Shown here one piece after another: positions 1-64,000 of a stretch of 64,000 bases of DNA. A program made the translations under genes and the position numbers. Position 1 is the stretch's first letter. Each line of letters starts with the position of its first letter. The stretch comes from Nemertoderma westbladi (lineage: Eukaryota; Animalia; Xenacoelomorpha). Location: contig JAUCBJ010007345.1 of NCBI GenBank assembly GCA_032718475.1, forward strand, positions 1-64,000, in the 5' to 3' direction. The notes below the pieces were generated by a model that saw only the letters and a list, made by a program, of their open reading frames with translations, made no database searches and was not told the origin of the DNA.

Positions 1-402
1 ACGTTGTGGGGTCTTCGAGCAGCACGTGTTCAAATGTTCAATGACTGAGCAGCGACTAATTAACAAATTTATGAGGGATTCATTGACCAGCTACAGACAG
101 ACCAATATTGTGACATATATTTTAGTTTAATGTTTGATTCAATTAGAGGCACAAATTAAAAAGGCTACAAATATATAGGGTTGAATAATTAAATTAGTCA
201 CCCATTAAAAGGTAGGCAAATATAAGTTGCAATCTATATAAATTTTTAAATTCAGTAGTGTGCGTGTGTTGTGTATTGATTCCGTAGATTTCATGTTGAA
301 ATAGCGTTCATTAACTTAATTTCTATTTAATTATTCAGGCATACTAATACCCACTTTAAATTAGTTCGTGTGTGTTAAGTGTGTAAGAATTGATTGTTTT
401 GG

Positions 403-892
403 CACGAACCCATTAGGGCACAGAAACTGACGGATTCTTCGCGAATTTCGCAAACGTCGCGAATTTCGCAAACGTCGCAAACTTCGGTAATTTTTTCTAC
501 AATTTTGACTCCTTAAGCAAAAGTGTCCCGAATGAGTTTTTTAACTTTTATTTTTTTGTGATTTTGATTGCTTTTTTATATTAGTGAATGTTCTAGAACC
601 TTAGTAGATTTTTTATGGTATATAGCTAGTATTTTTTACTAGCTAGTAATTTTTGGAAATTATTTTGGTCATTAATATATTCTTCAACAGTTTAACCTGA
701 AATATCATGGACTTTCACATTTTTTATAATTTCTAAAAATACTAGCTAGCAAAAAACACTACCGGTAGCTATCATAAAGAACATATCTACTAATGTTCTA
801 GAACTTTCACCAATAACAAAAAAATTTAAAAACTCTAAAAAATGATTGGTGAAAAATGGCTGGGGTGTCGACAGGGAGAAGTAGGGACCGTG
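403..892. mobile_element. Putative non-autonomous DNA transposon (CAC...GTG ends) with internal inverted repeats
   Basis: Ends cacgaaccc / gggaccgtg are imperfect inverted copies. An internal inverted repeat pairs tagtgaatgttctagaaccttagtagat (~582) with atctactaatgttctagaactttcacca (~785). Flanks ttgg/ttgc are only a near-TSD. Confidence 0.35.
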
Positions 893-896
893 TTGC

Positions 897-968
897 TTAA
901 CCCCTTAGAGCCTATGACGTCCAGTGCATGTCACCATGGACAACACTAAGACATGCAGTGGACGTCAT
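897..968. mobile_element. piggyBac-like transposon end (TTAA + CCC) with a 19-bp internal inverted repeat
   Basis: TTAA at 897-900 followed by cccctt. atgacgtccagtgcatgtc (914-932) and gacatgcagtggacgtcat (950-968) are inverted with 1 mismatch. No matching other end identified. Confidence 0.4.
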
Positions 969-1155
969 GCTGCAATATGCTGCAATACATGTTTCATTGG
1001 AAGGCTCTTGGTCTAGGTATACTGGTGGATAGTATTAAAGACATTTAGTGCTCTTCATGGCAAAAAATCCATTCTGTACTGTAGATAGGCTGTATTGTAG
1101 ACTGTAGTATTAGTGTTAGGTATATGGCGTAATGCCAACCACAGTACAGTAGTAC

Positions 1156-1705
1156 AGACTGACAGTAAGACCGACAGACAGACAGACTAGATTTATGTAA
1201 ACGTGTAAACTGACATCAGAAATGAAATCAGCAACCCTTAACACCCCCATAGCGGGAATGTTGGTTAGTTAGTATACTTTCTTAAGTTTTGACAGACTGA
1301 CTGACAGAAAGACCGACAGACCAACAGCCAGACAGACTAGATTTATTAAACGTGAAAACTGACATCTGAAATGAAATCAGCACCCATTAAAACCCCCATA
1401 ACGAGAATGTTAGTTAGTTTGTATTCTTTTTAAAGTTTTGACAGACTGACTGACTGACAGAAAGACCGACAGTCCGACAAACTAGATTAATGTAAACCTG
1501 AAAACTGACATCAGAAATGAAATCAGCACCCCTTAAAACCCCCATAGCGAGAATGTTAGTTAATTTGAATTGTTTTTTATGTTTTGACAGACTGACTAAC
1601 AGAATGACCGACAGACAGACAGACTAGATTTATGTAAACGTGAAAACTGACATCAGAAATGTAATCAGCACCCCTTAAAACCCCCACAGCGAGAATGTTA
1701 GCGAC
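1156..1705. repeat. ~145-bp tandem repeat, about 4 copies
   Basis: Anchor actagatt at 1186, 1336, 1481 and 1623; each unit contains aactgacatcagaaatgaaatcagcacccc and a GACA microsatellite. Confidence 0.9.
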
Positions 1706-3704
1706 ACGTTTTAATTATTAACCATATTTCGTAAGATATATTTCATCATCGTGTCTGCACGGTATTTCACATAGCGCCCCATTTGGTGATCTCCAGTGAA
1801 TGTTTGGATTTGACCTGACCAAATTGGTTTACTACGGAAGATCCGCAGTGGGCACACCTAAGCGGGTGTGGGCCACTCGGAATCCGACGACGCGGCGCAC
1901 ATATTGACATTTGGCGTATGTACATTTCTTACAGTAGGGAGCCACTGGGTTAAGAGTTTTTACGGTATACTTAATATGAACAAAAAGAAGAAAGTGTTGG
2001 CGATGTATCTGAAAAATAAATAAATAAACGTTGCTCTTTGTATCTCAAGTTGATTTGGATTAGGACAATGTGATACTTTTAACTCCTGCAATAATTCAGG
2101 TGGTTTGATGAGACTGCTTAGGGGTGGGGTGGGGTGTGGGGGGGGGGGGGGGGGGCAACTGAGAAAATGTGACAAAGAAATGGAAAGAAAGGCAATGTTA
2201 TAGTAAATGGATTTGGGTTATGTAATACTCTGTAGCAGCTGCTGGCTCCGAGGTAACTAATTTTGTATAGCCTGGGACTGACTGTCTCTGGGTAGTATAT
2301 TATTGAAGACATAAGTACATGAAGGAGAGATAATGTTTACTTTAGCTTTGATTTATGTTGTCAGCCTGGGGCGTCCTTCCGGTTCAATGAGTTATTGGGC
2401 AGATTTATTACATTGCAAGACTGTTTGATGCTTATGGTATATGAATCGAGGTGAAGTTATCATTATAAACATTGTCAAATTAAACCGAGTTATCAGGATG
2501 GAAAACTCATTTTGTATAATGTAGTATCCTCAGACCACACCTGTGACAAAAATTGATGGATTGGGATAAATAGGGCTGTAGGGTGGGAGTTGGTGTGTAA
2601 GCCGCCTATGGAATCGGAAGAATATATCAAATTGACTGTTTTAATTATAACATTGACCTGCGGAATCAATGAGAATTGTATGGAAGTAGAAATCTAATAT
2701 TTATATCAAACACATGCATGGTACTGTATCCGGGGATTGCCGCCTGTCAATATGTACACGTTCTCTGAACCCAGAGTTATACTGCCGTATTTGGGCGAAT
2801 ACGACAGGCTACTGTACTATACAGTACGTTTGTTGTGGTTAGTGACGGGTTGTTAGTATCTCATGCAAAATAAATGTAGGACTTTGTAATTATTTTGCAA
2901 ATATTGGGACCATGCATTTTCTAACTTACAGGTTTCGTTGCATTGCTTGGATCAAACTTATCCTGTATTCTATAATGCGTGGTATTTTACTCTCCGACAT
3001 CGGTAGAGGTGAAGAGGTGTGTTGTTGGTCTGCCTCTGCCTCATTGGGGCGGGGGGGGGGGGGGGGGGGGGTGTTGGGGCAAGTGTCAGATTTATCTATT
3101 CGTGTTGATGGTTGGTGAGGATTCTACTTCTGGCTAGGTCTGGCCTAGAGTAGAAGCAGTTCCGCGGCAATAATAATATTGCTCCTCAAAAGAGGGCCCT
3201 TACTGCATCAGGGACGCGTTTTTCGACAGAGCCCCGTCAGCTGAAACAGCCAGTGCCGCTAGTCGGTGGGGTTGACTTGTTGACGAGAGGCTATTATGAG
3301 GCGCAATGGGATACGCATTGCGTATCTCCTTTTGTCAACCAATACTGGCCTAAGATATATTTTAAAACATTTGTTTATTAATAATGCAATAACTGAATAA
3401 CCATATAACGGAAAGACAAATCGAATTGAAACTTTTAATTACTAATAATAATTGTGGTGAGAGGTGATTGGAAATCAAGCATATATGTTATGTTATGGTA
3501 GGCAGAGGCAAATGAATTGATGTCTGTTGAGATGTATTGAAGGAGCACTATTCCTTCTACTAGACTACTACAGGTTAGGCCATGTCCTTGTGTGCTAGCC
3601 TAGGCACTGGCTTGGTCAATGACTTTAGCTTTAGCTGCCATTTTAGTAATGTACAACTTCAAGAAATATTATTGGGCACGGCTGCCCTTGTTCATGCCTT
3701 GTTG

Positions 3705-3960
3705 TCACACACACACATACACACACAGAGACTTTTGAAAAACGGCCATAGTATAATTACAGTATATCAGTTCGCTGATGGCTCGCCATTCGTGTCTCGC
3801 CCCACACAAAATACGCATTCACGCAAACAAACAAGTAAAATTAGCCTCGAGATAGCGATAGTTTATGTGCTCGGGAAGAGAGCTTTCGATCATTTGCTCA
3901 GATTGGTGCTCGTGTGTCGGAGTGTATAGCTTGGACAGACTCACAGACTCATAGACTCAC
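3705..3960. repeat. Dispersed short repeat (possibly Helitron/Helentron-derived); second copy at ~5140-5330
   Basis: gacttttgaaaaacggccatagtataatta...cagttcgctgatggctcgccat..gtgtctcgccc occurs at ~3730 and ~5252; gctcagattggtgctc occurs at ~3896 and ~5154; CA/GACA microsatellites adjacent. Confidence 0.6.
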
Positions 3961-4209
3961 AGACAGACAATGCATATTTATATATAACACTAGAAACCTT
4001 CTAGTTCACAAGCTTCTATACAGTCAATCAATCAATGGACAATATCAAACATAAATAAATTAATTAATTAACTTAACAAAACTTTACATGTATAACTGCG
4101 TGTGTAACTGGAAAACTGTATAACTGCAGAGTAGTGGTTAGCGTCCTCGCAAACATAACCTATAGTGCAGTAGGTCACTGCAGCAACTCTATCGTATTAA
4201 AATGGAAGG

Positions 4210-4620
4210 TTGTAATTTCAGACATTTCGCCCCCTAGTGGCAGACTGCCTGCCAAGTGCCAAGTATCAGCAAAAAAGCATTCATAAACAACAAAATTGTA
4301 GGTTTCCTCATTCAGACATTTCATCCCCTAATAGCGGCAGACTGGGGAACTGTAGATTGGTCATCGTCTCCCCAAGCCCAAATACACACCCTTACGGTGT
4401 AGTATACTCTGCTTGGTATCAGCAAAAAAAACATTATAAACATATTGTGTAAAGGACCTAAGTATCAGCTAAAAATCATTATTAATAACAAAATAGGATA
4501 AGATTTTCACTTTCAGACATTTCGCCTCCTAGTGGCAGACTGAAGAACCGCAAACTGGTCGGCGTCCTCCCAACACGCAGCTATGGTCTGGTAGAATTTA
4601 TTCTGCAAAGTGTCAGCAGA
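4210..4620. repeat. Degenerate tandem repeat
   Basis: ttcagacatttc.....tagtggcagactg recurs at ~4217, ~4311 and ~4512, with aagtatcagc motifs between. Confidence 0.6.
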
Positions 4621-5748
4621 GTGGTTACGATGATGCTGTTATAATTTCCTGCTTGCTGATCAGTAATTTCTCAGATAACAAAACAACTGCAGAATAATGC
4701 AATTTTACCTCAAAGACGCATTCATGCAAGTATCAAGTAAATGTGTAAAATAATCAGCCTCGAGATAGCCTTTACAATTCATGTTCACGGGCTCAGGATG
4801 GTCTGCATCATATAGATGAACGCACATGATAGAGTCAAGATCCAACTTGTAGGATGACGGACTGACGACCTGCTAGGCCTACCTCGCTAGCACCCATCCG
4901 GTACATTGCAAAATTGAATAATTGAATCATTTTGTGTTTATGATTATAAACAATATGTGAACTGAAAAAAGCTAATCTAAGATTTACTGCTGGTTCTTAC
5001 CAATGTAAGTCAAGAACCAATCACAGTAGATCCACTCCGCTCTCCTGCTGGGTCCTATTTATTGAGATTACTACTTAACCAACCCAGCCTGCTGCAGGCC
5101 ACCTATGATTGGTCTGCAAGTAGCTAGCTACCTGGCTAACCGATGTATCATTCGCTCAGATTGGTGCTCTTTAGCTGAATATATTAATTTAGATTATGGC
5201 TTCCGACATTTATGGCTACCGACACACACACATGTCACACAGACACACACAGACTTTTGAAAAACGGCCATAGTATAATTATATCAGTTCGCTGATGGCT
5301 CGCCATACGTGTCTCGCCCCACACTCTTCTTATTATAACTGTAATGTAGTAGAATTTTAGTAGTACTGTATAAAAACGTTATTGAAACTCTTTGCAATTG
5401 CCGTAGCACTGTCGAGTTTGAAGAAAAGGTGCTGGAAATGTGTGGGTCTTGGGACACATTAGAACTGGAAGTCAAACAAGTAGCTTCATTATCTGGCTAG
5501 GTTAAATTGTATTTATATATATTTATAATTAAATGCGATTTAAATTCTTTATATATTGAGCTTAATTTATATCGCCCTAGTGTGTGTTATACATAAAAAT
5601 GTACGAACAGTCGTACACGTGTTATATAAATATGTTTTATCCGAGCCCTTGTACTGGTCAAATTATATTACATAATTAAATGCAATTTAAATTGCGTTAT
5701 ATATTGAACTTAATCTATCAGATAGAGATGGCTGCACCAGCACCAGGT

Positions 5749-6006
5749 ATCTGCACCACTATCTGCGCCACTGTCTGCACCACTGTCTGCACCAGTGTTT
5801 GCACCACTGTCTGCACCACTGTCTGCATCACTGTCTGCACGAGTGTCTGCACCACTGTATGCACCACTGTCTGCACCAGTGTCTGCACCACTGTCTGCAC
5901 CATTGTCTGCATCACTGTCTGCACGAGTGTCTGCACCACTGTATGCACCACTGTCTGCACCAGTGTCTGCACCAATGTCTGCATCAATGTCTGCACCACT
6001 GTCTGC
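5749..6006. repeat. 12-bp minisatellite (ctgcaccactgt)n
   Basis: About 21 near-perfect units; explains the low-complexity ORFs in several frames. Confidence 0.95.
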
Positions 6007-7454
6007 TTAACGTTTACACCCTATTACTTATTATTTATCTTATTAGACTTATTGTATTACAAGTTTAAATTTATGTTAAAAAAGTAACTAAATTATTTAT
6101 TTCCAAATCATAATCTATGTTAACATAACGAACTTGAGAATTTAAGTAGAACCGAAAGTTTAATCAAGTTGCTGGGAGCCGAACTCTGAACAGAGAAACC
6201 AAGTCTAACTAACTGGACTGCCGCTAAAAGCCTAAAGCAGAGTTGGAGCAGCGATCTCCAGCAGATAGGCGCTACTAGTTGGCTGTCAATCAATGGGCGG
6301 TTTGTTTGAAGAAATGCCGCCCCGCACTAAACTTTGAATGTAAATTAAATCAACGCTAAAGCCCGTTATCTATTCACACTTTCCACATCAATTTAATTAT
6401 CTACAATGAACTTACATACCAAATATTAATTAAAAATTCATTTGTACAGGCACTTTTAAAAAACGACTTTTTGACATTTTTGCTAAATTAAATTAATTAT
6501 AAAAACGCTTATATTGATAATTGATGTTTCTAATAAATATAATCTGGTTTATAAATAGTGTATGTATAAAGTTGCCGCAATGCTTGGTTAATTATCTAAT
6601 TCTGAAGTGAATAAAATTAACTATTAAATTGGGGTATATTATTGGAAAATATAAAATATGACCAAATTAAAGTAAAAAATAAAATTGGTTTTAAAAATTG
6701 TTGTTCTTCGGGCTTTCAGTAGCAAACAGTACTACTCATATATTATAATTTGATGTGTGTTTGAAATCCTGGGGACTATGTACACCAAAGTTACATTAAG
6801 TTTTATTTTTGATAATATTGACTTTTATTAAAAAAACGATATTTAAAATGGCCATAACTTCGGTTCTAATGAACCAAATTTGCTGAAATTTTCAACATAA
6901 CTTAATAATAGCAATATCGTCAGACCCTGTAAATTTGGTAAAGATCGAACATTTAAAAAAAATGAGTGCCACCGAGATTTGCCCATTATTACAAATCATT
7001 GGCTCTAGGGTAAGGTGGCGCAGCAGGCTGGGGCTCGAGGATGGGGCGGATCTCCCGCTCACTACTTGAAATGCGGCCGAACAGTAGTACAGTACTGCCA
7101 GACTGCTTCAGTTTTAATTATTTACATCATTTCATATTTACAATAGTAGCTAGGTACCTGATTGTTGACATATCTGTATAGGTGGTGGGCGTTTATTTAC
7201 ATTTTTGATAATTAAAAGCACATGTGTTTCCTTTTTTCATTATTATTAATTATTAAAAAAATTATTTCATGAATAATTATTGATTATTAAACAAAATATT
7301 GCATGAATAATTATTGATTATTAAAAAAAAATCGACTCCCCACCTGTCTCTCCCACAGCCACAACACCTCCATTTATCTCCCCCACAACACCTCCACCTA
7401 TCTCAGTATCTCCACCACATCACCTCCACCTATCTCCCCAACATCACCTCCTGA

Positions 7455-8810
7455 AACCCTAGTCATCCATTTTTCCTACGCCTTTAGCGACACGTTTTGG
7501 AACTGACCCCCCACGAAAGCTATAACATTTTGGTCTAAGTAAAATAACCTGATCAAACGGGATAGACTTCCCTTCATCCTTAAAATATATATATTTCCCT
7601 TTCTGTTCTACTGTATACAGCGGATGTGTAATAGGTTAATTTGAACAGTCTAAAACTTTTTTTGATTGTAACGCAGATAATAATTGGTGTTGGGATAAAC
7701 CAACTCACTGTAAAAAAAAGAATCCGTGTCCCCGCCTAACAAATTTATACTACAATTTAATTCGGCTTCAAGGGGCATTAATTTCTCGTAGAAGAAACTG
7801 TAATAATCTAACTTCGAGGTCCAATACAGCTTGGCCTAAAAAAATAGGTTTATGCAAACAAACCGCAGTTTTAGATAGGACGTGACCTGATAGTGAATCA
7901 GTGAACATAATTAAATTTTCGTGATTCGGCTTGGATAATAATAAGTCACATTTCTCGATTGAATTACATAAGCGAAATGAGACACGGTCCCGTATATTCT
8001 CCATGCTTTTCCCGAAAAGCGCATTATTTTTTCCTTTGTGAAACTTATCATAAAAGTCATTGCTTGCAATTTTTCTTTGCTGGGTGTAACTTTCAATAAA
8101 ATCCTTAAAAATGTAACCTTGCTTAAATCTAATAAGTTTATGAACTTTAATCAAGCGCATGCCATGATGAATATAAAAGCGCAATAATTTTACATGCACA
8201 TCGTACTCATACTTATCAAATTGGGTTAACATCAATTTTTTCGTTGAACTATTGAAAATTTTATCACTATTATAATGTCGCCAAAGACTTTTCATGTGTG
8301 GACTGAGATACCTACTATCGAGTTTAACATGCTCGGGTGCAAATGGAAGCTCGGCTGTGGCATCATGAATAGTCGTTGGGTATTCAAGGTCTACAACAGC
8401 AAAATATCCGTATATCGTCAATTTCCAGACTCATGATATCGACACTTTCAACATCCAACCATTCAAAGTCAGATAAGATAAGGATAAGGAATAAGGATAA
8501 GGAGTCAGATAAGGAAGTTTCTCCAACATTGAACCGCTATATAAACTGTTGAAATCTAAATTATATAAATGAGCTTCAGGTTTATTAGGGTCGTATGTTT
8601 CTGTGCCTGGTATATTCGCATTTGCCATATGAAGGTTGGTGTAAGAAACTCCGCCCCTAATGGAATTTTCGAATGTTAAATACATTTAATGGTCTGCAAG
8701 TAGACAAATATGTGACTTGGAAAATCTCAAAGCCGCATCCCAACTAACCCCCGCCATCGTGTAATAGTTCGAGACCTCAAGCGAATAATGTTTAGTACAA
8801 GTGTCCCTCA
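7455..8810 (-). pseudogene. Maverick/Polinton protein-primed DNA polymerase B (pPolB), degenerate C-terminal part
   Basis: Motifs SIRGG, LDFNSLY, ELPFAPE, KNNALFGKSMENIR, KPIFLGQAVLDL, GDTDSFF (~7720) and KRVAKGV (~7480) in order across stops and frameshifts. Confidence 0.9.
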
Positions 8811-9135
8811 ACTAATGTGTGTGTCCCTCATTAATGTTGTGTCCCTCATTAATGTTTGTGTCCCTCATTAATGTTGTGTCTCTCATTAATGTTTGTGTCC
8901 CTCATTAATGTTTGTGTCCTATATCAATGTTTATGTCCCACATTATTGTTTGTGTCCTACATCAATGTTTATGTCCCACATTAATGTTTGTCACCCTGAT
9001 TAATGTTTGTCCCACATTAATGTTTGTGGCGCTGATAAATATCTATCCCTCATTTAATGTTTGTGGCGCTGATAAATATCTATCCCTCATTTAATGTTTG
9101 TGGCGCTGATAAATATCTATCCCTCATTTAATGTT
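8805..9135. repeat. Minisatellite grading from ~21-bp to 39-bp units
   Basis: tgtgtccctcattaatgtt units change into tgtggcgctgataaatatctatccctcatttaatgtt units. Confidence 0.9.
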
Positions 9136-10039
9136 TTTTTCCAAGTTGCTATAAGTTACTCTAGGTTGCCGGATGTTTTGGACAATTTGGTCAGCAACTA
9201 TCAACTTAATTTGAGCAACATTAACTTTTAGTCTCTGTTATATGAGGCATCTTTAACAGCAACAAAATTCGCGTTTACATAGAGCAACTTGATCGGCAAC
9301 CTGAAATGCTTACTAAGTTGCTGATAGAGTTGCTCAAAATGTTGCCATGTACTGTAGAAAAAACAGGTCTTTAATTATTCGTCATGACGTACTGTAAGTG
9401 AACTTTACTTTAACGTAGCTGTAACCCTGTAGCTAGACTTTGTTCTTACTGTAGAGAGAGTACCACCCGTGGCTATATTATGTACTTAGAGTTCCGCTTT
9501 CTTGAATCTAAATTTTGTTCTTATAGTTCTGCGTTTGGCTACATTTTGTTCAATTTGTATTGATACATGATTCTAACTACAGTCCCGTACTTATTTTAGA
9601 AGCAATTTATACAAAAATATCAAAAACTTATGGAGCCCTTTAGAATTTTGAATTCAAAAATTTCCAACATGTGTGCAAGTGTGTTAAGCTATATTGTATG
9701 TAATTATTTGTTATTATTGCGTTTACAGGTAATACTAACACCTGATCATGTGCTAGTTAACATGTTAGAACGCACTTATTAGCTAATAACAAATACGCAC
9801 ATGTATTACGTGCGCACTACGCACTAAATTATTAAGGGTGTAATATTATGGGTTTGTTCAGAAGTGGAAAAAATGGGAGCGCGTCACCGGGGGTTGAACC
9901 AGCGCTATACGCATATAGAATTATATTCCCTAAATGCCGTGGATTTTCAAAATTTTATTTTATTCGAATTAACTTTGTAAAGATTGCTTTGAGTTCTCAT
10001 TAGTATTGGTTCTATCTATTGTGTATCTATCGGTCAAGT

Positions 10040-10126
10040 GGTTCAGTAGCTCAGTTGGTAGAGCGTTGGAAATTATATGTGTAGTAGGTATCGAGTTCGA
10101 ATCCTAATAAGTGCGAATTATTTTTT
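10040..10126 (+). ncRNA. tRNA-derived Pol III-type unit (A box, B box, T6) in the LTR; identical copy at 24748-24834
   Basis: TAGCTCAGTTGGTAGAGC (A box with intact D-arm) at 10047, GAGTTCGAATCC (B box) at 10093-10104, TTTTTT at 10121-10126. Anticodon and acceptor stems do not pair. Confidence 0.7.
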
Positions 10127-10179
10127 GTGCAGAATTTCAACTCATTTAAATTAACCGCTACAAATTAATTGCATTTGTC

Positions 10180-10470
10180 TGTACCAATGAGACCGTAGTT
10201 ATTTGATTGTAACCAATGTTGTGTAAGTTATATATTAGCTGGACCAATAAGCTATCTTTAAAACCTTGTTAGAATCTATAGAACAATCGAGAATTTTCTC
10301 GATTGATTGCGGCACAAATTTGGTATAAAAAGGTGCGATTTCGTTCATTAATCTAATCTACTTTAGTTCACTTACTACTACTTTAGTATACATTATCTTA
10401 TCAATATTCTGTCGTGCTTAGTTTATTCTCAGATTACATTGTATTATAATTGTATCTTCTGTAATAAAGT
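10180..10470 (+). promoter_or_regulatory. Putative LTR Pol II promoter and polyA signal
   Basis: Three CCAAT boxes (~10184, ~10212, ~10244), TATAAAA at 10324, Inr-like ttagtt ~10363 and AATAAA at 10463. Confidence 0.55.
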
Positions 10471-12657
10471 CAGAATATTCTCTCAGCTTTTCTGTTTTAC
10501 TATGGTTTCACTACGGTGAACAAACTCGGGGACAGGATGGCCAGCTAGAGATCGGGCCGCAGCAATGAACGGGAACATCACGGGAATGTAGACGAGAGAC
10601 AACCCGCAATACCATTTAGAGTTATTCGCCCATCGCCTAAAAGGTTAGACAGCGTTCGATCCTTGCTACCTAAGTGTAAGACCAAAAGATCAAAAGGTAG
10701 ACGTAGTGACACGCTGCAAGCCTAAAATTACATCATAGGGACTGTACTGTCTTGATTCAGGAAAAAACCGCAGTAGACCTTCATATTCCTACGGGGGGAG
10801 AGAGGGAGAGCATAAGCAGATACTAGTACGCAGATAGGACGTAGGCACACCGGTACAAGGCATACACATTGGTTAGGGTGCAGCAAACTGTACGCTTAAC
10901 TCTTGCTAAGTACAGGTGTGTGTGCGACTATTTGCCGTACAACGGTGTCCAGTGCATTAGAACTTGTAGGCTAGGGGGGTTGCTGTGTTTTCACCTGAAT
11001 TGGGATTGTACCGTTCAGGCGGTAGGGCAGTTTACGCTAGGCGCAAAATAAATTGAGGCTATCAGGGATATACTAACATCTACCGTGTCCCCGCCAACGC
11101 CCTAATAGGAAGTTACCTGGACTACCTGGGCGACTAAAATTCTAGATAGGAGCCAGGATAGCTATTAGTACCCGTACGCCTACAGTAGTAAACTAACACA
11201 TCTCTTCTTAGTATCAGGGACCTGGTACCTAAAATTGCCGAATTCTGGGCGTAGTATTAACCTTATGCCTGAATTTGAGTCCTGGAAATACGCAAGAGGG
11301 GAAGGAACCTTATCATTCGTGAGTATTGGACCTACAAGTTATAAAATTAGAATATTCGTAAAATGCACACCGTACCCAGTAATTATATATGTGAAGGAGC
11401 AAAACTGCTTTTGACCGTTCAGAATTAACACGCGCGCGTTAGAAATTATTTACACCTCAAAATATATAAAATTAACTTTCGTCCTTACTGCACTTTGCTC
11501 GCTAGTTAGACATCTCCAAATCTGCTCTATACCTAGCTAGCGTCCCTTTGCCCAACCATATAAATCACACCGCGGCAAAGTATACGAGCCTCTTAGTCCG
11601 TCAGTGAGTCAGCCTGATTTTAGGATTCGCTGCGCGGGATTTTGTTTTATCGAAGTTTGTCTGCTCGTAGACTGTTTTCTGCCTCACCGGTTAAAAGAGA
11701 TCGATACTGCAATATATTCGCTTACTTAGGGTTTACTGTTTTGGTGAGAAGGTCGGATTTATGATTTGATTTACAAACTTTACAGTAGGATATTGCAGGT
11801 ATTGTTACCGTCTCTTCCGATAGTAGGAATAGGCGTATCTCTCCAATTTAGTAGGAATATGTTTTACTGAACTACGGTTCGGTAGGACTAAAGTTATTTG
11901 AAAATTTTGTATTTTGAGGTAAAATTTATATTTGATTAGCTAAGTGCTAATTTTTTGGAATAAAATTTGATTTGAACCGCGTGTAAAATATTTTGGAATT
12001 GAATACCGGTGTTTAAAAGGGTTTAAATACCATATTGTACCGGTACAAAATTTTCGTAAAAGTAAAACCTAACTCTTTTGTTTTTTCAGGATTCAGAACT
12101 CATTTCTAGGCTGTAACGGGAGCAAGACCGTGTTTAGCAAGTTTGGGAGATAGATAACTCAACAACTTTGGTTGAGAAAATCGCGTTTCGTCCGCAACGC
12201 TGGAAACGGAAAGGTTCACGTTCGGTTTGTATCTGGGAATCTGTTTTTCTGGAGAATTATTGGAGTGGGTGAGTTCGAAAAGTTGCATAAATAAGTTAGG
12301 CATTACCGTATTAGTTAAAATTATTGTGGGTTCCACTGTCTCAAGTATTTATGCATTCCGTATGATTTCTTTGTTCATTGCTGAATTAGTCCGTATTATT
12401 GTATTTAATTTACCTTTTGATAACGCATATCGTTATCCGATTTATTTGTTATAAAATTGGCCGCTAGGCTAATTTTATTATATACTTATTCCGTGACATT
12501 CATTTGCTGTAAAATTGGCCGTTTAGGCTAATTTTATCCATCTGCTATAAAATCGGCCGGTAGGCTAATTTTATATGACTGTAATTAGTACCGTTTTATA
12601 CAAATACGGTAAACTTGATACTTTGACACTCACTTTACTTGACTTACAACTACCGAA

Positions 12658-15600
12658 ATGAGTGACAAACAAGACTATACGAAGAATACACAAACCGACT
12701 ATGACTCATGTGACGCGGATAAGTCAGCAGCGGAAGAACCACAGGGGAAGACTCGCGAGCCTACCGAACCTACACCGTGTGCGTCACCAGTACATCCAAC
12801 GGGAGTACCGGATGCCGTAGTACGAGGCGACGGCAGGACCGAGGACTTTCTAACTGTTCCGCAACCTAGATACAGGGAAACGGAAATGGTAAGTTCAGCA
12901 GGAAGCACAGAAAGTGTGGTTAGAAGCGTCGGTGGATACATGGCGCATATAACCAGGAGTATTGGAGAAGGCCAACGCATATTAGATGGGTTGACCGCTC
13001 CGATGTCTCGATTCGAGTTCTACACCCTCCAGGTTAGAGTACAGAGTAAAGTATATAAGTCCGTAGATAATCTAGTTGGCCTACAAGATCTAGCCAGACA
13101 GAGACAGGACATGGATACTCAACTTAGAATCCTCGAGAAACTAATGATCACTAGAGAGAAACTGATTCAGTTTAAGTCGACGATTAGACAGATACAACAG
13201 GAACAAGCGGACCAGTTGTTAGGTGAGTCAGTTTCGGACGAATTATTACAACCCGAGGAAGAACAGGAACTGTACCGACTGGATGGACAATTGGAACACC
13301 TGACGGACCACTTACGCATGTGCGGCGAAGACGTCGGCGATTTGGAAACCGTGCCGGAATACACGAGGGAAACTTCATTTGCACAAATCGAATCGGCACC
13401 GGGAATACTAAATCAATCATTGGTAAGTATTCGTAGCGAAATCTGCGAAGGAAGTATAGTCACGTCAGAAGTTGCTCGACAACAGCAGCAGTTCTACAGA
13501 CAGCAACACGAGATGGAAGAACAAACTCAACTGCTAATGATACAAACAGCAGTAGAGGAAGAGAAAATACGTGTTGCGAATGTAGCGAGAATCTCTCATC
13601 TGCAGGAACAAGCCGAACTCGAAGCGGCCGAAATGGAAAGGTTAGAGTTGGACATTGCCCAACAAGCGGCAGCGACCGAGTTAGCGCAACGAACGGCAAC
13701 AGCCGAGTTAGAGCGACAAACGGCAGCGGCAGCGGCCGAGTTAGAGCGACAAACGGCTGCGGCAGAGTTAGAGCGACAAACGGCTGCGGCAGAGTTAGAG
13801 CGACAAAGATTAGTTTCGGAAGCCAGAGTCGAGATGAAGACACGGCAAATAAAAGCCCAACAAGCGATACGACAAGCAGAGTTCGAGGCGCAACAACAAC
13901 AAACGGAACAACGAGAAAAGGAAGTTAAACTTCGTTTCGAACTTGAAAAAAGGGCGAGAGAATTAGCCGAAACCAAGGAAAATCTGGATCTTCTAGCCCG
14001 CGACCGATCGATGAGATCTCGTGACGGACATGATTTGGACCAGTTAGAGGTAAGACATCGCCAAATTCAGGAACGGAAGAAGGAAGGAAGCGTAGGAGCA
14101 CCCAGACGGGAACGACAATTAGTAAAAGACGTGTGTCAACGATTCCCACAGGTAACTCATATGTTTGCACCGGTTACGACTAAGGAACCTGTTTCGATTG
14201 CGGGTAGTAGTGATATTTCTCCTATCCATGGTGCGACGGAACACAGGTTTGTTATTCCGGACGAGTTTATACCGCCAAGAGCAGCGTCGTCGCCTATTCC
14301 GAGAGTCAAGGTAAGTAACCCACCGATTACAGATCGTAGTAGTTTATTGACCGGACCTGCGCTACTGACGACAAAACAGGTGAGTCCACCTTTGACACCT
14401 AAACCCGTTACACATTACGCTTACCCAATGACGTTTCGACCTACAAGGCCAGCGGTTTCAAATGCTGTCATCCGACCACCGGTCCAGTTTACATCGCAAT
14501 CTACGACTTCGAGGAAGACTTGTGAGCCTACCGAACAACGGAGAACAGTGGATACGCGACCGTTTAACCAGTTCACATCGCAATCTACGACTTCGAGGAA
14601 GACTTGTGAGCCTACCGAACAACGGAGAACAGTGGATACGCGACCGTTTAACCAGTTCACATCGCAATCTACGACTTCGAGGAAGACTTGTGAGCCTACC
14701 GAACAACGGAGAACAGTGGATACGCGACCGTTTAACCAGTTCACATCGCAATCTACGACTTCGAGGAAGACTTGTGAGCCTACCGAACAACGGAGATCAG
14801 TGGACGATGTTCCGAAACGAGCCGTTAGAATTCGAACGACGCAACGGACGCGAGCATGTCGACCACCATATCCAGATGATAGTAGTACTTCGAGCGAATC
14901 GGATTACCCGAAACGCGAGGTATTTAGAACAGGGGCGGCCGATGAATATAAACGCGAGCGTTCAGACAACTCCTTTGCAGACAATCCTCCACAGAATACA
15001 CCAACACAGAAGGCGTTACAACCAACGGACGCAATTAGTACACAACAGTTCGCCGACATTCTGCGACCAGTTGTCAACAAGTTGGCTCAGATCGAGGAGC
15101 GTCTGGAGGAAGTTCAAACCGATAGTTCGAGGAACACCGAATTCGAACACAATAGACACCCGAAAGCACCACAAAGATCGGTACCTTCAAACCCCACATC
15201 GTATCAGGGAAAAGCGCCTAGAAGGGAGAACATCAACCAGGTTACCAACCAAGGACGCGAAACTCTGAACGTTGCCGAGGAGATAGCGAAATTCGCAGCC
15301 AGACAGGGATTGCCGGTACAACAACCACCGAAGTTCTCCGGTAGCTCAAAACACTGGCATACCTTCGTAGACTATATTGAATCCCAGATCGCCGTGTGCG
15401 CCTTTACATCACGAGAGAAGTTCAATTACTTGCTCCAAACGTTGTCAGGAGAACCTAAACGTTTGGCGGAGACTTTCGTCGGTGTACCAGACGCTTTCGA
15501 ACTAGCGTACGATCGTTTGACTTCGATATACGGAGGTACAGTGAGTATGGCCAGGTCAGTAATAGAAGAACTCTGTAAGGGAGGGGCTATCACTAAACCC

Positions 15601-18600
15601 GTCGACTTACTAAAACTAGCTGACGAAATCAAGAACGCTATCACTACCTTAAGATCAATTGGACAACTTGATTACGGGAATACCCCTACAGTCCTATTAA
15701 AGATAATAGGACGACTCCACCATCGACTTCGTCGGGAGTGGAGGAAGGTCGAATACCAGCGAGAGGAGCGAGGAGGATTCCTGAAATTAGAAGATGTGTA
15801 CCTTTTAATATCCAGGGAGGCGGTAGTAGAAACTCGATCTAACTATACCGACCAGCACATCGTGGCAGAAGGAATCACACTGCCATCCTCCAACCGACAA
15901 AAACCCCAGACAACATCCACAAAGACGGCCACACCGACGGAATCACGACAATTCTCAGACAGTAATAGAGTATCTGCGCCCATTGGGACGAAACAGACGA
16001 GACAGCAACTCAGCGCCGACTTCAACGGCTGCCAATACTGCGAACATTTAGGTAAGCGGTATATTGGTCACAAGTTACGAGGTTGTCGACAATTTCGCGA
16101 GTTGAACTCAGAAGAACGACGGCTGCAGATACGGCCACTGGACTCTTGTTGGCGGTGTACGCGACACGGACACGTCCGTAAGGATTGCCCAAATACCGAC
16201 ACTTGTCCATCCTGTGGACGCAACCACGACGGTCTGCTCCACACAGACAGCCACACGCCGACGAAACGCTTCGCCAGGGAACACCCGGAAGCAGCAGCGA
16301 GATGTGATGCGGCTTACCAAAAACGAGAATCGAAAACGACTCCGACTTTCGTGACCCATATAGAGGATTGCTTTTCAGAACAATCCGGATCGTCGGACGA
16401 AGAATCAGACGACGACGAATATTCTAATGGAGACGAACAACCGTCAATCGCGCTCCTGACCACTGACCAACTGAAGGGATTCAGTGTAATCCCGATTAAA
16501 GTTACTGGCACAAAAGGGAGTAAGAGGATTTACGCGATTCTAGACTCAGCCTCATCTCACAGTTACGTGGATGAAAAGATAGCTGACGTCGTAACGGATC
16601 TCAGACAAGGTAAACACGTAAGTTATACAGTAAGTAGTATGCACGGCCAGCGTGCAATACCAGTGACACGAGTTAAGTTGGACTTAGACTCTCTTCTTCC
16701 AAAATCGCAACACAGCGAGAGGGAGAGGTCTTTGTTGCCCTTTAGAGATCTAACCTTTGCGGCCACGAAGGACTTTAGTAACCTACTAGGTCCAGTGCCG
16801 GAACAATCTCTGGAGGACCGTAAGTATTTCAGACACCTTGGTGTACCCGAATGTCCTGTCAATTATAGATCGGTAGCAATGCTGATCGGGACGGACCAAT
16901 TCAACTTACATCAGGTGTGGGAAACCAGACCGTCGGCAGTTGTAGCAGGAAACGCATACGCCTGCAGAACGCCGATAGGGTGGTATACTCGAGCGCCTGT
17001 GCGCACACTAGACGTAAGTGACGAGGAAGACGATGTACAGAGTACATGTAGTTTATTAACTACAAATTCAATTCATTCCTTTTCACACGACGTGAACCAT
17101 ACTACACTACAGTCGACAAAACATCACAGACGTGTAACTAGTATGATAAGTCACAAGGAGCAGCTAACCCACAAGGTGAGTTTAGAAATTGGGGGGAAGA
17201 CGAGTCAGCTAGAGATTCCATCGACGACAGATGATAGGCTTGCGAGTCTACCTACCCCAATAACCTCAACAGTGCCCGTCGATATCGACGATGACGCGTT
17301 GAAAATTCATCAGTTGGAACAAGCCGTCTTGGACAAAGAATTAACGGAGAAGACTATCAGGTGGTTAGAACAAGATACAGCTGAACCTGGTAGCTACGAA
17401 CCTTGTATGTCGGAACAGGAGAAACAATCTCTGAAGATCATGGAGGATACTATCCGACAGACGGAGGACGGACATTACGAGGTGGGTATGTTATGGCGTA
17501 GCCAAAGTCCTAAACTTATAAACAACTACCCACTGGCTTTAAGACGTCTACACTCAATACGGCAACGTCTATTAAAGGACGAGAAAGCCCATCTGCAGTA
17601 CAACACTCAGATGGAGACGTATTTGACGAAGGGATACGCTATCCGAATGACTAACCCGGAGCGAGTGACCGACCAAACGTATTACTTGCCACATCACTAC
17701 GTGAGACACCCCGATAAACCAGACAAAGTACGTGTAGTCAATGACTGTGCGGCTCTGTTTGAGGGAATGTCCCTAAATAGTGAGTTGATGGATGGACCGA
17801 ACATGAATAATTATCTTATGGGGGTGATTATGCGCTTCCGTCAGCGTCAAGTAGCCTTTACTTGCGACGTTGAAGCGATGTTTCACCAAGTAAAAGCGTT
17901 AGAGCGAGACAGAGACAGTTTGCGGTTTCTCTGGTATCCGGAAGGGGACTTAAGTCTACCACCAGCGACTTACCAAATGCAAGTTCGCGTTTTCGGTGCC
18001 AGAGACAGCCCGAATTGTACGATGTACGCCTTGAAGCAAGCCGCTAGAGATCAGAAACATCTGTATGACCCAGAGATAATTAGAATTGTAGAACGTGACT
18101 TTTACGTTGATGACGGTTTACAAAGTTGCGACACAGTAGAACGTGCTACAACAGTAGCACATCAATTACGGGACTGCTTGGCGAGCGGAGGTTTTAACCT
18201 CACCAAATTCGCCTCAAACAGTGCCGAATTAGTTGACTCATTCGGAACTACCGAGCGTGGAGGAGGTGATATAGACCTAGAGTTCGAACCACTACCGACG
18301 ACTAAGGTGTTGGGGCTCTTTTGGGACCCAAACACAGACAACTTTCGAGTGAAGGTGAGACTGGACAGTCAAGGGAACACGCTGACCAAGAGATCATGCT
18401 TGTCAAAATTGAGCCGATTGTTCGATCCGTTAGGATTCATCAGTCCAGTGATACTGCAAGCCCGCATTTATATGCGCAGTATATGGAAGGATGGACTAAC
18501 ATGGGATGAGCCGATCTCATCAGATCAAGTGGACTTATGGAAGACCTGGGAGGCGGAATTGTCTTCGTTAGAGGATTATTCCATACCCAGGGTTTACTTT

Positions 18601-21471
18601 CCATTACAGAGTACATTTCCTGACAACTTGGAACTACACTGTTTTTCCGACGCCAGTGACAACGGGTTTGGTGTGGCAGCGTATTTGCGCAGACAAGTAG
18701 AATCAGACGAGTTCGATGTTTCGCTCATTACTTCTAAGGCTAAGACCATGCCTACTAAGTATATGACGACACCACGAGCCGAGCTACAAGCCGCGACCCT
18801 GTCAACCACCATCGTGAACCTCATACAGACAGAACTACAGTCGAGTTTACAGATATTTTATTGGACTGACGCGACGTTGGTTTTATTTTACATAAACAAC
18901 GACACACTCGAATTCAAGACATTCGTAGCCAACCGTCGCGCAGAGATTCTAGACCGTTCGATAAAAGAGGATTGGCGACATTGTCCCGGACCACAAAACC
19001 CAGCTGATATTGCGTCGCGAGGAATGATGCCTGAGGAATTCTGTAAACCGGAGAACAAAGAGTTTTGGCAACACGGACCCCAGTTCTTGCAGAAATCGAC
19101 ACAAGATTGGCCTCCGTTATACGACAACAAGTCCAACACCATTCCTAAGGACGCCGAAATCAAGAAACCAAAAAAGGGGAAGACAAAGAAAAGGACGACA
19201 GCGACAAAACTCAAGAAAAAACCGAAGGCGAAATGGAAGGATATAACTTCAAAGGTCAAGAGAGGAAGACTTGCGAGCCTTTCTACACCAGACATATCGC
19301 CAGACGGTCAACCAGACACGTTACCAGACGATCAACCAGATACGTTACTAGACAGTCAACCAGGCATTCTACTAGACGTTAGTAATGTACTGACAAACAG
19401 TAAAGCCGCAGTTTCCCTAGTGGAGCGGCCTTCTATTGACAAACAACCAGATACGTTACCAGACGTATCGCCAGACACATTACAAGACAGTCGACTAGAC
19501 ACTAGTAATGTATTGACTAACAATAAAGCCGCAGTTTCCCTATTGGAGCGGCCTTGTATTGACAAACTACCAATTTTGACACACTTGAGCAACCATAAGC
19601 ACGGTGAAACCTCATGTATTACAGATGTGGGTAGTACCTACGCTAATGTAAATACAGGTGTTACTTTGCGCTCAAGAGACATACCGAACCTACAACCTAC
19701 GGTGAGACCTGGGATTAATGTCGGCAGAAAATTAAGTTTACCAAAACCTGCTGACCCTATAGAGTTCAAACCACCACTAGCGATCGACTTACAAAGTACC
19801 GACAATCAAGGTAAGAAGACAAAGAAGGACAAATTACTTGTAGACCCGGACGGATCAACAGTCAACAAGGGAATACTTACCGGCGGACCCGTGGGCCCTT
19901 CTAGTAATTCAAAACCTTCCAAGTTCTCCATTGACTTACCTGATGACGTCACAAATACTTATGTCGACCGTATTGTAAACTTAACAGATTCTTGGACAAA
20001 CGCTTGCCGAAAATTAGCGTGGATTGTACGTTTTGTACAATACGTTAAAGGCAAACGTGACTTCACACGTCGACTTACATTGGCTGAGATTGACAGGTGT
20101 GAGATTAAATTAATTCGCCATTACCAACTGAGATATTTCGCGCGCGAATTCACATCTATAAATCAAGGTCAACCAATCAAGTCGTCACCGATACTGAGTT
20201 GGAGTCCGATTATTTATAATGGCTTAATTTGTCATAAATCTCGGCTTCAAAACATTGACTTTAACACGAACTTTAGGTACCCAATAATAATACCGCAACA
20301 TCACGAACTACAACGTGCAATGATACTGGACGCACATTTACATCTGAAACACGCTGGAAGACACCACTGTCTTTCCTACTTACGTACTAGATTTGTATTA
20401 ATTAGACCCAGTAAAGCATTAAGTTCAGTGACACGTACGTGTATTATTTGTAAAAAGGTACATTCTAGAATAGGTACCCAAGAAATGAGTGAACTACCAC
20501 AAGCACGACTTCAAGCATTCAGACCACCTTTTACAGAGACTGGAATTGATTGCTTTGGTCCCATACATACTAAACGTGGACGTATACTAGTAAAACGCTG
20601 GGGACTGATTTTCACATGTATGTCCAGTAGGGCAGTTCACATTGAACGTGTGATGGATCTTTCCACCAACGCGTTTATACTAGCACTGCGGCGATTTATC
20701 GCTAGACGCGGACTAGTAAAATGCTTGTACTCAGACCAAGGGACAAACTTTGTTGGTGCTCGGAATGAGATTGCTAGAGCCTTTAAGAGATTAGATCATG
20801 ATCAAATCTCGAACGAACTGCAACCTCACAAGATTGTTTGGAAGTTTAATCCTCCAGATAGTCCTTGGAGAGGCGGAGTCTGGGAGAGATTGATTAGATC
20901 TATCAAAACGGCCATGGCAAAGGTCATTCCAGTAAACCACATATTAACAGACGACCAACTGACAACATTGTTTGTTGAAATCGAGGCAATACTAAATACT
21001 AGACCAATAGTATTAGTACCCGATGACAAACAATCTCAGTTCGCTTTAACACCAGCACACCTGCTTATGCAGGCACCGACCACATTGACGCCGATTTCCA
21101 TTCCAATGGAAAGCGATAGTTACGGGAGAAAAGCGTGGAAAATCACGCAACTACTGGCTAACAAATTCTGGGAAATATGGCAAAACCATTATTTGCCCTC
21201 TATTTCTGCCAGAACAAACTGGTACAATAATACCCGCGCATTAAAGCCGGGAGATCACGTGCTGTTGGCAGAAGTGAATCTAAAAAGATGCTTCTGGATA
21301 ACAGGTGTCATTTTAGCCACACATCCATCTATGGATGGAGTGACAAGAACTGTGACGGTACGGACAATTGACGGTCGTACAGTAGACAGACCGACTCAAC
21401 GTCTCGTACTTCTTGAAGAGACTCGTAACGAGTCTGGAGACTACAAATCTCCACCTAATACTAGTAAATAA
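12658..21471 (+). CDS. BEL/Pao gag-pol polyprotein (2937 aa)
   Basis: Coiled-coil N-terminus; gag PPKFSG; three Cys/His knuckles (e.g. CWRCTRHGHVRKDC, CPSCGRNHDGLLH); protease ILDSASS; RT YYLPHH and FYVDDG; RNase H FSDAS, RAELQAA, YWTDA, NPADIASRG; integrase HHCC, GIDCFGP, YSDQGTNF, GVWERLI. Confidence 0.97.
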   Translation: MSDKQDYTKNTQTDYDSCDADKSAAEEPQGKTREPTEPTPCASPVHPTGVPDAVVRGDGRTEDFLTVPQPRYRETEMVSSAGSTESVVRSVGGYMAHITRSIGEGQRILDGLTAPMSRFEFYTLQVRVQSKVYKSVDNLVGLQDLARQRQDMDTQLRILEKLMITREKLIQFKSTIRQIQQEQADQLLGESVSDELLQPEEEQELYRLDGQLEHLTDHLRMCGEDVGDLETVPEYTRETSFAQIESAPGILNQSLVSIRSEICEGSIVTSEVARQQQQFYRQQHEMEEQTQLLMIQTAVEEEKIRVANVARISHLQEQAELEAAEMERLELDIAQQAAATELAQRTATAELERQTAAAAAELERQTAAAELERQTAAAELERQRLVSEARVEMKTRQIKAQQAIRQAEFEAQQQQTEQREKEVKLRFELEKRARELAETKENLDLLARDRSMRSRDGHDLDQLEVRHRQIQERKKEGSVGAPRRERQLVKDVCQRFPQVTHMFAPVTTKEPVSIAGSSDISPIHGATEHRFVIPDEFIPPRAASSPIPRVKVSNPPITDRSSLLTGPALLTTKQVSPPLTPKPVTHYAYPMTFRPTRPAVSNAVIRPPVQFTSQSTTSRKTCEPTEQRRTVDTRPFNQFTSQSTTSRKTCEPTEQRRTVDTRPFNQFTSQSTTSRKTCEPTEQRRTVDTRPFNQFTSQSTTSRKTCEPTEQRRSVDDVPKRAVRIRTTQRTRACRPPYPDDSSTSSESDYPKREVFRTGAADEYKRERSDNSFADNPPQNTPTQKALQPTDAISTQQFADILRPVVNKLAQIEERLEEVQTDSSRNTEFEHNRHPKAPQRSVPSNPTSYQGKAPRRENINQVTNQGRETLNVAEEIAKFAARQGLPVQQPPKFSGSSKHWHTFVDYIESQIAVCAFTSREKFNYLLQTLSGEPKRLAETFVGVPDAFELAYDRLTSIYGGTVSMARSVIEELCKGGAITKPVDLLKLADEIKNAITTLRSIGQLDYGNTPTVLLKIIGRLHHRLRREWRKVEYQREERGGFLKLEDVYLLISREAVVETRSNYTDQHIVAEGITLPSSNRQKPQTTSTKTATPTESRQFSDSNRVSAPIGTKQTRQQLSADFNGCQYCEHLGKRYIGHKLRGCRQFRELNSEERRLQIRPLDSCWRCTRHGHVRKDCPNTDTCPSCGRNHDGLLHTDSHTPTKRFAREHPEAAARCDAAYQKRESKTTPTFVTHIEDCFSEQSGSSDEESDDDEYSNGDEQPSIALLTTDQLKGFSVIPIKVTGTKGSKRIYAILDSASSHSYVDEKIADVVTDLRQGKHVSYTVSSMHGQRAIPVTRVKLDLDSLLPKSQHSERERSLLPFRDLTFAATKDFSNLLGPVPEQSLEDRKYFRHLGVPECPVNYRSVAMLIGTDQFNLHQVWETRPSAVVAGNAYACRTPIGWYTRAPVRTLDVSDEEDDVQSTCSLLTTNSIHSFSHDVNHTTLQSTKHHRRVTSMISHKEQLTHKVSLEIGGKTSQLEIPSTTDDRLASLPTPITSTVPVDIDDDALKIHQLEQAVLDKELTEKTIRWLEQDTAEPGSYEPCMSEQEKQSLKIMEDTIRQTEDGHYEVGMLWRSQSPKLINNYPLALRRLHSIRQRLLKDEKAHLQYNTQMETYLTKGYAIRMTNPERVTDQTYYLPHHYVRHPDKPDKVRVVNDCAALFEGMSLNSELMDGPNMNNYLMGVIMRFRQRQVAFTCDVEAMFHQVKALERDRDSLRFLWYPEGDLSLPPATYQMQVRVFGARDSPNCTMYALKQAARDQKHLYDPEIIRIVERDFYVDDGLQSCDTVERATTVAHQLRDCLASGGFNLTKFASNSAELVDSFGTTERGGGDIDLEFEPLPTTKVLGLFWDPNTDNFRVKVRLDSQGNTLTKRSCLSKLSRLFDPLGFISPVILQARIYMRSIWKDGLTWDEPISSDQVDLWKTWEAELSSLEDYSIPRVYFPLQSTFPDNLELHCFSDASDNGFGVAAYLRRQVESDEFDVSLITSKAKTMPTKYMTTPRAELQAATLSTTIVNLIQTELQSSLQIFYWTDATLVLFYINNDTLEFKTFVANRRAEILDRSIKEDWRHCPGPQNPADIASRGMMPEEFCKPENKEFWQHGPQFLQKSTQDWPPLYDNKSNTIPKDAEIKKPKKGKTKKRTTATKLKKKPKAKWKDITSKVKRGRLASLSTPDISPDGQPDTLPDDQPDTLLDSQPGILLDVSNVLTNSKAAVSLVERPSIDKQPDTLPDVSPDTLQDSRLDTSNVLTNNKAAVSLLERPCIDKLPILTHLSNHKHGETSCITDVGSTYANVNTGVTLRSRDIPNLQPTVRPGINVGRKLSLPKPADPIEFKPPLAIDLQSTDNQGKKTKKDKLLVDPDGSTVNKGILTGGPVGPSSNSKPSKFSIDLPDDVTNTYVDRIVNLTDSWTNACRKLAWIVRFVQYVKGKRDFTRRLTLAEIDRCEIKLIRHYQLRYFAREFTSINQGQPIKSSPILSWSPIIYNGLICHKSRLQNIDFNTNFRYPIIIPQHHELQRAMILDAHLHLKHAGRHHCLSYLRTRFVLIRPSKALSSVTRTCIICKKVHSRIGTQEMSELPQARLQAFRPPFTETGIDCFGPIHTKRGRILVKRWGLIFTCMSSRAVHIERVMDLSTNAFILALRRFIARRGLVKCLYSDQGTNFVGARNEIARAFKRLDHDQISNELQPHKIVWKFNPPDSPWRGGVWERLIRSIKTAMAKVIPVNHILTDDQLTTLFVEIEAILNTRPIVLVPDDKQSQFALTPAHLLMQAPTTLTPISIPMESDSYGRKAWKITQLLANKFWEIWQNHYLPSISARTNWYNNTRALKPGDHVLLAEVNLKRCFWITGVILATHPSMDGVTRTVTVRTIDGRTVDRPTQRLVLLEETRNESGDYKSPPNTSK
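14485..14800 (+). repeat. 84-bp in-frame tandem repeat (28 aa, ~4 copies) within gag
   Basis: QFTSQSTTSRKTCEPTEQRRTVDTRPFN repeated; the units are nearly identical at DNA level. Confidence 0.95.
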
Positions 21472-22318
21472 TTAGGAGTTTACAAATAGATTTCCACGTA
21501 CCTGTACACCGTAGTAAGGACAGCGGTAGAATTCCATTGTCTTTATATGTGAACATTGAGGGTGGTACCCTTATGTGTCACATAGGAGCGGGATTTGTAG
21601 GTATAAGAAATGGAATTCTACTTGGAACTCACAATATTGAGACATTTTCGAAATTTTAGACAATCCATTTGGATTTGAAAAATTTTTAAAATTTTCTCCA
21701 GTGAATAGATTTCAGGGTACAGTCGGGTGGAACTTAAAATTAGAGAAACAAGAGAGGAAGACTTGCGAGCCTTTCTTAAAATTTTAATTAAATTTTACAC
21801 GGTCTTGTTTCAATAAGTTACGTCAAAATAGACTCCCCTATATTTATTACTAACTCTTGACTGCTTATTTTCTGATAATAGTTTGGGATCAAAAGGTGAG
21901 TATTTTAGACTCACGGCCAGTTTAGCCCAAATTCGTTTTACTTCGGCAAAAAATTTTAGATAAGAAGCAGCGTGTCATTAAAGAAACCCTAGATCTTAGG
22001 CTATGGGTAGGAGGTTAGAGCGTTGTCGAAGCCCAAAAGGCAGACGAAACTCTCACGTCTCCTCACAACTAACCACAAACTCTGTTGTATTCCCTCTAGT
22101 AGTAATGATTATGTAACTACACCTCTAATTATGGAGAAAGGGATACAAGGAGAGCCGAGATGGGGATATGATATCCAAGAGGAAGCGGCAGCTTCATTCG
22201 AACGATTTGGAGCAAAAGACTACACTATATTTGGTATAAAGGAATTATCAGAAAGTACAGCGAAGCTCGCAAAGACAGTAATGCCTTTACTCGAGCAGGA
22301 TTTAGCATATTTCGAGAC

Positions 22319-23833
22319 GTGTATCTTCGCTGTGCGGGATCTCTTATCGAAAGACCATCTATGTTTACATTGTTACCCTATGAAGGAGAACGTATCGTGG
22401 AAATTACGGATGAATCACGGCAGACGCGCGCGCCTATCGGTCACCTTGGTGATGAATTCGAAGTAACTACTACGATCGCCGACGATCCTTTAGAGGAACT
22501 TCTTGAGATAGAAAGGAACCTCCCGAAGAAATCTCAGACGGAGATTCGACAACTTGAAGCAACAGATGCTATAGTTTGTATACAACCTTCAGAAACCTAC
22601 CAACCCATAGACCCAGATGATTACGATTATAGTATGGGAGGAAGCGCTCGACCGATTGGAGATCTTATATACGAACGAGTGTGGTACCCTGCTAATACGA
22701 TGTGTAGTAAATGTGGCGTCGCTGGACATCATATGGCAAAGTGCAGTGGAAAGCACATTACTACGACTCAGCTAATCTGTGGATGGTGTGGGGATCAAGG
22801 GTCTCATACCTTTTATACTTGCTGGAGATTTATGGCTCAATGTACTTACTGCAATATAAAGGGACATCGAGCATCTGAATGCCAACTAAGGGACATACCT
22901 TATGAACACGAATCTGTAAAACTCGTGAGGAAATTATTTGATGAGTGGGAAGATTTAGCCGACGAACATGTATCGGCACAGAGAAGACGGTTTCCGATGA
23001 GAGCGCATCTCGGATTTTGGGCGGTAAATCCTCAAACGATGATGTCGGAAGGATATATCTCCGCTATGCCCCAGTATGACGAACTTATCGAGGTTGTCGA
23101 TATTTTGCCCCACGACAGCGGATTTCGAGTAGTGCGCGAATATCTATTACAGATTCACCCAGATAACAAAAACACGTGGAATTTTCAGAAAGTCGTAAAT
23201 CGTATCACGTATGGTGAATTTGATCGTTTCCGAACCGAAAAGCGGAACAAGGGAGCTTGGTTAACCGTCGCATGGGCGTACCGAGCCGCGTTTTACCACA
23301 AACGTATACGAGCGAGCGTATTCGAGGAAGAAGAGGTCCTAGAGGCGACGAATATATCAGCCACTCCGGTTGCGCCGTCTGCACGTCACCCTCGGGAGGA
23401 CGGGCAGGGTAGGATCATACGGGTCCAGAAGGTGGGCCAACAATTGAAGAAAATTATTAATGTAGAAGAACGCAAGGGAGTTGAGCCGACTATTCGAGTT
23501 ACTCGGGATACGGTATCACTTCCAAGAGAACCGGTAGGAGGATCGGGACATACACCAGCTGATCAACAGGGGGCGCAAGCTACTCTTGGGTCTGCGTCGT
23601 CCACTCCTCGCGCGTTCCCAGACGTTCTACCAACTGTAGCGACAACTGATCGGTCACGAGGAATTGGTCGAGGTTTTGGGATGCCAAATAGACGAATTTG
23701 CGAGGAAATAGTTGCACCGTCTCTCAACGTCCCAAGTAAACCAGTGACTCGCCCCATTAGTCCCATATCGCGAGCAAAGTCACCTGTGCGCAGTTTTCGA
23801 GGACGCGGCAGGGCTCGATCTACTAAGCGATAA
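22319..23833 (+). CDS. Extra ORF of the BEL/Pao element: triple CCHC zinc-knuckle protein with Arg/Ser-rich tail (true start uncertain; overlapping upstream ORF 22023-22466)
   Basis: CSKCGVAGHHMAKC, CGWCGDQGSHTFYTC and CTYCNIKGHRASEC; 504 open codons between pol and the 3' LTR; no obvious signal peptide or TM segment. Confidence 0.8.
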   Translation: MYLRCAGSLIERPSMFTLLPYEGERIVEITDESRQTRAPIGHLGDEFEVTTTIADDPLEELLEIERNLPKKSQTEIRQLEATDAIVCIQPSETYQPIDPDDYDYSMGGSARPIGDLIYERVWYPANTMCSKCGVAGHHMAKCSGKHITTTQLICGWCGDQGSHTFYTCWRFMAQCTYCNIKGHRASECQLRDIPYEHESVKLVRKLFDEWEDLADEHVSAQRRRFPMRAHLGFWAVNPQTMMSEGYISAMPQYDELIEVVDILPHDSGFRVVREYLLQIHPDNKNTWNFQKVVNRITYGEFDRFRTEKRNKGAWLTVAWAYRAAFYHKRIRASVFEEEEVLEATNISATPVAPSARHPREDGQGRIIRVQKVGQQLKKIINVEERKGVEPTIRVTRDTVSLPREPVGGSGHTPADQQGAQATLGSASSTPRAFPDVLPTVATTDRSRGIGRGFGMPNRRICEEIVAPSLNVPSKPVTRPISPISRAKSPVRSFRGRGRARSTKR

Positions 23834-24621
23834 AAGGGAGGGCAAGGGTGGACGGAAGACTCGTGGGCCTTTCTTATGATTTGTGATTTATTTTGAATTA
23901 TATGTTTTATATTTAGAAAATTTAGTAAACTTATATTTTATATTTGTGCTTATTTCGAACTTATGCAATTTGTATTGTTCCGAATTTATGAAATTTAGAA
24001 ATAAGAACTCATATTTAGTAAACTTATATTTAGTAAGAATTTATATTTTATATTTACGTGATTATTTCGAACTTATGCAATTTATATTATTCTGAACTTA
24101 TGCAATTTATATTGTTCCGAATATTATGCAATTTATATCTTATAAGCAGTATTTGTATTTACAGTGAAATAGAAAGTTTTATAGATAGAAAATTTGTGCT
24201 CAGAAAGACTCATATTTGTAATTATTCCAAACTTATGCAATCTACATTTAGGTACGAAAGTATTTGTAATTACTTGAATTTATGCAATATTTGGGATGCA
24301 ATAGTAGATGGAAGACTCGCGAGCCTTTCTTATTGTTTTCATTTATTTGTATTTGTAATTACTTGAATGCAATATCTGAGATGCAATAGATTTATATTGG
24401 TGAATTTAATTTAGATTTATATTGTACTTACTTAGTAAAGCCTTAACTACGTAAAGTTTGAATTTGTAATTATTTTGTATCGAATCATTACGTAAAAGGG
24501 AAGTATTGTTTGAAACTTAATTGTAAATATGTAAGTACGCCCTAAGTATTTTATAGTTTGATTGATTATTGGTGAAAACCGTATATTTTATGCACGATAA
24601 TATCCTGTTTTCATGGAGCGG

Positions 24622-27600
24622 TATAGAATTATATTCCCTAAATGCCGTGGATTTTCAAAATTTTATTTTATTCGAATTAACTTTGTAAAGATTGCTTTGA
24701 GTTCTCATTAGTATTGGTTCTATCTATTGTGTATCTATCGGTCAAGTGGTTCAGTAGCTCAGTTGGTAGAGCGTTGGAAATTATATGTGTAGTAGGTATC
24801 GAGTTCGAATCCTAATAAGTGCGAATTATTTTTTGTGCAGAATTTCAACTCATTTAAATTAACCGCTACAAATTAATTGCATTTGTCTGTACCAATGAGA
24901 CCGTAGTTATTTGATTGTAACCAATGTTGTGTAAGTTATATATTAGCTGGACCAATAAGCTATCTTTAAAACCTTGTTAGAATCTATAGAACAATCGAGA
25001 ATTTTCTCGATTGATTGCGGCACAAATTTGGTATAAAAAGGTGCGATTTCGTTCATTAATCTAATCTACTTTAGTTCACTTACTACTACTTTAGTATACA
25101 TTATCTTATCAATATTCTGTCGTGCTTAGTTTATTCTCAGATTACATTGTATTATAATTGTATCTTCTGTAATAAAGTCAGAATATTCTCTCAGCTTTTC
25201 TGTTTTACTATGGTTTCACTACGGTGAACAAACTCGGGGACAGGATGGCCAGCTAGAGATCGGGCCGCAGCAATGAACGGGAACATCACGGGAATGTAGA
25301 CGAGAGACAACCCGCAATACCATTTAGAGTTATTCGCCCATCGCCTGAAAGGTTAGACAGCGTTCGATCCTTGCTACCTAAGTGTAAGACCAAAAGATCA
25401 AAAGGTAGACGTAGTGACACGCTGCAAGCCTAAAATTACATCATAGGGACTGTACTGTCTTGATTCAGGAAAAAACCGCAGTAGACCTTCATATTCCTAC
25501 GGGGGGAGAGAGGGAGAGCATAAGCAGATACTAGTACGCAGATAGGACGTAGGCACACCGGTACAAGGCATACACATTGGTTAGGGTGCAGCAAACTGTA
25601 CGCTTAACTCTTGCTAAGTACAGGTGTGTGTGCGACTATTTGCCGTACAACGGTGTCCAGTGCATTAGAACTTGTAGGCTAGGGGGGTTGCTGTGTTTTC
25701 ACCTGAATTGGGATTGTACCGTTCAGGCGGTAGGGCAGTTTACGCTAGGCGCAAAATAAATTGAGGCTATCAGGGATATACTAACATCTACCGTGTCCCC
25801 GCCAACGCCCTAATAGGAAGTTACCTGGACTACCTGGGCGACTAAAATTCTAGATAGGAGCCAGGATAGCTATTAGTACCCGTACGCCTACAGTAGTAAA
25901 CTAACACATCTCTTCTTAGTATCAGGGACCTGGTACCTAAAATTGCCGAATTCTGGGCGTAGTATTAACCCTATTAGTACCGGGCTATAAAATGTTGTAC
26001 AAATACCGGGAGGGGGTCATATTGACCCCCCCCTCTAAAATCTACAAATATTTACGAAAACGTCTGATTTTTTGTTTGTACGTAGGTATCACTTGTCTGG
26101 ATCCGACCGAAAAAAAAAATTTTCGAAAAAATGTACTGGGGTGGTTATATTGCAGCACCAAAATTACAAGTAGTGCACAATTTTTACCAAATTTGAAAGT
26201 TACATTTTCGGCTAATTATTTTTCAATACAGGTGTTCTGGGGTGCAAAATACATTGGAAAATATTAAAAAATGATATGATTACTATAAATGGCTGTTTAG
26301 TCTTCTCTGCGTAGGAAAAAAATGAAAAAAACAAGTAACCAGCACTTTTCAGTTAGAACACAAAATTTTTAATTCACTTATACGATGCTATAAATTCACA
26401 TTTTTAAATTCACATTCTAATGGAATACATTTCTAATATGCTAGATCATTGCTACTTGTATTTTTCGGCGTAATTTGGCAAATTTTGGTGCTAGCACCAA
26501 ATTTCGTACCCATCGCCAAAAAGTACAAGTTTGCGATGTCCAGTGCTGTTTTTATTGATTCCATCGGATTCAGGACCCTCATAAACACGTATAACACAAG
26601 AAACAAGGTGATACTATCTACTTATAAATTTGCATATTTTCCAAAATTTGGTGCTGGCACAACAATTTTCACCCACCGGCAAAAAATACAAGTTTGAGAA
26701 CTCTTATGAAATTTTTACTGATTCCATTGAATTCAGAACCATCACAAACCCGTATAACGCAAGAAACAAGGTGACACAATCAATTGATATATTTGATGGT
26801 TTTCAAAATTTGGTGCTAGCACCACATTTTTCACCCACATCCGAAAAATACAAGTTTGAGATGTCTAGTTCGATAATTATATTTTCCATTGAATTCAGAA
26901 CAGCCATAAACCTCTAAAACGCAAGAAATAAATTCTCACAAGCAATTTTATCTATTGAATGGATTTTCAAAATTTCGTGCTAGCACCAAAATTTGCACAC
27001 AGCACCGAAAAATACAAGTTTGATACGCTTGGTGCAACTCGTATATATTTCTTCGAATCCAGAATCCTAAAAAACCCCAATTGCGTAAAAAACAAGTTTC
27101 AAACGATCAATTTACCAAATTTACTTATTTCAAAATTTGGTGCTGGCACCAAAATTTGGCACCCACCGAAAAAAACAAGTTTGAAATTTCTAAATCAATT
27201 TATATGAATTCCATCAAATTTCTAACACCAAAAAACCGGTGTAAATCAAAAATAGAGATGTTACAATTCATATTTAATGAAATGTAATTTTCAAAAAACG
27301 TCTCAAAAAAAGTGCCAAAAGTAGGGTTATAAAATGGTGCTATAACTCGAAAAGTACCCAATATTTTTGAAAACGGTTTCCACTACTAGGAAGACAATAG
27401 ATTTTTAGGAAAAGTCATAAAATTTCAGATTCCCAACTGCGTTTGTTTCAGAATTATAATAAAAAAACCACGGGGGGGGTCATATTGACCCTCCCCCGGG
27501 TTTAATAGGGTTAACCTTATGCCTGAATTTGAGTCCTGGAAATACGCAAGAGGGGAAGGAACCTTATCATTCGTGAGTATTGGACCTACAAGTTATAAAA

Positions 27601-28104
27601 TTAGAATATTCGTAAAATGCACACCGTACCCAGTAATTATATATGTGAAGGAGCAAAACTGCTTTTGACCGTTCAGAATTAACACGCGCGCGTTAGAAAT
27701 TATTTACACCTCAAAATATATAAAATTAACTTTCGTCCTTACTGCACTTTGCTCGCTAGTTAGACATCTCCAAATCTGCTCTATACCTAGCTAGCGTCCC
27801 TTTGCCCAACCATATAAATCACACCGCGGCAAAGTATACGAGCCTCTTAGTCCGTCAGTGAGTCAGCCTGATTTTAGGATTCGCTGCGCGGGATTTTGTT
27901 TTATCGAAGTTTGTCTGCTCGTAGACTGTTTTCTGCCTCACCGGTTAAAAGAGATCGATACTGCAATATATTCGCTTACTTAGGGTTTACTGTTTTGGTG
28001 AGAAGGTCGGATTTATGATTTGATTTACAAACTTTACAGTAGGATATTGCAGGTATTGTTACCGTCTCTTCCGATAGTAGGAATAGGCGTATCTCTCCAA
28101 TTTA
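24622..28104 (+). repeat. 3' LTR, interrupted by a piggyBac-type MITE
   Basis: 3483 bp minus the 1542-bp insert minus the 4-bp TTAA duplication equals 1937 bp, matching the 5' LTR. Confidence 0.97.
25969..27510. mobile_element. Non-autonomous piggyBac-type element with internal ~163-bp tandem array
   Basis: TTAA TSD at 25965-25968 and 27511-27514 (single TTAA in the 5' LTR). Ends ccctattagtaccggg / cccgggtttaataggg; subterminal palindromes gggtcatattgaccc; five units with palindrome ttggtgctagcaccaa at ~26485-27150. Confidence 0.93.
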
Positions 28105-28465
28105 ACGCACGTTTCGGCCTAACAGGCCTCATCAGTAGCGGTAACCAGCTCAGCCACTAGCCCCTGACACTCGCAGTCCCACCTAATCCACGCACCTAAT
28201 CCACACCTAATCCCACCTAATCCAATTGCACGGGCAGTCTTAAGTTGCAAATATTCTTTCTCTAACAGCGGACCTAACGGCCTCAAGTATGCTAGAGTGA
28301 AACAGGAGGGAAATACAAATAAATAAATATTCAGCTCGGTATTGCTGCCAGGTGATATTAATTAAATAAATTGGAGATGAGCTGTTGCAACTGTAATTAA
28401 AGGTGTAATATTATGGGTTTGTTCAGAAGTGGAAAAAATGGGAGCGCGTCACCTGGGGTTGAACC

Positions 28466-28511
28466 AGCGCTATACGCACGTTTCGGCCTAACAGGCCTCA
28501 TCAGTAGTGCT
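28466..28511 (-). ncRNA. Minimal type I hammerhead ribozyme (intact copy; the other copy is split at 9901-9913 / 28110-28142)
   Basis: Minus strand reads agcacta CUGAUGA ggccu guu aggcc GAAA cgugc GUA|uagcgcu: conserved core, stem II, very short stem III, stem I. Confidence 0.85.
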
Positions 28512-30003
28512 AACCAGCTCAGCCACTAGCCCCTGACACTCGCAGTCCCACCTAATCCACTTCTATTGAACGGGCAGTCTTAAGTTGCAAATATTCTATA
28601 ATATTACACCTTTAATTACAGTTGCAACAGCTCATCTCCAATTTATTTAATAAATTATTAAGGACGTACGATACACCTTGGGTATTATATGATATATTTT
28701 GCGTGTTTTTTGTAAAAATTTGTACTTATGGTGTTTTGCCAAATTGAGGATACCTTGTTTTCTAGGCAATACCCCGCAACTATCGTATAGTTACGGGATA
28801 ATACCAGAAAACGGTGTTCCCCTATGTTTTGGCAAAACACCATAAGTCAGAATTTTTACAAAAAAACCGCAATATATTTCAAAGGTAATTCTAAATCAAA
28901 TTGAAAGTTTAATTATATGAATTCTATATATATTTAGTTCTATATTCAATATATTCAAAAAACACAATAACAAGTAAACTGAGGCATCTCTCTAAAAAAT
29001 AAACAGTTTTTATTGATTATCTCAGAACTACAAAAATCAACTTAGGGGGTTCTGCCTTGAAGGTGACGACAGATGCAACAACTAAAAAAGGTGAATAAAC
29101 ACCAACTAACGACAGCCACCAATATTACAATTCTATAGTTATTGCTAAGCAACTAGTTGTGGGACGAGCCGTGAAGTGAGTATAAAGTTATTGTATTTAT
29201 AATATTATTTTTAATATGATTATTCTACTTATATGCGAGTAGTAGAGGAAGAGGTGACCCCAGCATAGTCCTCCCTAGCTTGTTCTATGGGCGATATCTC
29301 GGAGGACTATTAAAAATGAGTAGTAGATGCCAAATTCCGGAGCGTTTAATTGGTCCATCTGCCGCCATCAGTATTGATTCGCGTCGTTGCCATCAACCAA
29401 TCGTTGCATATTCACCTACGCGTAGCCTAACCTCGCGATGCCCACCTTACTCGACAGCAGCTGTTACCACCTATCAGTATTGATTCGCGTCGTTGCATCA
29501 ACCAATCGTTGCATATTCATCTTCGCATAGCCTAACCTCACAATGCATGGCTAGCCCCACACATACCCAACCCATCGCTACTCGACTGCTGTTACCTACC
29601 AACCAACCAACTGCGATGCTTGCCTAGCCCACCGGATACTCCCCTTTTCCCCACGCTACCGCATACTGTATACGATGACAATGATAGAGTCAGTCACGGA
29701 CGACATGGCCATCTACGCGCACCACGCATATACCACGCTGTTATATTATATTATATCGATTGCCAACTCATCGATTTACGCAGAACCCAATAATTTTCAA
29801 TTGTACTGTATTTCCCTACCAACTAATCAATCAACAAACCAATAAACCGAATTTAGGCTATTTCTCAGTTTAAGACCTGTATTATTTTTGAAAATATCTT
29901 ATATATATAATCTCTTGCATTAATCACAATTAATCATTTATAATGGTTTTAGTTTAAAAGTTTTTACTTTGTTTGTTTGATTTACAATAAAATAAATTAA
30001 ATA

Positions 30004-30447
30004 ATGTCTTCTGATTCCGATATGGTTATGCCTGTAGTAAGGCATTCATTTTTTGCAGAAGATGGTGAAGCCTATATTGTTATTGATTATACAATTTACC
30101 GTCGAGTAGATGATAAATATAAAATCAATTTTTCTGAAAAAGCCAGGAAAGTTTTAAGCTCAATTGATATTGATGCTTCTGAAAATAGCATTAATCTCTT
30201 AGATTACAACCTAAAAGTTGATCATGGGGGAAAATTAATCAACATCTTACTATTATCCATGATAGAGGGGTTAATTGTTATTACACAATACAACGAAGCT
30301 GGTGAAAAGTTTGAAATACGGCTAAATCGGCATAATCCCTACGAAATTATGTCTTTCTTTATTGTAATGATTTCAAAAGAATCCTTTGTCAAAACTGAAG
30401 AATCAACAGATAATGTTCAATATGTTGATAATATCATTGATTCTTGA
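30004..30447 (+). CDS. Hypothetical Maverick ORF (147 aa)
   Basis: ATG-initiated ORF in AT-rich DNA upstream of the ATPase; no motif recognised. Confidence 0.5.
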   Translation: MSSDSDMVMPVVRHSFFAEDGEAYIVIDYTIYRRVDDKYKINFSEKARKVLSSIDIDASENSINLLDYNLKVDHGGKLINILLLSMIEGLIVITQYNEAGEKFEIRLNRHNPYEIMSFFIVMISKESFVKTEESTDNVQYVDNIIDS

Positions 30448-30932
30448 CTTTTCCCCCTATATTATAAATATTTTATGATTATTTTTAAAATTTTGATCTT
30501 TTCAATTAGGAAAAAAAAAAAAATCAAATTTTAAATAATCGTAAATTGTAGTAGTATTTGTATATACAGTATATCGGATTTGTTTGTTTGTTGTGTATTG
30601 AGGTAATTATTTTCAATTTACTTTAAAATTTGGAAAATGGATATTTTAAACGAAAAATGTTCAGTTTGCTAATCTAAGTTATTGCAACATCGAGATTATT
30701 ATAAATGTGAAAATAAATGCCGCCGATGTTACCAATCATTATTTCATGTATAAAGATGCTCACCATGCTTGAAATTACATCAGTCTATACTATAATTGGA
30801 AATAGCACCTTTTGCACTCTAATACAGTAGTTGCATCAATTTATTGTTATATACATAGTAATGGTGATGGTTCATTGATATTTATATTATATTATATTAT
30901 ATTGTATTGTTGATATATCTTAATAATAATAA

Positions 30933-31607
30933 ATGGCTGACTTTAATTCAGGTCCATATAATTTAAACTTTCAAATGGGAACGAGTATGATAATTTCTGG
31001 ACCATCTGGTTCTGGAAAATCAACTTTTGTGGGTAATTTAATTGAACACAAGAATGGTTGTTTCAACGAAGCCCCCTTGCGAGTATTGTATTGTTACGGG
31101 AGTAATCCCCCGACTATTCCCGGTATTACTCACCTTTACAAAGGTTTGCCAGAAAATATAGATAGTTTAGTGAATAGTCGAGATTTATTAATTATAGATG
31201 ATTTGTTAACAGAAACTGAGTCCAGTACAGCTTTAACTGTATTGTTTACTAAGGTAGCTCATCATTCCAATATATTTATTTGTTTTATAACGCAAAACAT
31301 GTTTTACGGTGGGAAGCATAACCGCACAAGATCAATTAATAGCTGTACCTTAGTATTAATGAAAAATCCGCAAGACAGTTTATCGGTTTTAAATTTCGCG
31401 AAGCAGATGTTACCAGGGCAGACCAAATTTTTAGTTGATTCCTATCAAGATGCGACTATTGAACCATTTTCACATTTCCTTATTGATTTACGACAGGAAA
31501 CACCCGAACATTTAAGATTTAGATCTGATATATTTCGTAATCATAATTGTTACATTAAAAATTACATTGACTATAAACGTAGCGAAAATAATAATAATAA
31601 TAATTAA
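30933..31607 (+). CDS. A32/FtsK-like DNA packaging ATPase
   Basis: Walker A GPSGSGKST, Walker B LLIIDDL, and HHSNIFICFITQN typical of Polinton ATPases. Confidence 0.92.
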   Translation: MADFNSGPYNLNFQMGTSMIISGPSGSGKSTFVGNLIEHKNGCFNEAPLRVLYCYGSNPPTIPGITHLYKGLPENIDSLVNSRDLLIIDDLLTETESSTALTVLFTKVAHHSNIFICFITQNMFYGGKHNRTRSINSCTLVLMKNPQDSLSVLNFAKQMLPGQTKFLVDSYQDATIEPFSHFLIDLRQETPEHLRFRSDIFRNHNCYIKNYIDYKRSENNNNNN

Positions 31608-31640
31608 TATTTTGTAACAATTTTCAATAATGTTGCAACA

Positions 31641-32024
31641 ATGAATAGACTTGTGCAGAAATATCGTAACGAATTGGAATTTCTACGCAGCGCTACCCCT
31701 CAACAAAGAACTTATTTTATTAACCATACCGCGAGTAACAAATTAATACGGTTTATTGTAAATACTGCATTAAATGTTCTAAAAGGTAACGTACAATTGA
31801 CCCCTCATTCATTTAGAAATATTCGCCGCTATAAAAAGGTATTAAAATCACTCAACCGTAAAACAAAAAATATATCAAGTTACAGAAAAAAGTTAAGCAA
31901 TCAATCTGGAGGCATACTACCGTTTCTAATACCCTTACTCGGCATTGGTGCGAAACTCGCCGCGAGTGCTGGTGTTGCCGCCGCTGGTGCGGCTATTGCG
32001 AAAAAAATTAACCGCGGACGGTAA
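31641..32024 (+). CDS. Small basic virion-core-like protein with protease cleavage motif
   Basis: Basic protein ending QSGG|ILPFLIPLLGIG, an adenain-type site followed by a hydrophobic peptide. Confidence 0.65.
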   Translation: MNRLVQKYRNELEFLRSATPQQRTYFINHTASNKLIRFIVNTALNVLKGNVQLTPHSFRNIRRYKKVLKSLNRKTKNISSYRKKLSNQSGGILPFLIPLLGIGAKLAASAGVAAAGAAIAKKINRGR

Positions 32025-32245
32025 TAATGGTTAAAACAGGAGTAACATTTAGAAAATTATATTTAGTATCGAGTAAACCGTTAGCTACTGATTTAAAACC
32101 TCAAGATATACCTAGAGTAAATACTACAAAAAGAAAACCCTTTAAAACATCAACTTCAAAGAAAATAAAAAAATTTCAGTTGTTTTTACGGTGATGCCCT
32201 TTATAAGAGATTTGAATATACATATTACTTGCGGTTGTCGATAAG

Positions 32246-33323
32246 ATGCCACGCAAGATGAGACCGATTTTAAGCCAAAGTTTAGACAAAAAACTGTTAA
32301 GAATTTATTTAGATCCTTCATCCCCTGCGGGTTTTGCAAGTATCGCAAAATTAGCAAAAGCCGCAAACATCAAACCAGTTCAAGCCCAGAAATGGTTGAG
32401 CGTCAAAAGACATACTCCCTTCACGCACCACGTAGACATCATTATCCAACATCTAAAATATTTACGGGAGGGTAAAAAGATATATATATGATAGATCTGG
32501 TGGATATGCAGCAATATAAATCACAAAATAATAATTATAACTATATATTAACATGTATTGATGCCTTTAGCCGGCTTCCTTTTGCCTATGGTATGAAGAC
32601 AAAAACAGGTATTGAAATTATTAGTATATTGGAAAAAATATTCCAGAAGGGTAAACCAAACAGAATCGCGACTGATTAAGGTTCTGAGTTTCTAAATAAA
32701 TCTGTAAGGAAATATTTAGATACTATTGGTATACAGTATATTCGCTATACAATAGCTATTGTCGAGAGATTCAATAGAACATTAAAAACAAAGATGTTCA
32801 AAATTTTCACGCAACGGGGAAATAATGTTTGGATAAAAATTTTACCGAAGCTTATCTTGGCTTATAATAGGTCATATCATAGGACAATACAAATGACGCC
32901 TATTGAAGTTAATAAATTTAATGAAACTGAATTAATAAATAGATTATATGGGAAATATAGACAGATTAATCACAAGAAAATAAAATTTTGATAGTTGGAG
33001 ATACAGTACGATTATCTGTCGCTCATACTGCTTTTGCTAAAGGCTATCGAGAACAATGGACACGTGAATTATTTATTATTCATCGGGTCAGATTGGATAG
33101 AGTACCAGCGGTAATGTTCGATATTAAGGACAGCGCAGGTGCTATAATAAATGGGTCATTTTATTCATACAAACTCCAAAAGGTCCACCCGAATAGTAAT
33201 ATTTATCTTCCGATGGACAAAAATATTGGCAAACTTAAAGAACATGTGCGCAATGGGAAAAAAAAATATTTAGTCCGATTTATCGGATCCAAGAAACAGT
33301 CGTGGGTACAGCATATTCAATAA
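32246..33323 (+). pseudogene. Maverick retroviral-like (rve) integrase, frameshifted
   Basis: YLDPSSPAGF, DLVDMQ..YILTCIDAFSR, ATD*GSEF, ERFNRTLK, YNRSYHRTIQMTP and GDTVRLS..KGY..QWT across several frames. Confidence 0.9.
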
Positions 33324-33578
33324 GTTTTTAGTTTTATTAATTCATTTTGGTCGCATATGACTGTAATTAATCAATATTACCTTGAATGATATTACTATAC
33401 TATACTGTAAGTCTAATATCTATAGTTCATTCGCTTTAAATAAAGCCAGTAAAATATTGATTCCTCCCATATACTGTAGAAGCGGCAATGAACGTGGTCA
33501 CAGATGTCTATAATTTAACATTATACCATACTGTATGTACAAAGGAGTCAAGTAGAGAGAGCTTAAATAATAATAATA

Positions 33579-34385
33579 ATGGCTGTAGATACATATATCA
33601 CTCTACTTTCAGATAGCTCATTAAACACTTACCCCAATAATAACCCTAGCGAGTTTACTGTTGATTTAGCCGAAGAATTATATATTGGTCCAAACGCTAA
33701 AATTGGGCTTGCTGAGATTCAATATCAAGCAACATACAGTAATATTACCCTGCAAACTCAAATCTTGCTGTCAATCGGGGTAGATGCAAAAGATGCTAAA
33801 TTATACAGTTTATTTCCTGGTATGCATAGCTCTATTCAAGTCATTATTGATGATATAAATAAACTGTTTAATTCTGAAGCAAAATATAGAGATTTTGAAT
33901 TCATTTTTAATACAAATAATTCTAGAATTAAATTTAAATTTCCTAAAAAGTTGAAAAAAATACAATTAAGTCTATGTGGTGATTTAATTCAAATTCTAGG
34001 CTTAAAACAATTATTGAGGAGATGAATTAAGCAATATAGAACAGCCGATATTAATTTTAAATTATAGTGGACCAAAAATTTCGGCAATTGGGATTTTAGA
34101 TTTTCCTGATCCCACGAATATAACTCGTAATAAAGATACAATCTTCATATATACAGATATTATTAAGAGCTCATTTGTTGGTGACGCTTTAGCTCCGCTC
34201 TTAAGAACCTGTCTTTTAACACAATTAAATAGAAAATATGTTAATCACGAATACGAGAGCATTTGCTATTACCCATTGTTGAATAAAAAACTAAAAACAA
34301 TCCTAATTACTTTACGTGACGGCCAAGGCGAATTAATTAATTTCAACGGTGGTCGCACTGTTATAACACTTAAGTTAATACGTGG
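33579..34385 (+). pseudogene. Minor capsid (penton-like) protein 1, frameshifted
   Basis: N-terminal YITLLSDSS..YPNNNPSEFTVDL; C-terminal IYTDII...VGDALAPLLR and LRDGQGELINF in another frame. Confidence 0.8.
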
Positions 34386-34390
34386 TGAAG

Positions 34391-35232
34391 ATGGATGAAT
34401 TCTATGTTAGGCTACCAAGTAACTCCTGTCCAGTTGATTTTCCACGTAATACCGGTAGTAATTATCAGATCAATTTCCATGGTGCCTTACCTATAAATCC
34501 AAACGAAAACTGGGTGGTAGGTATAAAATGTATATTTTACTTAGCCACGTTACCGTCCATGTATAACAATGTAGAGAATGTTATTTTATTAAAAAAAGGG
34601 AAAAAAATTTTGAGGATACACTTCCATCCGGTTTGTTCTACAGTATCAATGACATTATAGATTATTTTAACAGTGGAGCATTGAAAGATAAATTACAAAT
34701 AGTTGAAAATACTCAGCGAAATAGGTTCCAATTTATTTTAGGGAAAACTGTGCGAGAGTTATTTATAGGTCAACAATTAGCCTATTATTTTGGAATTACT
34801 GAAAATAATCTTGGTGCAAATTTAAATCCAAATTTTAAAATTATTTTGAAGACAAAAAATAATATAAAGGGTTATTTAATAAAGATTATCGGAAATGAAG
34901 AAAAAGCTTACCAGATGGTATTTTTATGTCCTCAACCACCCAACTCTATTCCAGAACCTAAATCGAACATGTACATGACTACTAATATAATTGAAAATGA
35001 ATATATTAATGATTTTGGCTTAGCTTTACTTCGTCGCGTGGCGATACCTGATGACGTGAAATATGGTAGTGTAATAAATAAAGAATTTGCCAGGGATACA
35101 ATTCATTATATCCCTGTAAAAAATCATATAAGATAACATACATTCATATTGAAATAACAGACAAAGAAGGAAAAGATTTGAATTTTGAATACGGCACAAC
35201 TTCTATTACCTTACACTTTAAAAAAATAAATT
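34391..35232 (+). pseudogene. Minor capsid (penton-like) protein 2, frameshifted
   Basis: FYVRLPSNS..FPRNTGSNY, NIIENEYI...LLRRV and DKEGKDLNFEYGTTSITLHFK. Confidence 0.8.
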
Positions 35233-35235
35233 AAA

Positions 35236-35670
35236 ATGGATTCCGATTTATTTCAAATATACAGTAAACCACAATATGGCGGTGCAGACTCTAATCTTGC
35301 TGTTTTTAAAGGTGGTAGAAGTACGAGAGGCTCGACACAAGTTCCTGTTTTTCGAGGTGGTTCATATATTGACCCTTATGGTCAACAAATTGGTGCATTT
35401 GGTCCAAACTTAAAACAACGTCGATTTCAACGTTATCGTAGAGGTATGAGGACAAATCAACATGGGGAAGGTATATTTACAGACGCTTTATCTACATTGA
35501 AAAAATTTGGTAAGCCATTAGCAAAAACCATCAACAAGATCAGTTGTATAAAAAGTTTATGGAGATTTAAAGCGACCGACTAGACCAATGTCTATGAACA
35601 TACATCATCGTCGTAGTAAAAATAGAAAAATAAAAAAAGGCAAACTGAAACACTGCGAAAAAAGTATTTT
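35236..35670 (+). pseudogene. Basic core-protein-like ORF with QxGG/QxGxG cleavage motifs
   Basis: PQYGG, PVFRGG, QHGEGIF; Arg/Lys-rich; lies directly before the major capsid gene. Confidence 0.6.
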
Positions 35671-35676
35671 TTAATA

Positions 35677-36927
35677 ATGTCAATTATTAAGGAATTAGAT
35701 TTATTTTCTACACAGCCAATACAGACTGAATTTAAAGCAAAGCATTATGAAACAATTTACCCGGTATCTAATCTCAGAAGCGAGTCTAGGGAAGTCACGT
35801 TTCTTGTACCGAGATCCAATGAATTCTATACGAAACTGCAAGATGCGTTATTAATTACAAAATGTACTGTACGGTGGGATAGACGACTTGAAAACTCCCA
35901 TATTTATATGTTGAATTACCCTTCTGGGACTATGTGGAGTGATATTAAAATAGACCTTAATGAGAAGCAGGTTGAAAATAGCAATAACCATTATTTCTAC
36001 AAGTCGTACTTATCCAATTTATTATTTACTACATACGAATAAAAAAATGGGCTTCTGGGGGCGGGCGGCTTTCGTCAGCCTTTATCCGAACACGGAAATG
36101 AAATTAATCCTGGTGCGCATCCTATTGGTGAGGCCTTTAGTAAACAAATGCAATTTGTAAGTGGATTGACGATTGATTTTGATACTGAAAGTAAAATAAT
36201 ACAACCCGGGTATGATTTAAGAATGCATTTTAGAAAAGTATCAAATTTGTTTATTTTTAAAATCACTCCAAACGCAAACGCTGTGACAAATCTTCGGCTA
36301 GAATTAGATGAAGTAAAGATCCTAATCCCTAGAATGGAGGTTAATCCAGTAATAGAAAGCAGTCACCTAAAAGGTTTAGAGAGTTATGATATTAAATATC
36401 AATTCCAAAAAAAGGAGGTTACAACATTTACTATTCCCGCTCAAACCACAAATTACACCCAAACAAACATATTTGATGGTAAAAAACCCAAATTAGTTAT
36501 TATTGGTTTTATAACAAATAACGCATATTCGGGAGAATTAATTAGTAATCCCTTGAAATTTGAACATTTTAACCTTAGACGCGCGGAACTGATTGTAGAC
36601 GATCTTCCAGTAGGTGGTGTAATATACGAGCCTAATTTTACAGATGGAACATACATTTTTGAGTATACTCAATTAATGAAAAATATTAATACATATATTA
36701 ACGGTTATGGAGGTAATAATATAGACCATGAAACCTACTTAGGTAATATCCTGGGACCTAACTGCCGATGGCTATGTTAGAGATCCTCAGCCATCGATAT
36801 ATACTAACGGACAATTAAAATTAAGATTTGCCGAACCGTTGGTTGAGACCATAAATGTAATCGTTTTTATTATTTATGATCAATCATTAAGTTTAAATAG
36901 AAGGAAAGAAATACATATCGATTAAGT
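35677..36927 (+). pseudogene. Major capsid protein (double jelly-roll), disrupted
   Basis: ELDLFSTQPIQT at the N-terminus and PKLVIIGFITNNAYSG..NPLKFEHFNL; internal stop and frameshifts. Confidence 0.85.
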
Positions 36928-37623
36928 ATGTTATCTACAGAGGACCTTGATATGTTTCCAGTGGGTGGTCACTATTTGGGAGCGTTTCCATCTAATAAAT
37001 TACCTAAATTAGATAATAATAATAATAATAAGCGGAGAGACTATGGGTTAATAGTAAATACCAATAAAGAGCATCTACCCGGTGTTCATTGGATAGCTAT
37101 ATATATACGAGATAATGATGCTGAATTTTTTAATTCGTTTGGACCAAAATATCCAAACAGATGTATCGAAAAATGGCTTGAGAAAAATTCAGCAAGGTGG
37201 TGTACTACTACGGTCTTGTACTTTGGCAGCCTCATGGAGTGAATAAGCATGGTGGACAGCCCATGACTTTCTTGAGACGCATCTTAAAGGACACTGGCCT
37301 TAAAGATGCGGATGATCTAGCAAATGTCATGGGTGATAGGGAGTTGTGGCGGTGCAATTTTGTTGACAAGCCGGCACAGCATTCTTAAAAATGCAGCTGC
37401 AATGCAGCATGCCGATCCTAGAAGTAGTAGTAGTAGTACAATTCGCAAACAATTTCAAGACCCTAGAAGGACCACATGCGGGTTATACTGTCTTTATTAC
37501 TTGGTAAATCGAATTCACACAAACTATCCAATGAGAGCGTTTACAAATAATGTGGAAATAAATGAAATAATATTATATAAATGGCTTGTTAATTATTATA
37601 AAATAAACCAACAAGCATTGTAA
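36928..37623 (+). pseudogene. Adenain-like cysteine protease interrupted by a LINE fragment
   Basis: NTN...PGVHWIAIY, EFFNSFG, then QFQD...TCGLYCLYYL after the 37209-37437 insert. Confidence 0.88.
37209..37437 (+). mobile_element. 5'-truncated RTE-type non-LTR retrotransposon 3' end
   Basis: Encodes LWQPHG...GGQPMTF...KDTG...MGDRELWR (RTE-like C-terminus) and ends in an (AGT)5 tail; removing it rejoins the protease frame. Confidence 0.8.
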
Positions 37624-37667
37624 TTAATCATTTAACTTTTGTTTATCTAAATATATTATCAGATAAA

Positions 37668-38217
37668 ATGGATAATATTATTTTTGTTGATTTTCAATAT
37701 TATACGATAGACAATATGGAATATCCGGTAGTATTTAAAGAATTTGCTATATTCGATTCTAATTACACCAAAACTAATGTAAAGACGTTTTTAACTAAAG
37801 GACCTCCTAATATTAAGTTATCAGCATTAGATAAGCATTAACATTTCGCAAGATGACTTTAAAAAGTACATGAAGAGACATTTAAAATATAAAAAAAATA
37901 TATATGTATTCGGGTTGATGAAGCAAGCAATATTAATTTCCCAACTTGATGTACTTGCACCAAATTCAATGGAGAAATTGGGAATATATCAGCGATATTA
38001 CAACTATTTAACCCCTTGTCCCTTCCACGATCAATTTACTACAGTAGAAAATAAATGCGCTTACCACTTAAACACAAAGGATAACTGTCTGCGGTACTGC
38101 TCTGCAAAACGAGTCGGAGGGTATGAATTAAAGCAATTTTTCGTGAGAAAGCATTTAACTGAGACAGATGATAAACAGAAAGAAATAACTGCGGTAGAAG
38201 ATGTACTCGTACAGTAG
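37668..38217 (+). pseudogene. Conserved Maverick ORF (VDFQY..FKEFA..C-x-x-H..C), possibly DnaQ-like fold
   Basis: Frameshifted; shares motifs with the minus-strand ORF at 47461-48141. Confidence 0.6.
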
Positions 38218-38342
38218 GTTTACTCTAAGCATGTAATGTGATGGGATAATATAATTGTTTTAATGTCAATAAAAATAATAAAAATATTAAAATCTATTTT
38301 TATATCTCAGTTTGACTGAAGGTGAGTGGTTTAGGTTTACAC

Positions 38343-39398
38343 CAAGGTGTACTAAATAACAGGTCATGCAGCGAGTGGATTCCTGAAATTAGCGGAGGCC
38401 GATCATTTCACTATTTATGACACTATTTTCATAATATTTCCTTAGAAACTTCTTATGTGCTTCTTTGGTAAGGTGGATATGATGACTAGGGTTCATAAAA
38501 ATGTAATAAAATGTCTTTCTGGAATTTTTATCTTGTAGTTGCCAAGGTAACCGGGTGCAAAGTTCAAACTTTGCGCGCCTGTATTTCAAGGCGACAATGG
38601 ATTCTTCCCTTGAGATTTGGTAGGTGATTAAAGGAAATCAAAGTCTATCAAAATATTTTACATTTTAATTTGTTTACATTCCCGTTGCCATGGAAATAAG
38701 TATAATGAAAAATTTGAGAAATTGTCTGCCAATTCTATAAAACACCATTTTTATTAGGTTTGTCAGTCTAAATAATAAGTTAAAATTGCCAACACTTTAT
38801 TTTATAATTCGTCAAGTGTGAATCATATTTTTAAAAGTCATCATTTGCCAATAAACTAAACTGTCCAATCAGAGAGCAAGACATGTGATAGCATGATGTT
38901 GACATTCCAGAATATTAAATTTCGGTTAGCAATTATTAGAAATAAAGGACAGACACCAGGCATTTTTGTTGAAAATTATATAAGTAGTAAATAGTAGCCC
39001 AATTTCTATCTGGCGGTCATAATGGGAAATTATCGTAATTCCCGTCACCATGGAAACGGGATTGAAAAAAAATGAAAATGTAAAATATTTTGATAGACTT
39101 TTATTCCCTTTGCTTATATACCAAATCTCAAGAACAGAATCCCTTGTCGTCTTGAATTACAGGCGCTCGAAATTTGAACATTGCACCCGGTTACCTTGGC
39201 AACTACAAGATAAAAATTCCAGAAAGACATTTTATTTCATTGCTATGAATCCTAGTCATCATATCCACCTAACCAAAGTTGCATAAGATGGGTTTCTAAT
39301 GAAATATTATGAAAATAGTGTCATAAATAGGGAAACGATCGGCCTCCGCTAATTTCAGCAATCAGCTCGCTGCATGACCTGTTATTTAGTACACCTTG
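38343..39398. mobile_element. MITE with ~350-bp TIRs and 8-bp TSD (P-element- or hAT-like)
   Basis: TSD gtttacac at 38335-38342 and 39399-39406; ends caaggtgtactaaataacaggtcatgcagcgag and its exact inverse. Confidence 0.92.
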
Positions 39399-40620
39399 GT
39401 TTACACTCACAAACACACTGCAGCTACCGGTAGCCGGCTGTTGTATCTGAGTTTAACTACCAGTAGCTGACTTTACACATACAGACATATAACAACAACG
39501 CTAAACTGTAGCACAGCAGAATGGAATGGCTCCCCTTCTAGACTGACAGCACCCGCAGCGCTTTAGCAATACTTACTAGTAATAAAATTAAATTAACTCG
39601 ACATGTGGTTTGTGAATGCAGCATTAGAGAGGCCCTCCTAACAATAGACCTACTGGTACCAGCACTGTAGCACTCTTGTAACTGTATACTTGGATAGAGC
39701 AAGGGCATGCTGGTTTCTTCGATTTAAGGATTAGGCTATTACACTTGAATGCTTCCAATTTTCTGTTTACAACTTTAATTGCTCTAATCTACATTACAGC
39801 GGGCTACTACTGTCGCATAGGTAAGCCTATACAGCTATAGTTAACTTTACGCGGTCCCTTTTTTTTCAAATGTTGACCCAATATGGTTTACGGTTAACCT
39901 TTAGAACTCATGGACAGACGCACCTTCATTCGGTTAGGTATATAGGCCTAATGACTCCGCAACTGAAAGCTGACTAGCTCACGGATACAATAGGTGTGGT
40001 TAGGTACTGGTAGCGCTATAGGCCCTATAAAATCCCCTCGCACTCTCAGCTACTAACTTTCAACATTCACTCTATGTCAGTATGTTGTATGCTTTACAGT
40101 TAACCTCTAGAACACATAGTCAGGCGCCCCTTCATTCAACCAGTCATATAAAGGCTCCACTCGGATACAATAGGTGTGGCTCGCGGTATATAAAATTCAC
40201 CACTCACAAGTTCATTCATTCACTTCATGTTGTAGGTCTATATAAAACATAGTTAGTTTATTTATGTATTCGCTTTTTTTTTAATACAATACAAAAAACC
40301 TACTGATACCGGTAACACATTAACACTGTACCAAACACACGTGACTAATTATAGGCCTATACGAGTCTACTTGTTAATGGTGTATTCTTGGATCTGTTGG
40401 AAGTAGTAGAGTCGGAGCAGGAGCTACTGATATTTCTTCTTCTTGTTCTTCCCAGTGCTCACCCCTACTATAATTGTCCAGACTTATCTGGTGAGCTTCT
40501 CCCGGTTGGACCCGAACGTTTAAATTAAAGTTTTTATTTGTTGTCAATGTAGTTTGTCTACCTTCGCCGCTCGGTTTATTCTTAACCATTATAGTAATTT
40601 CGCCGTTGTTATTTTTCAAA

Positions 40621-43600
40621 TGTAATGGAATTATTCTGTGTTTCAGACTTTAGCCAAACATTAGAACGGCTTTGATCACCAGAACGTATAACTGTTACCC
40701 TGTCATACCTGGCACCTCAAACTTACACACCGCATTATTTTACTGTTATTTACTGTCAGTGTTTATTAATTGTATTGGTTCATGGAAGATTGTTATATTT
40801 GGATATTATCGATAACTAATCATAAAACCCCATCTTCTTGATATACTGAAGGTAAGAGACCGGTTACATATAGCAATTGCGACTTATATGATATTGGTTT
40901 TGGAGTGAATCTAATGCTATTTCATAGGCACTGCATGGGTCAATTGCTGTTCTCTTTATATGTGACTAAAATTAGTAAAGGTCGGCAGATCAGTGTGCAG
41001 TATTGTGCGGTATCTGTAGTGTGCATGATTGTGACAGATAACAAAGCCATCCCGTTGTGTTTAGTGTAAGTCATAGCTCTGTTTATATATTTAGAGCGCC
41101 ACGTCCTAAAGGAACTGTTAATATTTCCCGAAAGTGAATAATATTTGTCAGAGATTATATATTAACGATCAATCGAATAATACAGTAGGCATACACCGCA
41201 ATAAGGTCAGAGCTTCCGAATCCAGTCTCCCGGGTATATCCAGCGGGTGAATGGTCGCGCATAGGCTGGCTTCGGCTAATGTAGTGTATCAAATACTCGT
41301 CATAGGCTAAAGTCGATTTACAAACTAAAAGACACCTAAATTTGGCAGGTTAAACTGCTAAAGGTCTAAAAGCGCGAACAGTAACAGTTATTGCTTCTTT
41401 ATTGCAGTAAGCAATAAAGTTGAAAAGTACCGGTCGACCGGTAACCAGTAGGCCCAACTACCTAACCACCCGGACCGGTACTTACAACAGTATAGTAGTC
41501 TCGGTATATCAGTATTATTCGATTTTGATAATTATATACCGGTAGGTCTTGATGGTTAATCAGGGACTGCAGCCCTGGTTTTTCATTAGGATTTTACTTA
41601 TTTCTGTCAGTTTTATTTATTTGTTGGCTAATATTGAGCAGAAGGCGTGTAAGCCTGCTCAGATCGTACAGATAATTTGTAGGCTAGACTGTTGTCTGAC
41701 TGTTGTTAGGTCTGAACGGATTGCAGTGCATGTAGAGTGTATGTCCGATAAAGTGCCGGTTAGGAACGTAGGGGCATCCAGTGCTGTAAGGTAAATCCCC
41801 CCCGAAAGAATAAGTCGTACTACTCGGTTAGAACGCATACTAACTAACCATTTCGGAGTCTGCATGTCCTGTAGTTTATTTAGGCTTGATAGTAGTCTGC
41901 CAGCGTTTGGTCTGTACTTTGTTTGTGTAGTCTGTACAGGTACCGTAATATTTCTTATTCAGATAATTTGTAGGCTAGATTGTTGTCTGGCTGTTGTTAG
42001 GTCTGAAGAAATTGTAGTGTGTGTGGAGTGTATGTCCGATAAAGTGCCGGTTAGGAACATAGGGGCATCCAGTGCTGTAAGGTAAATCCCCCCCGAAAGA
42101 ATAAGTCGTACTACTCGGTTAGAACGCATACTAACTAACCATTTCGGAGTCTGCACATACTGTAGTTTATTTAGGCTTGATTGTAGTCTGCCAGGGTTTG
42201 GTTTGTATTTTGTTTGAGTAGTCTGTACGGGTAGCGTAATATTTATTATTCAGAGTTTATGCGATTATTCGCAATATTCATACCCCCAAGTTTATTCCTA
42301 TAGTAATTGTGCTTGTTATACATACTGTTATAGTTAAATTAACCCCGGTACTACATCAGGGCTGCTTGGCGTAGGTAAAGACTGGAGATTTTGTGCTCTG
42401 GTCACTCCGGCAGATACCGTGGTTCCTTTAGCTGTCTGTTCAAGTATTTTTAACTGCTGGTTATTTGTTATACAAGTACTTGTACCTAATTTAGGGTTTA
42501 GTGTACAGTGCTTTCCGAAAGTAATTAGTGTGTAGGCAGTATATTTGTGTTGTAAAGTGGTTAATAGGCACGTTAGCTCTGGTAGGCTGCGGTAATTAAC
42601 TTCTAGGTAGGGACACTCCGTGAAACATAACGTAGTAGTACTTATAGCGATACGGCTATAAGTCGTCAGACGGTGGTATTTTTCCTATCTGGACAACGCA
42701 CTATATTTACTACTGCTTATTATTTTCAAATACCGTAGTATCCTGTCCGTTGTAATAACCAGATATTCTAACCCTTTGTTAGGCTGGTTTGTAGACTTCT
42801 TGTAAAATTACCCTAAAAATTCATACCGTACTCGTAATTTTTTGTGTTTATTTAGAGATTGTAATCTCACCCCGAAATTGTACATAATTTGTAGTAATAA
42901 GTAACTTAGGCAAGTAGAAATTATTTGTTTTAGTGTCCAATAAGTAGCACTTCACTGAGAGCACACAGCTTCTGTGTAGTGACTCCTTCCTAGAAATAAT
43001 AACATTATTTCAAACATTGAAACAAAACCCATTAAACGGGTATATATATTATAAATCAATTCAAACCGATTTATAAAATAGTAGGCCTGTCATATAACAA
43101 TTAGGTCTTAACATCAGTTGGACTACTGCTTAAATAACGGTAATAAAGTAAAGTAAAGTAACCAAGTAACCCTTAAAATTCAGAAATACAATTATTCTAA
43201 AATAATTGACATACCGGTATTTACAATAGGCTTATAATATTTATTCTATAAATCTAAGCTGAAATTATATACCGGTATTCTGTAATTAATTCTAGTTTAT
43301 AATTATACTTATATACTATAAGTGTGAGCTGTATACCGGTATTCACGATAGGCTTATTATATATTTCTATATATCTATGCTGAAATTATATACCGGTATT
43401 CTGTGACAAACCTAGTCTGTAATAATACTTATATATGCTATAAGTGTATACCGGTATTCTGATACATTGTATATATATCATTTTACATAGAGTGACGATA
43501 TCGGTAATTAATTACTAGGCTAACAGTTGATACTGAATTACTAGACTTACTGTACAAATAAACATGTCTGATACAAAACAAAATCTATCAGACAGTCTTT

Positions 43601-45790
43601 TAGATACAACCATCTGTGACCCAGACAGGAGTGTGGAACGTGTGAGACCCAAGTTCAACTCACCTCCTACTGTAAGAAAGATCATCCCTCCAGTAGTAGT
43701 ATCAGACCCTAGGCTAGTCCAACACCGTAGGTCTATCATCGGCACTCGGGCTCAAGTAAAGCGGGATCAAGAAGCAGCTGTCAAACAGCAGCATCCTAGC
43801 CAGGAACTTAGTTCTCAGCGGCCCAATAGCTCCAGTAGTTCGGACACTGTAGAGCTGACACCCGAGTGCGGAGAAAAGATGAAAGATACAGTTTATTCGG
43901 ATCCCCTTCTCATTCTTCCTGCAGCAGTACTAACTACGGTATTGATTGCGGTGGAGGAACACCAACTTGATTGGGCGAGAGGTAGGAGATCGACCAAGGA
44001 CAGTTATGCGGGATACACCAAGGAGGAACTGAAGTCTATTGTCGAGTCGAAATGGAACTTCCCCAGACCCGGACTCCCGTTTGACTTATCAGAAGCTACC
44101 TGGGAAGACATACACAGGATGGGAGTGACAAAAGACACAATAGATCCAGCTGTCTGGAAGAGGTCAGCAGCGGATATGTACAGGGATTCTTCAGCTCTTT
44201 GGAGCGATTAGAAGAACAACTGTTTTGACAACCCCAAGGACCTCAAGAGCAGGGAGAGCTGCTTTATCAAGTACGAGAAAGAACTCTACGCATCAGACTA
44301 ATCCTATCGGCCTTTCAGGAAGCTTCGAAAAGAAGACAGGACACGTCGTTGCAAGTTGCCGTAAAGACTTGGTTTCAGTGGGTGAGTCTCAAGGTTCAAG
44401 GAACAGCCCAGTGGAAATCGCAGCTGGCTGATCGCTCAGCCCATGGAGAATCAACAGACACTACCTTTTCTCAAGTGGAAAGTGAAGCGACCACAGAGAA
44501 ACCGCATGAGAGGGACGCTATTGACATCTATCTGTCAGACTATCAAAGATTTCTAGGAGATGAAGAGTTGAGGAGACGGCTGGCTGGACTTCGCCCTAAT
44601 AGTGAAGGAGCCAAGTTTGTGTTGGACGCAATAGATGCGGAAATGTTAGCTGCGAACCAAGCTAAATTTGATGAAAGCCTCCGCATCGCTAGAGTCCAAG
44701 AAGAACAAGTAAAGAAAAAACGTATAGAAGACAGAAAGATAGCAGCAGCGGCAGTGGCAGCGGCAGAAGCGGAAAGAAAAGCGGCAGAAGCGGAAAGAAA
44801 GGCGGCAGAAGCGGAAAGAAAGGCGGTAGAGGCAGCGGCGGAAGTGGAAAGAAAAGCCGCAGAAGTGGAAAGAAAAGCGGCCGAAGCGGAAAGAAAGATA
44901 GCAGTGGCAGAAGCAGAACGGAGAGCGTCTGAAGAGACCACCCAACTAGAGTTGGAAAATATTCAAGAGAATCAAGACTGCATGAATAAACAGTTAGCAG
45001 CTAGTCAAATGCAGATGATGAGTCGATCTACTCCCAAACGACAGAGATTTACATCCTCTGATGAAGGCGATACCACCAATCCTGAAGGCGGAGGACATAG
45101 ATCTCGTCTAAGTAGGCGTAGAAGAACGTCTCACTGTCAGAAATTGCCTAATTTGCCACCGGCCGTTAGAAGACAACTAGCTAGCACAGACTTAGGTAGT
45201 ACAGAATTAGGTAGTACAGACCAAATTATTGAAGTAGAAAGACTCCCTACTATAGTGGATGAACCTGAAATAATTAGGCCTGTACTCGAAGCCACCCCTT
45301 CGGTGAGAGAGACACCTGTACTCACAGAACTTACTTCTAAATTCCCTTTGCACAGCACGAAACTACCTGTGCCCAGCAAAACAACCTCTGAGACAGTTCC
45401 TGTCCTGGACTCCGAGCGAAATATTAATGATTTGTCGCCCGTTGTTACCCGTCCGCCCGCTACTAGGTTAGCGGCTCCCGCTTCAGCGGGTGAGTGGGTT
45501 GAGGAGGGACGGCGGGAGATGAGCCTCTTGCTCGGCCAGTTGAGAGAACACTGGGCGTGTTCCTCACAGCAGGTCCGGGAGTTGGAAGGGACTGTTCAGC
45601 AGTTAAAGGGAACAGTCAGAGAGAGTAGGTTAGAGTTGCAAGAAGTGCAGCAGAATATCGCGTTAGAATGCGATAAATTGGTAAATATACAAAAGGGTAT
45701 CCCACCACCCCCTGTAACAATGTGTCAACCTGTTAGGTCTGAAGTATTTCATGCGCAAGGTGTGGAGCCTACACGCATCTATACTGCTAG
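40621..45790 (+). mobile_element. Truncated LTR-retrotransposon 5' portion (long LTR/leader plus gag-like N-terminus), probably BEL/Pao
   Basis: TGTAA start interrupting an ORF; long leader with tataccggtatt repeats; frameshifted ORFs 43564-44211 and 44349-~45790 with AAEAERK coiled-coil repeats like the first element's gag. No pol or 3' LTR. Confidence 0.55.
41669..42250. repeat. 291-bp tandem duplication
   Basis: cagataatttgtaggctag starts at 41669 and 41960; the two units are highly similar. Confidence 0.92.
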
Positions 45791-46908
45791 TGAAGTAGAA
45801 ACTCCTATAGTAAACCCTATTAAGGGTAATTATAAACCTGTTGACAATGATATTCCATATAGACCTGATCATAATCCGAGAAATTTATATACCGATAACT
45901 CGATATTAACACATTCATTAAACTTTCGAATTCCAACATAAAATTGTTTTCTGGGAAGTTAGGGCAGTATGGATACCCATGTATAATACAGGAATCGATG
46001 TTAAATTCAGCATAATTTAAATCAAAATGGTTAAAATGTAGCAGATTACTGCTTAATTCCCTGTTGAAGTTGGCGTTGGTAAGCATTCCAATCAAATACT
46101 TAGGTAATTTTCCTTGGATTATGTTCGATTCTGTATAACTGGACTGTCCCCCGCCAATAGTGAAGGTTTTCACTTCTTGTTTTAACAAGTTATAAATAAA
46201 GTCATTTTTTTGTGACCCCAACAAATGCGCGCGCATAACCTCGGCATCAATCCTGTGGCGTTTTATTTTTAAATTAATATTCATGATTTTAACTCTTGGG
46301 TTTGCCAATCCTGCAGGGGGTCAACTTTAAAAAAAAAAATTATTCAATACTCGGTCTATACGAAGTCAAATGTTAATTCCTGGCGGCAGTAATTTGTCCT
46401 GACTTGTTAGGTCTAAAAAAATTGGGGCCACAACAAATTTAACATAAATCCCACAAACGCCATTCCCAGTAGCAACAGGTACCCAGCCTAGATTATTATC
46501 TGTATCCTCATAACCACCAGCTTTTAAAATACCGCTTTTTTCGTTAGCATCTGTCAACAGTAATGTCTGAAATGTAGACTTATAGGCGTAGAACCCATTC
46601 AAGGTTTCAACTAGCTTTTCATTTAGGTACAACAAACAATTCTCAAACAGCTATCCACCCGGGTAATTGAGATGGTGGAGGGTTGTATCGTCGTTAGCCC
46701 TATCACCGTCCCACATAATTTTATATTTAATGTGAAATTTCGAATTCTTTAAATCAGTATATAGAACATTTGACAGGGGTATAAAGAATTCTATTTGCCT
46801 GGCATTTGCGTCAAGTGTAGAAATCGGGTAGATATCCAAAAAATGTGAAGATGTGTATTCTCGCTGATTTGTTTTACTCGAGAATAATGATAATTCTAAT
46901 TTACTCAT
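45790..46908 (-). pseudogene. Major capsid protein of a second Maverick family; partial duplicate at 49059-49617
   Basis: MSKLELSLFS, YAYKSTFQTLL, LPKYLIG..NANFN...NLLHFNHFDL; frameshifted. Confidence 0.85.
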
Positions 46909-46959
46909 TGTTAAGTTACATGAAAATATCACGACATTTATTATTTCGCTTTTACGTTT

Positions 46960-47442
46960 GCGGCCAACGTTCATACCCATTCTTGCGTGTCGCCGTTTCC
47001 TGCTCCTCTTTTTTTTACTCTTTGGGTTTGTTAATTCATTGTATACCCGTTGGGCGATTTGGCGTGTCTTTGGATGAGGTTATAACCGTGCAGCCACTTT
47101 ATTTATCAAATCATTTGCTTTACTGCGTAAAATACATTTTCCTTTGGGAATTATGTATTTGCGCGCCACTTTTGATGCTTTGGGGAGTGCTTTAGTTAGC
47201 ACCTTTCTTCCTAACTTGCACGCTAATATACCGAGGCCAGTTGTTGATATTCTACGCCCACGCTGACGATTTCGGGCGTAACGCTGGCCGAATTTATTAT
47301 TCTTATTATTCCATACACCAGCAGAAAGGCCAGACCCAGGGAGAATTCTTCTACCCTTAAAAACGGGTATATTGCTATAATTCCCACTTCCCAGTTGGAT
47401 TTGTGGGGTGCTATATAATTTAAACAAATTAGAATCTGACAT
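46960..47442 (-). pseudogene. Basic core-protein-like ORF, homologous to 35236-35670
   Basis: MSDSNLFKLYSTPQIQLGSG..IPVFKG resembles MDSDLFQIYSKPQYGG..AVFKGG. Confidence 0.65.
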
Positions 47443-47460
47443 TATTATTATGAGTATTTA

Positions 47461-48141
47461 TTATAACGTATAATAATAATAATTCTTTACTACATACGTA
47501 TATGTGTAATCAACAAATAATATAAGTACCACATAATAATACAATATAATTAAAAATATATACACATTAATTTGATGACAACCATTTCCCATAACCAACC
47601 AATTAAAACAAGAATCTCTATCAGAATGGTAGACACAATTTGTTATTGCCGAATAATCATGGAAAAGAAATTTGGTGTCATAATCGACATATTTTTCATT
47701 TATGCCGTACGTTTCTAGAAGTGTTCCATTCACATTAAATTCATTTTTTAAAATAAATAATTTCGGTATTCCACGTATTAATATTTGAAATCCCAACCGT
47801 TTTTTTTCTTGTAACCATTCCTGTATGTACATTTTAAATGCGCTTTGGTCCATAAATCCGTAGTCAAAATTAATGTGATGCGTAATATTGGCAAGTTGTG
47901 TGAGACGATCGTATTCGCCTAAACTTAAAATTTTTGCGGATGGTCCATTAATAAACCATACGTTTTCTAATGATTTTATGGTAGTATTATAAGCCGCAAA
48001 CTCTTTAAAATAAATGGTTGCAACGGAGTGTTGGCCGATCTGCGGATGATGCGTCTAATATTGGAAATCTACTATTATTCCTGGGTTTTCCAGCGTCGGG
48101 TAATAATCACACCCGCGGCTGTGACTTAGAAATTTATCCAT
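47461..48141 (-). pseudogene. Conserved Maverick ORF (IVDFQY..FKEFA); duplicate at ~50120-50740
   Basis: Homologous motifs to 37668-38217; internal stop. Confidence 0.6.
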
Positions 48142-48204
48142 ATAGTTGCTATTACTTCAGATAATGATAAATAATAAATAATTTACATCGATTAAATTAT
48201 AACT

Positions 48205-49014
48205 ATCCCAGTCAATTCGTATAAAATGAAGAGTCAATATTGAATTTCCATAATGAAAGCGCAACAGATCACCCGAATCCCCAACCAATTTAGCCAGTAT
48301 ATAGCGTAAATTAGATGTTACTTTAAGTTTTTTATAATATATTTGTTCGACTTCTCTCGTAATGACTTTGCCGTATTCCCCTTCTAATGATATGGTGCGC
48401 AACAGCTGATTTCGTTATTGTCCACAAATTGAGATTCAACACAATTAAGGTAAATATTTATGTTAGGGTCTAGTATCTCGACTGCGTCAGGATGTTTATG
48501 GCACTGGTACTTATTATTCCGTGGATTAATTCTAATTAAATTTTACTCTCCGACGTCGGTTTTTACGCACTTGAAATCTAATTTATCAATATCATGCTCT
48601 ATTAATCCTAGGTAACCACCCAAACATTTGCTGACGAATATTTCCCACTGTTTTCCTCTAAAATGGAATAGTTATATCGCCCGACCTCGCTCTATTATCA
48701 ACTATATTAATTTGAGCTTTAATAATGCTTTTGTTGAAGAACTCATTGATTCTTTCTAATGTCAGAAACGACCCTTCCGGGAGAGTGACATCTCTTGTAT
48801 CCATTTTTTAATTTTTTATAGCCTTTATATAAATGTTACCATTATCGTGACGAATACTAGATACGTAGGTTGTACTAGTCAAACCTACAAACCATTGCCC
48901 TCTAGCGATAGGTAAAGGAATTTGTAAATTTGATTGGAATATGCTAGCATTATTACGCGGAAATTATATTGGGTTCGCGTTTGAAGGTAGTATGACATAA
49001 TAACTATTCATCAT
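48205..49014 (-). pseudogene. Minor capsid protein; partial duplicate at 50814-51335
   Basis: YYVILPSNA..FPRNNAS, VESQFVDN...LLRTI and GDSGDLLRFHYGNSILTLHF. Confidence 0.8.
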
Positions 49015-51335
49015 TCTACCAGTATTGTAATTGTGACTGTTTTTTTTAGTTTTTTTTTTTAGTCTATACAAAGTCGAATGTTAATACCTGGTGGCAGTAA
49101 TTTGTCCTGACTTGTTAGGTCTACAAAAATTGGGGCCACAACGAATTTAACATAATTCCCCCGAATGCCATTCCCAGTAGCGACAGGTACCCCGCCTAGA
49201 TTATTATCTGTATCGTCATAACCACCAGTTCTTAAAATACCGCTTTTTTTGTTAGCATCTGTTAACAGTAATGTCTGAAACGTAGACTTATAGGCGTAGA
49301 ACCCATTCGAGGTTTCAACTAGCTTTTCATTTAGGTACAACAAACAATTCTATAAACAGCGATCCAGCCGGGTAATTGAGATGGTGGAGGGTTGTATCGT
49401 CATTAACCCTATTACCGTCCCACGTAATTTTATATTTAATGTGAAATTTCGAATTCTTTAAATCAGTATATAGAACATTTGACTGGGGTGTAAAGAACTC
49501 TATTTGCCTGGCATTCGCGTCAAGTGTAGAAATCAGGTAGATATCCAAAAAATGTGAAGATGTGTATTCTTGCTGATTTGTTTTACTTGAGAATAATGAT
49601 AATTCTAATTTACTCATTGTTAAGTTACTTGAAAATATCACGACATTTATTATTTCGCTTTTTACGTTTGCGACCAATGTTCATCATACCCACACTTGGG
49701 TATCGCCGTTTCACGCTCCTCTTGTTTTACTTTTTGGGTTTGTAAATTCATTGTATAGCCGTTGGGCGATTTGGCGTGTCTTTGGATGAAGTTCTAACCG
49801 TGTAGCCACTTTATTTATCAAATCATCTGCTTTACTACGTAAAATACGTAATATACATATTAATTAGTAATACATATTATTCTTATTATTCCATACACCA
49901 GTAGAAGGGCCAAACCCGGGGAGAATGCTTCCACCCTTAAAAGCGAGTATATCACTATAATTCCCACTTCCCAGTTGGATTTGTAGGGTGCTATATAATT
50001 TAAACAAATTAGAATCTGACATTATTATTATGAGTATTTATTATAACGTATAATAATAATAATTCTTTACTACATACGTATGTGTAAATCAACAAATAAT
50101 ATAAGTACCACATAATAATACAATATAGTTAATAAATATATACACATTAATTTGATGACAACCATTTCCCATAACCAACCGCGAGTTTCATAGAACAGTA
50201 ATTAAAACAAGAATCTCTATCGAATGGTAGACACAATTTGTTATTGCTGAATAATCATGGAAAAGACATTTGGTGTCATAATCGTCATATTTTTCGTTTA
50301 TGCTGTACGTTTCTAGAAGTGTTCCATTCACATTAAATTCATTTTTTAAAATAAATAATTTCGGTATTCCGTGTATTAATATTTAAAACCCCAACCATTT
50401 CATTTCTTGTAACCATACCTGTATGTACATTTTAAATGCGCTTTGGTCCATAAATCCGTAGTCAAAATTAATGTGATGCGTAATATTGGCGAGTTGTGTG
50501 AGCTGATTGTATTTACTTAAACTTAAAATTTTTGCGGACGGTCCATTAATAAACCATACGTTTTCTAATGATTTTATGGTAGTATTATAAGCCGCAAACT
50601 CTTTAAAATAAATGGTTGCAACAGAGTGTTGGCCGATCTGCGGATGATGCGTCTAATATTGGAAATCTACTATTATTCCGGGGTTTACCAGCGTCGGGTA
50701 ATAATCACGTCCGCGGCTGTGACTTAGAAATATATCCATATAGTCGCTATTACTTCAGATAATCAGATAATAATAAATAATAAATAATTTACATCGATTA
50801 AATTGTGACTATCTCAGTCAATTCGTATAAAATGAACTGTCAATATTGAATTTCCATAATGAAAGCGCAACAGATCACCCGAATCCCCAACCAATTTAGC
50901 CCGTATATAGCTTAAATTAGATGTTACTTTAAGTTTTTTATAATATATTTGTTCGACTTCTCTAGTAGTGACTTCACCGTATTCCCCTTCTAATGGTATG
51001 GTGCGCAACAGCTGATATTCGCTATTGTCCACAAATTGAGATTCAACACAATTAAGGTGAATATTTATGTTAGGGTCTAGTATCTCGACTGCGTCAGGAT
51101 GTTTATGGCACTGGTACTTATTATTCCGTGGATTAATTCTAATTAAATTATAATCTCCAGCGTCGGTTTTTACACACTTGAAACCTAATTTATCAATATC
51201 GTGCTCTATTAATCCTAGGTAACCACCCAAACGTTTGCTGACGAATATTTCCCATTGTTTTCCTCTAAAATGAATAGTTATATCACCTAACCTCGCTCTA
51301 TTATCAACTATATTAATTTGAGCTTTAATAATGCT

Positions 51336-53826
51336 AGTAGTAGGGTAAACAACTTAAATGAAACAGCGTCTGCCATAGTCTACCATGTTAAAGAATTTAC
51401 CGAATGGCTCTTGCCCCACCTACTTACTATGACTACCATTGTTACCCCGCCCACTTACTATGGTTACCATTGTGCATATGTAACATATGTCACCACTGTG
51501 TATATGTGACATATGTGGTATAAGGCCAGTCCACAGACAGAAGTAATTTAATTATATCGCTAAGCAACAAGTTGTGGGGTGAGCCGCAAAGTGAGTGTAA
51601 GGTTATAGTATTTATAATATTATTTTTAATTTGATTATTATACTTAAATCCATCACCCTTACTATTTTAAAATTTCTTCCACCACCTCACCCATTTATCC
51701 CGCTATCCTCGCTATCTACATCCTCCACATTATTATGATTACCACCACCACCACCCAACATCTCCAACATTCCCATCAACATCTCAATCCTTTCTTCCAT
51801 CGCCTTATCCCGCGCACACCTCTCAGCCTCCCTCGCTCTCCTATCCACCTCAGCCGCCATCTCCAACTCCCAATCTTCCCCCCATGCGCTCTTGTTTTTC
51901 TTCGCCCCTTCCTCCATATAATGCTTTTTTTCTATCACCTCCCACTCATTCCTAGGCTCTAAAAATCTCTCCACCCACGCTTCTTCTTTTTCTGTCAAAT
52001 ACATTGCTACCAGTATCATTTCGTTCTCATTATCATCTCCATCCTCCGCAATCTCATCATCCTTGATACTCTCATCATCCTCCACAATCTTATCCTCCGC
52101 AGTCTCATCTTCTCTAACCACATCCATGTATAATAAATAATATGCATAATAATATTAATAACTAACGCTTGTGGTTGTATGTACCACTATAAACTATACA
52201 TAAGATATAATTGCATAATTAACTGCATAGATAATAAACCTAGGTAAAAAGTCTTATATATATAGGACTAAAGTCTATTTCGGCACTTTATTGGGCTCGA
52301 CCCCGGATAACCATGTCTTTATACGCCACGTAGCCGCTGCCAGCATTTCTTCATATTTAATTTCTATCTCGTCACTCTCGGGTAGTTTAACAAATCGGTA
52401 CAGGACATCGCCCTCAAAGTGTGCATTAGTCACCTTCGCATCTCTGATCTCTTGGGTTTCCTTTTCTTTTAACCCTATCCATACCGGGGGGGGGACTTTT
52501 GGAGACGCACTTTATTTGATTGCTTGGTTCAAAGCCAAACCACATTTATTGCAAGTGAAATTCCGTTACTTTTCCTAAAATTTATTATTCTTTATCTTAA
52601 AACAAAAATTAATTTTCATATTATTATTTATGACCATGAAAATGACACGTAAACTGACCTGTCTCTGAAATTGTCATATTATTGCTGAACTATTGTAGGA
52701 GGGAAATTTAAAATTCAATCAATTTAATATAAATTTAAAATCAATTTAAACATAATTATAGGATATAAATATTATATTTGAGCATTAGTGTGTGGCATAT
52801 TTGAAAAGAGGAATAAATTTTGTATCTAAAACTTTTTACTTTAAAGTAATATCATCACACCACACAAAGTTATATGCTTCCAAACTTTACGTCCCCAAAA
52901 GTCCCCCCCCCCCCCCCCCCGGTAGTTTGAGCGTCTAAAGTACCCCGGTATGGATAGGGTTAAGTCAGCAATATGCGCTTTGCAAGTGCCGAAGGATGTT
53001 AATAGGGCTGACTTTTTCTCCAGTTTGTTGGAGTTTATTTGCGGATAGTGGCTTGAAGGGAGTACAATAAAATCCCGAGACACAGCCTGGGATTTAGTCA
53101 CCGACCCCTTCAATGGGGTGGCCCAACTACGAATGAAAGGAGGTATCGACATTGTCACCTGTTGGTTGGTTATTCTACCCAACTCCACCTTACTCTTGAC
53201 AGGAAGTATAATAATAATAATAAATACTGGTAAATGCATGTATAATAAATAAATAAATAAATATATATAACATTTTAATGATATTTATTTCAATCGATAA
53301 TTCATTATACCCACAAATAATAATTTAACCGTTACCGTGACACCGACCAGAAACATGGTCTATTTATATAATAAAGTTTCTACCACTCAAAGATTCACAC
53401 TGAATGTTTATTCTTCTTTATTTGAAGTTGCCCATTAGTCTCGATTTCATTGAAAATGTCTTCACCATCATCCGTATCATTGACGATGTCCTCTTCAAAG
53501 TCGCAGATATCTTCATACGCATAGCTATGTGTTTTATTCACGATGAGATAAATTTTTCGCTTAAGCGCTTGTTCTTTCATGGCTTGAGGTGTTTTCATCT
53601 TCATCAGAGCGCTCACACCCCCAACAAGGGTATCAATATCCTTATAATCATTCTTTTTTACAGCGCTGTCTACCCGTTCATTTTCTGCAATCGCGGGCAA
53701 CCAGATTTTTTTCTCATCCATTTCTTAGCAGTGACTTTTACTGCTTCGTACGTCTTCAGCTGACTAGCGTTGTTCGGCATTTCCACTTTCATTAGATCCT
53801 CGTCCGCTAATTCATCAAACGCAGCC
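51336..53826. mobile_element. Terminal segment of another Maverick-like element with three small minus-strand ORFs (51687-52127 acidic; ~52275-53152 split by a MITE; 53395-53826)
   Basis: AGTAGTAG begins exactly where similarity to the minor-capsid duplicate stops; 51560-51650 resembles 29145-29232. Confidence 0.55.
52473..52959. mobile_element. piggyBac-type MITE (487 bp)
   Basis: TTAA at 52469-52472 and 52960-52963; perfect 17-bp TIR ccctatccataccgggg. Confidence 0.92.
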
Positions 53827-54488
53827 TGTTAGCGTATTCAATTCCGCTAGCCAGCCCCACAAAGTAGGCTTTAAGCAATATTGGGAGCACGAGGTTGATT
53901 ACCAATCAACCTCGTGTCACCCCAATAAACGGGGACAACAGGCCCCAGGGGAACACACACACAGCTGGGGTCAGAGGTTACACCTCCGGGAGAGAGAGAA
54001 TAACAGCAGTGGAGGGGAAACACTCCCAGAGAGATGGGAGGCGAGAAGTGAGTTATTAGCCAATGGGGGGAAAGCATCGACTGAGTAATGTAATGCAGCC
54101 AACGGTGCAATATATATTATCATTTGTTGCGCCAATTCATTCACTTCAGTAAGTCAGTTAGTTAGGACAGTACCAGAACTCTAATCACCATCTCCACCTA
54201 CTGTCAGCAATATTAAGCCATTTTAGCGGTACACTTCAGAAACATTCACTTTAACTGTGCTATATCTTATCTGATTATATCATACCCTTATGTTTATATA
54301 CATCGATCAATCAACAACCAGAACTCTTTTCACATACACACACGGTGGGGACGCGTAGATTAGACACCGGATAAATCGGGATTCTCGGATCCCGTCACAG
54401 TGATTAGAGCCAACAACTGCCCTGAGTAATTAGATCCGAGCAGCTGCCCTAGTAATTAGAACCCAAACACTAGCTGACAGTCAAAGCA

Positions 54489-57400
54489 ATGAGTCGAGAA
54501 GGAGAAACGACACCGCCGCGGACCCCGGACGATGATAAAGACCTAAAGATCCGCGAGGCCGCAACGCGACGGTACCGACCCACAACGCCGGACCCATCGG
54601 TAACGGGCGATCCGGCAATCCAAGATGAGGGGGGCCGTCTACAACTAGAAGACAAGTCGGGAGAGGAGAAAGACGAGTCGACACAGAGCAACGGTCGATG
54701 TGCCAAAGTCACCGGCCAGCCACAGGCAGAGGGCGACGGACGGCCCACCAGAACGGCGACGGTGGGGCCGCCGGTACGACGCCGGACACGGATGGATAGA
54801 GGAGACGTCGGCGACAAAGACGTCGGGGTCAGCAACCGGCTCCGACGGGCCTACGCCGCAACCTGGAAACAGCTAAGAGAAGCCAAAGGAAGGGCCAGGA
54901 TAGACGAGATGAAGTTAAAGAAGCGGCTAGGTGTGTCGAACAAACATTTTGATTACTTAGTGCGCTTTGGGCAGGGAGAGCTAGCCGACGAGAGAGCGAG
55001 AGGGGTTGCCAGCGAACTGTTTGAACTATGGGAATGTAGGGGTATGAAACCTAGCGTAGTGTACGTAGGGCCATACTTAGTCGATGCCCGGGGAGTAAAA
55101 TTGGTGGGTTGGAGGAGACCACACGAGGGCGAATCTGAGGTTAACCCCGAGGATTCGGTCTCGTCGGTTGGAGAAAGTTCCGGGAGGCGGGGGAAAACTA
55201 GTAGGACGGGAAGGCGGAGGGAGTCCGTAGTAATCGATAAGTCCACTACATCCTCAACAAAAGGAAAACGGGTGCGAGAAATAGATCTGGCATGCCAACT
55301 CGATCTGGCGGTGCTAGACCAGAGAGAATTAGAGAGACAATTAGAGGAAGAGAGTGCATTAATAGAGAAGGAGAAAGAACTGGTTAGAAAGAATAGAGAG
55401 AGGGCCGAGAAGGCCGCAAGAAGCTTTAATATGTTTTGAATGTGAGGAAATAGGGAGGATGGAAAGAAAGGAGCGAGAAGAGCATGAGGATGCGAGAGAG
55501 GCAGGACGTAAGGAGCGTGAGATGGCGAGGGAAGTGAGACGGATGGAGAGAGTTGCGAGAGAGGCGGAATTAGCTGATCAGAGTGCGCGGGAGGATCTGG
55601 AGAGAGAGGCAACGGGGAAGCGTGTGCGGGATGATTTACATGCCCGCCTAAGGGGGCTTATTCAATATCAAGCCAAACAGAAGCGCCGACTGGAACTGGC
55701 GCAGATGGGGCTATCAGAGAGCGAGACTGGCTCGAGTATTTACGAGGAGCCAGGAGTTAGGGGAACATTTATTAATACTCCACTTACAGGGACCGCACGA
55801 CAGACCCAAGACTGGTGTGACCATGCGGGCGGGGGGGGGGGGGGGGGGGGCTAATAATAATACAGTAGATAACGTTAATATTAATAGTACCGTATTGGAT
55901 AATTCTAACCAAACTTTTATTGCAGGAAATATTTTACCTAGTAGTAGTAATTTAAATTTAAATATAAATAATTCAAATAATCCGAATAGTCCTAATTCAA
56001 ATAATCTAAATCTGAATTTACAAAATAATTCAAATAATGTAATCACGGAAGATAAATCAAATAATTTAAATCTAAATCCGAATTTACAAAATAATTCAAA
56101 TAATCTTATTTCAAACAAACAAAATAATACCATCTCTGATTTGGGTGTGCAAAATAATTTAATTGAATTGGAAGATTTAATTGATTTAACAGACGGTGTT
56201 AATAGTGGTGCTATTAATGTGAGCGTGGCGGACGCGCAGCGCATAGCCCGGCGAATGAGGGCCTGGTAGGCCGCGTAGTTAGTAGGCCGGAAGTGGCGGG
56301 GTTGAGCCAACCCGAAGGGGGCCTGGTAGGTCGTACAGTTGGTAGGCCGGAAGTTGTGGGGTTGAGCCAACCCGAAGGGGGCCTGGTAGGCCACCTAGTT
56401 AGTAGGCAGGAAGTGGCGGGGTTGAGCCAACCCAAAAGGGGCCTCGTAGGCCATGTAGGTAGTAGGCAGGATGTGGCGGGGTTGAGTCAACCCGAGGGGG
56501 GCCTGGTAGGCCACGCAGTAGTAGAGAGAGAGGCGGGGGTGAATAGACCCAGCCGCAATAGAGATAGTGCGTCGACTCGAGAGGAGTGTAGAAGTGAAGT
56601 AAGAGGTAATGGAGTGATAGGTGGCGAGTGGGGGGGGGGGGGGGGGGCTACAGGAGCCACACAACAAGAAGTTAGCGGCAAGAGGGGGCCGAATTAGGTA
56701 AACCGCAACACCCGGCGACGGGGAGTAATATGGGGATTGCGAGTATCCCCAGTGGTGCACGATCGAGCAGAGAGAGACAGGTTGACGTCGCGAGAGGGCG
56801 GACGAAGCGTCGAGCCCGATCAGAAGAGGGAAGAAGAACAGTGGAGTTTAACCGGGAGGTCGACGGGAGATCTCACGAGCGGGAATACTACACTGGAGAG
56901 AGAAGAAGAGAAGAAAGTAGAAGAAGTGTCGTTGCGAACGACAGGAGAGCGAGGACGGATAGCGAGCCGTCGGTAGTCGAGGTGGAAATGGAGAGTCAGT
57001 GGGGTCGAACTTCGGGAGATTGCCGTCGTCCCGGAGAAACGCGACCTGACGAGGCGCACTACACGCCGATATAGGGGTACGCGATGTACCAATACAAGGA
57101 CGAGAACAGTAGAGGGGGTCGAAGAGAAACTTCCTGGCGGGATCTACCTACCGATCGAGAATACGGTAGCCGCGAGGAGGACTATTCGAAAAGATTAAGC
57201 TTCGATCCCGAGCGACACATACAGACTGCAGGACATACTGTAGGCCTTACTGTACATACTGTAGGCCTTACTGTACATACTATGGGCCATGCTGGGAGAG
57301 ATAATGTAGGCGATAGGATAGCGCGGACGACGGGATTAAACCCGGAAGTCGTGGAGTACATACCGGCAGGTAGGCCAGAAGTTGATAGGCCTATACCGGT

Positions 57401-60400
57401 ACCAGCACAGCAGTATGACTACAGCATGCAAGGACATAACATATAGCCAGGGGAGGGGGGGATTATTGCGGATAGGTGCATGGGCCCCAATATATTAACA
57501 TCAACCCCAGTACCAAACATACCGGTGGGGGGGGGGGGGGGGCAGGGTGACATTCCCCCATCACAATATCAACAATATACCCCAGTAGGAGCAAGAACAA
57601 CAGACCCCTTGGACGAGAATAGATCATGCGACAACGAAATATGGAGGGGGCCGCTACCCCCACTGATATATCCGACGCAAAGGAAGACAGCAAATAGGAT
57701 GAACGGACCGCACCCAACAGGAGAAATTATACAGCATCCATCGAATCCATTGGAGGCACAAGCAATGGGAATGGCTACATTAATCGATGCCTTAAAAACC
57801 AGGATCGAGCTACCACCCGTGGAACCATTCAAATTCGATGGAAGTAGGCCGGAAGAATACCTACAGTTTTGGCGAATGTATAGTAATGAAATATTAACAA
57901 AGAATTTGACGCAGGCGGAGTGCCTAAAGTATCTACAAGTGTATACAGGAGGCCCAGCATACGACATCGTGAGGCAATACCAGGGCATCGAGGGCAGCTT
58001 TACGACAGCATGGCGGGCGCTAGACAGGGAATACAGGCACCCGGCCAAGATCATCCGGCAAACCCTGAGAGGCATAACATCGGGTGGCCTACAGGATAAC
58101 CCCGTTAGCATAAAGACATTCGCTAACAATGTCGAAAAGGCGCTAATCGTGCTAAAGACACTGGACGCGCCATACGAACTCAACGCGTCTAACAACATCA
58201 CTACGATAGTGCAGGCACTACCGATTTGGCTGCGCAATAAGTGGAGAAAAATTGCTTTCACCACTCGAGATAAGAAGGGCGCGGAACCGGGTTTAGAAGA
58301 GATGTCGAGCTTCTTAAACTATGAAGCTGAACTAATAACAGATCCAGTCTATAGTGAGGATAGCCTGGGAAAGGGACCAAGGACCGATTACCACAGGCCG
58401 AAACCAGAGAACAACGCGTCGAATGCATTGCCAAAGCTCAGAGAGTTACTGCCGTACGCAGCGACGCAGGGGACTTCTAGTCCACAAGTAGCCGGGGGTA
58501 AGACCACATCATGGAGTGGACAGGGGAAAAATAACAACACAAATAAACATAACTCCAGCACGCCCAGTAGGCCGAACCCAAACAATAAGAATAGTAGGGA
58601 CTTTGGTACAAATATAAGTGCGATATGCAACGCACTTTATAAGGATGGCTACAACCCAAAGAGCAAATGCCAATTACATACAAATGCACTTCATCAGACC
58701 ATGAACTGCAGGTACTGGCAGGCGCTACCCAGAGAAGATCAGGTAGAATACGTGAGGAGAAATAAAATCTGTTCGCGATGTGTGATGAGTGGACATAGGG
58801 CTAACCAATGCAAGGAAACGCCAATCAAGTTCGGTCAAAATAAAGGTCAGACAATGGCAACAAGCACCGTGGGAGCAAAGAAGAGAGGAACGGTACTACT
58901 TGGGGTAGTACCAGTGCGAGTGATCGGAGAAGGCAATCGATCAGTGACCACACTGATGCTGGTCGACAGTGGTGCAGCCTTCACCTAAGTTGAGGATTGG
59001 GTGGCCGAAGAGATAGGATTGAGAACGAGGCCAAGTAGAATGGCGGTAACAACCATCTCTAGCAAAGATGAGGTACTGGAGATGAGGACCGGACGGTGCG
59101 CGATAGCAGCGGTGGCACCGGGATGCGACTATGGGGCGACCATCGACCCCATCCAGGTGATAGAGTCGATAAATATCAATGCCAGGCGGCCAACCAACAT
59201 CGAGGTCAAACAATATAGATTCCTGGACAGTATCGACTTCTCAATCCCAGAGGTGGACGTTAGGAAGGTATCCATCATAGTAGGAATGGACTGCCCAACG
59301 GCCCACGAGAGAATGCAAACGGTCTTTGGCGAAGACAGGCAGTGTGACCCGGTGGCGATATTAACACCATTCGGGTAGACGCTGATTGGCCCAATTAAGA
59401 GTAAAATACCATTTAGGATGTTGGAGACATCAGGCTGCATGTTCGCGGAAACTATGCGAGAGATGGAGGATGAGGGCTGAGGAGCAGCTCAGGAGACTGC
59501 TCAGGCAGGATTTTGAGGGATTAAAAGAGACCGGGGTTGGAACCTCGGTAGAAGACAAGCAGGCTCTACAGAGCGTAAAGGAGTCGATGACATGCGACGA
59601 GGGGCGGTATACCATAGGGATGGTATGGTAGCTACCGAAGCTACCGCTACCCGACAATAGAGGGATGGTACTCACGAGGCTTCGTAAGTTGAAGCAGACA
59701 CTAAAACGGAGCACCGAGAAGAATGAGTACATCCACGTATATACGTATCCACGCATACAAGGATGGGCCGTAGAACTACCGGTCGACGAACCAAACACGG
59801 ACAGGACCTATTACCTGCCACTCCACGTGGCTCTAGACCCGAAGAAAGGTAAACTGCTGATGGTAGTTGATGCATCAGCTAAAACCAACGGCAAATGCCT
59901 AAACGATTATCTGCTGGAGGGTCCCAACATCTACAACTCAGGGATCGAGGTCCTACTTAGATTCAGGAATGGGAAACACGCCTTCACCTGTGAGATAGAA
60001 GGCATGTTCAACCAAGTCCGTGTGACGGAAGAGGATAGCGACAGCCAACACTTCTTATGGTACAACGGCGATGAGGAACCGTCGACAATACCGATGTACA
60101 AGATGATAGTACAGAATATGGGAGTCAAGTCGTCTTTGTTCACGACGACTATGGCTGTAAGAGACATAGTAAAGGGAAGGGAAGATAAATACAGCGCTAG
60201 GGCCGTCGATATGATTCAACGCGGCTTCTATGTAGACGACGGTATGGAGTCTGGAAACACGGTTAAGGAATTACTGGATACAGGGCGCGAGGTTTGCGAC
60301 ATCCTTAAGGGATCCGGCTTTAACCTAACCAAATTCCAATCCAGATCAGAGGAATTTATCAAGGCCATAAAGGATGAGAGACCAGAATTGACCATGGATA

Positions 60401-62385
60401 ATCCCACGACAGCTAAGGGACAGGACATGGCGACCAAGCAAATAGAGTCCCAACAGAAGGCACTGGGGATCGTGTGGAACAGAGAGACAGATGAGCTGAA
60501 GTACCAATTAAGCCAGGAGGGCGCAGACATCCACACGAAAAGGGGCTATGTGTCGTACATAGCAAGGATATACGATCCCCTAGGCCTAGCATCCCCATTA
60601 TTAGTCACGGGGAAACAGATACTCAAGAGAGTATACAAACTAAAGGATGAGTGGGATGCAGGGATACCAGAGGAGATCAGCAAGCAGTGGTGTAAATGGA
60701 CAGAGAGTTTAGAGCAGATGGGAACATACAGCATGCCACGAGTGTATTTCCCAGGGGAACATGACGAATCTGGATCTACATATGTTCTCCAATGCGTCGT
60801 TAGAGGCATACGGAGTAGCACTCTACTTAGTACAACGAGAGGGGGTTGACAAGCCCAGACTTGCCTTCAGCAAGGCGAAGTCGATGCTACCAGATTCAGC
60901 ATCGGTCCCAAAACTCGAATTGACAGCTGCGAGGCTAGGAGTTAGGGCCACAGCCTACTTAATGGACGCTATTCCCAACATAGTGGAGACACACTACTGG
61001 ACGGTTTCCATGGTAGTGCTTGGTTGGCTACATAACGAAAGGACAAGATACCCTATATTCATCGCAAATAGGGTGGACGAAATAAGGGCGACCACAGAAC
61101 TGGAAAGGTGGCACTACTGCCCAACGGACGAGAACCCAGCGGACTTGTTATTGAGGGGCATGGCACGCCACACTTTCTTGAAGAAGGAAGTATTGTGGCA
61201 ACACGGGCCACAGTTTCTGAACAATAAGGAGGCCTGGCCGCCGATGAGAAAGGTGGACCCGGGCTCAGGAGAAGTAGCGTTAGAGGAAGAAGAGGGAGAT
61301 TCAGAGGGGGAAGATATATATAGCCAAATGGTGAGGGAGATAAGGGACGTGCAACCAAAACCGGGAGAATTGTGCGACAACCCGACGGATAAACTCCTTA
61401 GTTACAGCTCTAGTTGGTACAAGACCAAGAAATTAGTGGCGTACTGTAGAGCCTTCGGGGATTTCCTCAAGGGAGTCAGCAAGGACGTAAAATTTAGAAC
61501 AACCATCGATCTGGAGGGAGCGGCCAAAGCAGTCATCCACTACGAGTAGAGAAAGAACTACAGCAACGAGATGGAACGCGTCGGTAAACAACTGCATCTC
61601 CGATGGGACAGCGAGCTGATAGTGCTGCACCACAACTTAATGATGACGGGATTCTAGTAATGAACTCTAGGGTATTGAACAACAACAGTATTGTAATATC
61701 GCCAAAGCCCATCATCATACCTACTGGATCGCCGATAGTCCACCAGATTATATGGGACTCCCACAAGTTGATATTGCACGGGGACACCAACCGAACCCTC
61801 ACGGAGATACGGAGGACCTTTTGGGTCAAACAGTTGAGGAAGAAGGTAAAGGCGGTAGTGGGGCAGTGCCAGACCTGCCGACGAGAGAAGGAGCGAGCCA
61901 TACAGGAGATGGCACCACTACCGGCGAGTAGGGTAAGACAACATGACCCGCCATTTACGCATTGCGGTATGGATATGTTCGGGCCAATAAAGATTAAGGT
62001 GATGCGACACACGGAGAAACGCTACGGTATTATATTCGTGTGTAACAACACGCGGGCTGTAGGGATAGAACTCGCCCAAGATGCAACCGCATCAGCATTC
62101 ATTAATGCTCTAGAAAGGTTTAGAGACCACAATGGTGGGACGATCGCAGTAATATATTCTGACAGCGGGACCAACTTTGTGGGGGTGCAGAACGAGATGG
62201 CAGAGGCCTTGGATATCCTGGAAGGGGAGGAAGTCAGGGCAGCCATGAGAAGGCGTCAGGTAAAGTGGGAAAGGAGGACGCCGTATGCTCCGCATACCCT
62301 AGGATGCGTCGAGAGACTCGTGGGTAGTTCGAAGCGTCTGATGACGAATGACGTAGGCCAGAATGTGGATTATGAAATAGAGTAA
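54489..62385 (+). pseudogene. BEL/Pao gag-pol with multiple stops and frameshifts; integrase truncated
   Basis: PFKFDG gag, CSRCVMSGHRANQC, LVDSGA protease, YYLPLH, FYVDDG, FSNAS/KLELTAA/NPADL, GMDMFGP and YSDSGTNF. Confidence 0.92.
56258..56540. repeat. 60-bp tandem repeat (~4.5 copies) inside gag
   Basis: ggcctggtaggcc...gggttgagccaacccgaaggg recurs every 60 bp. Confidence 0.92.
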
Positions 62386-62712
62386 TCCATTGGCAATAGT
62401 AAGTAGTAGCACAGTAGTAGGATTGAATTAAATTAAAATATTAAAAATAGAATAGGAAATTATAGAAAATTACAAATTATGGTAACAGTAGGAAAATTAT
62501 TCTGGAACATAATTAAAGTAACGGACAAAATTGCAATCTAGGGTACAATTTGGTAGCTTCAGAATTTAAGTAGTAAAATTTAGGCTATAACTCAGAATTA
62601 AGTAAGGGATAGGCCATTGTCGAACTGTACAGACCATCCTAATCTTATCACTCATCTGTACTGCGACTTGGCAAGGCACCACCTTACAGGTGAGCGAGTG
62701 AGAGAGTTCGAA

Positions 62713-63843
62713 ATGGCGGGGAAACTGATCAGGAAGAGAAAGGCGGAGTCAGGAGGAAAGGAGATACTGGTGGATTTCACCAAGAGGCATCCGGAAGAGA
62801 AAACAAGGGGATACTACGAGCGGTTGGAGAGAGGTCACGGGGTGCGAGCGCTACAAGACCATTTCAGGGAAGTGCACAAACAGCGGCTGGTCGGGACCTA
62901 CGGGACGCCGTCGCTGGACAATGCAATCTTCGAGCATTTCCACTATGTGGTGAAAGGAGACGAAGCGAAGTTCGGGATTCCGAAGTACATGAGAGAGCCA
63001 CCGAGGAAAGATTGGAAGAGATCCGTCAGCAGGGGAGGATACATGATCCTAGACGATGAAGGAACCGTGGAAGACGAGGAGGGTTCGAGTAGAGGATCGG
63101 CGGGGTCGGCCAGAACCATACTCCTACATTTGGCCGCGCCAAATGGGGATATTTTCCTATTCGATCTGGGAATGTATGGGAAGAAAGACGGGCCAAAGTT
63201 GAACCGGTTGCCGAAGGTGGTGCAAATCCTATTGAGAGAGAAGTTGACGACGAAAGTGGGATCGGCGATTCGCGACGATGCGGAGAGAATCATCGGTCCG
63301 GACACCCCCAATCTTCTGGACATGCAGACGGTCTTCATGGCTATGACAGCACCAGACGGGTTAGGACTATTGGAGAGCGCAGGCCATTGTGGAGCGGTGG
63401 CAATCGGCCAGCTTTTGGGGCTCGTGTGTCACAAACCAATGGACTGTGCAAAGTTCAGAGAAGAGTACGGAGCAGAGTTAGCAAACTCGCTGAAGTGGGG
63501 AGCAAGGCCAGGGAAACAAGAGGTGTATCAATTCCGGAGAGGAGCAATAAAGGTATATCAGAAGCGATATATCCTGCAGGAGGACTGGATAATGATGGGT
63601 TTGCTAAACCTATTCATGACCATTGTCATTGGGAAGGAACCAACGGCATTCCTGCTATCGGGATCACCCCTGAGCTACATAAGAGCCTTTAAGACGGCTT
63701 TCGAGGGTCTGGTAAACCACCCGGGGCTGAAGGGCGAGTCGGTGTACTATAACTGCCGACATCTGGTAGACAGGAACGTAGATACGCCATATCAGAGATG
63801 GGAGCAGCTAGAGGTGGATAGACGAGAAGCGAAGCGATTGTAA
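62713..63843 (+). CDS. DEDDy (RNase D/WRN/Mut-7-like) 3'-5' exonuclease-like extra ORF downstream of pol
   Basis: YMILDDEG (ExoI), LLHLAAPNGDIFLFDL, LPKVVQILL...KVGSAIRDDAERI (ExoII), LLDMQTVF, W..RP...QKRYILQED (ExoIII-like). First ATG at 62713. Confidence 0.75.
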   Translation: MAGKLIRKRKAESGGKEILVDFTKRHPEEKTRGYYERLERGHGVRALQDHFREVHKQRLVGTYGTPSLDNAIFEHFHYVVKGDEAKFGIPKYMREPPRKDWKRSVSRGGYMILDDEGTVEDEEGSSRGSAGSARTILLHLAAPNGDIFLFDLGMYGKKDGPKLNRLPKVVQILLREKLTTKVGSAIRDDAERIIGPDTPNLLDMQTVFMAMTAPDGLGLLESAGHCGAVAIGQLLGLVCHKPMDCAKFREEYGAELANSLKWGARPGKQEVYQFRRGAIKVYQKRYILQEDWIMMGLLNLFMTIVIGKEPTAFLLSGSPLSYIRAFKTAFEGLVNHPGLKGESVYYNCRHLVDRNVDTPYQRWEQLEVDRREAKRL

Positions 63844-63905
63844 GAAATCGCTAGACAGGAGAGGAGAGAGGCAGAAGAAAGGGAGGGGGAAGCTAGGGCA
63901 CAGAC

Positions 63906-64000
63906 GGTGGTCACTATTTGAGGGCATTTCCATCTAATAAATTACCTAAATTAGATAATAATAATAATAATAATCGGAGAGATTATGGGTTAATAGTAAA
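63906..64000 (+). pseudogene. Fragment of Maverick protease gene, near-identical to 36964-37058
   Basis: ggtggtcactatttg...tacctaaattagataataataat...tatgggttaatagtaaa matches the earlier copy. Confidence 0.85.

Follow-up and report, generated by a model that had tools for sequence, protein, structure and literature searches.

A young BEL/Pao element of Nemertoderma westbladi with a primer-binding position complementary to its own LTR and likely priming by its own RNA

The window, i.e., the whole analyzed stretch of 64,000 nt of Nemertoderma westbladi contig JAUCBJ010007345.1, contains a long retroelement flanked by LTRs. The LTR pair was identified by self-comparison of the window, in which the direct repeats 9914-11266/24622-25974 and 11257-11850/27511-28104 belong to one element. 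The end of the 5' LTR was set by two markers, namely, the 3' copy ending at 28104 and the target-site duplication (TSD) ACGCA. The main parts of the element are listed below.

9909..9913, no strand, left target-site duplication ACGCA, 5 bp
9914..11850, + strand, 5' LTR, 1937 bp, starts with TATAG and ends with ATTTA (non-canonical TA..TA termini)
12643..21471, + strand, gag-pol frame, 2942 aa from stop to stop, first Met at 12658
22172..23833, + strand, additional frame of 553 aa, located between pol and the 3' LTR and carrying three CCHC-like knuckles
24615..24621, + strand, short purine-rich tract GGAGCGG abutting the 3' LTR
24622..28104, + strand, 3' LTR, split by an insertion; copy of the candidate primer at 25490-25500
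25969..27510, no strand, insertion within the 3' LTR, 1542 bp, non-coding, with terminal inverted repeats, TTAA-flanked
28105..28109, no strand, right target-site duplication ACGCA, 5 bp

An uninterrupted copy of the target is present at 28396-28560 of the same window. When the 1542-bp insertion is subtracted, the size of the element is ~16.6 kb. The 5' and 3' LTRs differ by one clear substitution (10639), indicating that the insertion of the element is young. The insertion at 25969-27510, which we take to be piggyBac-like, contains a 163-bp tandem array.

The gag-pol frame is intact and carries DUF1759, zinc knuckles, the DSA motif of the protease, RT, an RNase H-type domain, integrase, and DUF5641. 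Pfam analysis detected PF05380, PF03564, and PF18701, with Integrase_H2C2 below the cut-off. The YVDD motif of RT (aa 1821) and four acidic residues of the RNase H-type domain (D2003/E2047/D2076/D2122), which are presumably its catalytic residues, are also intact. The order of domains (PR-RT-RH-IN) is that of BEL/Pao, and the closest proteins are BEL/Pao polyproteins (identity 38–44%), the named ones being from marine invertebrates. Judged by its protein sequence, the element is a member of BEL/Pao (Belpaoviridae). For the 553-aa frame, no convincing family was found by profile and atlas searches (zf-CCHC E = 0.004, below the cut-off; atlas leads all under 0.9).

The element shares the PR-RT-RH-IN order, the PF05380/PF03564/PF18701 set, and a 5-bp TSD with canonical Belpaoviridae (Tas; Achilles). 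Two LTRs and a TSD are thus present as expected for this family, though the termini are TA..TA rather than TG..CA. According to the ICTV profile, Belpaoviridae have an 18-nt primer-binding site (PBS) to tRNA-Arg or tRNA-Gly, LTRs of 0.2–1.2 kb, and genomes of 4.2–10 kb, and their replication is poorly understood (PMC8742986); a PBS to tRNA-Tyr is given for Achilles in the available portion of PMC4580426. Unlike canonical members, the window element has no PBS to a tRNA 3' end, 1.9-kb TA..TA LTRs, a length of ~16.6 kb, and the extra CCHC frame.

Analysis of the 5' LTR border concerned the following sequences.

10782..10792, + strand, candidate self-primer CATATTCCTAC, 3' end ..AC, overlapping the initiator-like TCATATT (10781-10787)
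11785..11833, + strand, degenerate tandem PBS copies in U5: GTAGGATATTG at 11785 after ACA and GTAGGAATAGG at 11823 after ATA
11851..11861, + strand, primer-binding position GTAGGAATATG, offset 0 from the LTR end, without TGG

A CCA-ended tRNA primer requires TGG at the PBS. The original prediction had described the PBS as lacking TGG, and indeed no TGG occurs in the 20 nt that follow the 5' LTR. It had also pointed to pairing of the PBS with the LTR itself; all its coordinates proved correct, GTAGGAATATG being the exact reverse complement of CATATTCCTAC. The match stops at 11 nt, and its sole other copy in the window is that of the 3' LTR. The 11-mer occurred in 9 of 20,000 dinucleotide shuffles of the LTR. 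When start positions 11851-24599 were scanned, 17 of 12,749, the PBS itself counted, reached an LTR complement of at least 11 nt. No tRNA gene was detected in the LTR by ARAGORN (0 hits), and Rfam gave no tRNA match.

The segment 11785-11861 consists of three tandem PBS-like copies, the first located behind a canonical ACA and the last, which is the one in use, behind TTA. Since two degenerate copies precede the used one and the first follows ACA, this arrangement suggests that the LTR end slid downstream via duplication, giving the TA terminus. A TA 3' terminus is also found in the LTR of one relative (L041). In another part of the LTR (10571-10591), a purine-rich GGGAA stretch is followed by TGTAG at 10587, resembling the PPT/LTR start of relatives; this TGTAG-like start lies 195 nt ahead of the primer site, the equivalent distance in relatives being 104–378. 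An older LTR start may survive here as a relic, in which case the AT-rich 9914-10510 segment would be a later addition.

Relatives of the element were found using the RT-RNase H alignment, which yielded 79 metagenome loci and 21 genome-bin loci (100 in total). Filtering for loci with both LTR copies (at least 90% identity) whose sequences part at an ACA/ATA terminus, and not at the edge of the contig, left 18. L033 was removed as belonging to the same family as L035, and L016 (74% LTR identity) was added by hand, so that the final set comprised 18 relatives. Two loci were excluded, L094 and L099, the latter lacking an ACA end and belonging to the L069 family. The loci L080-L100 are animal-type BEL/Pao contigs inside prokaryote genome bins, most likely as a result of host contamination. 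No relatives were found in viral contigs (0 among 67 candidate stretches). Identity of RT/RNase H between the relatives and the window element is only 34–44%; the latter has no close sister and sits on a long branch in a quick tree. Co-variation was assessed between families.

The test, run at offsets of 0–5 from the LTR end, allowed the complement either to be contiguous or to bridge a donor..AG joint; in its first version, a GTRAG donor was not demanded. Among the relatives with independently fixed LTR ends, 17 of 18 contain a complement of 10–15 nt to their own LTR at an offset of 0–4, written in family-specific letters. When post-LTR sequences were exchanged among the 19 elements, matches of at least 10 nt appeared in 4 of 342 pairs, and two of these four were between sister families with a common PBS. 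The original prediction had proposed a search for compensatory changes in related families, and such changes were seen between families, in which the letters of the PBS vary and track those of the family's own LTR. The exception was L088 (best match of 8 nt; 10/11 with one mismatch by eye). In L028 and L089, TGG occurs within 8 nt, yet the self-match is also present. Eight further families or loci without an independently fixed LTR end, counted after three loci repeating already counted families had been left out, all gave best matches of 10–15 nt (8/8).

The complement is contiguous in three of the 17 self-matching relatives, as in the window element (11 nt), and in 14 it spans a predicted exon-exon joint (L008, L019, L020, L025, L028, L035, L041, L069, L073, L082, L083, L089, L090, and L096). 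The predicted LTR introns of these families are 76–697 nt long, with GTRAG donors in 11 of 14; two joints are doubtful, namely, that of L090, where the intron measures 697 nt and the LTR start is uncertain, and that of L083, which has a GC donor. Spliced and contiguous primers are unclustered in the quick tree (4 changes; 4.6 in shuffles). The distance from the LTR end to the PBS differs between families (0–5 nt), and that from the primer to the LTR end is 44–203 nt in relatives vs. 1058 nt in the window element. In 17 of 18 cases, the paired PBS has a GT that starts at its base 1 or base 2; because of this, the primer would end in AC, as in the window element.

Folding predictions brought two additional helices next to the primer/PBS pair into consideration.

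10771..10777, + strand, predicted outer helix, 5' arm, pairs with 11863-11869
10797..10803, + strand, inner helix, 5' arm, GGAGAGA
11838..11844, + strand, inner helix, 3' arm, TCTCTCC
11863..11869, + strand, predicted outer helix, 3' arm

The minimum free energy fold of 10782-11870 pairs the primer with the PBS. The probability of this pairing is 0.92–1.0 for transcripts starting at 10680, 10761, and 10783, and at most 0.1 for starts at 10355, 10500, and ~10588 (0.01 for 10355), folds above 1 kb being unreliable; the helix is thus predicted only for starts within 10680-10783. Forcing it in the longest transcript costs just 3.1 kcal/mol.

The inner helix of 7 bp had been described in the original prediction as a continuation of the primer/PBS pairing. 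Its arms are present and complementary (pair probability ~0.6 in folds from starts 10680-10783; 2.2% of LTR windows pair as well), but its equivalent is not conserved across families (3318 of 20,000 permutations, p = 0.17), which rules it out as a conserved feature. The outer helix has a pair probability of ~0.75 for starts at 10750 and 10761 and 0.03 for 10680; it does not reach significance when the window element is taken by itself, since 9.5% of LTR windows equal it. Among families, 20 nt upstream of the primer were compared with 15 nt downstream of the PBS, own vs. swapped (n = 18). Own pairs gave −8.0 and swapped pairs −5.4 kcal/mol (0 of 20,000 permutations), with null results in control windows (6671, 16605, and 5369 of 20,000). 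In a second, non-blind set of nine, the signal was less pronounced (739 and 50 of 20,000), and one control also scored (717 of 20,000).

The position of the primer relative to R and U5 was assessed using promoter and poly(A) motifs.

10324..10468, + strand, candidate upstream promoter and poly(A) signal from a motif scan only: TATAAAA at 10324, initiator-like CTAATCT (A at 10355), AATAAA at 10463
11047..11052, + strand, AATAAA downstream of the primer, candidate poly(A) signal (motif scan) of the kind that priming in cis needs

The original prediction had placed the cut at an internal U5 site. Its central idea, tRNA-independent self-priming, is well supported by the family-specific co-variation (17/18 vs. 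4/342 in swaps); the U5 wording found no support. In relatives, the poly(A) hexamer (AATAAA/ATTAAA) is located downstream of the primer in 13 of 17 cases and upstream in none of 17. Moreover, in the standard LTR cycle, minus strong-stop DNA formed in cis extends only as far as the cut, which places the cut inside R, upstream of the poly(A) site. Taken from these sequence features, the primer is probably 5'-proximal, near the start of R, and not in U5. The initiator-like TCATATT (10781) covers the first bases of the primer, and a start on this motif would make the primer exactly Tf1-like. Conservation of the outer helix across families points instead to a primer some 10–20 nt inside the RNA and not at the cap; unlike that of Tf1, it may carry a short 5' extension of 10–20 nt. 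A weaker form of the internal cut is therefore retained. Downstream of the primer, at 11559-11600, TATAAAT and an initiator-like TTAGTCC were found, which could yield a primer-less mRNA by analogy with Tf2 (PMC5341516, available portion).

In the proposed scheme, transcription would start at or just upstream of the site (~10755-10783), placing 10782-10792 close to where R begins. Folding back of the RNA would let 10782-10792 pair with 11851-11861, and the RNA would be cut after ..AC at 10792, probably by the RNase H of the element, by analogy with Tf1. Synthesis from the resulting 3' OH would begin at LTR base 11850 and run back to 10793, and strand transfer would rely on the part of R that lies between this cut and a poly(A) site around 11047-11075. 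We consider it likely that the young BEL/Pao element, the PBS of which pairs with its own LTR and not with a tRNA, uses a 5'-proximal fragment of its own RNA to prime reverse transcription.

A literal U5 model would have transcription starting at 10355, polyadenylation after AATAAA 10463, and a cut at a true U5 site. It is consistent with TATAAAA at 10324, located 31 nt before the initiator-like A 10355, and with the U/GU-rich tract after AATAAA 10463, and this set of motifs keeps the model alive at low odds; in a region of 26–39% GC, however, such motifs are expected, the primer/PBS helix is not predicted for the 10355 transcript, and none of the relatives has the corresponding arrangement of the hexamer. 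By the logic of the standard LTR cycle, a U5 cut in cis would leave strong-stop DNA without R and hence without a match to the RNA 3' end, and completion would depend on another, uncut RNA being primed in trans. We regard this model as improbable. Slightly less improbable, though still unlikely, is that the helix exists but has a structural or regulatory role (packaging, dimerisation, translation) and that priming occurs by other means, e.g., by an internal tRNA fragment. Half-tRNA priming exists in Ty1/copia according to the accessible text of PMC6317226, and Belpaoviridae are listed by ICTV as tRNA-primed (PMC8742986); against this stand the PBS letters, which vary by family yet always follow the family's own LTR, the start of the match 0–5 nt from the LTR end, its orientation into U5, and the common AC end. 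A helix occupying the PBS would also exclude any other primer.

Two other explanations have very little probability. A chance inverted repeat might be favored by the length of the LTR (1937 bp) and by the 17 of 12,749 element positions that reach 11 nt; the position was, however, fixed in advance, and the shuffles (9/20,000) argue against chance. Recurrence of the pattern in relatives, set against the swaps, rules it out at the group level. Equally improbable is a tRNA-like primer encoded by the LTR, for which C. elegans Cer7 is reportedly a precedent. A stretch that could speak for it is the following.

10047..10104, + strand, tRNA-like A box (10047-10058) and B box (10093-10104) in the LTR, as read from the sequence

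This A/B-box-like stretch contains no PBS complement, the LTR's sole complement being 10782-10792, and the T6 run at 10121-10126 would stop a Pol III transcript long before that site; together with the negative ARAGORN and Rfam results, this largely refutes such a primer. As a feature in its own right, 10047-10126 resembles the head of a tRNA or SINE, with A and B boxes followed by T6.

Self-priming has been described in other superfamilies. The primer of Tf1 consists of the RNA's initial 11 bases, and RNase H cuts after base 11 (PMC7175516); the priming fold is a three-duplex pretzel (PMC10085805), its flanking duplexes involving LTR sequence downstream of the primer. Tj1 has been proposed to self-prime like Tf1 (PMC4600332), and for Tf2 a self-primer in R has been described (PMC5341516). 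Self-priming was also predicted for TAR/Houba/Osr-1 (Ty1/copia) and Tcn1 (Ty3/gypsy) using an LTR complement of at least 10 nt starting 0–5 nt past the 5' LTR (PMC6317226). All these statements refer to the available portions of the sources. As far as these portions describe them, the window element resembles Tf1/Tf2, Tj1, and the Tf1/sushi group in that ~11 nt of its own RNA can pair with the PBS right after the 5' LTR, without a tRNA, in the orientation that extends into U5, and it agrees with TAR/Houba/Osr-1 and Tcn1 in the same predictive signature. Phylogenetically, it does not belong to Tf1/sushi (Ty3/gypsy chromoviruses): its protein places it in Belpaoviridae, i.e., in another superfamily than Tf1. 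It is Tf1-like by sequence signature but outside Tf1/sushi.

Additional differences concern the BEL/Pao set as a whole. Unlike in Tf1, the additional conserved helix involves sequence on the upstream side of the primer, and no conservation was seen for the inner helix. Unlike in the Tf1 group, most primers (14/17 relatives) lie over a predicted splice joint and the offsets from the LTR end range from 0 to 5. TAR/Houba/Osr-1 and Tcn1 are plant and fungal elements of other superfamilies, and the available part of PMC6317226 mentions no intron-split primer for them. No paper describing self-priming in BEL/Pao was found in the literature searched, most subscription papers, Repbase reports, and supplements lying outside the search and some sources being covered in part. 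The words 'PBS' and 'tRNA' are absent from the main text of the BEL/Pao papers PMC3118150, PMC554778, PMC6238403, and PMC8556966, and the accessible parts of PMC3601003 and PMC13524379 do not report BEL/Pao self-priming.

A broader reading is offered tentatively, at somewhat less than an even chance. In a broad marine-invertebrate branch of BEL/Pao, tRNA priming may have been replaced by a third, independent form of self-priming, in which the leader would be mostly splice-assembled, paired with the PBS, clamped by the outer helix, and cut after a conserved AC. As part of this reading, the primer fragment in most families would be a capped leader assembled by host splicing across the LTR intron. 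The window element would then be a descendant without the intron; its PBS, freed from the need to match a tRNA, would have moved downstream through tandem duplication, so that the LTR end was redefined (TA for CA).

Should self-priming prove to be the norm across much of Belpaoviridae, the mechanism would exist in all three LTR superfamilies. It would explain the non-TGG PBS, which defeats tRNA-based annotation, and self-primed elements would presumably escape silencing by 3' tRNA fragments. Primers over splice joints in relatives would couple host splicing to the initiation of reverse transcription. The claim can be tested directly, since it predicts exact positions for the cut (10792/10793) and for the RNA-DNA junction (11850).

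A second, very distant BEL/Pao element with an analogous complement was found in the same window.

54179..54409, + strand, GTGATTAGAG (54400-54409, preceded by GTCACA) with its complement at 54179-54188; neither the start nor the end of the LTR fixed independently

Its self-complement of 10 nt is written in other letters than that of the first element; the chance of such a match was 32 of 1000 shuffles and 3 of 1000 if a GT start was required. This element (53827-64000) is very divergent, with pol in several frames. Upstream of its primer site are a TATA-like motif (54111) and, at a distance of ~40 nt from that site, a TCATTC initiator (54137); GTCACA ends at 54399.

Other features of the window include a TTAA-flanked non-coding element with terminal inverted repeats (~52470-52965, piggyBac-like) and a 224-aa frame (30933-31607, + strand) with weak matches to P-loop/Pox_A32 ATPases (E about 0.001–0.003, below the cut-off), which can serve as a lead for a putative Polinton-like remnant. 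In addition, a 570-aa frame (44229-45941, + strand) without a Pfam match contains 21-nt coding repeats.
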